Assembly (NCBI GenBank): GCA_002269645.1
Contig: NIVC01000865.1
Span: forward strand, 49,162 to 110,400
Reading direction: 5' to 3'
DNA length: 61,239 bases
Source of the DNA: Macrostomum lignano
Lineage: Eukaryota
How positions within the stretch are numbered: the first letter of the stretch is position 1; the number at the start of each line of letters is the position of its first letter. Positions 1-61,239 of the stretch are shown here, piece after piece. The translations under genes and the position numbers were made by a program. The notes below the pieces were generated by a model. It saw nothing but the letters and a program-made list of their open reading frames with translations. It ran no database searches and was not told the origin of the DNA.

Positions 1-598
1 GTCGTTCCACGCCTTCATCAGGATCCTCAGCTTCGAGGACCAGAAGCAGTGAGAGCGTGGAGAGAGTTCAGGCCTGGGAAGATGCGGACGTCATGGCGGT
101 GTTTGTCATTGAAGTCCGAGTTGGAAAAGGAAGCGAATGGAGCAGATCTGGGATGCACTCACCGATCCAGTAGTTTCCGTCGGGTCCCTCGCCGAACTCG
201 CTCTGGTACTGAGTCCAGTCGCGGTAAAAGTCCACTGAGCCGGGCACCTGCGCCGCACGGTGGTCCAGCAGTCACTGCCGGCTGTCTGCAAGGTGACACA
301 GGTGTGACTCACCCACACTGGCTGGGCTCTCTTGCTGGCATTGCGGCACTTCCTGGAGTGGCTCAGGCCCAGGCGACACCTGAAGTGAGCGCACAGGCCG
401 GAGCTGGCGTTGAACGCCACCAGCTGCACAGCGGAGTCGCTGGCTGGCAGCGATAATGCAGTCGACCTCATCCTGAACCAGTGCGACTTCACGGTCTCGT
501 AGTCGGAGAGGTTCTCAAGTGGCTTCGGTCACGTGATGCAGGACTGCAGCGAGCAATAGCAGCAGCAAAGCTACTCGACGGGCAGGTTGGAGATGCAT
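1..598 (-). CDS. Secreted fibrinogen-related (FReD) protein, 3'-partial, with apparent 1-bp frameshifts
   Basis: Manual translation of the minus strand. ATG at 598 gives a signal-like [20 protein letters not shown]. Exon 285-163 reads WTTVRRR/(V)[28 protein letters not shown], followed by a GT-AG intron at 162-74. The exon from 73 reads [25 protein letters not shown]. These match the FReD motifs WTVIQRRxDGSVDF, YWIGLxxLHxLT and LRI. Frameshifts fall at GG and AA runs. Confidence 0.8.
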
Positions 599-780
599 TT
601 CCTCTGAACATAGAATAGCGGGGTGAGAGCTGCCACTTCACTGTGGATTTCATCTGCTGATCCTTCAGTCCCACCTCCCTGCGATTGTCTCCTCCGACTC
701 TGAATATTATCAGAATTTTTAATAAAACAGACTTTATGAATATATTAGATAATTTAAAACTGAGGATATTTGGAAAAGAG

Positions 781-972
781 TGAAGAGTCGGGGAAGAGAG
801 CGGAGGGAGAGGGCAGAGGGAGAGGGCAGAGGGAGAGGGCAGAGGGAGGGGTGTAGGGAGAGGGCAGAGGGCGGAGGAAGAGGGCGGAGGGAGAGAGCGG
901 AGAGAGAGGGCAGATGGAGAGAGTGGATGGAGAGAGCGGAGGGAGTGGGCGGAGGGAGAGGAGGGAGAGGGC
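781..972. repeat. Purine-rich low-complexity repeat (GGGCAGAGGGAGA-like units)
   Basis: Almost purely G/A tract with recurring gagggcagagg units. Confidence 0.85.
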
Positions 973-1739
973 GGACGCCCGGATCATACCTCGTGCTCAA
1001 CAGACTCACCAGATAAGATGCCGTAATCTCTCAGTAATTGAAAAATTCTGTCGTCTGTCACCCAGCAGGCAGAATCTGAAACCCAATATAAAAGCCCTTA
1101 TACAAAAACAGGTGTACCTTGATAACTAGAACTTGGATAAGAAGCCACTTTAAATTTCAAATGTTACGAGCGTACATTCAACATTTAGTGCTTAATAGTT
1201 ACAATATAATGCTTTTGTATTGTAAAAGCATCCTGGCGGAAAAAGCTCACTTATAGCTCACACGGAATATAGTGTTTTGCTGCTGCTTAATGCCCACACG
1301 CAGACCAATAATGCAACTGCACCAAGTAGTTTTGGTCTAAAAGTTGCAATTGCATACGCATGCTGCGACTGGTTGTATAAACCTAAATCATCTACCGCTA
1401 AATCAATTCAAACTAAAGTTGATATCGTCAAACTAGCATCATTGGAAAATGTGGACTTATCCCCTGAGTCAGGTCAGAAATGCGTATTCCTTAACCACAA
1501 CAGCAGCTGGAAGTGGTTACGAAAAACTAGAGAAGTTAAACTATGAACAATGCGGAGTCAGGTGGTGAGCCCACTCAGAGCTGGGTCTCACCACTGCCAT
1601 CTTCTGCCTACAGCCCAACAGTGTGAATAAAAAGTTTCGAGGGAGCGGAAAGGGAGCGGTTTTGAATTTCTACAGCAGTCTGGCCGACTTCTTCAATGCG
1701 ATTGACCAGCCGCGGACATTGTCAGTGGCTCTTGGTGGC

Positions 1740-2608
1740 TTTGACTTACTTGACATAGCTGCAGGGGGCGTCCGGCGGATGCAGCGAGGAGGCGGAGGAG
1801 ACCGCCCATTCCACTAGCCCCTGGCGACCAAAGACTACCATCGAAGCGATGTCGCTCAGGGGGACCCGTCGGTCTCGCCTGCAGCGCCGTCCTCCTCACC
1901 CGCGGTAGGGAAGAAGTCAGCTCGTCCCGTGTCCCTGAGGTACCGGGCGAGCAGCGGGATGCTCTCGGGCCTGCAAACGTCGGAAAGAACCGGGTTCGGC
2001 CCGAGGTGAGTGAGCCTGGCCCTGGTGAAAACCGGGCAGTGGCAGATGAAGTGCTCAGCGTTTTCACTACCTGAGCGGCATAAGGGGCACCGCTCCTCGG
2101 GTACCTGGCCCTGAAGGAAGCGGCGAGAGAAGCAGCCATGCCCGGAGGGGGCCATACTAACTTCTCTGAGGTCTCTACGCCCAGGCTGCTGGCGAGCCTG
2201 AGGAGGGCTCTACGCAGGAGAGGAGAGGGGCAGGGGACGGCAGCACGGGATTTTCTGCAATTCCGGGTGTCGCGCCATCTGCGGAGATGCTCGGAATCAG
2301 CCTAGCGCTTAACGCGGGAGTTGATCACTGAGGCCGGGATGGGGGCTCCCGGGCCCGGCCCCAGCAGCGCGTCGGCGGAGCCAGCCTTAGCCAGCAGGTC
2401 AGCGCGCTCGTTGCCGAGGAAAGCAGCGTGGCCCGGGATCCATCTGAGCTCCACCTGGTTGCCTAGCGCAAGCCCATTGAGCTGGGCGTTGCAGTCCAGG
2501 ACAAATCTGGAGCTGGTGGTGCTGCGGCAGAGGGCCCGAAGGGCTGCTTGGCTGTCAGAGTGAAAAATAAATTTCCGACCGCTGAGCTGCCCACGGCGCA
2601 GCTCTGCC
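1740..2608 (-). mobile_element. 5'-truncated LINE (RNase H C-half, CCHC finger, 3' UTR) with 15-bp target-site duplication
   Basis: Minus strand reads FHSDSQAAL..WIPGHAAFLGNERADLLAK (RNase H), an in-frame TAG near 2304, then CPLCRSGSENAEHFICHC, homologous to the ORF2 C-terminus at 17899-21603. The 3' end ctgcagctatgtcaagtaagtcaa parallels the long copies. Direct repeat GTGGCTCTTGGTGGC at 1725-1739 and 2609-2623. Confidence 0.92.
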
Positions 2609-3671
2609 GTGGCTCTTGGTGGCGCTTGGTCAGTCTCTTGATGGCGCGCCCCTAGCTATCTTCTAGGCCGGTGCATGCCATGTCTTTTTTCAAGTGATAA
2701 AAGTTGAGCTCCTGTCATTTGTCTAGCTTGGTTTTCTCTTTCACTGAGTTTTTTTGGGGAGCACGACTTTGTGGGGCGACTAAAGAGGCCGCGGCCCACC
2801 TGGCCCCCTCTGCGTGGGCTACACCTCTTTATGCGGTGATCTCCGCCCTTAGAGAAGTGCAAGAGAAGACTGGACTGCCGATGGCTTTGCCCGGCGACTA
2901 CCTAATACTTAACATTAGGTATTGAACTACTAGTATTAAGCTACTTAAGCTACGTAGCTTAACTTCACTGATTCTCATACGAGCGCAGTTCACAAACTTC
3001 CAGCAAGATGGCTTCACGAGAAGTCACAAGCGGGACAAACATTAGGCAGCAGCAGCGATATAAGCACCGTACACAGCTTCCGGACTATCAAGCGTTATGG
3101 CGTAGCATCCTGGTGCTGAGACATCGACGCTATTTGTATGCGGACGTTGCAGCACTCGAGCCGACTCGAGAATGCTTGAAAAAGCACGAGATTCCCAAAT
3201 AACAATGTCCATAATAATCGACTATACCAATGCTATGACCAGCCCACACTGATCGAAAAGTGACGCTCATGCAGAAGATTTTAACAACCACAGGAAAGCA
3301 ATTGAGGCAATTTAATGCCCTCACTTTTGCGGCTCTGTTCATTCAACTGAAAAATAATAATTAAAGGAGACGAATTCCGGAATGTCAATTATTTGATTGA
3401 GAGAGCAAAGCGTTTAAATGATCGCAAACGGGTATCGTGCTTGATTACGATATTGAATCACTTGATGCTGTGGAAGAGCCACATCCACTGATAGGCGATC
3501 ACCCAATATTTTTGCACAAATGCTTTTGCAATTTATTCAAAAGGAAAAAATGCGCGTGACCCCAGATCCCCCTTGGCCGATCATTTTCTGCGATCTGCGC
3601 AGGAAATAAATACACATCGAGGTGAACCGGCCGATCTCACATCGCCGGGATCCCATCAACACGCCTTTGAA

Positions 3672-4774
3672 ATGTCGAACGATACGATTGACAAGCCGCG
3701 GAAGTTCATCGATAGCCTGCAGTTTCTGTTTATCGACTGCTGGAGCAATGCTCCCGAGGCTGTCTCGTTCTGCAGGATCAACACCGTGCTGGGATTCCTG
3801 TCCGGAATCATTCTCCCAATCTTCTTGGTAGGCGGATTCGTCGGGAACAGTCTTACTACTTATATCTACCTGAAGAAGCTGCGGCCTCTGACGCGTCAAG
3901 GTGTGTACTTCAGTGTCATCGCCATCTCTGACAATTTCCACCTCTTCATTGTTGGATTAATGTGGATGTTCTTGGCCAAGGGTCTGCCTTGGGTCAGCGG
4001 CGCTAGAATTGGTTTCTTTCATGTGAACGCGTCCGATGCTGCCTGTACCATTGTGCGCCATCTTGAAGCACTGTTCAGCGTCAGCTCCAGCGTTCTGTTC
4101 CTTGTGATGGTGGTTGACAGGTGTCTGACAGTGTATTTCCCGTTGAAGTTCCAGACGGTATCGGCGAAGACTTCGATGAAGGTGTGTCTCTTTGCTGCCA
4201 TCCTCAGCGCGGCTCTGGCTGCTCCCTACGGCTCGCAGTTTCGTTGGGTTATTTGGGGCGACTCGACTGTTTGCTTCTTTTCCCTTGAAGGCTGGCAGTA
4301 CACGGTGTTTTACACCTATGTAAGCCTTTTTGTTCTCCAGCGGCTGTTGAGTTCTTCATAATTTTGATAGCAAATGGATTCCTCATTTGCAAGATGAGGG
4401 ATATTGTGGCTGAGCAGGCTATGATTCGAGCGGGATCAGGTGAGAACAAGCTCACCAACACCATTATTTGTGTGGCCCTGTCCGCTGTGCTGCTTGTCTG
4501 CTCGATACCAACTGTCTTGGGCAACCTCATCAACATGACACTGACAATCATTGGCGCAGAGACTTCAATTGCCTTCCAGAAGATGCTTTGGGGCATTGTC
4601 GATATCGGAAGAGTTCTTGTGCTGTTCAATCAGTCGGTGAACTGGATTGTTCTGCTGTGGAAGAGCCGTCAATTTCGTCGGGCATTCCGTGAGATCTTTG
4701 GCTGCAGCAGCAGATCAGCTCGAGGCCTCGAAGCTGCCAACCCAAACGCTGCGCCCCGGGGCCAGAGTCCGTGA
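3672..4774 (+). CDS. Intronless rhodopsin-class (peptide-receptor-like) GPCR, ~367 aa after correcting one frameshift
   Basis: GFVGN in TM1, IAISD in TM2, VVDRCLTVYFP at the end of TM3, CSIP in TM6, NQSVNWIVLLWKSRQFR in TM7/H8. Adding one C at ctcc (~4336-4338) joins the two ORFs as LFVLPAAVEFFIILIANG and restores the TM5 proline. Confidence 0.88.
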
Positions 4775-5242
4775 TTTTGTCCGGGATTTGGCTGACATCT
4801 ACGTCAATTTGAAATGAATAATGACTAAATTCGTATGCAACGTTACGGAACTATAACGCCAACGCTGCAACGCTACGCAAAAAACTCAATATTCTAGGAG
4901 TCTTAAAGACAGAGCATATTACAGTGACAACTCGATTGTTAACCAATTTAATATGAAAAATAAATAAATATTAACCGGATACTTCTGCAACCCACTTTTA
5001 ATGACCTCGATTTTTTAATTAACTTTAGAGAAATTTGACTCATAGAGCTGTGGAACCTCTTATCCTATATACTAAAAATTAGGCAACTAAGAACAATGTG
5101 AGTGCAGATTACTTTTCACTCTACTACTCACCGATACTACTGGATCGGTGAATCTATAAGATCAGTTAGAATTTAACATTGTTGAGAATCGTTGTATATA
5201 AGGTCTTGACGCTATTAATTATTTCACTAAAAGTGGCCCAAA

Positions 5243-5323
5243 GACACTTCTGAGCCTGATGAAGCTGTGAAACGGTATGGAGAGCTGTGCTGAGTACTCC
5301 AGCTTCTCCGTAGGTCCTGTGTC
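5243..5323 (+). ncRNA. Candidate type I hammerhead ribozyme with minimal stem II
   Basis: CTGATGA (5256-5262), then A-GCTG-T (1-bp stem II), then GAAA (5269-5272). Stem III ACGG/CCGT gives cleavage triplet GUA (A at 5312). Stem I GAGC/GGTC has one mismatch, plus a distal GACAC/GTGTC helix. Folded by eye. Confidence 0.5.
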
Positions 5324-5432
5324 CGACAGCTACAGGCTACAGGAACTTTCCTACAGGAACCGTCGATGGTCCGTTCGTTTAGGATCTGATCTAGATTTCG
5401 AATTTTTGTAAAGTTGATTGTTTATTGGCAAA

Positions 5433-5592
5433 GGGGGTTGTAGCCTCAGGGGGTTGTAGCCTCAGGGGGTTGTAACCTCAGGGGGTTGTAGCCTCAGGGG
5501 GTTGTAGCCTCAGGGGGTTGTAGCCTCAGGGGGTTGTAGCCTCAGGGGGTTGTAGCCTCAGGGGGTTGTAGCCTCAGGGAGTTTCAGCCTCA
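5433..5592 (+). repeat. Ten 16-bp tandem units (GGGGGTTGTAGCCTCA) matching the 5' end of the adjacent SINE
   Basis: The first 14 nt of the unit equal the SINE head GGGGGTTGTAGCCTAG at 5593. Confidence 0.9.
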
Positions 5593-5905
5593 GGGGGTTG
5601 TAGCCTAGTGGTTAGAGCGTCGGACCCACGACTGAAAGGTCGGGGGTTCGATTCTCGGACCCACTCGGAACAATTGTGACTTTGAGCAAGACACTTGAGC
5701 AAGACACTTAATTCTGCATTGCTTCAGTTCACCCAGCTGTAAAATGGGTGCCAGCATTAGCTGGGGTAATTGAGGGTGTGTGGCGACCCCACAGTCCTTG
5801 GACTGAACAGCCGTACGCAGCCTTCAGATCCGGCGCTGCGGCGCCCTAGCTGCGGCCGAGCTGTCGGTTTTACATCTGGCTATTGGGGCAGGCGTAATCA
5901 ATTAT
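5593..5905 (+). mobile_element. tRNA-derived SINE with a CORE/Meta-like central domain and (ATT)n tail
   Basis: A-box-like TAGCCTAGTGG and B-box GGTTCGATTC. Central tttgagcaagacacttaa..cccagctgtaaaatggg resembles conserved SINE central domains. Further copies at 6310-6602, 38060-38310 and 54470-54593. Confidence 0.85.
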
Positions 5906-6309
5906 TATTATTGTTAATTTTAATATTTAATAGCAAAACTTGTTGGCTAGCTAATTCTAAGAAATGCGGTTTGTTAAAGTTACTAGGCCCACTGCAGAAT
6001 AACTTTGGCTACGCTATCTTCAAACGCACGGATGCTATAAGTTTACCAAATATTTCCTTGCTGAACCTTCGTTAAGCATAAAAAATTGACAAGTGAATTT
6101 TGGACTTAGACTGACCTGTCCAAACTTTTACTTCAGCCCCTTCTAGTTCAGAATATTTGTGTTCGTCACTGCATGCACTGCTTTATTTCGGCCTGCTTAT
6201 TCTTCTTTGTTAACTGTATTTTACACTACTGACAATTGTATCTTCATAGTAGTATGTTTTCTTTGTATATGTAATAATTATACTAATATTAATAGAATTG
6301 ATATTAATA

Positions 6310-6602
6310 TTAAATAATAATAGATTACCTCTTGCGCCAAATTTGGTCGGATGTGCAAACACGGATAGCTCAGCCACAGCTATTGCGTACGGTTGTTCAG
6401 TCCAAGGACTGTGGGGTCGCCACACACCCTCAATTACCCCAGCTAATGCTGGCACCCATTTTACAGCTGGGTGAACTGAAGCAATGCAGAATTAAGTGCC
6501 TTGCTGAAGGACACAAATTGTTCCAGTGGAATCGGGAATCCGGGAACCCCCGAAATTCAAGTCGTGACTTCGACGCTCTAACCACTAGTAGGCTGCAACC
6601 CC
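6310..6602 (-). mobile_element. Second copy of the same SINE, inverted
   Basis: Reverse complement closely matches 5593-5905, including ccccagctaatgctggcacccattttacagctgggtgaactgaagcaatgcagaattaagt. Confidence 0.85.
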
Positions 6603-6809
6603 TGGTAAAAGAATGCAAAATTGATAATTCAACGGTAGAAACTTAAATAGTCAATTTCTTGTTCTGGTATATTTTTCTGTTGATAAAATTTGTCATTAAT
6701 AAATATCTTTCATGGCGACACTGAATCATTTTCACCTTCTAAAATGATAGAATCTAGCAGTTCACATGCAATTTCGACTTCACTCGCCATTGTCTTTGTT
6801 CGGCTGGCT

Positions 6810-7390
6810 TCACTTGCCGTACTGAACGTAGGGCCCGTACTTGTTGAGCAGCCAGTTGTACTTTTGAAGGTCGCTGGAGCTCGGCTGCAGGGATCGAGCT
6901 TCGCTTGGACTGGAGTCCTCATTGACCAGCTTGTCGATCAGGCTCTGCAGGTCGCCTTTGTCGCTCTGAAGTATAAGAAGTAAAGCTTGCATTCTTATAG
7001 CATTTTCAAGTAATTAGTTTCCATAGGCTTTAGCAAGAAGCATCCGCAGGCACACGGAGAGGCATACCCTGAATTGGGAGAATTAGGCAAGCCACAGGGC
7101 AATTTCTGTGCAAAAGTACCAAATGGCCTCGCTCGAAATCGAACTTGGGTACTTCGGCGCGATTAGAACCAGAAGCGTAATTAAGTACAGAGCTGCTTTG
7201 CCCAATAAAATATCCCATGAAAAAATGCATGCTACTGGAAGTAGACCAAGTGAAACATATCAATTACACTGCACAAATAACTTACGGATCTGGGCAGGGC
7301 GTCTGCTCTGCCAGCAGACAGCAGGCAGACTGTGAAGGTGCAGATGCTGAACAGCAGAAGCATTTGAGCAACTGTTCCTTTGAGATGCAT
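6810..7390 (-). CDS. Two-exon secreted amidated-peptide precursor (86 aa), NPF/NPY-like helix
   Basis: Exon 1 (7390-7286) is MHLKGTVAQMLLLFSICTFTVCLLSAGRADALPRS with donor GTAAGT. Exon 2 (6965-6810) follows acceptor tacttcAG and reads SDKGDLQSLIDKLVNEDSSPSEARSLQPSSSDLQKYNWLLNKYGPYVQYGK*. Both junctions are phase 0. C-terminal GK amidation signal. Confidence 0.7.
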
Positions 7391-8064
7391 TTTCCAATAT
7401 TTGCGTTGCTAGCAGTTGGTCCAACACACACGCGAGTCTTGCCGAGATTCTAGCACTAACTGCAGTGTATATATAGTGTTCGCATTCCCCACTGCCGCGC
7501 CATGATTTGCAAGGCAGCCAGGATGACAGCTTGATAATTCGTATCCGACATTTCCCGATGGCGCACTCATCCGTCCTGTTTTAGAATTAAGCTACTACGA
7601 CGGCGACTCGCCGTGTTATAAGGCGAACATTTGCCTACGGAGTTGCCTCTTTGACATCTGTCTGACACATCTAATGCTCTGTCAACATACGCCTAAGAAA
7701 ACTACGCCCAGTTAATTATAGGTTGCAGGCCACACGGCGCTTTTGTATTCAAATAAAATGCCAACAATAATTCTGTAGAATCTGCGGCATGCCATTTAGA
7801 TAGTCTTATGCTGTCTGCCCACCTCTACTCAAGTATCTAAGAATTATGCTAGAAGCATTATACATGGGCGTGGTCGCACATATTCGATTTAGGGCATATT
7901 GATATTCACCGCAACTCTTCATGCAGTATCCTGTTTCAGCCAGTTTTTGTCTTTCCTTTTCTAGCATCTTAATACCTATGGCTTTGTCATTATCCTTTCT
8001 TGCTTTGCTAAGCCGGCTGAGCATAGTGTCGTGATCCCCTTGGGGAGTTCAGCACCTAAAAAAC

Positions 8065-9143
<1,079 letters not shown>

Positions 9144-10863
9144 AGTTACATTCATAAACGCAGGTGCACTATTAACCAGTTAATATTTATTATTGCGACA
9201 AAGTGGGGAACAACACTGAGGAAAAAGAAACTCAAGGCATCTTGCCATAAAGCATGAATACTTGCTCGCATGGATGCATCTCATCTTCAGAGACATCGAT
9301 TATCGACCGCCATTCTGCTGCAAGCCTGAGTGTGAGACACTTCTGCAGCACTCTTAAGTAAAAGCCGCAGGTGTGCGAGACTCAACTTGAGTCAGGAATT
9401 CTGCTCTGCTCTTTGCAGAAGAAATAAGGTGTGAGAAATTCCTTTTGTCGCAGTTGCTGTTGCTGCTGCTGGCTTCGGTCGATGTATCCAGTCTGTCTGT
9501 TTTGAGCAGCCCCTTAAGGATACTAAACCAACAGCTTGTGACTGTCTGAAGAAAACTCTAGTGTCTGAAAATCGTGCAGTTCACTTGGGTGCTTTCATTT
9601 GCACTTGTGACTAACTTGCTGGGATGCTACCAGTAGGAGCAACCATCCACCCAATGATTTACAGCAGGGCCAACAGTCTACCAAGGCGTGTGATTTCCCG
9701 CTTACGGCCCCCGTTGCTTTGCCCCAGTTAAAGACTGCTTAAAACTGATTGAAAAAACTACGGCTCGTAAAAGCGAAATCTGCAGGATGTACGCTTACAC
9801 GTGTATATTTTTTGTACTTTTTGCAGAAAATACATGCAAAATCAAATTAGTGACGCGATAGACTAAGCTAGTAGGCTACGCTCGTAGTTGACTGATCCGT
9901 GGCACTGGGTTTTCGTCCTTCAAATCTTTAAAATTTGATTCAAAATCAATAACATCAAGTGAGCCTTGCTTAATAATAATTGGTGCAACGAGGTGCGAGC
10001 AAGGGCTACTAGCTATTGGTTCATCATAAGGTGCAGCTGCAACTGTTCAAGTTCAAGAAGTTCAAGAAAGTTTCTTGCAACAAAGCGAACAGAGCAACTA
10101 CCGCAGTACAGTAATCGGCAGTCGACGTATTCTTCCCCGATGCCGTCATCAAGGACCACTTCTAGTTAACAGTAACTTCGTGTGGTCCTTGAACGTCATC
10201 TTCCCAATCGACGGAAGATTTTGTAGGCCAGGATGAAAATTCCGGCAACAACTACGACAATAACAGCGATGGCGAGGAATGCCACGATGAATGGCGACAG
10301 TAGGGCCACGGCTATTATTAGTAGCAGAACAATGCCGACTGAAAAGAGAGGGAGCAATAAATCCGGTTGACAATGAGTCATAAATCAGGTAATGATTGTA
10401 CCAGATAATTTACGATTGATCTTCGACTAAAAAATCCACCTAGACTCAGTGAAAACTCTCACGCAGTCGAAGGCCTCGCATTGTGCGCCTGAGCGCGGGT
10501 CGGTCCCTCTGGTAGATGTAGCGGCATCCGAACACGCTTAGCGCGTCAGTGTGACCGCCAAAGATTGACTCGACGTGCTGTTGAGACATCAGCAAGTAGC
10601 AGCTCAACTCCGGCGACCAGCTCTCGCCGCAGCGATAGCAGAAGACGTGCGAGCACTCGAGACAGCGGCTGCAGAACTCTTCTTGCTGGTGCTGCGCCGG
10701 TTGTAGCTGCTGTTGCTGCTGCTGTTGCTGCTGCTGGTGATGCAGATCGAGGCCCAGCGGCAGTGGAACCAGGGCGGAACATCGGGGACACTGTCGGGAT
10801 CGGGACAGCTGCAGTCCACTGACCGGATCGGTGACCATCTCGGTGGTCATTTCCTCTAACCGG
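9144..10863 (-). pseudogene. Duplicated 3' part of the RNF217-like gene (end of exon 3, last intron, TM exon, 3' flank), copy 1
   Basis: Near-identical to 22035-23755. Identity ends at ...tttcctctaaccgg (10863), where the LINE begins. Confidence 0.9.
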
Positions 10864-13800
10864 TCTGACTCAGCTGACCATCCTCCGTTGCGAGGAGCGG
10901 AAAGCTGATGAAGCCAAGAATGCCAAAGCTTCCGAAACCGGAACTGGGGCCCAGGCTCCTCCGGCAAAGAAGCCGAGGCAAACGGCCGATCCTATGCCCG
11001 GTAAGGCAGTTCGCGCTGCTGAAACCGGAAATCGCAATCGCAGACCCGCCAGGAGCACCCGGAGGTCCGGCCTGATCCAGCGCGCGCTGGACCAGGCCAA
11101 GAACCTTCGTGCGCATCGTGAGCGGGCCCGCGCTTCTCGCGCTCCACCCCAACAGCCAGAAGGCCAGACTCTAAGCGGGGAGGCTCCGACCGACTGGTTC
11201 GAGTCTGTGACTCACCAGGAGGCTGGCGCCACCCGCATCGACCTGACCGACGAGGCAGAGGGGACGGGCAGTGACAGCACCGAAGCACGCAGGAGAGGCG
11301 ACGGTAACGTCCACGCTGGGCTCACGTCCGCGGAGGACTCCACAGCCACCCTAACTGCTGAGGACGCTGAAACTCCCATGGAGGTCTGCGGGTCACCCAC
11401 CACTGAAAAGGAGGAGGATGACCTGCTCAACGATTCCCCAACTGCGTGATAATGATCAGCAACCAGGGAATCCATTGCCTGCAGATTAATCTGCAGCACT
11501 GCGTCGCAGCCTCGGTCAACCTTATGCGTTACGCCGAGCTCGACAAGCCGGGGCTCATCCTCGTCCAGGAACCCTGGACTCTCAGAGGTAAGCCTCAAAA
11601 CGCCCCTGCTGGCTACAATTGTTTTTATACTTACCCTCGCGAGGCCAACCAGCCTCCCAGAGCTTGCATCTTTGCGAGCAAAACGCTCAGTGCGTGGCTC
11701 AGATCGGACCTGTCCAACAGGGACATCTGCGTCATCCAATCCGAGGACCTTCTTCCTGGGAAGACCACCCTCATTGCCTCGGTTTACCTACCAGGCGATG
11801 CTGCGGTCGTCCCCAGAGCCCTCGCTACGCTGGTAGAGCTCTGCTCTGCCAAAAACTACGAGCTCATGGTTGCCGGCGACATCAACGCCCACCACACTCA
11901 CTGGGGCAGCACTGGCATTAATCAGAGAGGCGAAGACCTCCTAGCCTACGTTGCCTCTACGACCCTCGAGTTCTGCAACTCTGGGTCCACCCCTACCTTT
12001 GACAACGGACGGTGGTCGGAGGTGATCGACGCTACGCTCGCAACGCCCAGACTCTACCAGAGTATTGGGGCGTGGCGGGTGCTTCCAGTGTCCTCACTAT
12101 CGGATCACAAGTTCATCTCCTTCAACCTAATGGCCGCGCGTAGCGCAACTCGTGTTATGTGGAGACGGAACGCCAGAAATACGGATTGGGAAACCTTCGG
12201 GCTCGCCCTGAAGGAATTCCATCGGTCTCCTGGCCAACCATCCACGATCACGTCGTGCCGAGAGGCGGATGAGTGCGCGACTGTTTTGACAGAGACGCTA
12301 ACCGCCGCCTTTGAGGCGTCCTGCCCTTTAAAAGCCTATAAAGGGAAAAAATCGGCGCCGTGGTGGAATCCCGAGCTCGGCAACCTCCGTCGCAGGGCTA
12401 AGAGACTCCACCGCAGAGCAACTAAAACTAAGAGCCCTGCAGACCAAACCGCCTATCATGAAGCAATTCATGAGTTTAAAAGGCAGGTTAGGAATGCAAA
12501 GGCTCAAAAATGGCGACAATACTGTGAGGAGCTAGAGGGCTCACGCCCCACCTCCAGAGTTGTGAAAGCGCTCACGCTGGACAAAATGTCTAAGCTCTCC
12601 TCGGTCAAACGCACCGACGGTACGTCCACGGACAACCCAGGGGAAACGCTTGATGTAATGCTCACTGCGTTTTTCCCTAACGAGCCAGCTAACCAGACCA
12701 CTCCGGATCACTCGGAGGGAGGTCACGCGCTGGCTGCATCTATCATCACGGAGGACCGCATTGTGAGAGCGGCAAATTCCTTCAAGCCTTTCAAAGCCCC
12801 AGGACCCGACGGCATTGTACCGGCCCTTCTAAGAGAGGCGGTTAAATGCCCAGGCTTCCTGCGCAAACTTTGCAGCCTTCTTCGGGCATGCATCACGCTT
12901 GGTTATGTCCCGCAGGCATGGACCGAGGCAAAGGTGATCTTTATCCCTAAGCCAGGCCGCCCGGACTACCATTCTATCAAATCCTTCAGACCGATCAGCT
13001 TGACCTCCTCCCTGGTCAAGCTGATGGAGAGACTGGTGCTTTGGCGCCTTCTCTCTGTTGAGCTGAAGAACAAACCTCTCAGCGAGAACCAGCACGCTTT
13101 TCGGGCGGGTCGCTCCACTGAAAGCGCGCTGCACGTCCTGGTCGATAAACTCGAGAAGGCCGTGCTTGGTAGTGGCTTTGCTCTGGGGATCTTCCTGGAC
13201 ATCATTGGCGCCTTCGATAACGTCCTCTTTGAGGCGTTCCGAAGAGCTCTTTGTGAGAGGCTAACGCACTCACATCTCACCAGATGGATCATGTACATGA
13301 TCAGCCATCGCACGGCCACCGCCAGTCTGCTGGGCTACCAGAGGACGGTCCCCGTCTGCAAAGGTAGCCCGCAAGGTGGGGTGCTGTCTCCAGTTCTCTG
13401 GAATATGGTCATCGATGAGCTCCTCCGGGATGTTCGGCCTGACCCCATTCTGAAAGTTGGATATGCGGACGATGTCACCGCGGTGGCATCTGGTCCGTCC
13501 CCTGATACCCTCAGGGACCTTCTTCAGAACTTCATCTACGCTGCTGAGCAATGGGCGGACCGCTGTGGTTTAAGGCTCTCTGAGACTAAGACCGCATCGA
13601 TCATGTTCACCAGCAGGACCAAGTGGCAGATTCGGCCGCTCACGCTTTACGGAAGGGAAATCCCCTTCTGCAAGCAGACTAAATGTCTGGGTATTACCCT
13701 GGACCACAGGCTGAACTGGTCTCCCCACGTTCAAACAAAAGCCAAAAAGGCCTTCGCAGTCCTCGCGCAATTGCGCAGGGCCGTCGGCACCACCTGGGGG

Positions 13801-15260
13801 CTCACCCCAAGCGCCTCTGGTGGATCTACACTGCAATGGTTAGGCCCGCTATCTCGTATGGCGGCCTGATCTGGGCTAGCGCCCTGCAGATAAAGACCTG
13901 TCTAGAGGCTCTCAGGAGAGCGCAAGGGCGCGCTTGTCGCACGATCATGAGCGCCCCTCCGTCTGCTCCTTACGATGGCCTCAACGCCTTCCTCAACATT
14001 CCTCCGCTGGACATCTTTGTCCGCAGGGAAGCGGCTAAGACTGCCCGCCGTCTAGCTGACGCTGGCATTCGAATCCAGCCCCATAGGGCCATGGCTAAGC
14101 GCAAGCTTCTGCCCCACGCTGACCTCTGCCTCAAGGACTTGAGAGACAGCGGCGGGCTCCACGTCCTATCTGACGGCGAACCCCGCACTCTCAACCTCTT
14201 TCAGCGCTACAAGGTCACCATCCCCTCTAGGGATGCTGCCAATGACCACTGGAATTTCCAGGAGGTCCATTGCTACACGGACGGATCCATCAAAGACGGT
14301 CGCGCCGGCTTTGGGGTCTGCATCATCATCAACGGCCGCGTAATTGCCACGCATGCCCAGCACACTGGTAGACTCTCCACAGTCTTCCAGAACGAAGTCC
14401 TTGCCATCAGCTCTTGCGCTGCAGAGCTAAACGCCAAGGTTACGAGAGGAAAGACTATTGTCATCCACTCCGACAGCCAAGCGGCCTTACAGGCCCTTTG
14501 CCACACCACAACGAACTCCCGGACAGTCGCCGACTGCGCCCGGCAGCTCAACCTCCTGGCCAGAAGCAATACTGTCAGGCTGAAGTGGATCCCAGGGCAC
14601 GCAGGGTTTCCGGGGAACGAGCTGGCAGACACCCTCGCCAAGAGGGGCGGCTCTGGCTCTTTTTTCGGCCCTGCCCCCTGGTCCCTATGCCCTTGACAGT
14701 CATCAATCGTCAGATCGACGACTGGGCTGACTCCCTCCACAGGGACAGATGGGCGGGCACCCAAAACTGCCGGCAATCTCGTGCCGCGGTTCCTTGCCCG
14801 TCTCACAGGCTCAGAAACATCCTTCTGAACCAGAATCGGAAGGATATTCGAGCCCTTGTCATGACCCTTACCGGCCATGGCTACCTCGCCAGGCACTGCT
14901 TCCTCCGAGGCGACCTCGAGAGCGAAATTTGCCCCTTTTGCGAGTGCGACAATGAAGATGCTCAGCACTTTGTCTGTCACTGCCCTTTCTTTAACAGAGA
15001 CCGGCTACGCTACCTCGGGCCGAACCCGTCCATTGACGAGGTTTGCCAGCCCGACAGCATCCCACGGCTCATCCAGTTCCTTCGGGCGACTAGACGAGCC
15101 AGTTTCTTCCCAACGGAAGATCACGCTGCAGGACGGACCGGCGGACCACCCTGACCGGCCCCACGCCTCTGCCTGTCTGCGGGCCTTCAGGGGCTAGCGG
15201 AATGGGCGACCCTCGCCTCCCCGCTGTGTCTACGGACCACCCTGCAGCTAAGTCAAGTAA
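10864..15260 (+). mobile_element. 5'-truncated LINE (Loa/R1-like I-group; ORF1 C-terminus + APE-RT-RNaseH-CCHC ORF2), copy 1
   Basis: The ORF1 frame is open from the junction (LTQLTILRCEERKADEAK..) to TGA at 11449. ORF2 from ATG 11452 has QINLQH/VQEPW/GDINAHH/SDH (APE), GSPQGG/YADD (RT) and YTDGS/HSDSQ/GNELAD (RNase H). Two C-run deletions (~13805, ~14675) split ORF2 relative to copy 2. Ends ..ctaagtcaagtaa into GATA. Confidence 0.95.
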
Positions 15261-15288
15261 GATAGATAGATAGATAGATAGATAGATC

Positions 15289-15369
<81 letters not shown>

Positions 15370-15370
15370 G

Positions 15371-15445
<75 letters not shown>

Positions 15446-15446
15446 G

Positions 15447-15525
<79 letters not shown>

Positions 15526-15526
15526 G

Positions 15527-15588
<62 letters not shown>

Positions 15589-15589
15589 T
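15261..15589. repeat. (GATA)n tract, copy of the last ~340 bp of the 8065-9143 array
   Basis: Same interruption order: GATC, three AAGT, then gatatagttac. Confidence 0.95.
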
Positions 15590-17310
15590 AGTTACATTCA
15601 TAAACGCAGGTGCACTATTAACCAGTTAATATTTATTATTGCGACAAAGTGGGGAACAACACTGAGGAAAAAGAAACTCAAGGCATCTTGCCATAAAGCA
15701 TGAATACTTGCTCGCATGGATGCATCTCATCTTCAGAGACATCGATTATCGACCGCCATTCTGCTGCAAGCCTGAGTGTGAGACACTTCTGCAGCACTCT
15801 TAAGTAAAAGCCGCAGGTGTGCGAGACTCAACTTGAGTCAGGAATTCTGCTCTGCTCTTTGCAGAAGAAATAAGGTGTGAGAAATTCCTTTTGTCGCAGT
15901 TGCTGTTGCTGCTGCTGGCTTCGGTCGATGTATCCAGTCTGTCTGTTTTGAGCAGCCCCTTAAGGATACTAAACCAACAGCTTGTGACTGTCTGAAGAAA
16001 ACTCTAGTGTCTGAAAATCGTGCAGTTCACTTGGGTGCTTTCATTTGCACTTGTGACTAACTTGCTGGGATGCTACCAGTAGGAGCAACCATCCACCCAA
16101 TGATTTACAGCAGGGCCAACAGTCTACCAAGGCGTGTGATTTCCCGCTTACGGCCCCCGTTGCTTTGCCCCAGTTAAAGACTGCTTAAAACTGATTGAAA
16201 AAACTACGGCTCGTAAAAGCGAAATCTGCAGGATGTACGCTTACACGTGTATATTTTTTGTACTTTTTGCAGAAAATACATGCAAAATCAAATTAGTGAC
16301 GCGATAGACTAAGCTAGTAGGCTACGCTCGTAGTTGACTGATCCGTGGCACTGGGTTTTCGTCCTTCAAATCTTTAAAATTTGATTCAAAATCAATAACA
16401 TCAAGTGAGCCTTGCTTAATAATAATTGGTGCAACGAGGTGCGAGCAAGGGCTACTAGCTATTGGTTCATCATAAGGTGCAGCTGCAACTGTTCAAGTTC
16501 AAGAAGTTCAAGAAAGTTTCTTGCAACAAAGCGAACAGAGCAACTACCGCAGTACAGTAATCGGCAGTCGACGTATTCTTCCCCCGATGCCGTCATCAAG
16601 GACCACTTCTAGTTAACAGTAACTTCGTGTGGTCCTTGAACGTCATCTTCCCAATCGACGGAAGATTTTGTAGGCCAGGATGAAAATTCCGGCAACAACT
16701 ACGACAATAACAGCGATGGCGAGGAATGCCACGATGAATGGCGACAGTAGGGCCACGGCTATTATTAGTAGCAGAACAATGCCGACTGAAAAGAGAGGGA
16801 GCAATAAATCCGGTTGACAATGAGTCATAAATCAGGTAATGATTGTACCAGATAATTTACGATTGATCTTCGACTAAAAAATCCACCTAGACTCAGTGAA
16901 AACTCTCACGCAGTCGAAGGCCTCGCATTGTGCGCCTGAGCGCGGGTCGGTCCCTCTGGTAGATGTAGCGGCATCCGAACACGCTTAGCGCGTCAGTGTG
17001 ACCGCCAAAGATTGACTCGACGTGCTGTTGAGACATCAGCAAGTAGCAGCTCAACTCCGGCGACCAGCTCTCGCCGCAGCGATAGCAGAAGACGTGCGAG
17101 CACTCGAGACAGCGGCTGCAGAACTCTTCTTGCTGGTGCTGCGCCGGTTGTAGCTGCTGTTGCTGCTGCTGTTGCTGCTGCTGGTGATGCAGATCGAGGC
17201 CCAACGGCAGTGGAACCAGGGCGGAACATCGGGGACACTGTCGGGATCGGGACAGCTGCAGTCCACTGACCGGATCGGTGACCATCTCGGTGGTCATTTC
17301 CTCTAACCGG
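15590..17310 (-). pseudogene. Duplicated 3' part of the RNF217-like gene, copy 2
   Basis: Near-identical to 9144-10863 and 22035-23755. One substitution (ggcccaacgg vs ggcccagcgg, ~17194) is synonymous in the RBR frame. Confidence 0.9.
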
Positions 17311-20300
17311 TCTGACTCAGCTGACCATCCTCCGTTGCGAGGAGCGGAAAGCTGATGAAGCCAAGAATGCCAAAGCTTCCGAAACCGGAACTGGGGCCCA
17401 GGCTCCTCCGGCAAAGAAGCCGAGGCAAACGGCCGATCCTATGCCCGGTAAGGCAGTTCGCGCTGCTGAAACCGGAAATCGCAATCGCAGACCCGCCAGG
17501 AGCACCCGGAGGTCCGGCCTGATCCAGCGCGCGCTGGACCAGGCCAAGAACCTTCGTGCGCATCGTGAGCGGGCCCGCGCTTCTCGCGCTCCACCCCAAC
17601 AGCCAGAAGGCCAGACTCTAAGCGGGGAGGCTCCGACCGACTGGTTCGAGTCTGTGACTCACCAGGAGGCTGGCGCCACCCGCATCGACCTGACCGACGA
17701 GGCAGAGGGGACGGGCAGTGACAGCACCGAAGCACGCAGGAGAGGCGACGGTAACGTCCACGCTGGGCTCACGTCCGCGGAGGACTCCACAGCCACCCTA
17801 ACTGCTGAGGACGCTGAAACTCCCATGGAGGTCTGCGGGTCACCCACCACTGAAAAGGAGGAGGATGACCTGCTCAACGATTCCCCAACTGCGTGATAAT
17901 GATCAGCAACCAGGGAATCCATTGCCTGCAGATTAATCTGCAGCACTGCGTCGCAGCCTCGGTCAACCTTATGCGTTACGCCGAGCTCGACAAGCCGGGG
18001 CTCATCCTCGTCCAGGAACCCTGGACTCTCAGAGGTAAGCCTCAAAACGCCCCTGCTGGCTACAATTGTTTTTATACTTACCCTCGCGAGGCCAACCAGC
18101 CTCCCAGAGCTTGCATCTTTGCGAGCAAAACGCTCAGTGCGTGGCTCAGATCGGACCTGTCCAACAGGGACATCTGCGTCATCCAATCCGAGGACCTTCT
18201 TCCTGGGAAGACCACCCTCATTGCCTCGGTTTACCTACCAGGCGATGCTGCGGTCGTCCCCAGAGCCCTCGCTACGCTGGTAGAGCTCTGCTCTGCCAAA
18301 AACTACGAGCTCATGGTTGCCGGCGACATCAACGCCCACCACACTCACTGGGGCAGCACTGGCATTAATCAGAGAGGCGAAGACCTCCTAGCCTACGTTG
18401 CCTCTACGACCCTCGAGTTCTGCAACTCTGGGTCCACCCCTACCTTTGACAACGGACGGTGGTCGGAGGTGATCGACGCTACGCTCGCAACGCCCAGACT
18501 CTACCAGAGTATTGGGGCGTGGCGGGTGCTTCCAGTGTCCTCACTATCGGATCACAAGTTCATCTCCTTCAACCTAATGGCCGCGCGTAGCGCAACTCGT
18601 GTTATGTGGAGACGGAACGCCAGAAATACGGATTGGGAAACCTTCGGGCTCGCCCTGAAGGAATTCCATCGGTCTCCTGGCCAACCATCCACGATCACGT
18701 CGTGCCGAGAGGCGGATGAGTGCGCGACTGTTTTGACAGAGACGCTAACCGCCGCCTTTGAGGCGTCCTGCCCTTTAAAAGCCTATAAAGGGAAAAAATC
18801 GGCGCCGTGGTGGAATCCCGAGCTCGGCAACCTCCGTCGCAGGGCTAAGAGACTCCACCGCAGAGCAACTAAAACTAAGAGCCCTGCAGACCAAACCGCC
18901 TATCATGAAGCAATTCATGAGTTTAAAAGGCAGGTTAGGAATGCAAAGGCTCAAAAATGGCGACAATACTGTGAGGAGCTAGAGGGCTCACGCCCCACCT
19001 CCAGAGTTGTGAAAGCGCTCACGCTGGACAAAATGTCTAAGCTCTCCTCGGTCAAACGCACCGACGGTACGTCCACGGACAACCCAGGGGAAACGCTTGA
19101 TGTAATGCTCACTGCGTTTTTCCCTAACGAGCCAGCTAACCAGACCACTCCGGATCACTCGGAGGGAGGTCACGCGCTGGCTGCATCTATCATCACGGAG
19201 GACCGCATTGTGAGAGCGGCAAATTCCTTCAAGCCTTTCAAAGCCCCAGGACCCGACGGCATTGTACCGGCCCTTCTAAGAGAGGCGGTTAAATGCCCAG
19301 GCTTCCTGCGCAAACTTTGCAGCCTTCTTCGGGCATGCATCACGCTTGGTTATGTCCCGCAGGCATGGACCGAGGCAAAGGTGATCTTTATCCCTAAGCC
19401 AGGCCGCCCGGACTACCATTCTATCAAATCCTTCAGACCGATCAGCTTGACCTCCTCCCTGGTCAAGCTGATGGAGAGACTGGTGCTTTGGCGCCTTCTC
19501 TCTGTTGAGCTGAAGAACAAACCTCTCAGCGAGAACCAGCACGCTTTTCGGGCGGGTCGCTCCACTGAAAGCGCGCTGCACGTCCTGGTCGATAAACTCG
19601 AGAAGGCCGTGCTTGGTAGTGGCTTTGCTCTGGGGATCTTCCTGGACATCATTGGCGCCTTCGATAACGTCCTCTTTGAGGCGTTCCGAAGAGCTCTTTG
19701 TGAGAGGCTAACGCACTCACATCTCACCAGATGGATCATGTACATGATCAGCCATCGCACGGCCACCGCCAGTCTGCTGGGCTACCAGAGGACGGTCCCC
19801 GTCTGCAAAGGTAGCCCGCAAGGTGGGGTGCTGTCTCCAGTTCTCTGGAATATGGTCATCGATGAGCTCCTCCGGGATGTTCGGCCTGACCCCATTCTGA
19901 AAGTTGGATATGCGGACGATGTCACCGCGGTGGCATCTGGTCCGTCCCCTGATACCCTCAGGGACCTTCTTCAGAACTTCATCTACGCTGCTGAGCAATG
20001 GGCGGACCGCTGTGGTTTAAGGCTCTCTGAGACTAAGACCGCATCGATCATGTTCACCAGCAGGACCAAGTGGCAGATTCGGCCGCTCACGCTTTACGGA
20101 AGGGAAATCCCCTTCTGCAAGCAGACTAAATGTCTGGGTATTACCCTGGACCACAGGCTGAACTGGTCTCCCCACGTTCAAACAAAAGCCAAAAAGGCCT
20201 TCGCAGTCCTCGCGCAATTGCGCAGGGCCGTCGGCACCACCTGGGGGCTCACCCCCAAGCGCCTCTGGTGGATCTACACTGCAATGGTTAGGCCCGCTAT

Positions 20301-21709
20301 CTCGTATGGCGGCCTGATCTGGGCTAGCGCCCTGCAGATAAAGACCTGTCTAGAGGCTCTCAGGAGAGCGCAAGGGCGCGCTTGTCGCACGATCATGAGC
20401 GCCCCTCCGTCTGCTCCTTACGATGGCCTCAACGCCTTCCTCAACATTCCTCCGCTGGACATCTTTGTCCGCAGGGAAGCGGCTAAGACTGCCCGCCGTC
20501 TAGCTGACGCTGGCATTCGAATCCAGCCCCATAGGGCCATGGCTAAGCGCAAGCTTCTGCCCCACGCTGACCTCTGCCTCAAGGACTTGAGAGACAGCGG
20601 CGGGCTCCACGTCCTATCTGACGGCGAACCCCGCACTCTCAACCTCTTTCAGCGCTACAAGGTCACCATCCCCTCTAGGGATGCTGCCAATGACCACTGG
20701 AATTTCCAGGAGGTCCATTGCTACACGGACGGATCCATCAAAGACGGTCGCGCCGGCTTTGGGGTCTGCATCATCATCAACGGCCGCGTAATTGCCACGC
20801 ATGCCCAGCACACTGGTAGACTCTCCACAGTCTTCCAGAACGAAGTCCTTGCCATCAGCTCTTGCGCTGCAGAGCTAAACGCCAAGGTTACGAGAGGAAA
20901 GACTATTGTCATCCACTCCGACAGCCAAGCGGCCTTACAGGCCCTTTGCCACACCACAACGAACTCCCGGACAGTCGCCGACTGCGCCCGGCAGCTCAAC
21001 CTCCTGGCCAGAAGCAATACTGTCAGGCTGAAGTGGATCCCAGGGCACGCAGGGTTTCCGGGGAACGAGCTGGCAGACACCCTCGCCAAGAGGGGCGGCT
21101 CTGGCTCTTTTTTCGGCCCTGCCCCCCTGGTCCCTATGCCCTTGACAGTCATCAATCGTCAGATCGACGACTGGGCTGACTCCCTCCACAGGGACAGATG
21201 GGCGGGCACCCAAAACTGCCGGCAATCTCGTGCCGCGGTTCCTTGCCCGTCTCACAGGCTCAGAAACATCCTTCTGAACCAGAATCGGAAGGATATTCGA
21301 GCCCTTGTCATGACCCTTACCGGCCATGGCTACCTCGCCAGGCACTGCTTCCTCCGAGGCGACCTCGAGAGCGAAATTTGCCCCTTTTGCGAGTGCGACA
21401 ATGAAGATGCTCAGCACTTTGTCTGTCACTGCCCTTTCTTTAACAGAGACCGGCTACGCTACCTCGGGCCGAACCCGTCCATTGACGAGGTTTGCCAGCC
21501 CGACAGCATCCCACGGCTCATCCAGTTCCTTCGGGCGACTAGACGAGCCAGTTTCTTCCCAACGGAAGATCACGCTGCAGGACGGACCGGCGGACCACCC
21601 TGACCGGCCCCACGCCTCTGCCTGTCTGCGGGCCTTCAGGGGCTAGCGGAATGGGCGACCCTCGCCTCCCCGCTGTGTCTACGGACCACCCTGCAGCTAA
21701 GTCAAGTAA
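17311..21709 (+). mobile_element. 5'-truncated LINE, copy 2, with intact ORF2
   Basis: Same 5' junction (ctctaaccgg|tctgactcag) and same 3' end (gtcaagtaa|gata) as copy 1. Confidence 0.96.
17899..21603 (+). CDS. LINE ORF2 polyprotein: AP endonuclease, reverse transcriptase, RNase H, C-terminal CCHC finger (1234 aa)
   Basis: Uninterrupted ORF with APE, RT (YADD), RNase H (TDGS, QNEV, SDSQ, ELAD) and CPFC..HFVCHC motifs. ATG overlaps the TAA that follows the ORF1 stop (TGA TAA TG). Confidence 0.95.
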   Translation: MISNQGIHCLQINLQHCVAASVNLMRYAELDKPGLILVQEPWTLRGKPQNAPAGYNCFYTYPREANQPPRACIFASKTLSAWLRSDLSNRDICVIQSEDLLPGKTTLIASVYLPGDAAVVPRALATLVELCSAKNYELMVAGDINAHHTHWGSTGINQRGEDLLAYVASTTLEFCNSGSTPTFDNGRWSEVIDATLATPRLYQSIGAWRVLPVSSLSDHKFISFNLMAARSATRVMWRRNARNTDWETFGLALKEFHRSPGQPSTITSCREADECATVLTETLTAAFEASCPLKAYKGKKSAPWWNPELGNLRRRAKRLHRRATKTKSPADQTAYHEAIHEFKRQVRNAKAQKWRQYCEELEGSRPTSRVVKALTLDKMSKLSSVKRTDGTSTDNPGETLDVMLTAFFPNEPANQTTPDHSEGGHALAASIITEDRIVRAANSFKPFKAPGPDGIVPALLREAVKCPGFLRKLCSLLRACITLGYVPQAWTEAKVIFIPKPGRPDYHSIKSFRPISLTSSLVKLMERLVLWRLLSVELKNKPLSENQHAFRAGRSTESALHVLVDKLEKAVLGSGFALGIFLDIIGAFDNVLFEAFRRALCERLTHSHLTRWIMYMISHRTATASLLGYQRTVPVCKGSPQGGVLSPVLWNMVIDELLRDVRPDPILKVGYADDVTAVASGPSPDTLRDLLQNFIYAAEQWADRCGLRLSETKTASIMFTSRTKWQIRPLTLYGREIPFCKQTKCLGITLDHRLNWSPHVQTKAKKAFAVLAQLRRAVGTTWGLTPKRLWWIYTAMVRPAISYGGLIWASALQIKTCLEALRRAQGRACRTIMSAPPSAPYDGLNAFLNIPPLDIFVRREAAKTARRLADAGIRIQPHRAMAKRKLLPHADLCLKDLRDSGGLHVLSDGEPRTLNLFQRYKVTIPSRDAANDHWNFQEVHCYTDGSIKDGRAGFGVCIIINGRVIATHAQHTGRLSTVFQNEVLAISSCAAELNAKVTRGKTIVIHSDSQAALQALCHTTTNSRTVADCARQLNLLARSNTVRLKWIPGHAGFPGNELADTLAKRGGSGSFFGPAPLVPMPLTVINRQIDDWADSLHRDRWAGTQNCRQSRAAVPCPSHRLRNILLNQNRKDIRALVMTLTGHGYLARHCFLRGDLESEICPFCECDNEDAQHFVCHCPFFNRDRLRYLGPNPSIDEVCQPDSIPRLIQFLRATRRASFFPTEDHAAGRTGGPP

Positions 21710-21733
21710 GATAGATAGATAGATAGATAGATC

Positions 21734-21822
<89 letters not shown>

Positions 21823-21823
21823 G

Positions 21824-21898
<75 letters not shown>

Positions 21899-21899
21899 G

Positions 21900-21974
<75 letters not shown>

Positions 21975-21975
21975 G

Positions 21976-22033
<58 letters not shown>

Positions 22034-22034
22034 T
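21710..22034. repeat. (GATA)n tract, third copy
   Basis: GATC then three AAGT interruptions, ending atatagttac. Confidence 0.95.
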
Positions 22035-23087
22035 AGTTACATTCATAAACGCAGGTGCACTATTAACCAGTTAATATTTATTATTGCGACAAAGTGGGGA
22101 ACAACACTGAGGAAAAAGAAACTCAAGGCATCTTGCCATAAAGCATGAATACTTGCTCGCATGGATGCATCTCATCTTCAGAGACATCGATTATCGACCG
22201 CCATTCTGCTGCAAGCCTGAGTGTGAGACACTTCTGCAGCACTCTTAAGTAAAAGCCGCAGGTGTGCGAGACTCAACTTGAGTCAGGAATTCTGCTCTGC
22301 TCTTTGCAGAAGAAATAAGGTGTGAGAAATTCCTTTTGTCGCAGTTGCTGTTGCTGCTGCTGGCTTCGGTCGATGTATCCAGTCTGTCTGTTTTGAGCAG
22401 CCCCTTAAGGATACTAAACCAACAGCTTGTGACTGTCTGAAGAAAACTCTAGTGTCTGAAAATCGTGCAGTTCACTTGGGTGCTTTCATTTGCACTTGTG
22501 ACTAACTTGCTGGGATGCTACCAGTAGGAGCAACCATCCACCCAATGATTTACAGCAGGGCCAACAGTCTACCAAGGCGTGTGATTTCCCGCTTACGGCC
22601 CCCGTTGCTTTGCCCCAGTTAAAGACTGCTTAAAACTGATTGAAAAAACTACGGCTCGTAAAAGCGAAATCTGCAGGATGTACGCTTACACGTGTATATT
22701 TTTTGTACTTTTTGCAGAAAATACATGCAAAATCAAATTAGTGACGCGATAGACTAAGCTAGTAGGCTACGCTCGTAGTTGACTGATCCGTGGCACTGGG
22801 TTTTCGTCCTTCAAATCTTTAAAATTTGATTCAAAATCAATAACATCAAGTGAGCCTTGCTTAATAATAATTGGTGCAACGAGGTGCGAGCAAGGGCTAC
22901 TAGCTATTGGTTCATCATAAGGTGCAGCTGCAACTGTTCAAGTTCAAGAAGTTCAAGAAAGTTTCTTGCAACAAAGCGAACAGAGCAACTACCGCAGTAC
23001 AGTAATCGGCAGTCGACGTATTCTTCCCCCGATGCCGTCATCAAGGACCACTTCTAGTTAACAGTAACTTCGTGTGGTCCTTGAACG

Positions 23088-25989
23088 TCATCTTCCCAAT
23101 CGACGGAAGATTTTGTAGGCCAGGATGAAAATTCCGGCAACAACTACGACAATAACAGCGATGGCGAGGAATGCCACGATGAATGGCGACAGTAGGGCCA
23201 CGGCTATTATTAGTAGCAGAACAATGCCGACTGAAAAGAGAGGGAGCAATAAATCCGGTTGACAATGAGTCATAAATCAGGTAATGATTGTACCAGATAA
23301 TTTACGATTGATCTTCGACTAAAAAATCCACCTAGACTCAGTGAAAACTCTCACGCAGTCGAAGGCCTCGCATTGTGCGCCTGAGCGCGGGTCGGTCCCT
23401 CTGGTAGATGTAGCGGCATCCGAACACGCTTAGCGCGTCAGTGTGACCGCCAAAGATTGACTCGACGTGCTGTTGAGACATCAGCAAGTAGCAGCTCAAC
23501 TCCGGCGACCAGCTCTCGCCGCAGCGATAGCAGAAGACGTGCGAGCACTCGAGACAGCGGCTGCAGAACTCTTCTTGCTGGTGCTGCGCCGGTTGTAGCT
23601 GCTGTTGCTGCTGCTGTTGCTGCTGCTGGTGATGCAGATCGAGGCCCAGCGGCAGTGGAACCAGGGCGGAACATCGGGGACACTGTCGGGATCGGGACAG
23701 CTGCAGTCCACTGACCGGATCGGTGACCATCTCGGTGGTCATTTCCTCTAACCGGCGTTTCACAATCGGGCAGTGCAGGCCCACGTGTGACCGGGTGCCG
23801 CACAGGTAGCAGAAAACAACCTGGCACAGATCGCAGCGAGTTTCCCAATCGTAGGGAGTTCGGCGCACTGACGTCTCAGGCAGGGCAACGAAGTAGCGAC
23901 AAGACGGGCCGGGGCAGGGCCGAGCTAGCGGCACTGAACGATTGAACTCTTCCCAGAAGCGAAACTGTCGACAGAGTCGAGCGTTCCGGGAACGCTGGGC
24001 AGCTGCCTCGGCGAGGTCCAGGGGAACGCAGTCACCAGCGTGGTGTGGTGCTCTGCAGGCGTAACAGAATTCGTAACCGCAGCGCGAGCAGATGACGTGG
24101 TTGCAGCCGGAGTCCTTCTCAATCAGGACGCAGCATCGGGGGCAGCGTTGAGCTCGTCGTAGAATCTGCCCGTTCTCCGAATAGGTTACATTGCACCACT
24201 GCGCCAGCAGCTGGTCCTGGCTGCGCCGGAAGTTGGCGCAGCTGCGGTCTGCGTGGAGCGGAGCGTGACAGTCGAAACACCAGGCCTGTGGATTTGGTAA
24301 TTGTGTGTTTGTAAATGAAGATGGTGAGCATATGTTGTTGCACATGCAGGAAAGTATTCTAACCAAATTGGTTTTATTGTTGGTCGTGCAACGGCTTGGT
24401 GAGTCTAATGCACTCCAGAGCTGGTATACAAGGTCAATGCAGTTACCTGAAAGCAACGCTGGCAGGCAACTGTGCAGGCAACTGTGGAGACATCGTCAGT
24501 GTCTTCACCGCTAGGATTTGGTACCGACTCGGCACCAGTAGTTGGCTGCTGTTGAAGGGCCCCCATCGGGGGCTGCGTCTGCTGCGAAGGCGTTGGTGGT
24601 GGTCGAGGCGTCAGGAGGCCGCAGTGTGGGCAGGTCCGGCTGTCCGAGCCCACCGCCTGGTCTGCCAGCCGACGATCAAGCAGCGTCAGCAGCTGCCGGT
24701 TAAAAATCGGACCATTGTCGCCATAGTAACCACTGCAGCAGTTGGCCAACAGAAAGCGCAGCTGAGCAACGCTGAAAACGGCCTCGGCAGGGCAGAGCGG
24801 ACACGGCGGCGGCTGCGGCCGGCCCTCCAGCAGGCGCGAGCGAGCATGGTCAGCGAGGCATGCAAGGCAGACCCGCTGGCGGCAGCAAGGAGTCAAAGCC
24901 AGTGGTCGTCCGGGCTCCAGACAGACTCGATCGCAGGTACCGATGGCCAGGACTCCCAGTCCCTCTGGCAGAGACAGTCGGGCTGTCAACTCATCAGCGA
25001 GAGCTGTTGTCCACAACGACAGCCAGCAGTCGACATCGTTCAGTGCAGCGCGCAGGCACAGATGAAAGATTCGGCCGCTGCCAGCACGGTCACTGCCGTC
25101 GGTTTCAGCGTCGTTTCCAATGTCATCGGAATTGACATCCGCTTGAATGGCTGCCTTGAGGACAGCCAGACGGTCTCGCTGGCCAGCCGTGTCGGCCACA
25201 GCGGAGACACACAGCAGATCTATGAGCAATCCGGACTCGAAACCGGCGAACCGACGATTTTGGCGGTGCCGCAGGCGATGAAACTGTCGCCAGCAGAGGC
25301 GACGGGACCAGGCGGTGAACCTCTGAGCCGCTTCTGCGGCTGCCGCTGCTGTTACTGCAGCTTCTGTGTCGTCGTTATCCGCAGCAGTGTCAGCATAGAA
25401 CCGACTGCCTAAAGATAAAATGTTGGACTGCATTCGTTTGGTTGGAAAAATATTTTTATGATAGCTTGAGAAGCGTCTGAAAAATGCACTATTAAACTTT
25501 GTGACGGTTGGTAAGGTAACCAAGCACAGAACTCGTTGTGAGTCTATTGACGACCCGGCATCATGCTGTACAGGACACGCTTCATAGACCAACCCCAAGA
25601 AGTTTAAACTTAAATAATTCACTGAGCATACCTAGCAGAGCCCGAACGATCCGCCACGGGCCCATCGATCCGGAGATTGACAGGCTGCTATTGTCAGCGT
25701 CACTTAACTCTTCCGCGTCGTCCTGCACGTCTGCCAAATCACCTGGCATGTGTTTCTGGTAGTCGCCCAGCTGCCCATCATCAGCTTGGCTGTCTTTGGC
25801 GGGGCGATCGCGCTTCTCCCCGTCGTCATCGTCATCGTTGCCAGTACTTTCCGCGTCGGAAGCGGCCGACGATGCATCGCTGGCCTCCATGGCGATGTTG
25901 ACGTGACCGCAGCCTCCGGAAGGCCCGACCGACTTCGGGCCGCTCAGCTGCTGCAGCCGGCCCTTCAAAGCTGTCTGAAGTTGCTCCAT
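23088..25989 (-). CDS. RNF217: RNF217-like RBR E3 ubiquitin ligase with an extra IBR/RING2-like pair and C-terminal TM (797 aa)
   Basis: Exons 25989-25632, 25408-24447, 24285-23355 and 23230-23088 have GT-AG boundaries and compatible phases (2394 nt). RING1-like CDRVC..CC..C..C, IBR, RING2 CPRC..IEKDSGCNHVIC. The C-terminal FGGHTDALSVFGCRY..RPALRR..RG plus hydrophobic tail matches the RNF217 signature FGDHxSxLSIFGCKY..RPxLRR..RG as I recall it. Confidence 0.82.
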
Positions 25990-27181
25990 TCGCGATTCTT
26001 CAACCAGAATTTGAGAGTGAATCGGGGACTCTCAAGCTGGGCAATGGATTCGAACCTAGTTTTACCTGCCTTGCTTTTTCACATCCGTGATGTCTCGTCC
26101 AACTGGGGTGGAATTGAAGAGGACTTCGATTTCTCTCCCATACCCAGATAATCCCTAATCCTGCAGCGCTTCTCGCGTCTGGCCTCGAGGGGGAAGCGAA
26201 ACTCGCTTTTTGGGTGGGTTGAGATGAGGCTGGGCGGGGAGGCTGGGCCAGAGCCGAGTCGTGAGGAGGCGCGGGGACGAATGAGGTTAACGCGGCGACT
26301 CCGGTTTGGGAAAAGCGGGACGGAGGTAAGAGGAGACGAGATTGAGCGAGGGAGTGAGACAGAGAAACTGCAGCGGGGAAGAGCGGGAGAGTGTGGAGAG
26401 GAAACAAGTATTGGGAAGACGGAGGACCGACCGGCCACCCGCCTCACTGCTTCATTCCTTGTGACATCCTGCTTCCAGACCAGCGGGCCCGGGACGAAGG
26501 TGGGTTACTTTTAAGAGCGATTCGGGAGAGTCTGTCTCCTGCGGGAAAGTGAGCTGGATCTTGGAATAAATATGGCCAGTTAATATACAAGAAATGGCTG
26601 CTCCATGCTGGTGCAGCTTTTTGAATTGCATGTAGTTTAAAAGTTAAAATCTTAGACAAAGCGGAAAAATATATTTTTTAAGGCAGTTTATTAGTTTAAA
26701 CAATGATGCACAACGATGCTTAATAGCGATGCTATAAACATTTAATTTGTACTATCAGTAGAGTGCAATGCATTATTCGACAGCTCATTACGAGAATTAC
26801 TTAACAAGCAAAGTAGGGGTGCATTCAAAGACCAGTTTTGCTGCATTGAGATTTGAAAAGACGCGCGTTGTCTACAGACAAGCAGCTTCAGCAGCAATGT
26901 TTCTTGGCCAGCTTGCAGCCACTGGGTGGAAGCTGGACTTTCGTGCGTTGAGAAACTCGGGACCAGTCAAGCAGTGGGCGATTTCGACCACCGAACTGCT
27001 GCTTTTTCGACCGACATCCACTCTCAGCTTCTAACTGGTCGCTGGAAAAGTGGAAATTCGCAGTTTTATTTTACTGTATTAAGCATGAGTTTCTATACTA
27101 TGTGGTAGATTAATTTCGCTTCTCACCTGCTACTCGTAAAGCCAGAGTCAACCGAGTCAACAGCTCCCGACGAAGTTGTTG

Positions 27182-28099
27182 TTGTTACACTTTTGCGACG
27201 CTGTCGACCTTGCGGTGTCTGTTGCTGCTTGGCGTACTGTTGACGATGCTGCCCGTGAAGGTCCGCGGAGCACAAGCTGGATGAGTGCGCGCCATCGGGA
27301 AGAGCTGAGCTGGAGGAGCACCTGCGGGGAAAAATGGGAAGTAGATGTAAAATTAAAAGTCCCTAGTTCTGTTTCATTGAGAAGTTCGTCAGCTCATCCT
27401 CTACTACGATTGCTACGCTCGTATCATTTATATTCAGAAACGGATCTTGTGGATCTTTTAGCTTTGGTTTTTTGCTTACCTCGCTGATAAATTTTGCGGT
27501 TTAACAGAAGGTCGCTGGCTGCGAGCTCGTTTGTCATATCCACACTTCACTGAAGCCTCCTTGTGGATCGTCCGATCGTCACCATTGTGACTGGTAGAAG
27601 TTTCAATGGAAAGTCCACGACGTCGAAAATACTGGGCCACCCGACAAGGCAACTCGGCTTCGGCGTTTGTCGCTCCGGCCGCTGCTGCAGTCTCGGCTGA
27701 AGCAAGTCGTCGCCTTTGCTTTGCGACCCGACGGCGGAACCTGGCGTTGCTCGGGTGCTCCCAAGTGGACTGTCCGCTGCTGCTGTTGAAGTAATAGAGC
27801 ACCCAGCCTGGCTCCGGGTCCGCCGTTTTACCAACCTCGTCAACTGGTAAAAGCAGTTGAACAGCCTGCCAGCCTGGAGGCAGAGGGGATGTCAGTCCAG
27901 CAAGGGCCAGGCTTCTCAACTCGGGCTCCTGGTCAAGATCGATGCCCAACTCGTGTAGAGCATAAAGCCTCAGCTCGGATTCGGTTGGCGGCGTGCAGTT
28001 TTCCGATGGAATTTCTTCCAGAAGTATCTGACGAATTCCATGTCTTCGGCAGCTGATCTCGCCGATCGAAGACTTTTGCTGACTGACATTCTTGTCCAT
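27182..28099 (-). CDS. Short protein consisting of a CEP164-type N-terminal/WW domain
   Basis: ORF 28099-27476: ILLEE..PTESELRLYALHELGIDLDQEPELRSLALAGLTSPLPPGW...YYFNSSSGQSTWEHP resembles the CEP164 N-terminus (VLEE..PSEQEI..IGIDP..EPEL..LA..G..APLP..W..YYFN...GQS.W.HP). A possible short second exon follows ttccccgcAG near 27321 and stops near 27182. The 3' structure is uncertain. Confidence 0.65.
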
Positions 28100-29087
28100 T
28101 CGTCTGCTGTCGCGTTTGCGCTCGTTAGAGCGTAGCTTTCACAAGCCCCAATTTGAGTGGGTGGGCTCGAGTATTTATGCAGATTTGGGCTAAAAATAGC
28201 TCAGGGTGTGTTGAGGACTTTTTGGTATTTGCCTACTAGTTTTTGAATAGCAGAATAGAATCTCTAATAAACGTATCTTAGATGATGAACAGTCATCGTG
28301 CTGAATCTATGGATAAAGACCGTGATGGAGTTATTATTTCTAGGTAGAGACTGATCCTATGGCTTAACCACTGAGTGGAGAACGCTTATTAGCACTGATT
28401 CCGGTATTTATTTTGGAATCTCTGATCGCTTTCGAATGCGCATCTGCGGCTAACGCGCACAACTTGTATTTTTACTTGTCTTTGAAAGCCTTTGCAGGCA
28501 GATAGCAAGCAGTAAAATTATTGTCAACAAGAGTAAAAGTGCACCGCGGCTGTTTAAAATACGAGTATTGCAATTTGGAGTTTTTATAAGTAGAGGCTAA
28601 TGTAGCTTGTATTAAATAAGTATACATATTAACAATTTTTTTGTCCAGCTGCAGTCTTTCGTCCAGTGGAGACATAAGCGAGCTCAACTCAGAGCGACAG
28701 ACTGTCTGGAACGTGTAAGGTCATTCTTCATAAAGCAGCTTGCTGTGTTCTACTCTTTTTTAGCGCATTGTCAATCTACTCAAATCTTGAGCTTTGACAG
28801 ATGGTGCATTTTGCCAGGTAATTGGGTGGTTGTTTTCGCTTGTTTCACCGCCGCGGGGTTTCACAGAGCCACTCTTCTTTAAATAAGCAGTGAATAAGTT
28901 ACTACTAAATATTCAAGTTAGTAGTAAAGTATGAGTAGTCTTTTTGATAGCATAGCAAAAGGGCCCAATTTTGTTACTTATCATATTGACAGTGCAGCAA
29001 GTGTGCTAAAATTTGTTATCCAAATATACGATTATAAATTGCTTATGTATTTAGAATGAATTATGTATTTAGAATGAACCATTCGAG

Positions 29088-29345
29088 TGTACAACTGCAA
29101 ATTCAGCGCGAAGAAACGCTCTCAGGTAGTCCAAGGAGTGTCTCTACCAAGTTGGCAAGGCCAGTTACAACCCGCTGACCAACAACTGTGAGCACTTCGT
29201 TCTAGGCGTGATCAGCGGGGAGAGTCAGCTACCAGACTCGCTGGTAGTTCAGGTGCCCAGGGGTATCCTTGGCAGCGCTCTGACTGGGTTCAGCGCTCAT
29301 CGACGGAGTCGGAATCGAGCTGTCTAGCTAAGCTTTACGACGACA
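29088..29345 (+). CDS. Exon of an LRAT/PLAAT (NlpC/P60-like) domain gene, possibly degenerate
   Basis: YNCKFSAKKRSQVVQ/ECLYQVGKASYNPLTNNCEHFV: the Y-x-L-x-x-NNCEHF motif lies at 29166-29198. One frameshift; donor GTGAG near 29346. Upstream exons were not reliably found. Confidence 0.55.
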
Positions 29346-30809
29346 GGTGAGAGTAGTGAAGGATACAACCGCTAAAGCAAAACATCAAGTCTAAGCCACT
29401 TAGACTTTTTTTTTAATCTAAATTTTGAAAAATCTAAATTTTTCAGATTTCTAGCCAGATTTGTACCGATATGGATCTCATTGAAATTACCGTGTCTGGG
29501 GGGGGGGGTTGAACTTACGCTCGTAAAGAGTGCCCGACTGGACTTCACCTGCACCAGAGAGTTCGCGGGTTGGAGTCCGTTTTCGATGTAAGTTCTTGTT
29601 GAAGTGCGCCAGCTGCGGCAAGAGTCCTGATGTGCAATTCCAGCGGGATGTCACGTCTCCGAAGGAGGAGTTTCGGAGAGCATCTGCGACTGCTCGCACG
29701 CAATGAAGGCTCCGGTGTTACTGCGGCCTCAGGAACTCGCATCGACGGATGACGCGGAGTTGAGCGAGTAGGGAGAAACTTTGAGCAATTCCCGCATTAT
29801 TAAAAATCGAATTTTAAGAGAATTTGGACCCATATAAGCCTTACAACAGTAGTTCATGGATTGTTTTTCATTCAATACTTTTCAACACTTGGGCTCTTTT
29901 GCTTTAAAATTGTCATTGAACCGTTTTTAAACTCCAGTTATTGATTTAACTTCGATTTCCATTGTAAAGATTATGAAATTACTGAAATACAAATATGCTG
30001 AGAAATGGTCTCTGCAAATGCAAGTCCATATTGAGTTATTTTTCCCAGTTGATATACTATGGGGGATCCTGGATGAACTCAACTTTGGAACTTGACCGGG
30101 TGAAACCAGTGCATCTTGCAAAGTCCCGTACAGTAAGGACTCAAGCAGAGGCCCTGAAAGATAAGAAAAGCGTTGACAAATTGCTCTAAAATAGGGAATG
30201 TAGCGCGAGGACAAGGGTTTTCAACTTCTATTGACGACGAGTCTCTTGATCACCTGCTCGCTACCGTCTTTATATAGGATTTTATTTAAGCTTTTGATTA
30301 TTTTAGGGTCCAAACTTATGCATTTAACTTGCTCCGTATGGTGGTACACTAAGTATAGGACGCTTTTATTACGAGCGTAGAAATTTACTGTATTTGATTA
30401 CCGTATATTGTTGTTTATGACACAGGGTTGCTTCTAACCATAAAAATATATAGAATATATTTATGAAATAGTTATAATGACATACACCTCATCTCATTCA
30501 GTGAATAGCAGTAAATGAAGGGATATTTTCACGCGATGCCCACAGCATCCGATGAAGCAGATCGACAGCTTCAGTTGCTTTCATAAAAATCCCGTTTCGG
30601 ATTGAACTCGAAACAGCTACGATGCCAACAGCCTCCAGACTATCGCCTGATGCAGTTACAAGTATGTGTACAGCTGTCCTGATCATTCCACAGCTTCATA
30701 CGGCAGAATTCTCAGCTATCAGGTTCCACAGACGATGTCGGCTAGTGAACATTGTCTTTAGACTCTAAAAGCGAATAATTAAGAATGCTGAATTTCCCGA
30801 ACTTCATGT

Positions 30810-31312
30810 GCGAGATATGAGCAGATATTGTAGTTTAATGTGTGAGATATGAGCAGATATTGTAACTCCACGTGCAAGATATGAGCAAATATTGTAATTT
30901 TAATCTGCGAAATATTAGCAGATATTGTATTTTAATCTATGAGATAAGAGCAGATATTGTAGTTTAATCTGCAGGATATGAGCAGATATTGTAGTTTAAT
31001 CTGCAGGATATGAGCAGATATTGTAGTTTAATCCGCGAGATATGAGCAGATATTGTAGTTTAATTTGCGAGATATGAGCAGATATTTTAGTTTAATCTGC
31101 GAGATATGAGCAGATATTGTAGTTTAATCTGCGAGATATGAGCAGATATTGCAGTTTAATCTGCGAGATATGAGCAGATATTGCAGTTTAATCTGCGAGA
31201 TATGAGCAGATATTGTAGTTTAATCTGCAAGATATGAGCAGATATTGTAGTTTAATCTGCGAGATATGAGCAGATATTTTAGTTTAATCTGCGAGATATG
31301 AGCAGATATTGT
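30810..31312. repeat. ~32-bp minisatellite (GAGATATGAGCAGATATTGTAGTTTAATCTGC), ~16 units
   Basis: Direct reading. Confidence 0.92.
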
Positions 31313-32320
31313 ACGCGGTCGGTACAAATTAATTTCACCGACTTCCGTCAGGTCACGGCCCCCCCCCCCCAACTACTCAGCAAAGTTGCTGTCGACAGCG
31401 ACCTTCCAGTCTCGCAGTTGGAGATGCTGCTGCCACAGCTTGCTGAGCGCTTGCTGAGCAAATATAGGACCCCGTCAAGTGCATCGAATCAAAGAAACGA
31501 ACACAAAAACAAGAATTAAATTTGATTTTTTCGAGCTTTTAACGCACAACAGTAAAAACTTTGAAACACAATGAGAAAGTTTATATCGAATGTATTTTAC
31601 GTCTCGCGAAAGTAGGTAAAAATTAGGGGGAACAAAGAAGGTCAGAGCTCGCATTGACACAGCTGGAAACAGGTCTTGTAAGACAGGCGACTAACAGGCT
31701 AAAAGTTATGTAACAACAAGTATAGCGCACAAGGAACATTGCTATATAGCATTTTGCAGCCTATTTGGGCTTAAGACAGAAGCATTTAACTTGGTCCATA
31801 GCGGCTGTGAAAGCCAACTCGTGAGTGATAGCTGTGTGATGCAATATATTTGAGCAGATTTCACTGTACTGATAAGGTGACGTCAATAAAATGCCATCTA
31901 CTCAACTGTAACAAAAATTCAAAAAGAGAATTTTAGTGACCAAATCAAATACCAGCCAATTGCTACCATAGACAAAAGCTCCTTGACTTTAACAAACATA
32001 CGGGCACTATCATACCTGCCGAAATTTTGTCTGTGGTCGAAAGTCCACACGTGTCTGCATCAGCTTTGACTCCGCTTGTCACTGGCCTTCACCCAGGCGG
32101 AGCTTCTGGACCTTCAACAGGTAGCAACAGATTGCCTCAAGTTCTACTGTTAATTTCAATGCGTTTAAAGCCCAAATAGGCTGCAAAAAGCTATTATTAT
32201 GAAAACTAATCAAAAAGTCAAAACAAGAGAAAAAGAGAAAAGCAACAAAGAAGAAATCAGATTTGCACATAGACAGTTGGTTAAGCATCGAGAAGAGCCG
32301 CCTTAACTTACTCAGCCAGG

Positions 32321-35300
32321 TTAAATCTTATTTATCTTTGGCCGGCTCCTCACTCTCGGTCGAAGTCTCCTCAGCAGCAGCAGCGGCGGCTGCGGGGCGG
32401 CCGGACGCGGCCAGGCGCGGGCGAACAGCTGGCACCAGGCCAGCAGCCAGCAGGGCAGCAGCATCAGACAGTTCAGCCGGTAGGTGAAGCTGCCCAACAG
32501 CTGGCCTTCAACGTAGCCCTGCAGAGCGCCGTACTCGGCGCAGGTCCACGCCGACACTAAGCTTCTGGCTCCGCCGGCGGCATAGCAACCGCCTAGCAAC
32601 AGGCCGATTGGCGAAGCAGCCGCCAAGGCGACGGCGCCGATGCCGAACCGAAGGACTGCCGGCAGTCTGTCGGGCCCGGCAGCCAGCAGGCAGACGGGTG
32701 CCAGGGGCAGGGCGGAGAGGAAGGCCAGGCCGAAGTTCACCAGCGACACCGCGCCAAGGCTGAGGCCCAGCGACAGGCAGGCAGCGAGGCGGAGCGCGCC
32801 AGGGTGGCAGGCGACGATCATGTTGGGGAACATCAGCGGAAAGGCGGCGGCCATCGCCTGCGGGAGGGCAGAGGTCAGCGGACTGAACTGCCTAATTGAT
32901 CTACCGAACTGCCTAATTGAAGATGGCTTGACGGATTAACTAGATGGCTTGACGGATTAACTACTGGATGCGATTATACATGGCTTGACGGATTAATTAC
33001 ATGGCTTGACGGATTAACTACATGGCTTGCCGGATTACTAATGGCTTGACGGATTAACTACATGGCTTGACGGATTAACATGTGGTTTGCTGATTAACTA
33101 ATGGCTTGACGGATTAATTACATGGCTTGACGGATTAACTACATGGCTTGACGGATTAACTACATGGCTTGACGGATTAACTACATGGCTTGACGGATTA
33201 ACTAGATAACTTGACGGATTAACTAAATGGCTTGACGGATTAATTACATGGCTAACGGATTAAACTAGATACACTTGACGGATTAACTAATGGCTTGGAC
33301 GGATTAACCATGTGGTTTGCCTGATTAACTACATGGCTTGACGGATTAACTAGTGGCTTGACGGATTAACCATGTGGTTTGCCTGATTAACTACATGGCT
33401 TGACGGATTAACTAGATGGCTTGACGGATTAACCATGTGGTTTGCTGATTAACTACATGGCTTGACGGATTAACTAGATGGCTTGACGGATTAACTAGAT
33501 GGCTTGACGGATTAACTAGATGGCTTGACGGATTAACCATGTGGTTTGCCTGATTAACTACATGGCTTGACGGATTAACTAGATGGATTGATGGTCTTTA
33601 TAATGTCACGTCAATAAATGGGAGTTATTCATGGGGTGTGGAATATTTAAGGGACGTTAAATCTTTGAGGAATCTAATATATTTAAGGGGTGTGGGGTAT
33701 TTAACGGGTGCGGGATATCTAAGGGCTGTAGGATATTTAAGGGGTGTAGGTATTTAAGGGGTGTAGGGTTTTTAAGGGGTGTATGGTATTTAAGGGGTGT
33801 AGGGTTTTAAGGGGTGTAGGGTAATTAAGGGGTGTAGGGTATTTAAGGGGTGTAGGGTATTTAAGGGGTGTAGGGTATTTAAGGAGTGTAGGGTATTTAT
33901 TTAAGGGGTGTCGGTATTTAAGGGTGTGGGGTGGACGTGTCGGTCGTCCGGCTAGTCGTACGGCCGCGGGCCCAGCTACGCCTTCCGCGCCGCCAGGACT
34001 ACTTCATCCGGCCACGGTGGTTGCGGTCGTCCGGCTTCGTCGGCCGGTACTGCGTGTCGGCCCGGTGGCCCGGCTGGTGGCGGCGGCGGCCGCGAAAAGC
34101 CGAAACAGCTGCGCAGCGGTAGCGGCTTTGGCTGTTGGTTTCTCAGCTATCGCCGCTCCCGCTCCCGCTCGTCATGCTGTGGCTCACCGCCCCACATCAG
34201 CGGCTACGAGTGCATGGCTAGCTAGCGGCCGTCCCGCATCTTCTTTTTCCTGACCACCTTGGCGAGGACGTCGCAACAAGTTGCTCGCGGTCTAGCGGAG
34301 GTGCTGCCGCGGCCGGCAGGCCACCGGCTCCTCCTCCTCCTCCGCCGCGCTGGAAGCGGCGAGTCGGGCTGCCGCCCTTACAGCTTGCCGTCCTTGTCCG
34401 GCACCTCCCTCCGCCCCGACGGCGACCGGACACCCCACCGCCAAGTTTCTCATCGCTTGTACTGAGTGACTTAGATGAGTACTGAGTGACTTAGATGAGT
34501 ACTGAGTGACTTAGATGAGTACTGAGTGACTTAGATGATTACTGAGTGACTTAGATGAATACTGAGTGAATTAGATGAGTACTGAGTGACTTAGATGAGT
34601 ACTGAGTGACTTAGATAGATACTGAGTGATTTAGATCGATACTGAGTGACTTAGATGGGTACAGAGTGACTTAGATGGGTACTGAGTGACTTAGATGGGT
34701 ACTGAGTGACTTACAGAGTGACTTAAATGGGTACTGAGTGACTTAGATAGGTACTGCGTGACTTACAGAGTGACTTAAATGGGTACTGAGTGACTTAGAT
34801 AGGTACTGCGTGACTTAGATAGATACTGAGTGATTTAGATCGATACTGAGTGACTTAGATGGGTACAGAGTGACTTAGATGAGCACTGAGTGACTTAAAT
34901 GAGTACTGAGTGACTTAGATGAGTACTGAGTGACTTAGATGAATACTGAGTGAATTAGATGAGTACTGAGTGAATTAGATGAGTACTGAGTGACTTAGAT
35001 AGATACTGAGTGATTTAGATCGATACTGAGTGACTTAGATGGGTACAGAGTGACTTAGATGGGTACTGAGTGACTTACAGAGTGACTTAAATGGGTACCG
35101 AGTGACTTAGATAGGTACTGCGTGACTTAGATAGATACTGAGTGATTTAGATCGATACTGAGTGACTTAGATGGGTACAGAGTGACTTAGATGGGTACTG
35201 AGTGACTTAGATGAGTACTGAGTGACTTAGATGAGTACTGAGTGACTTAGATGAGTACTGAGTGACTTAGATGAGTACTGAGTGACTTAGATGATTACTG

Positions 35301-38300
35301 AGTGACTTAGATGAATACTGAGTGAATTAGATGAGTACTGAGTGACTTAGATGAGTACTGAGTGACTTAGATAGATACTGAGTGATTTAGATCGATACTG
35401 AGTGACTTAGATGGGTACAGAATGACTTAGATGGGTACTGAGTGACTTAGATGGGTACTGAGTGACTTACAGAGTGACTTAAATGGGTACTGAGTGACTT
35501 AGATAGGTACTGCGTGACTTAGATAGATACTGAGTGATTTAGATCGATACTGAGTGACTTAGATGGGTACAGAGTGACTTAGATGAGTACTGAGTGACTT
35601 AGATGAGTACTGAGTGACTTAGATGAGTACTGAGTGACTTAGATGAATACTGAGTGAATTAGATGAGTACTGAGTGACTTAGATGAGTACTGACTGACTT
35701 AGATACTGAGTGATTTAGATCGATACTGAGTGACTTAGATGGATACAGAGTGACTTAGATGGGTACTGAGTGACTTAGATGGGTACCGAGTGACTTACAG
35801 AGTGACTTAAATGGGTACCGAGTGACTTAGATAGGTACTGCGTGACTTAGATAGATACTGAGTGATTTAGATCGATACTGAGTGACTTAGATGGGTACAG
35901 AGTGACTTAGATGGGTACTGAGTGACTTAGATGAGTACTGAGTGACTTAGATGAGTACTGAGTGACTTAGATGAATACTGAGTGACTTAGATGAGTACTG
36001 AGTGACTTAGATGAGTACTGAGTGACTTAGATGAGTACTGAGTGACTTAGATGAATACTGAGTGAATTAGATGAGTACTGAGTGACTTAGATGAGTACTA
36101 AGTGACTTAGATAGATACTGAGTGATTTAGATCGATACTGAGTGACTTAGATGGGTACAGAGTGACTTAGATGGGTACTGAGTGACTTAGATGGGTACTG
36201 AGTGACTTAGATGGGTACTGAGTGACTTACAGAGTGACTTAAATGGGTACTGAGTGACTTAGATAGGTACAGAGTGACTTAGATGGGTACTGAGTGACTT
36301 AGATGGGTACTGAGTGACTTAGATGGATACTGCGTGACTTAGATAGATACTGAGCGACTTAGATGAGTACTGAGTGACTTAGATGAGTACTGAGTGACTT
36401 AGATCGGTACTGAGTGATTTAGATCGGTACTGAGTGACTAAGATCGGTACTGAGTAATTTGGTTCGGTACTGAGTGATTTTATGCTTATGACTTGGGGTA
36501 ACTTGGTTTTCTTGTTCTTATACAGTTAACGTTTTTTTGATGGACTGGTTTATGGAACTGGGTGTTGACTGGGTTTTGCTTGTGGGAACTGAGTTTACTG
36601 AATTTTCTGAGTTATTTTACTGGCTTAGTTAGGGTCTCGCCGTACCGCTCAGTCGACTAGAGTGGACCATGTCGTCTCTCGCGTCGTCGTCGCGCCGACG
36701 GACAGCCTCGGCACTTCAAGGTCCGCGTGGGTACGAACGGTCGCTACGCGTGGTGTCACAACTGGTCCAGGTCCAAGCCGTCGTGGCAAGTGCGGAAGGT
36801 GTACGTCGGACCGGGCGACGGTCGGCCTGTGCGGTCGTTTAAGGTCTCGGTGAGCGGCCTGGATGCTGCCTGAGCGATGGGGCGGATCGGACACCGAGAT
36901 GCTGGGCTTCAGCAGGCTGGATTCGCCATGGTGGGCGTACAGCCAGGCCTGCAGGCCGACCGTCTCCATCTCGGTGAACAGGAAGATGGTGTCCTTGGCC
37001 CAGTGCGTCTGGCCTGCCGGGTGCAGGGGCGGGTAAGTGTAGAGCTGAGCAGTTGCTATTCCATAATAGTATCACCTAGATACCGGTCATGCTTGGGCGC
37101 AACCCCGGGACTCTCCCGGCCGTTTCTATTGGCAACACACACATGTAAGTCGCTATTGGACGGAATAGTAGTCACGTGACCGCTCTCAGCCAATAGCGAC
37201 TTACATGTGTGTGTTGCCAATAGAAACGGCCGGGTGATTCCCAAAGTTGCGCATGTATGATACCGGTGATGACTATAAGATACCGGTGATGGACTATAAG
37301 ATACCGGTGATGGACTATAAGATACCGGTGATGGACTATAAGATACCGGTGATGGAGTAAAGATACCGGTGATGGACTAAATATACCGGTGATGACTATA
37401 AATACCGGTGATGGACTATAGGATAACGGTGATGGACTATAAGATACGGTGATGACTATAAGATACCGGTGATGACTATAAGATACCGGTGATGGACTAT
37501 AAGATAACGGTGATGGACTATAAGATACCGGTGATGACTATAAGATACCGGTGATGACTATAAGATACCGGTGATGGACTAGATACGGTGATGGACTATA
37601 AGATACCGGTGATGACTATAAGATACCGGTGATGGACTATAAGATAACGGTGATGGACTATAAGATACCGGTGATGGACTATAAGATACCGGTGATGGAC
37701 TGTAAAATACCGGTGATGGACTAGAGATACCGGTGATGACTATAAGATACCGGTGATGGACTAAATATACCGGTGATGAATATAAGATACCGGTGATGGA
37801 CTATAAGATACCGGTGATGGACTGTAAAATACCGGTGATGGACTAGAGATACCGGTGATGACTATAAGATACCGTTACTGGACGATCAGATACCGGTACT
37901 GGGCAGTAAGATACCGGTTCCAGAACAATACAATACCCTTACTGGGGCTATCAGACCCCCCCCCAAGGGTCAGAGTGTACATGACTGACGATGTGAAAAG
38001 TCAGGACCGCTGTACACCCTGTGTGAGCGGGTGCATCAGTGCGTGCCTGCGTACAGCATTGGCGCGCTTGTATGCAGCTCAGCCGCAGCTATTGCGCGGC
38101 GCATCTGAAGGCTGCGTACGGCTGCTCAGTCCATGGACTAAGGGGGGGGGGTCGCCGCACACACCCTCAATTATCCCAGCTAATGCTGGCACCCAATTTA
38201 CAGCTGTGTGATCTGAAGCAATACTCACACAAATTGTTCCAAGTGGTCGAGAATCGAACCCGCGACCTTTCAGTCGTGAGTCCGATGCTCTGACCACTAG

Positions 38301-41300
38301 ACTGCAACCTTCACAACACAAATTTAAATAAAGTAAACTGTCGGCTTTCGGCCCCTACAACAGACTCACGCCTGAAGAACTTCGCCAGCGCCAGCATCAG
38401 CGCCACGCTGCCGTCCGTCCGACGCTCGTGGGAGGCGGCGCCAGAATCGGCGGCGCGCAGAGGAGTCATGAGAACCAGCGCCTCGGTGCGCGCCGCGCGA
38501 TAGGCTCGAGAAATGCCAACAGCATTGATGCCCTGCAGCTTCTGCGGATGTGTGAAGCGAAGAGGAAATGAAGATGTACCATAAATTTCAAATCAAGCTA
38601 CAGACTGCTCATATCTGATAATATAGAAATTCACCTTTTCTCCCAGAATGAGCGGATAGCTGAAGGTGAAGTTCTGAGTGTAGGCGTCCAGGCCAATTTT
38701 TTGCATTTCCTCTTCAAGCCACTTTTGAATTTTCCACTAAAAATAAATATAAGGAAAATGTTAAAACAATAAATAAACATAATTAAATAAAAAATCCAGA
38801 TGGCATACCTCTCAAGGTTCTTCACAGTGTACATCTTTTGCACATCAGCATAATAGTCATTGATGAAGTTGACCTGATTAAATTGCTCCTCAACAACTCC
38901 TAAAAATTGAATAGCAATGAGACAATATCATGGATAATATTAATTTGAAATACCATAAAATAAAATTTTCTTGTATAGAAACTAGTCTTCATTGGCAAGC
39001 AAAGGGTCCCAAGCATATGCAATAAAGGCCAAAGCACAATACAAAATAACATGGTTTCTATAATAATATTCAATAGGAAAAATCATAAATGTTACAATAT
39101 ACTATGAGTTTTTCAGTTCTATTACAACTAGAAGTTGGCTGAAAGTCCAAAATAAAAATTTTATTTAGAATGTTATAGACACCATGCTAGTTATCATAGT
39201 AGCATATAACACAAAACTTTATATTTTGCATCTTTTAGAATTGCAGCAATATTTCTTATATAAAATGTATAAAATAGCAATTAAATTTAAATGACAATTT
39301 AGTTCATAGTTTTACTATTACCTTAATATATTTTGGCCCTATACTCTAGCCCCAGCCTATAATATAGCAGATGTTCTTAAACCCTCTATGCTATTCACAT
39401 CTTTTACAGAATGCTTGATACTATTTATGAAATTTAAACATTAAAAGAGGGCTAAATGCTACCAATTAGATTGTGAAACAGTATTAAAATTGCATTCCTT
39501 ACTGTATGATTATTTAATTTTTGGTTAAAATTTTGGTTTAAGAATATGTTATTTGATATAAAAAAGAAAGATTTAACCAATGCTCTACTTAAACCAAAAT
39601 TTTACCATATCCATATCAATGACTAATCAAGAATTATTTTAGTTAGTATAAGAAAGTCTTATCTGTCTCAATTGGTGAAATTGGCATTAGTAAAATGGTA
39701 CAAAAATTAGTAAATTTACAAAAGCTACAAATATTAACTTCACAACTGTTATAAACTTACAATTTTTTTTCATTATAACAAAGTTTCTTATATATTTTAG
39801 CTAATAATAGTGTTTTAACTTTTTTTATTATACTGTTTTGCTTTTTTCAGTCTAAAAACTTTTTAATGCTAATATTTTTTCATTTTGTGCACACTTATAA
39901 GGTATAGAAAGTTGTCTTAGGATGGCCTAGTAGGTCTTTAAATCCCACTGCTGCAACCAATAAGGTGTTTGCTGTTTTCTTCTTGATTTAGGCCTTAGTA
40001 GCATAGGTAGTGCTACCACTAGTTTCTTTAGGCCTTGGCCTTCAATGAGATGACTGCCATTCAAACAAAATAAACTTTAAAATACAACAAAATAAAATTT
40101 CAAAAAATCACATTAAAATATTTGTTAAATTAATTAAACTAAATGAATTATAAATAAAAACATTCCTTTTATAATATTCTTATTTTCTTAACAAGTAATT
40201 AATGACTAATATTATATATAAAATACAAATATACAAATTAAAATGAAAAAAAAAATTATATACTTAATGTTAAGGTCATGCCTGTATTAAAATGACATGG
40301 TAGGCCTAGGCCTCATAGTGTTAGGCATAGAATAGAATAATAGGCCTAATCAATATGGGTGTATAATGATATACCATAATCAGGAAGGTGGCAGATATGC
40401 CAGAATTTTCTGGTATGCCAGATTTTTTGGCATGCTTAAAGCAATTATAAAAATATGGCATAATTGGTGTGCTCAAGGCAAAGCTAAAAATATGGCATGA
40501 ATGATTGGCATGCATCAAAACTTTGAATTTTGAAGTTTAATATTGTAGTTATGGTTGTCATTGTGGTCATGTGGACATGGTTGTATTTATAGTCTAGTAA
40601 AAAGCTTAGTTAAAAATATTATTTTTTGTAAAATGTACTGAATGATTTTTGAAACTTTCTTTTCTTAGAATACATTAACATTAGCACAATTCACAAAGAT
40701 GAAAAGTGGCGATCAAGCTGATCATCTTGCAGTTGCAGTTGCAGCTTTACAATGTTGCATGGCATTCATTTGGCATGCTAAATGCTCCCTAGTATCACAA
40801 AGGTTCATTTAGTCTATTTGAGCACTTTATAATTATAGGCCTAATATGCTAATAAAATGCTCAAGCTAAAGATAGCAGTATGGAGGTAGTCAGCAAAGTA
40901 GGGCTGAAAATGTAAGGCCTAGTATATTTGACATATATAGTAAAAAGGGTCATTAAAATTTTGGCGTGCTTGGCGTGAATTGGTAGCTTTGCTCATCTTC
41001 GATTCCGGCGTGCCTCTGCCACCTTCCTGAGCATGGATGATATGCCATCATGCCATAAGTTTTTGATATTGCAATTGTGCCAGAAGTTATAATGATCTAT
41101 ACAAGAGCAAGAGATTAAGAAATAAGCTTGATAGTAGTAGTCATTTATAAACATAAGTTGCCAAAAATCAAGTTAATAAAATACCTGGTGAAAGCGCCTT
41201 CTCTGAGATATAGCATCGATTATTAAACTGCGGATCGCTTAGCATCACCATATAGCCGATTGCACCAACAATCAGCAATATTCCTACGAACCGATGGTAG

Positions 41301-41341
41301 GACAGGAATACCTTGATTGTGGTTTCTATTTTACCTGTCAT
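32321..41341 (-). CDS. GPAA1: GPI-anchor transamidase subunit GPAA1/Gaa1, multi-exon; part of it lies in the complemented block
   Basis: Exons 41341-41185 (..CYISEKALSPG), 38899-38809 (GVVEEQF), 38736-38635 (GLDAYTQNF), 38541-38370 (TEALVLMTP..LALAKFFR), 37013-36665 (HWAKDTIFL..AWL..GSIQAA|VALEF..EGVNG/LPNLDL), 34428-33934 (HGLF..LNN/LQERFHQSFFFY..YVSIGDY) and 32857-~32321 (SLVNFGLAFL..LPCWLLAW). The segments within 32921-36852 read only as reverse-without-complement. Several indels. Confidence 0.9.
32885..33590. repeat. ~21-bp minisatellite (ACCGAACTGCCTAATTGATCT; appears as TGGCTTGACGGATTAACTAGA after 32921)
   Basis: Direct reading; spans the left complement junction. Confidence 0.92.
33660..33925. 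repeat. ~18-bp minisatellite (TTTAAGGGGTGTAGGGTA as given)
   Basis: Direct reading; inside the complemented block. Confidence 0.85.
34460..36480. repeat. 20-bp minisatellite (ACTGAGTGACTTAGATGAGT as given), ~2 kb, with recurring variant order
   Basis: Variants gagt/gaat/agat/cgat/gggt recur in a similar order; inside the complemented block. Confidence 0.95.
37115..37234. repeat. Perfect 45-bp inverted repeat with 30-bp spacer (foldback/MITE-like), intronic
   Basis: 37115-37159 is the exact reverse complement of 37190-37234. The spacer contains the palindrome GTCACGTGAC. Imperfect pairing extends outward. Confidence 0.9.
37258..37900. repeat. ~21-bp minisatellite (GATACCGGTGATGGACTATAA)
   Basis: Direct reading. 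Confidence 0.92.
38060..38310 (-). mobile_element. Diverged copy of the tRNA-derived SINE
   Basis: cacacaccctcaattatcccagctaatgctggcacc..gaatcgaacc..cagtcgtgagtccga..accactag matches the reverse complement of 5593-5870, with an internal deletion. Confidence 0.8.
40380..41030. mobile_element. Putative non-autonomous DNA element (MITE) with 16-bp terminal inverted repeats
   Basis: TCAGGAAGGTGGCAGA (40380-40395) and TCTGCCACCTTCCTGA (41015-41030) are perfect inverted repeats. Subterminal TGGCA/TGGCG-rich motifs. No TSD seen. Confidence 0.55.
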
Positions 41342-42581
41342 TTATCAATCAATTAAATATAGCTGTCAAAAGTCGAATTGAGCAATAAAAATTCGAGAAT
41401 TGTAACTGTAAATTGTAAAATTCGTAATAGGTTTCTTATAAAACTTTGTTTTTAAAAAAACACATATCAAACAATAACAAAACTATGTACATTCACAAAT
41501 ATCATATAAACTTAACACTTATTTTTAATGCTCTATGACATAAAGTTATTGCTTTCAAAAAGCTTTTTTTAAGAAAAAACACTGCTATGTTTTCAAAGTA
41601 AGATTTCTGTTGCTACCGCGTCTTTAAATTTAACTGTAAGAAATATGGCAATATTTCCGGCAACACAACATTGTCCTGTTCAGCAAAGGCGTCATATGCA
41701 GCGATTCTTAATTTCGTTTCGATATTTTATACTATTAGAAATGAAACAGATTTTTAAAAGACAAAAATGTTAAAAATACGTATACTAAATGGAATAGGAG
41801 TTTATTGCTATAGTAAGAAGGTTTTACAGGCATACTAAACTAAACTTACCTCAGCTCACAAGAAAAACTCAGGCTATTTGATTCTATGACTTTGAAATTT
41901 AATTTTAATTTTTAACTTTTAAAATCTTTTGAGTTGCATTGCTATTAGAATTTAGCGTATTCGCTTTTAGTTTCAGTTTGACCAGACTTAGTTGCAGGGG
42001 TAGATTTGGTCATTAGGGTAGAGTAGAATAGTTGCAGCAAGACCTGTTCTTAGCTAGCATTTTTCTATAAGTTTTTTCTGCACGAAAATGTTTTTAGAAT
42101 TGTTATACTTTAAAAACTTGAACTTTAGTCTGTTTGTAATTCTTGCAAGTTATATTTGCAGCTTTTTTAGATTTAAAAAAATAATATTCTGTCAAATGTA
42201 TAGAGTGGAAATATTTTAAATGCTTCGAATAAGCAACTGAAATGCTAAATTTTTTATACTAAAATTTTATATATTGGCTAATGCATAACGCTGTGTTATT
42301 GTTATTATGTGTAGAATAACACTAAGTTTTTTACCATATATATTGCTATGCCATGCCATATTTCATTGAAGTACTTGTAACCAAAAGTTTTTGCCAAATT
42401 TAATTTGTGAAAGTATTTGAAGCAGTGGTATAATTTTTTTGGGAACTGTTTATTTTCTATACAATAGCTTTTGGTCAGTAGTTTTCTCATAGACATTAGA
42501 ATTTACTATTTTACAAATAGGTGAGGTAAATGTTATTTTTAAAGCATTAAATGGAAACTGCAAGGCCACACATTCTTTCGA

Positions 42582-45500
42582 TTGAGCTCTTCGAAAAATA
42601 AAACGCCGCAGATTTCCGAGATCGCAGTGAGCGACGCGGACCTTCTGCGCGAGATCTGCTCGTCGAATGGCCTGCCGGAGGACCGGGAAAAACTGCAGGC
42701 GGAGGCCGCCGAGACCGCCACCTTGGAGATTTTCTTCGGCGGCTATCCCCGTTTTGCTCACCTCAGCCTGTTCCCCAATCTCCGCGAGCTCATCATTGTG
42801 GAGCAGAGCCTGACCGAGATCAGCACCCTGGACAGCTGCCCCCTGCTGGAGGTGCTCTGGGTCTCAGACTGCAGGCTGACTCAAATCTCTGGCCTGTCTG
42901 CAAATCACCGACTCAAGAAGCTGTACTTGCATAGCAACTCCATAGCGACGATAAACGGCGGCCTCGACCATCTCGGCGGCTCGCTGGAGGTTCTGTGGCT
43001 GGCCAACAATCAGCTGCGCGAACTCGCTGGCTTCGAGAAACTGTCCAACCTGAAGGAGCTCAATTTGGCGCAGAACTTCATCACGGAAGTGGCCGGCTGC
43101 CTCACGGAGAACGCCAGCCTGGAGAGCTTGAACCTGTCGGGCAACCCGCTGGCCTCCATTCGCGATGTTGTGTCGCTGGCGGCTCTGCCGTCTTTGCGCC
43201 GGTTCTGCCTTCGCGACCCGCAGTACCGACCCTGCCCAGTCACCCAGCTATCCAACTACTCCATCTTCATCCTGTACCACATGCCCCGGCTGCTCAACCT
43301 GGACACGTTCGACTGCTCAAGCCGGCTGCCGTTTGAGCTGGCGGACAGCACAGTATTGAAGAAACGAATGTACTACGCCATGCGAGCCGAGGTTCTTGAG
43401 CGGACCAGCGCTTGTCTCGGCCGGAGGGTGACAATTGGCCTGGCCGAGTACCACAAGGTGGGTTGAGGATGTGGTATCAAGGAAGTGGGATCAAGGATGT
43501 GGGATCAGAGATCTGGGATCAAGGATGTGGGATCAAGGATCTGGGACCAATGATCTGGGATCAAGGATGTGGGATCAAGGATGTGGGATCAGGGATCTGG
43601 AATCAAGGATCGGATCACAAACCTGGGATCAAGGATGTGGGATCAAGGATGTGGGATCAAGGATGTGGCATCAAGGATGTGTGATCAAGGATCTGTGATA
43701 AAAAATCTGGGATCAAGGATCTGGGATCACAAATCTAGGATCAAGGATCTGTGATAAAAAATCTGGGATCAAGGATCTGGGATCACAAATCTAGGATCAA
43801 GGATCTGGGATCACAAATCTGGGATCAAGAATCTGGGATCTGATCTGGGATCAAGGATCTGGGATCAAGGATCTGGGATCAAGGATCTGGGATCTAAGAT
43901 CTGGGATCTAGGATCTGGGATCTAGGATGTGGGATCAAGGATCTGTGATAAAAAATCAAGGATCTGGGATCACAAATATGGGATCAATGATCTGGGATCA
44001 CAAATCTGGGATCAAGGATCTGGGATCACAAATCTGGGATCAAGGATCTGGGATCTAGAATCTGGGACCAATGATCTGGGATCAAGGATCTGGGATCAAG
44101 GATCTGGGATCAAGGATCTGGGATCAAGGATCTGGGATCAAGGATCTGGGATCAAGGATCTGGGATCAAGGATCTGGGATCAAGGATCTGGGATCAAGGA
44201 TCTGGGATCAAGGATCTGGGATCAAGGATCTGGGATCAAGGATCTGGGATCAAGGATCTGGGATCAAGGATCTGGGATCAAGGATCTGGGATCAAGGATC
44301 TGGGATCAAGGATCTGGGATCAAAATCTGGGATCAAGGATCTGGGATCAAGGATCTGGGATCAAGGATCTGGGATCAAGGATCTGGGATCAAGGATCTGG
44401 GATCAAGGATCTGGGATCAAGGATCTGGGATCAAGGATCTGGGATCAAGGATCTGGGATCAAGGATCTGGGATCAAGGATCTGGGATCAAGGATCTGGGA
44501 TCAAGGATCTGGGATCAAGGATCTGGGATCAAGGATCTGGGATCAAGGATCTGGGATCAAGGATCTGGGATCAAGGATCTGGGATCAAGGATCTGGGATC
44601 TAGGATCTGGGATCAAGGATCTGGGATCAAGGATCTGGGATCAAGGATCTGGGATCAAGGATCTGGGATCAAGGATCTGGGATCAAGGATCTGGGATCAA
44701 GGATCTGGGATCAAGGATCTGGGAATCTGGGACAAGATCTGGGATCAAGGATCTGGGATCAAGGATCTGGGATCAAGGATCTGGGATCAAGGATCTGGGA
44801 TCAAGGATCTGGGATCCTCTGGGATCAATCTTCAAGGATCCAAGGATCTGGGATCAAGGATCTGGGATCAAGGATCTGGGATCAAGGATCTGGGATCAAG
44901 GATCTGGGGATCCAAGGATCTGGGATCGAAAGGATCTGGAGCAGGAATTTAGGATCTGGGATCAAGGATCTGGGACCAAGGATCTGGGACCAAGGATCTG
45001 GGACCAAGGATCTGGGACCAACAACTTCTGAGCCTTTTAACCGACCATTTCTTCAACAGGCTCGCCTCGTCGAAACTGGAGCAGGAAACTTCAGCCAGCT
45101 GGAGGCCGCCTGGCCAACAACGCGTGGCTTCTTCACCGAGGCATTGAAGAAGATCGAAATGGACAGAGAGCTGGCCTGGAACCTGCTCAACATGGAGTTG
45201 GAGAGCGGCGGCAGCGTTCGCTGCGAGCTGGGCACCGGGCAAGACTGGCACAAACTGGTGGCCGACATTGTCAGCTCGAGGTTCTGCTCGTCACAGCATC
45301 GGCAGAGCGGCGTCACCGCCTGCAAGGTGGACAAAGTGCACCGATTGCACCTGCCAGTGCTGGCGGCCAGGTGAGACAGTCAGTCAGTGAGTGAGACAGT
45401 CAGTCAGTCAGTCAGTCAGTCAGTGAGACAGTCAGTCAGTCAGTCAGTCAGTCAGTTAGTCAGTCAGTCAGTCCTTATCAACCACACCGCCATCCAGGTA

Positions 45501-48500
45501 CCAGGAGGCGTGTCTGCCGCGTCTGCAAACCCTTGCCCGGAGCACCTACTGCTCTCTGGACATGGTGGCAAAGAAGTACCAGGACTATCTGTTCTACCGT
45601 TGGCCCGAAGGCGACAACGACAGTCTGCTGGACTGCCTAGAGCGCGGCGTCACCAGCCGGCCGGCGGTGCTGTCCAACAGCGTCAACATCGCCGATGGGG
45701 CAACGCTTTGCGACTGCGCAAAGGAAACTGGCGTCGGCCGGTCGCGGCTGCTGCTGGTGAAGGCCTACATCGGCAAGTCGGTGCAGGCGGTCGCATCACT
45801 GGAGGAGGTCGAGACGATCATTGCGGCTGCAAACGGAGGCGAGCAACAGTCGCAGGAGTCAGGCGATGAAGAGCCGAAGCGAAACTGACCGCCGTGTTCC
45901 ACATGGCCGACTCCACCAGCGAAGGCTACTCGTGCGAATGCCTCGGCCGCCAGTGCACCTGGTACTTTCTAGACAACGCCTGCCTTGTTCCGGAGTTCCT
46001 GGTGGAGCTGGAGTACTCGGGCAGGCGGACCAGCAATCCGTTTCACCAGGTCGTGTGCGGCGGTGGCCCGGCTGCGCCCACGCCTGACCTCGAGCCCGCG
46101 CCGCCAGTGACGGCACCCTACGAGAACCTGGCCGAGCTGCAGATCGAGGCCCTCGGCCTCACCCGGCTCCGAGGCCTCGACTCGCTGCACTCTCTGCGGA
46201 CGCTGAACGCCCGTTCAAATCTGCTGACAGGCCTGGAGGACCTGGCCGGACTGCCAGTTGAAGAGATCGACGTGTCCTGGAACCGAATCGTCTCCATCGA
46301 CGGTCTCAAGCACGTCGGGAAGCTCAGAAGTCTCCGGCTGGCGTTTAATCGACTCACCTGCCTGAGAAACGAGCTCAGCCACATGCGGAAGCACACGGCA
46401 ATGCTGACTGGCCTCAGTCTGGAGGGAAATCCCTGGCATCGGTACAAGGTGGCTTACAGAGTCATCGTCATCAATAAGCTGAAGGAGCTGAAGGTTTGTT
46501 TACATGGAGTTCTATGCGTCATCAGACTTAAATTTCAGGCATAAAAACATTTATAAAAGGGGACTTGGGTCCACGCAAAAATCTCAGTCAACCCCGTGCC
46601 TTAGTGTTTGCTCGAATGCAATTTGAATATTTTATCTTAGTCATGGTCTCAGCACAGATAGTAAAGAAGACCAGATATGCCTATTATGCAAATTTGCGTT
46701 GCCTTGCTCATATCCTAACACAATATTCTCATTTCACAAATTGTGCAGGTACTGGATGGCCAGCCGGTCACAGAGGAGGAAGTCACAGCCTCAATGCCAG
46801 GCCGGTTCAACCTTCTCAGCTACGCTGCTCACGTGACCGGCACGCCCAAATACATCAGTTTGGAGTCGCCGACCCAATTCTTGCCAGTGCAGCCGCCTGA
46901 GCTGTTCGCCCAGGTGAGCATGCTCAACCTGGACGGACTCAACCTGACTCGAATAACCGGTCTGGAGCGCTGCTTCAACCTGCGCTGGCTGTCAATCAAC
47001 TACAATCACGTGTCCCGCATTGAAGGCCTTGACTCCTGCTCGCAGCTGGAGGAACTGCTGGCAACGCACAATCTGATTGGCACAATGCCTACAGGCACAT
47101 ATCCGGCCCTGCGCCACCTGAACTTGGCGCATAACTGCATCGAACAGATTGGCACGGGGCTGCTGGCGCCAAACCTGACCAGCCTCAACCTGTTGAACAA
47201 CCACGTGTCCAGCCTGGCCGGCATTGACAAGCACAGCAGCCTGGCCCAGCTCTTCATCGGCCTGAACCGCATCCAGGACACTCGCGAGCTCTTCTACCTC
47301 AAATCTTTGCAGTCGCTCCTGATTCTCGATCTCGGCGAGAACCCCATCGCGTCCAACTCGCACAACTATCGGACGACTGTCATCTACCACCTGCGATCGC
47401 TGTGCTCACTCGACGGCGTCCCAGTTGAGCAGGACGAGGTTCAGAGCGCCGTTCAACTGCTGGGCGGCAAGCTGACGACTGACCTGCTGATTGAAAAGTT
47501 CGGTCACGACCGATTCTACGATCTCAAAGAGCTGGACATGTCGCGCAGCAACCTGCGGACTATTGAGCTCAACCTCCACGATCGCTTCATCAACCTGCGC
47601 AGCGTCAATCTCGAGTCCAACTCGTTGACGTCGCTCAACGGAATCGCCAGCTTGCCGTCTCTTCGCGTTCTCTGCCTGAACCACAACCACATCGAGTCTC
47701 TGGCCTCGGGCACTGGCAGCCTTCTGCCCACGCTGGAGGTGCTGCACCTCGCCTACAATGGGATCAAGGACGCCGCGTCGTTGCAGCTGCACCGGCTGCC
47801 GTCGCTGCGCACTCTGTTTATGCAGGGCAACGAGCTGCAAACGACGGACGGATTGCAGTCAGGTCAACTGCGGGAGCTCGTGCTGGATCGGAACAAGCTG
47901 AGAACAATTAACCTGAGCGGGTGTCCCTACGTGCAGGTGAGAGCACACTGTGCGCACCGATCTTGACCGATTATTCTTGCCACTACTGCTGATATTCTTT
48001 GAAGTTACATGTGTAGAGTTAAAAACGTATTGAAGTTGTCAGTGACAGAGCAGCTCAGACGAAACTTATCCGTCTAAAGTACCTGGGTTCAATTCCGTGA
48101 GCAGTGAAATTACGGTTTATGTGCATTGCCTGACAATGAGAAATTAAGGACCGATGTACACCCTGGATTAGGCATAACCGCTTGTGTTCCTGCTGATTAC
48201 CGATGGAGAACTTTTATGGCTCTCCACACGTAACTCAATTTGGTCGCATTGTAATTTGGAGTGCAACCTTTCATGAAGCCTTAAAATCGGATTTCTTGCT
48301 CGTAAATTTGACCTGTCGTAGCGATGAGGTCAGGAACGTAGTCAACCCTGTGAGAGTTGGTTACAAAATTATTTGCCAAGGATAACTTCAATCAAAATAC
48401 TACCAAACAGTGCAACTTTACTTCTATCAGGAGTTGCACGTCGAGGAGAACCGACTGAAAGACCTTGGCGGCATACCGGACCACTGCCCCTACCTGCACA

Positions 48501-49012
48501 CTCTGTACATCAGCGCCAACAAGCTTGCCGAACTCGCAGAACTGGACCGGCTGCACAGCCTCACCCGGCTGCAGAGCCTCACCCTGCTTGGCAACCCGCT
48601 GGCCAGACGGCTGCTCCACCGGCCCATCTGCGTGCACCGGCTGCGGCACCTGCACAGCCTGGACGGCATTCCTGTGACGCCGGAGGAGCGCGACAAAGCC
48701 GATATGTACTTTGCCGACCTGCAGCAGATGCAGCAAATGCAGGCGCAGCCGTCGATGTCAGCCGCTCTGATGTCCGATCATCAGCAGCAGCAGCAGATGA
48801 TGCAACAACAGCAGCAACAGCAGCAGCAGCAGCAGGGCAGACCTTTGCGACTCACCAACGTCAACATCGGCGGCATGCCGGAGCCGTACACGCTGAACCA
48901 GCTGGTGTCGCAGCGTCAGTCTGGCGGCGGCGGCAGCGGCTACAAGGGCGGCAGCAGCGGTGGCATCGCGCAGACTCCACAGGCGCAGCTGCCGATGTTT
49001 CGAAAAAAATGA
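42582..49012 (+). CDS. LRRC9: Leucine-rich repeat-containing protein 9 homolog (~1300 aa), multi-exon
   Basis: The N-terminus DLLREICSSNGL..LEIFFGGYPR..LSLFPNL..DPQYRPCPV..NYS..LYH.P..DT...AD..KKRMYY.MR follows LRRC9 as I recall it. Exons ~42582-43457, 45061-45370, 45498-46493, 46749-47936 and 48431-49012 with GT-AG sites; many SDS22-like LRRs; poly-Q tail; a few frameshifts. Confidence 0.85.
43470..45020. repeat. 14-bp minisatellite (GGATCTGGGATCAA), LRRC9 intron 1
   Basis: Direct reading. Confidence 0.97.
45375..45472. repeat. (GTCA)n microsatellite, LRRC9 intron 2
   Basis: Direct reading. Confidence 0.9.
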
Positions 49013-49589
49013 CCGACTGCTCTCTCGCAGAAATTATTTTCCTACGAGTTTGGTTGACATGTTTCAAACCGCTTTTTTGTTGACTGTTTCTCTCAGCTTT
49101 CTAATGCATTTCCCGTTCTCTCCTACTTTCAGTAATATGGGAAAGTTTCAACTTTAGACAGTAAAAAAGAAGCACCTTTAAAGGCGCCAAAAAGTACGGC
49201 GTGTTCTTCAATTTTTCTACACTATAAAATGCTCGCAAAGCCTTCTTTAGCACGTGATCCTAGAGATTAGTATATGGATTTGTATCCCAATTGTTGTAAC
49301 AGATTAATTGACATTTTCCGTTTAATCACCAGCTGCTCAAAGTTCAAACATCTTTCACTTGTCTCGTCCATCTCTGTTGTTGTCGAGTTGCGCGTTCCAG
49401 TGCCGTCCCGTGTCAATCCTAGATGCGATTTTGTACTTTTAGTAGTTCTTGCTGTACCTTTTGATGCGATTAGTTTTTTTCACGCCTAATTTCGTTAAGA
49501 TGGAAAGTAATATGCTAATCTGGCCATTTTTATGGGTGTCGTTTATAAAGTGGGTGCACTGGTTCATTTTCCCTAAATTATACGTCTTA

Positions 49590-50215
49590 CTGTCACTCTG
49601 TGTCTGAGGCACTCTTCACTTTGTCTCTGCGTCACTCTCCTCTCTGTCTGTGTCAGTCTCCTCTCTGTCTGTGTCAGTCTCCTCTCTGTGTCACTCTCCT
49701 CTCTGTGTCACTCTCCTCTCTGTGTCACTCTCCTCTCTGTGTCACTCTTCTCTCTGTGTCACTCTCCTCTCTGTCTGTGTCACTCTCCTCTCTGTCTGTG
49801 TCACTCTCCTCTCTGTCTGTGTCACTCTCCTCTCTGTGTCTGTGTCACTCTTCTCTTTGTCTCTGTGTCACTCTCCTCTCTGTGTCTGTGTCACTCTCCT
49901 CTCTGTGTCTGTGTCACTATCCTCTCTGTGTCTGTCTCACTCTCCTCTCTGTCACTGTGTCACTCTCTATTTGCCTGTGTCACTCTCGTCTTTGATTTTG
50001 TTTCACTCTCCTCTTTGCTTCTGTGTCACTCTCCTCTCTGTGTCACTCTCCTCTCTGTGTCACTCTCCTCTGTGTGTCACTCTCCTCTGTGTGTCACTCT
50101 CCTCTGTGTGTCACTCTCCTCTGTGTGTCACTCTCCTCTCTGTTTCACTCTTCTCTCTGTGTCACTCTCCTCTGTGTCACTCTCCTCTCTATCTGAGTCA
50201 CTCTCTACTATGTCA
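49590..50215. repeat. Pyrimidine-rich minisatellite (CTGTGTCACTCTCCTCT variants)
   Basis: Direct reading. Confidence 0.92.
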
Positions 50216-50725
50216 CTCTACCATCAGGAGTCCAAGATTACATGGCAGACACATTAAAATTGACCAGATCAGCAGTCAACTTTATCTCAGCTTTATTTTA
50301 TCCCACTGTCCGTCCAGTTATGAATTGCCTAAAAATTTGCTTCTGAAGCAGAAAACACGAAACTCGAGTCGGCCTTTTACCCTGGCGCTTATTTTCGAGC
50401 TCTGCCCTACCTATTCCTTGCTATTTTTATAAATAATATATCAACTTTGCCTGTAGCTTAAAAGTACATCACAGAGGAACTTTTTCTGCAGACCATTGTC
50501 TCACTCACCTGTGCACACGCTGCTTGTTGATAAAAAACACATTTTTTGGATAAAGCATAAAAAAATTATTGTTAAGATGTGTATTCTTTCAAACAATATT
50601 TTTTGGCCTTGATCATTTGGTAGATAGAGAAAGTTTACACTGAATAAACTTTACAAAACAATCTTAAACAAAATAATGCATGTCAACGGTGGCGGCGCAC
50701 CGAACCCCATCAGACCCGGGTCGCA

Positions 50726-53700
50726 ATGTCATCTAACCAGGCACAACAAGTCACTTTTAATGACGAGGCGAATGCTGAGGTAAAGCTGAGATTTCACAAC
50801 GCCATTTTTCATTTCAACCTCGAGCTTGCGCAGATTTCTCAGTTTGCGCAAATTCAATTTTTTTTCAGATCGAATACGAGGAGCAGGAGCTGGAGGACGA
50901 TCCCGAGGTCTACCGGCAGTTCGTCACCCTGGTGGACGGCGTGGTTGGTTCGCTCGCCCTGCTGCAGGCCGACATGGACAATGTGAGCCACGAACTCCTC
51001 CCTGTTCAGAGCAGTCGTGCCCTCTTCCAAAGCCGCGCTGGACCACTTGGCTACGGCCTCCTGTGCAGCCATGCCCTCATGTACTTTTAACTCTACTTTA
51101 AGTAGAAGCATGGGAAAGTTTGTTTCTTAGAAAGTTTTTTGAAGGCCTATTTTGCGCGAAAATTTACGCCGCTGAGTTCAGGAAAGCAAGAACTATCACC
51201 CTTTTTTATCATCAATCACTTATGTAATCGATCTTGTTGACGCATTTCAGTTTTTGTACTTTAAAGACGAGCTGATGCAGCAGCTGCTGCCACCGAACCT
51301 GCTGCTGCAGCTGTCGCTCATTTCCGGGAAACTGTTTCGAAGGTGAGTGAGTGAGAGTTTTATCCACCACCTGTTTTCCCTGAAGACAATCTGCTTTTCT
51401 ACCTTTTTATCTACCATATTAACTACCTATCTAACAAGATAACTTCTTACCTAACGGGGGGTCTAGCATGACTCTCTGATGTGCCAGCGTCCCAGGCTCG
51501 ATTCAAAGTGCAGTCACATTAATTTGAGGCTAAATTGCAATCTCGGCTTGGCTCTGCTCACGCAATTAACGCCCAGCTTGAGGGCCAACCCTCCAAGGCA
51601 CAGTGAAGTGTACATGCCTAACTATAAATAAAGTCAGGACTATGACTGTACAATCTTGTGTGAGTGTGTGCCTGTGCGTATGACTGCGTACGTATCCGCG
51701 CGCTTGTGTGCCTGCTCAGGGGAGTCGGCAGTATGGACAGCAATGCCTCTCGCCGGTTGTGTGACAATGTCGCTTAAAGTGCGCCAAAGTGCACTCAACC
51801 CCTAAAAGTAACTTCTTACCTACTCAATATACCTTTTACAAGCTACCACATACATTTACCTACCTACCTACCGATGTACCTTCTTACCTACTAATCAACC
51901 TACCCCACCCGCCCACCGCTCCGCCAGCTACTCGGACCTGCAGTTCCCCCTGTGGGAGCTGCTCCGCCTGGTCCGGGTGTACTCCTCGCCCTGGGAGGAG
52001 AAGAAGGCCGCCCTGCAGAAGATGCACGAGGATTACGCGCGCAAGAAAAGCCAGCTGGAGATCGCGCTTCGGCGTCTGACTACGCAGGACGCGGAGGTGA
52101 AGCGCGCAGGCCGGGAGCGGCGCATCATGAACTGGGAGAAGCTGTTCGCCCGGGTGCAGATGGCCCGCGGCCACGGCCGGCGCTGGAAGTTCCGGATGCA
52201 CGATTTCAAAAAACGCGCCGCAATGGGCGTCGAACATCTGGGAAAATATTTTGCCGAAGATCAGAGCGACCTGGAGTCGGATGTCGAACCGTCGGAGGTT
52301 GGCGAGGACGCCGAGGTCGAGGTTGATGAAGCCGACAGGGAGGCTGGGGAGGCGGACGAATCCCCTGCTGATGAGGCGGCACAGCGGGAAAACACCGAGG
52401 AGAAAACCGCGGCCGCTGTGGAGCAGGTGGCGGAGGATTTTCCTGAGATTGAGCTCGAGTCTATGAGCGAGATCAACGCGGAGGAGCCCGAAGAGCCGGT
52501 TAGTTGCCATGGGGTTGCTATGGTGTTGCTACGATGTTATGGCGTTGCTACGCCGTTACTAAGCCGTTGCTAGAGTGTTGCTACGGCCTTGCTGCGACAA
52601 TGCTTCTTTGGCGTTGCTTTGGTCTGGCTTAAGTGTTGTTAGGACGTTTTTTAAATTCCTTACTTGGTTTTGCTTTCGTTTCTCTGCTATTCTTAATAAT
52701 CAATATTCCTCAATAGAAAAACACTTAAAACCCCATTTCCAGCTGTACCAAGAAGCAACAGACGTGAAAAGTGTTTCCGTAAGTACTACTTATACTATCA
52801 TTGGCAGCAATGCGGTTGTTCGATAGTGAACTATAATTATTCTGTCCAACTCGCAGATGCCAGCCGAGATCGCTCTGCCAGTTGAGACGGCCGATGCCGA
52901 GGTGTGGACTCACGAGCCGGAGTTTGGCAGGCGCCTGCACGTGCGGGTATACCCAGCCAAGCAGGTCAAGGCCAAGCAGGTGTCTGTTGAGGTCGAGTTT
53001 GATGACGGAGGTGACGAAGAACCCGCCTGCCACCAGCTGGAGGTGCAGGACGTCCTGGTGCCCGCCGCAGATGAGAAGCGTCGGATGCCGCGTAGGCGTC
53101 AGGTGCGCGCATAAAAATTGACCTTGTTGCTATGGCGTTGCTGTGGTTTTGCTAAGTTGCTATGGAGTTGTTTATGTCGTTGCTATGGAGTTGTTTATGT
53201 CGTTGCTATGGAGTTTTTTATGTCGTTGCTATGGAGTTGTTTATGTCGTTGCTATGGTTTTGCTAAGTTGCTATGGAGTTGTTTGTCGTTGCTATGGTTT
53301 TTCATCTTACTATAGCTGTTATTATGTTTCTAGAGTCGTTTTTTATTTCTCTGACAGGGCGCAGCGGCTGACGAAAACGGTTCAGGCGCCGGCGGGGCGG
53401 CGGCGGCGGCGGCGGCGGCCGCTTTCCAGGAGGTGAGCTTCTTGGTGCCCGACGGTGTGGCACCGGAGCACGGCGGTCCGCAGCTGCGCATCAACGTGCA
53501 GAACGAGCGGATGGACCGGGTTGGCTCGGTAGTCCTCAGCCTCCGACAGCTGGTCGACGCCGACCTGCTCACTCTGGACGTCGGCGCCGACGACAGCGCT
53601 GCTGGCAACGAGGACGAGTTGGAACGGCGTCGACGGACGCTGGAGGAGCTCGGGCCGATCGAGTACCCGATGCTGCTCAACGACATCGAGGCTGGACAGC

Positions 53701-56700
53701 TGCCCATGCTGGTCTACTGGACTCGATGGCCTGTGCCGCGAGTTGCCGAAAGGGACAATAGTGAGTTGCTATGGGTTTGTTTATGGCGTTGCTATGGACT
53801 TGCTGTCAGAAAATTATGGTTATACTGTTGATATGGCGTTGCTATGGGATAAGCTTTTTGTGTACGTTACCACAACGTTGCTATGGCGTTTTAAAATTTC
53901 AGGTGTTAACTTAATGAAAGTTTTTAAGTTCAATATTTTCGTTAAAGAAAATAGTTAGGTCAAAATGCGTGCATCGGTATGCTCCAAAGTTTCTATACAA
54001 CTTAGTTATAATGATAGAGCTAGTTTTTTAATCATTCTCATATTTGCTGTTGACTTATTCAGTTTGTCAGGTGACATTGGGACTGATTTATTGCATGAAC
54101 TGCCTGCCCGATTTAATTTCAGCTCCATTTAGACAGGCACTGGCACCGTCTATGGTAATTTCCTATGATTTCATCCAGTTTTGAGCACAACGCAACCCCT
54201 TCACCGCGTTCCGTCACTTCACTCTAAGTTGATTAAAAGAAAAAGTCAACTGTAGAGAAGTGGAAGTCACACCCCATTGTTACTCTGTGTTATTCATTGT
54301 CACCAGCCTGTCGATTTGAATTTTTGATACTTAACCATTTACCAATGCAAGATTCCCGTTTGTTTTTGCTACTTGCCCAGCCATCGGAGCTTTTGTGCAC
54401 TTTGGGTGCCTGCTTGACGCCCGTTTGACCAAATTTAATTTCCATTGTTCAAGTACGAGCAAGTACATTGAAGTACATCATGTCTTGCTCAAGGACACAA
54501 ATTGTTCCGAGTGGGTCAAGAATCGAACCCCCGACCTTTCAGTCGGTGAGTCCGACGCTCTATCCACTAGGCTGCAACCCCCCATTAAGCTACAATTCCC
54601 CTCTGAAGTACATGACGTCCTTTTAATAGCGAGGTACTTGGAACTACTAACTAGAAATGCATAATGTTTACTCTGCTGCATTATAAATATAATTTTACTA
54701 ATCTGTACTAATCAGGTGTAAGTTTATGCAGAGCAAATAAATTGGGAATAGACACGTTAGTGCTGTACATCAACACCGCCACCCACCATCATCGTCATCT
54801 GCGCGTCACCTGCAGACACCGCCTCGGTGTTCGAGCTGGTCGAGGAGCTGACTGGCATCGACCTAACGAAGGTCACCAAGGAGGAGCTGACCAGGGAGAA
54901 GATCGACGCGTGCATGTCGCCGAGGCCGATGACGCCGCAGCCTGTGAGACAGTTTTCATAAGAGGGAATCGCAGTATAGGCTAGACTTACTAACACTACT
55001 CATACTTAACTAATTATCCTACTTATCAGTAGTGAGCAGTGAAAACTGCAACCATTTTAGCTGCATTTAGAGCTAGAATTGTTGGTTAATTCTAAAAATC
55101 AGTGCACGCGAGTTTAAACAAATTCATTAAATTTTTAAATTATTTGCTATTTCCAGGAAAACGTTCCGAGAGAGGAATTCGACAAGTTGAACGAGGAATT
55201 TTCTGAGAAGTTCGCTCAACTTGAGAGAGATTACGTGTAAGATTAAGCGGCTATTTTGTTTGTCAGACTACCTGGATTGAGTGGTTGGGATTTTACGGCT
55301 CCTAGTGTAGGGGGTAAAACCAAACCACGCTCTAAAGGTTGTGGGTTCGAATCCCCGGCACGGCCTCGTTAATTTGAGATTCTGAAAGTCCCCAAGTGAA
55401 AGAGCCACCAAGTGACGAGAAATCAAACCCTTGTCACTTAATCTTAGTTCCAGAGTCAGGTGATCTCGCATTTTTGCAGGGAAAAGCTGAAAGCGCTCGA
55501 GGCTCAGCTGAGCAGCAGCGAGGCGCCGGCGACAGCGACGCAACAGCAGGCCGCCGCCGCGGACACGCAGGAGCGAGCGACCAGCGCCCAGCGCTCCCTG
55601 CCGGGTTCGCGGCGGTCGTCTGGGAGGAGAGCGACGCCGCAGCTGGCGCAGCAGCAGCAGGCGGCTGAAGAGACTGCGGTGAGCTTGAAGATTAAAAAAT
55701 TTCTATATTATTCTAGAAGTGCATGTACATGTAATGAAAACAAGGCACAGAGAGTGTACATGCCTGACGACATGCCTAACGACATGCCTGACAACATGCC
55801 TGACGACATGCCTAACGACATGCCTGACGACATGCCTGACGACATGCCTAACGACATGCCTGACGACATGCCTGACGACATGCCTAACGACATGCCTAAC
55901 GACATGCCTGACGACATGCCTGACGACATGCCTGACGACATGCCTGACGACATGCCTGACGACATGCCTAACGACATGCCTGACGACATGCCTGACGACA
56001 TGCCTAACGACATGCCTAACGACATGCCTGACGACATGCCTGACGACATGCCTGACGACATGCCTAACGACATGCCTGACGACATGCCTGACAACATGCC
56101 TGACGACATGCCTGACGACATGCCTAACGACATGCCTGACGACATGCCTGACGACATGCCTAACGACATGCCTGACGACATGCCTGACGACATGCCTGAC
56201 GACATGCCTGACGACATGCCTGACGACATGCCTGACGACATGCCTGACGACATGCCTGACGACATGCCTGACGACATGCCTGACGACATGCCTGACGACA
56301 TGCCTGACGACATGCCTGACGACATGCCTGACGACATGCCTGACGACATGCCTGACGACATGCCTGACGACATGCCTGACGACATGCCTAACGACATGCC
56401 TGACGACATGCCTGACGACATGCCTGACGACATTCCTGACGACATTCCTGACGACATGCCTGACGACATGCCTGACGCTTGTATGTTAGGAGGAGTTACT
56501 ATTATTATTGTTGATTTTCACTAACTCGATATTTGCACTTGCAGCAACAGCAGCAGCAGCCGCCAAAGAAGCCGGGCATCCGCGTGCCTCCCCGACCTCA
56601 GCGCCCAAAGAAGAACTTCATGGTGGGCCGGCCGCTGCCAGCCTGGGGCGAGGACCTGCCAGAAGATTTCTTCGAGCGCATGGAGCTGCTCAACCACCTG

Positions 56701-59317
56701 ACTCGCGAGCACAAGGCCCGCCTCGTTGCTCAGATTCGAGCCGAGATTGCTCGAGAAGTTGAGGCTCAGCTGATGGAGCTGTCGCGACTGGCCGCTGGCT
56801 ACGATGATGATGAAGATGAGCAGGGAGAGGCCGGGGAGGCTGGAGAGGACAGGCGGCAGCTGAGCTCAGCTGACGAAGTCACCATTCCTGCGCTGTTCAT
56901 GCCGCAGCGGGGCGAGCGCAAGGTGTACAACCCAGGGCGCACCTGTACTTCCAGCCGCACGGCATCAAAGGTGCTCGGCTCACTCAGCCGCCCTCTATGC
57001 TGAGCCTGCCGCCGCTGCCTGCTGTGAGTCTGATGGAGGATGGGGCCGCGGCACTGCCGAGGTTTCTCACTGGGAATTCAGGGCTCTCATAAGCCTACGA
57101 AGTCTTCAAAATCTTTAAAATACAGTAGAATCTGATATTAAAACGACAATCTGATCCCAGATCAACAATCTGATATCCCAAATCGACAATCTGATCCCAG
57201 ATCAACAATCTGATATCCCAAATCGACAATCTGATCCCAGATCGACAATCTGATATCCCAAATCGACAATCTGATATCCCAAATCGACAATCTGATTCCA
57301 AATCGACAATCTGATCCCAGATCGACAATCTGATATCCCAAATCGACAATCTGATCCCAGATCGACAATCTGATCCCAAATCGACAATCTGATCCCAAAT
57401 CGAAAATCTGATCCCAGATCGACAATCTGATTCCAAATCGACAATCTGATCCCAGATCGACAATCTGATCCCAGATCGACAATCTGATCCCAGATCGACA
57501 ATCTGATCCCAGATCGACAATCTGATCCCAAATCGACAATCTGATCCCAGATCGACAATCTGATCCCAAATCGACAATCTGATCCCAAATCGACAATCTG
57601 ATCCCAGATCGACAATCTGATCCCAGATCGACAATCTGATCCCAGATCGACAATCTGATCCCAAATCGACAATCTGATCCCAGATCGACAATCTGATCCC
57701 AAATCGACAATCTGATCCCAAATCGACAATCTGATCCCAAATCGACAATCTGATCCCAAATCGACAATCTGATCCCAAATCGACAATCTGATCCCAAATT
57801 GACAATCTGATCCCAAATCGACAATCTGATATTCCAAATCGACAATCTGATCACAGATCGACAATCTGATCCCAAATCGACAATCTGATCCGAAATCGAC
57901 AATCTGATCCCAAATCGACAATCTGATCCCAAATCGACAGTCTGATCCCAAATTGACAATCTGATCCCAAATCGACAATCTGATATCCCAAATCGACTAT
58001 CTGATCCCAAATCGACAATCTGATCCCAAATTGACAATCTGATCCCAAATCGACAATCTGATCCCAAATCGACAATCTGATCCCAAATTGACAATCTGAT
58101 CCCAAATCGACAATCTGATCCCAAATCGACAATCTGATATCCCAAATCGACTATCTGATCCCAAATCGACAATCTGATCCCAAATTGACAATCTGATCCC
58201 AAATCGACAATCTGATCCCAAATCGACAATCTGATCCCAAATTGACAATCTGATCCCAAATCGACAATCTGATCCCAAATCGACAATCTGATATCCCAAA
58301 TCGACTATCTGATCCCAAATCGACAATCTGATCCCAAATTGACAATCTGATCCCAAATCGACAATCTGATCCCAAATCGACAATCTGATCCCAAATTGAC
58401 AATCTGATCCCAAATCGACAATCTGATCCCAAATCGACAATCTGATATCCCAAATCGACAATCTGATCCCAGATCGACTATCTGACCCCAAATCGAAAAT
58501 CTGATCCCAGATCGACAATCTGATCCCAAATCGACAATCTGATCCCAGATCGACAATCTGATCCCAAATCGACAATCTGATCCCAAATCGACAATCTGAT
58601 CCCAAATCGACAATCTGATCCCAAATCGACAATCTGATCCCAAATCGACAATCTGATCCCAAATCGACAATCTGATCCCAAATTGACAATCTGATCCCAA
58701 ATCGACAATCGATATCCCAAATCGACTATCTGATCCCAGATCGACAATCTGATATTCCATATCGACAATCTGATCCCAGATCGACAATCTGAATCTCAAA
58801 TCGACAATCTGATCCGAAATCGACAATCTGATCCCAAATCGACAATCTGATCCCAAATCGACAATCTGATCCCAAATTGACAATCTGATCCCAAATCGAC
58901 AATCTGATCCCAAATCGACAATCTGATCCCAAATCGACAATCTGATCCCAGATCGACAATCTGATCCCAGATCGACAATCTGATCCCAAATCGACAATCT
59001 GATCCCAAATCGACAATCTGATCCCAAAACGACTATCTGATCGCAAAGCGAGAATCTCATCTTAAGAATACTATTTAAAGTCAAATATGAACTAGCTACA
59101 AGTAGATGCGAATATTTGTTATTGCACTGTACATGTAAATGTTTGCAGTAGCCCCCTTACACTTCCGCTTGCAATTTCTCATACAATTTTCCAGCGAACT
59201 TCAGTCCTGAATTTGTTCGATGTGAGCAGTCGACCAGCAGCTCAGAGCGTCACCGCCCCGCCTCCCAACGTCAGCATTCAGACTCAGCTGAGCATGCTCA
59301 AGAAAACTGTCAATTAA
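50726..59317 (+). CDS. Uncharacterised multi-exon protein: coiled-coil N-terminal region, possible C2-like beta domain, Pro-rich C-terminus
   Basis: GT-AG exons near 50726-50779, 50869-50982, 51267-51341, 51929-~52499, 52857-53103, 53358-53760, 54815-54944, 55157-55238, 55480-55678, 56545-57024 and 59195-59317. Sequences include SYSDLQFPLWELLRLVRVYSSPWEEKK..WEKLF..GHGRRWKFR and IPALFMP..YNP/(R)AHLYFQP..RLTQPPSMLSLPPLP. Some junctions are unresolved. Confidence 0.7.
52500..53890. repeat. Dispersed intronic GTTGCTATGG/GTTGCCATGG repeats in three clusters (~52500-52620, 53125-53330, 53765-53890)
   Basis: Direct reading of the recurring gttgctatgg motif. Confidence 0.75.
54470..54593 (-). mobile_element. 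SINE fragment (tRNA head and start of the central domain)
   Basis: ttgctcaaggacacaaattgttccgagtgggtc..gaatcgaacccccgacctttcagtc..gtccgacgctcta.ccactaggctgcaacccc is the reverse complement of the 5593 head. Confidence 0.85.
55280..55352 (+). mobile_element. tRNA-like head (B box GGTTCGAATCC) of a different putative SINE
   Basis: GTGGTT..GGTTCGAATCCCCG; no clean cloverleaf and no second copy in the window. Confidence 0.35.
55758..56476. repeat. 12-bp minisatellite (CATGCCTGACGA), intronic
   Basis: Direct reading; lies between the donor at 55679 and the acceptor at ~56544. Confidence 0.97.
57145..59045. repeat. 19-bp minisatellite (GATCCCAAATCGACAATCT), intronic, ~1.9 kb
   Basis: Direct reading. 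Confidence 0.97.
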
Positions 59318-60305
59318 ATGCAGAGAGAAATCATTCTGTACTATTAATAAAAATAATTGACCACCCGAACCAATCTTCTGTATTTTGGCCCCTCTGTATG
59401 AATGAATTTAACTTAAAATTGCCTCAGATGATTTACATGTACAATCGAATTAACAAATTTGTTAATTTAGATTTTGATTTTCAACAGTGCATCATAATGT
59501 ACTTTATATAAGCACAAATTGTTGTTGTGCCTTAAAATCAAGAAAAAAACACGTCGAGAAGCTTTCCTTTTACTTTAAACATGTGTCTAACTTCACGTGT
59601 TTTAAAGTATCTCTTTTATCGTGATATTTTCAAACGATATTTTTCCACATGCTTTGCTTGCTTTTGTATTTTTTACAGATTTTCAAATCAGTGGATATTT
59701 CATTCATTCCGGCCTTAACTTTGAACTTCTGCCATTCTTGTAGCAAACTATTTGTTAATTCTTTGAAAAATCTGTTTCTTAGAAGCGTTTGCCGTTTAGC
59801 TTGTAGATTAACAAATCAGGATTAGATAAGCAATCGATCAAGGCTTAATGAACAAGTCCGAATTGGATCGATAAAGCAGAGTTAAATAAGAATAATATCA
59901 ATTGTCAAACGAATACACATGAATTCAAAAAACTAATAAATATTTGAATTTAGACAACCAAAATACGACCCACTACGAAACAAATTAAATCAACCCGTTA
60001 TGAAAGAAGAAATGTTGAAAAAAATAAGCTAAACATAAATAAAAACGAACAAATGTCTAATTCAAATAAACTAAAATCAAAGTTACAGAAGCAATTCAAA
60101 ACATTAAAATAAAATCTGGATTATAGAAAATCACATAAAAGTTTGATTACCAAATCAAAAGCCAAGATTAAGTAAAAATTACTATTAGATAAACAAACCA
60201 GATCAGAATAACGTAAATATGTAAATTACAATAAAAATATAAGAATAAATTAGTAATTAAATTTCATTGCAATTTTGCATGCTCTGGGTCGCAATTATCG
60301 GGCGC

Positions 60306-60571
60306 ATGGAATCCGAAATTGCAGACCTACAAAACCCGGAAGTGCCGCAGTGCCTCTACTGGTCAGCCGAGCAGGTGGCGGACTGGGTGTCCAGCCTCGG
60401 ACTCGGCCAGTACCGGGACTGCTTCCTCACCAACGGCATCAACGGGCGCCGTCTGGTTCTGGTTGACGCGTCAAATTTGCCTAAAATCGGGGTGCACGAG
60501 TTTCAGCACGTGCAGGCGTTGAGCGGAGCTGTGCGCGACCTGCTGAAGATCGAGAGCCCCAGATGGGATCG
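60306..60571 (+). CDS. SAMD15: First coding exon of a SAM-domain protein, SAMD15-like (continues beyond the window)
   Basis: MESEI..CLYWSAEQVADWVSSLGLGQYRDCFLTNGINGRRLVLVDASNLPKIGVHEFQHVQALSGAVRDLLKIESP resembles the SAMD15 SAM domain as I recall it (W..E.VA.W...LG..QY..CF..N.I.GR.L...SNLP..G...F......LL.IE.P). Donor GTGGGT at 60572. Confidence 0.7.
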
Positions 60572-60669
60572 GTGGGTCACGGCTCTGCTCTTTTGCCTTC
60601 GAATTTGTACTTTTGGCACAAAAATGTTTTACTTTTAATAATAACTGTCGCGTCAAAATACATTGAAGC

Positions 60670-61239
60670 ATCTGGATTTGCGCCAATTCAAATGTCAAGA
60701 ATTGGCGCCAAATTGAGTGTCCTAGGATTTGCGCCAAATTAGGAGTCAGAGCGTTGGCGCCAGATTTAGTCTCTCAGCGTTGGCGCAAAATTTAGTGTCA
60801 GGATTGGCGCCAAATTTAGTGTGTCAGGATTAGCGCTAATTTAGTGTCAGGATTGGCGCCAATTTAGTGTCAGGATTGGCGCCAAATTTAGTGTCAGAAT
60901 TAGCGCCAAAATTAGTGTCAGAATTGGCGCCAAATTTAGTGTCAGGATTGGCGCCAAATTTAGTGTCAGGATAGGCCGCCAAATTTTAGTGTCAGGATTG
61001 GCGCCAAATTTAGTGTCAGGATTGGCGCCAAATCTTGTGTCAGGATTGCGCCAAATTTAGTGTCAGGATTGGCGCCAAATTTAGTGTCAGGATTGGCGCC
61101 AAATTTAGTGTCAGATTAGCGCCAAATCTTAGTGTCAGGATTGGCGCCAAATTTAGTGTCAGGATTGGCGCCAAATTTAGTGTCAGGATTGGCGACCAAA
61201 TTTAGTGTCAGGATTAGCGCCAAATTTAGTGTCAGGATT
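60670..61239. repeat. ~24-bp minisatellite (GTCAGGATTGGCGCCAAATTTAGT), runs off the window end
   Basis: Direct reading. Confidence 0.93.

Follow-up and report, generated by a model that had tools for sequence, protein, structure and literature searches.

By antiparallel pairing, all known products of replication, repair, recombination and transposition are direct or reverse-complement copies. A chromosomal inversion gives the reverse complement of a segment and flips the order of its features. Mirror repeats of the H-DNA type and complement repeats, in which a reverse-only reading is equivalent to a complement-only one, occur in real DNA as short pairs of copies that are typically homopurine or homopyrimidine. 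As for sequence data, unpolished patches of long-read assemblies are ordinarily in the correct strand sense.

The window, a stretch of 61,239 nucleotides from Macrostomum lignano, contains a block of 3,932 bp (32921-36852) in which every position holds the complement of the true base, without reversal. The block is thus the base-wise complement, in place, of the sequence demanded by its flanks. The order of features along it is kept and both junctions are seamless once it is complemented, as the sequence-only reading had proposed when it described a complement in place and not an inversion. We rejected a DNA inversion, as reverse-complementing the expected sequence does not give the block. An inversion is also ruled out because the remainder of exon 5 of the GPAA1 gene abuts 36853 and a satellite abuts 32920, with the internal order unflipped. 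Searching the window as given with tblastn, in any frame, leaves the interval from 36853 to 32563 free of GPAA1 matches, so the block is indeed invisible to a six-frame search, as had been predicted. The flanks were also considered as the complemented part. This was rejected, since normal translations are obtained outside the block for the transposon, the LRRC9-like gene and the remaining GPAA1 exons.

The left boundary is exact (32920/32921) and lies inside a 21-bp satellite, around 36 bp into the array. This array spans 32885-33591, with a true plus-strand unit of TACCGAACTGCCTAATTGATC/G; positions 32885-32920 are normal and positions 32921-33591 are complemented. At the edge, the sequence reads ...taccgaactgcctaattga/a up to 32920, and the exact complement of the 21-bp unit follows from 32921. 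Complementing from this position yields three identical units TACCGAACTGCCTAATTGATC at approximately 32881-32943. TRF then reports a single array at 32885-33591, in contrast with the window as given, where the array begins at 32923. The mid-unit switch to the complement that had been noticed at 32920/32921 is therefore real, and the array is continuous and in phase after complementing. The right junction (36852/36853) falls within GPAA1 exon 5, between the codons ...IQAA / VALEF..., and can be placed only to within 1 nt, since the adjoining codons remain synonymous or conservative. It sits in unique exon sequence, with no obvious contig-end feature there.

Tandem satellite makes up 2,943 bp of the block (75%). 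Besides the 21-bp array, the block contains two satellites in GPAA1 introns, one with an 18-bp unit (33680-33932) that lies between exons 6 and 7, and one with a 20-bp unit and about 104 copies (34459-36477) that lies between exons 5 and 6.

The minus strand of the locus carries an ordinary flatworm GPAA1 gene whose introns are rich in satellite. The first coding exon (41177-41341; MTGKIETT...LSDPQFNNRCYISEKALSPG) is normal, and so are exons 3 and 4 (38371-38724, limits approximate; KWLEEEMQKIGLDAYTQNF... / ...GINAVGISRAYRAARTEALVLMTP...LALAKFFR), with the exon 4 donor C/GTGAGT at 38370/38369. The 5' part of exon 5 (36853-37013; QTHWAKDTIFLFTEMETVGLQAWL...RSGSIQAA) is found by ordinary reverse-complement reading. 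Its 3' part (36665-36852; VALEFAGVSGWQRARLHVEGVNG / LPNLDLVNTVVRIAGKHG... / ...RLRQAAALLLRSLLYQ) and exon 6 (33934-34428; QASGSPASLHGLF...VVEAIWRSLNN...LQERFHQSFFFYALP...) lie in the block and are readable only when complemented. Finally, the terminal exon (32321-32857; AMAAAFPLMF...PCWLLAWCQLF...stop) is normal and without frameshift, has the acceptor cccgcag/ and covers Gaa1 372-497. Complementing restores the GT/AG sites of the block exons, namely the exon 5 donor CAG/GTGAGA (G at 36664), the exon 6 acceptor CACAG/ (exon start 34428) and the exon 6 donor CAG/GTGGGG at 33933. All of them agree in phase with the normal exon starting at 32857 and confirm the splice sites called earlier at 36664, 34429 and 33933.

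In terms of homology, five GPAA1 homologues were aligned to the window by tblastn. Without any correction, every alignment breaks off at 36853. Once the block is complemented, the alignments extend to 36784 and continue at 36782-36729 and 34431-34003, which agrees with an exon said to read normally to about 36853 and to resume in reverse-only reading. Translated in the reverse-only sense, the block by itself matches Pfam Gaa1 (PF04114) with E=2.3e-32 and 113.2 bits over profile positions 101-272, in the gap that the outside exons leave; the gathering score is 28.6 bits. The core Gaa1 motifs recognized earlier in 34428-33934, read in this way, are borne out by this match. The GPAA1 exons outside the block reach 100 and 46.9 bits (profile 4-101 and 372-497), and a construct of exon 6 and the terminal exon reaches 164.7 bits (profile 176-497). 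Only after complementing is the domain coverage collinear on one strand, with 4-101, 101-272 and 176-497 following each other as coordinates descend. As a negative control, ten complement-only stop-free stretches from outside the block gave no Pfam hit; a chance match is excluded by the E-values and by this control. Counts of stop-free stretches in the complement-only reading were dropped as a test, being non-discriminating in this GC-rich sequence. The best identity in a protein search with the GPAA1 exons was 43%.

The change of strand sense is also seen without any annotation. We scored 400-bp chunks as they are against their complement with a Markov test. Outside the block, 116 non-satellite chunks have a mean of +14 bits (SD 8.4, minimum -4.1), against -12.8, -8.6 and -26.7 for the three unique segments inside it. 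The sign change of this profile falls together with the block. Dinucleotide odds outside the block are 0.88 for CG and 1.26 for GC, 0.75 for TA and 0.91 for AT, and 1.11 for CA and 0.84 for AC; all three orderings are flipped within it. Two other regions gave negative scores. A 21-bp satellite at 37259-37918 is strongly negative, and was rejected as a second complemented block: a satellite provides no more than one sample of its unit, the normal flank holds a partial unit in direct sense (37086-37100), the right end decays gradually and the flanking exons are normal. The coding 12-mer repeat at 55758-56477 is not complemented either, as it runs on into a normal ORF.

We found no other complement-only region in the window that behaves like the block. 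Complement-only 14-mer matches across the whole window are confined to 32884-32907 against 32921-33573, plus a trivial simple repeat at 45397-45460. The k-mer search of the window thus gave no complement repeat partner for the block, since the matches link only the two parts of a single satellite array on either side of the junction. A second copy related by reversal was not found either, with 0-1 reverse-only k-mer matches from the block at k>=14. The block is the sole copy of its unique exons.

As for the neighbours, the transposon ORF in the window shares 98% identity with UniProt entries of M. lignano. The best identity found for the LRRC9-like gene in a protein search was 42%. Exact look-ups of three window ORFs matched no record, and a metagenome scan with the junction peptides found no relative.

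Complementing 32921-36852 in silico, as the sequence-only reading had suggested, makes the GPAA1 exons align and splice, but frameshifts remain. No uninterrupted GPAA1 ORF was obtained: across the 683 coding nt of the two in-block exons there are 4 firm frameshifts and 2 probable ones, none of them in homopolymers. Those of exon 5 are at around 36783 (2 nt missing) and 36715-36690. In exon 6 they are firm at around 34320-34305 and at 34273, and probable at around 34090-34071 and 33990-33967. On the contrary, the 7,221 nt (~7.2 kb) of homology-checked coding sequence outside the block contain none, an excess of 4/683 against 0/7,221 nt (Fisher p=5.5e-5). If three C-run differences of a broken transposon copy are counted, the comparison becomes 4/683 against 3/10,932 nt (p=3.6e-4). 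Homopolymer differences of the long-read type do occur in the window. We interpret the in-block frameshifts as probable sequence errors. They amount to a local indel excess relative to the flanks, as in an unpolished draft patch, and agree with the earlier view that extra indels fit a poorly polished insert. Satellite purity was dropped as an error gauge, because the indel content of satellites inside the block (5-6%) overlaps that of arrays outside (0-13%).

The block is a data error, an in-silico error of strand handling and not biology, because no polymerase or recombinase makes complement-only DNA. Complementing restores independent features, namely the satellite phase on the left, codon continuity on the right, the splice sites and the oligonucleotide signature. 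The restored junctions, gene, splice sites and signature support the earlier interpretation of a software artefact or an edit. We favour, with a probability of roughly 0.6, a strand-handling error made while the assembly was built, followed by an escape from polishing. A 3.9-kb, mostly satellite piece, of the type that ends contigs and needs patching, would have come from the opposite strand and been reversed without complementing (equivalently, complemented without reversing). It would then have been joined base-perfectly to the flanks, leaving every base as the Watson-Crick partner of the true one. Read-based polishing would have fixed the flanks, with the unmappable block staying at draft quality, and indels would cluster in the block exons because unalignable reads leave it unpolished. 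The underlying locus would be an intact minus-strand gene for GPAA1 (GPI transamidase subunit Gaa1) with satellite-filled introns. Since reads cannot map to the block and the indels cluster in its exons, the indel excess suggests an origin within the assembly pipeline, at a stage that preceded read-based polishing. A published assembly of M. lignano is a PacBio/Canu draft polished by Pilon with Illumina and RNA-seq reads (PMC5730564), and polishing of this type would pass over a block that cannot be mapped. The same paper refers to PacBio run SRX1063031. A left edge around 36 bp into an array and a satellite share of 75% are typical of a contig end or gap.

The strongest competitor, which we consider a serious though less probable account, is that a correct finished sequence was later complemented at 32921-36852, either deliberately (e.g. 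as a planted control) or by an accident in a script or file conversion. The base-perfect junctions, with nothing lost or duplicated, are what a character map on a slice of a correct string would leave, and a right boundary within a unique exon looks arbitrary. That same boundary and the indistinguishable satellite indel levels count against an origin in the pipeline. Furthermore, no known assembler behaviour gives such a block: we are not aware of a particular bug in an assembler or gap-filler that causes one, and a literature search for reverse-not-complement assembly artefacts found none described. However, a slice of finished sequence should match its flanks in quality, and instead the non-homopolymer frameshift indels concentrate in the block exons; poor polishing beside satellites could partly explain these indels independently. 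The left edge also falls where a satellite array starts, and by a post-hoc estimate ~2% of window positions are as near to an array end.

Two further accounts would have the complement arise in decoding or in the animal. The window and its repaired version differ at exactly two 2-bit XOR symbols, at 32920 and 36852, and both differences are XOR 3, the complement operation. Two symbol errors in a differential encoding (two-base colour-space or XOR) would therefore complement everything between them, as an isolated colour error changes all later decoded bases (PMC2709925). We regard this as very improbable, since short colour-space reads cannot assemble a block that is 75% long tandem satellite and includes a 2-kb array. 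Moreover, the homopolymer differences are of the long-read type, the published M. lignano data types found are PacBio, Illumina and 454, and the indel excess is not predicted. As for real DNA, the chromosome would have to carry a parallel complement of 3.9 kb of GPAA1 in the same 5'-3' direction, with the exon, splice and satellite structure mirrored. The presence of the sequence in the window is the sole support for this, although a broken GPAA1 copy could be tolerated in M. lignano, a neopolyploid (PMC10733133). Such a segment could arise only through 5'-5' and 3'-3' joins or through resynthesis base by base. The complement keeps the exons, the splice sites, the phase of the satellite and the oligonucleotide signature, which fits a character map and no mutational process, and we give this account almost no weight. 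If true, it would overturn basic nucleic-acid chemistry, and nothing in the evidence points that way.

The locus itself is ordinary and the block has no biological significance. Its interest lies in what it can hide, as a complemented block escapes six-frame searches, gene predictors and read-based polishers, and leaves a conserved gene model truncated without any warning. If a step of the assembly pipeline is responsible, the same assembly may hold further blocks of this kind, which the as-is-versus-complement oligonucleotide test and reverse-only protein searches would detect.

When compared to known systems, the complemented locus shares its domain with metazoan GPAA1/Gaa1 (PF04114; e.g. 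Patella, Helobdella, Nematostella and mammalian orthologues). It has the same motif order (YWAKD, SGSIQAA, EGxNGxLPNLDL, QASG, HGLF, RSLNNLxERFHQSFFFY, PCWLL), is 38-44% identical to five homologues in the aligned parts, and is multi-exon with GT/AG introns. Unlike these orthologues, the locus as given has around 230 codons that are unreadable in six frames, and 4-6 frameshifts in the block exons. It resembles a chromosomal inversion in that two sharp breakpoints enclose an unreadable block and interrupt a gene, but here the order is unchanged and six-frame searches come back empty. The block falls in the same symmetry class as mirror and complement repeats, but has no partner copy. Two isolated colour-space decoding errors would reproduce the in-place complement exactly (PMC2709925), but the sequence content of the block and the data types argue against such an origin. 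With unpolished long-read patches, the block shares a local excess of frame-breaking small indels; it differs from them in strand sense, and its unmappability itself explains the lack of polishing.

The gene for the GPI transamidase subunit Gaa1 (GPAA1, minus strand) is readable as given to ...RSGSIQAA at 36853 and is nonsense beyond. When the 3,932 bp at 32921-36852 (the block) are complemented without being reversed and the minus strand is translated, the frame runs on as ...SIQAAVALEFAGVSGWQRARLHVEGVNG, then LPNLDLVNTVVRIAGKHG, with QASGSPASLHGLFLPFDIPAV..., VVEAIWRSLNN and LQERFHQSFFFYALPAIDRYVSIGDY farther along. The peptide from this reverse-only reading of the block alone matches the Pfam Gaa1 profile (PF04114) at 113 bits (E=2.3e-32), filling the profile gap between the normally readable exons (4-101 and 372-497). 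In tblastn searches with five GPAA1 homologues (limpet, leech, sea anemone, sea slug, mole), all five alignments to the window as given end exactly at 36853, with no match between 36853 and 32563. In the complemented version they extend to 36784, 36782-36729 and 34431-34003. The repaired GPAA1 is collinear with its homologues in a multiple alignment, and its block-encoded part carries the invariant residues EG.NG.LPNLDL, QASG, HG.F and R.LN.L.ER.HQSFF.Y.LP. As a negative control, 10 long stop-free complement-only stretches from other parts of the window had no Pfam matches. The sequence-only reading had proposed that GPAA1 continues in frame when read without complementing; Pfam, tblastn and the alignment bear this out, and with the block complemented in silico the gene runs collinearly through it.

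The splice sites predicted by that reading are also recovered. After complementing, the minus strand has an exon 5 donor CAG/GTGAGA (G at 36664), an exon 6 acceptor CCCCACAG/GCC (exon start 34428) and an exon 6 donor CAG/GTGGGG at 33933. All are phase 0, compatible with the normal minus-strand acceptor cccgcag/GCG at 32857, which lies outside the block and is read as given.

At the left edge, the plus strand reads ...ctgaactgcctaattgatc taccgaactgcctaattga/a near 32900 and agatggcttgacggattaactag atggcttgacggattaactac... from 32921, the latter being the base-wise complement of the preceding string with direction and phase unchanged. Complementing gives three identical units TACCGAACTGCCTAATTGATC across 32920/32921, and TRF then reports a single array at 32885-33591, whose start as given is 32923; the suggested mid-unit switch of the satellite is thus real in the string. 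A whole-window search found complement-only matches of 14-mers only between 32884-32907 and 32921-33573, plus a trivial simple repeat; the numerous trivial k-mer matches of reverse-only type outside the block come from (TAGA)n arrays. The right edge reads ...taaggtctcggtg/agcggcctggatgctgcc... on the plus strand. The block limits are 32921-36852, the left exact and the right within 1 nt. Just outside, a GPAA1 intron holds a near-perfect inverted repeat at 37105-37235 (ccggccgtttctattggcaacacacacatgtaagtcgctattgg ... ccaatagcgacttacatgtgtgtgttgccaatagaaacggccgg), hairpin or MITE-like. At 38240-38300 (minus strand), also in a GPAA1 intron, is a string resembling a tRNA T-arm, ggtcgagaatcgaacccgcgacc..., which may be a fragment of a tRNA-derived SINE; ARAGORN called no tRNA there.

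Dinucleotide frequencies are unchanged by reverse complementing and changed by complementing alone, which provides an annotation-free test. In non-satellite sequence outside the block, odds ratios are 0.88 for CG vs 1.26 for GC, 0.75 for TA vs 0.91 for AT, and 1.11 for CA vs 0.84 for AC. All three orderings are reversed in non-satellite sequence of the block (1.19 vs 1.04, 0.99 vs 0.66 and 0.88 vs 1.11, respectively). A third-order Markov log-likelihood ratio, as-is vs complemented (leave-one-out, 400-bp chunks), averages +14 bits per 400 bp outside the block (SD 8.4, minimum -4.1, n=116 chunks), against -12.8, -8.6 and -26.7 for the three unique segments inside it. Its 100-bp profile flips sign at ~32900 and back at ~36900. 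Negative scores also occur at a 21-bp satellite at 37259-37918 (GATACCGGTGATGGACTATAA, in the GPAA1 intron adjoining the block) and at a coding 12-bp repeat at 55758-56477, a tandem array being roughly one sample of one short unit. For the satellite the score strongly favours the complement, but a direct partial unit lies in the normal flank at 37086-37100 and the array end decays gradually; its score probably arose by chance from a single short unit. The 12-bp repeat belongs to a continuous normal ORF, and we saw no evidence that either array is complemented. The complement-in-place relation is confirmed, because homology, satellite, splice sites and oligonucleotide signature are all restored by one operation.

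Such a relation is symmetric, and either block or flanks could be the aberrant side. It is the block, because genes outside it translate normally: a non-LTR retrotransposon (endonuclease, reverse transcriptase, RNase H), an LRRC9-like gene, an IBR-domain gene and the other GPAA1 exons. The retrotransposon lies in a tandem duplication at 10055-22945 (6,445-bp unit, 99.74% identical). In copy 2 the 1,236-aa ORF (17893-21603) is intact; in copy 1 it is broken into three ORFs by C runs of differing length (C4/C5, C5/C6). UniProt entries from Macrostomum lignano match the ORF at 98% identity; for the single-copy genes, the protein database offers no close relative, the best matches being 42-43% identical. 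A Macrostomum genome assembly is thus the very probable source of the window. The LRRC9-like leucine-rich-repeat gene (42582-49012, plus strand) is 42% identical to coral LRRC9. The IBR/RBR-type zinc-finger gene (23338-25622, minus strand) appears as two long, overlapping same-strand ORFs, perhaps because of a frameshift or short intron at ~24405-24456. Other ORFs are a weak Srsx-type 7TM ORF (3573-4361, plus strand), a WW-domain ORF (27476-28099, minus strand) and a long ORF at 55460-56524 whose body repeats a 12-bp unit in tandem (60 copies, 96% identity) and encodes (DDMP/NDMP)n. Tandem satellites (periods 4 to 32 bp, arrays up to 2 kb) are very dense in introns and between genes, as at 8065-9142, 15260-15588, 21709-22033, 30809-31313, 43466-45021, 49596-50190, 57129-59061 and 60674-61239.

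The frameshift excess indicates that the block's quality is lower, like that of a draft. Its two exons (683 nt) hold four well-supported frameshifts: at ~36783 (2 nt missing between GGT and CTG), ~36715-36690, ~34320-34305 and 34273 (G inserted after AACAAC). A further two are probable: joining in a transmembrane-like stretch read in a different frame takes the Pfam score from 153.7 bits to 164.7; none of the six is in a homopolymer. No frameshift was found in ~7.2 kb of homology-checked coding sequence outside (other GPAA1 exons, LRRC9-like exons and the intact 1,236-codon transposon ORF; Fisher p=5.5e-5), in line with the extra indels already suspected in the block. Outside indel differences are limited to C-run lengths and microsatellite length changes between the two 99.7%-identical copies of the 6.4-kb unit, and counting the three C-run differences still gives p=3.6e-4. 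Exon GC content is equal inside and outside (65-70%).

DNA strands pair antiparallel. To our knowledge, products of replication, repair, recombination and transposition are always direct or reverse-complement copies, and a complement-only segment would need 5'-5' and 3'-3' links to become part of a normal strand. A string character map complements in place, with the same outcome as minus-strand sequence reversed but not complemented, and every positional feature of the block is preserved as either operation would leave it. Because antiparallel pairing excludes complement-only products and a character map yields exactly this pattern, an in-silico, non-biological origin, summed over its variants, is close to certain (probability about 0.99). 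The block is not a real biological feature; that it is real DNA, for which the string itself is the sole support, is vanishingly improbable. The artefact or edit first proposed is therefore supported by the restored gene, satellite, splice sites and signature, together with the indel excess.

Among the variants, we lean towards an error in the assembly pipeline, before read-based polishing. A strand-handling mistake at that stage would leave a complement-only block that attracts no reads, and polishers would skip it, leaving its indels. A contig end or patched gap is suggested as the site, because satellite makes up 75% of the block and the left edge falls ~36 bp into an array. Read-based polishing was part of one published M. 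lignano assembly, which may not be the source of this window: PacBio reads were assembled with Canu, and Pilon was then run with Illumina and RNA-seq data (PMC5730564). A later edit of the finished sequence, deliberate or accidental, is a less probable but serious alternative: it would account for the base-perfect junctions and for a right edge placed arbitrarily within a unique exon, but does not predict the indel cluster, to which weak polishing beside satellites could independently add. In two-base colour-space decoding, an isolated colour error alters all later decoded bases (PMC2709925). Between the window as given and the repaired version exactly two colours change, those at 32920 and 36852, each by the complement operation, but the 2-kb satellite arrays and long-read-type error profile make such a decoding error very unlikely.

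The literature searched yielded no account of a complement-only block in a genome assembly, and the value of this one is for assembly quality control only. The gene under it is an ordinary Gaa1/GPAA1 family member. The block differs from an inversion in that six-frame searches of it fail and the order of features is kept, and from a mirror-repeat structure in having no partner copy.
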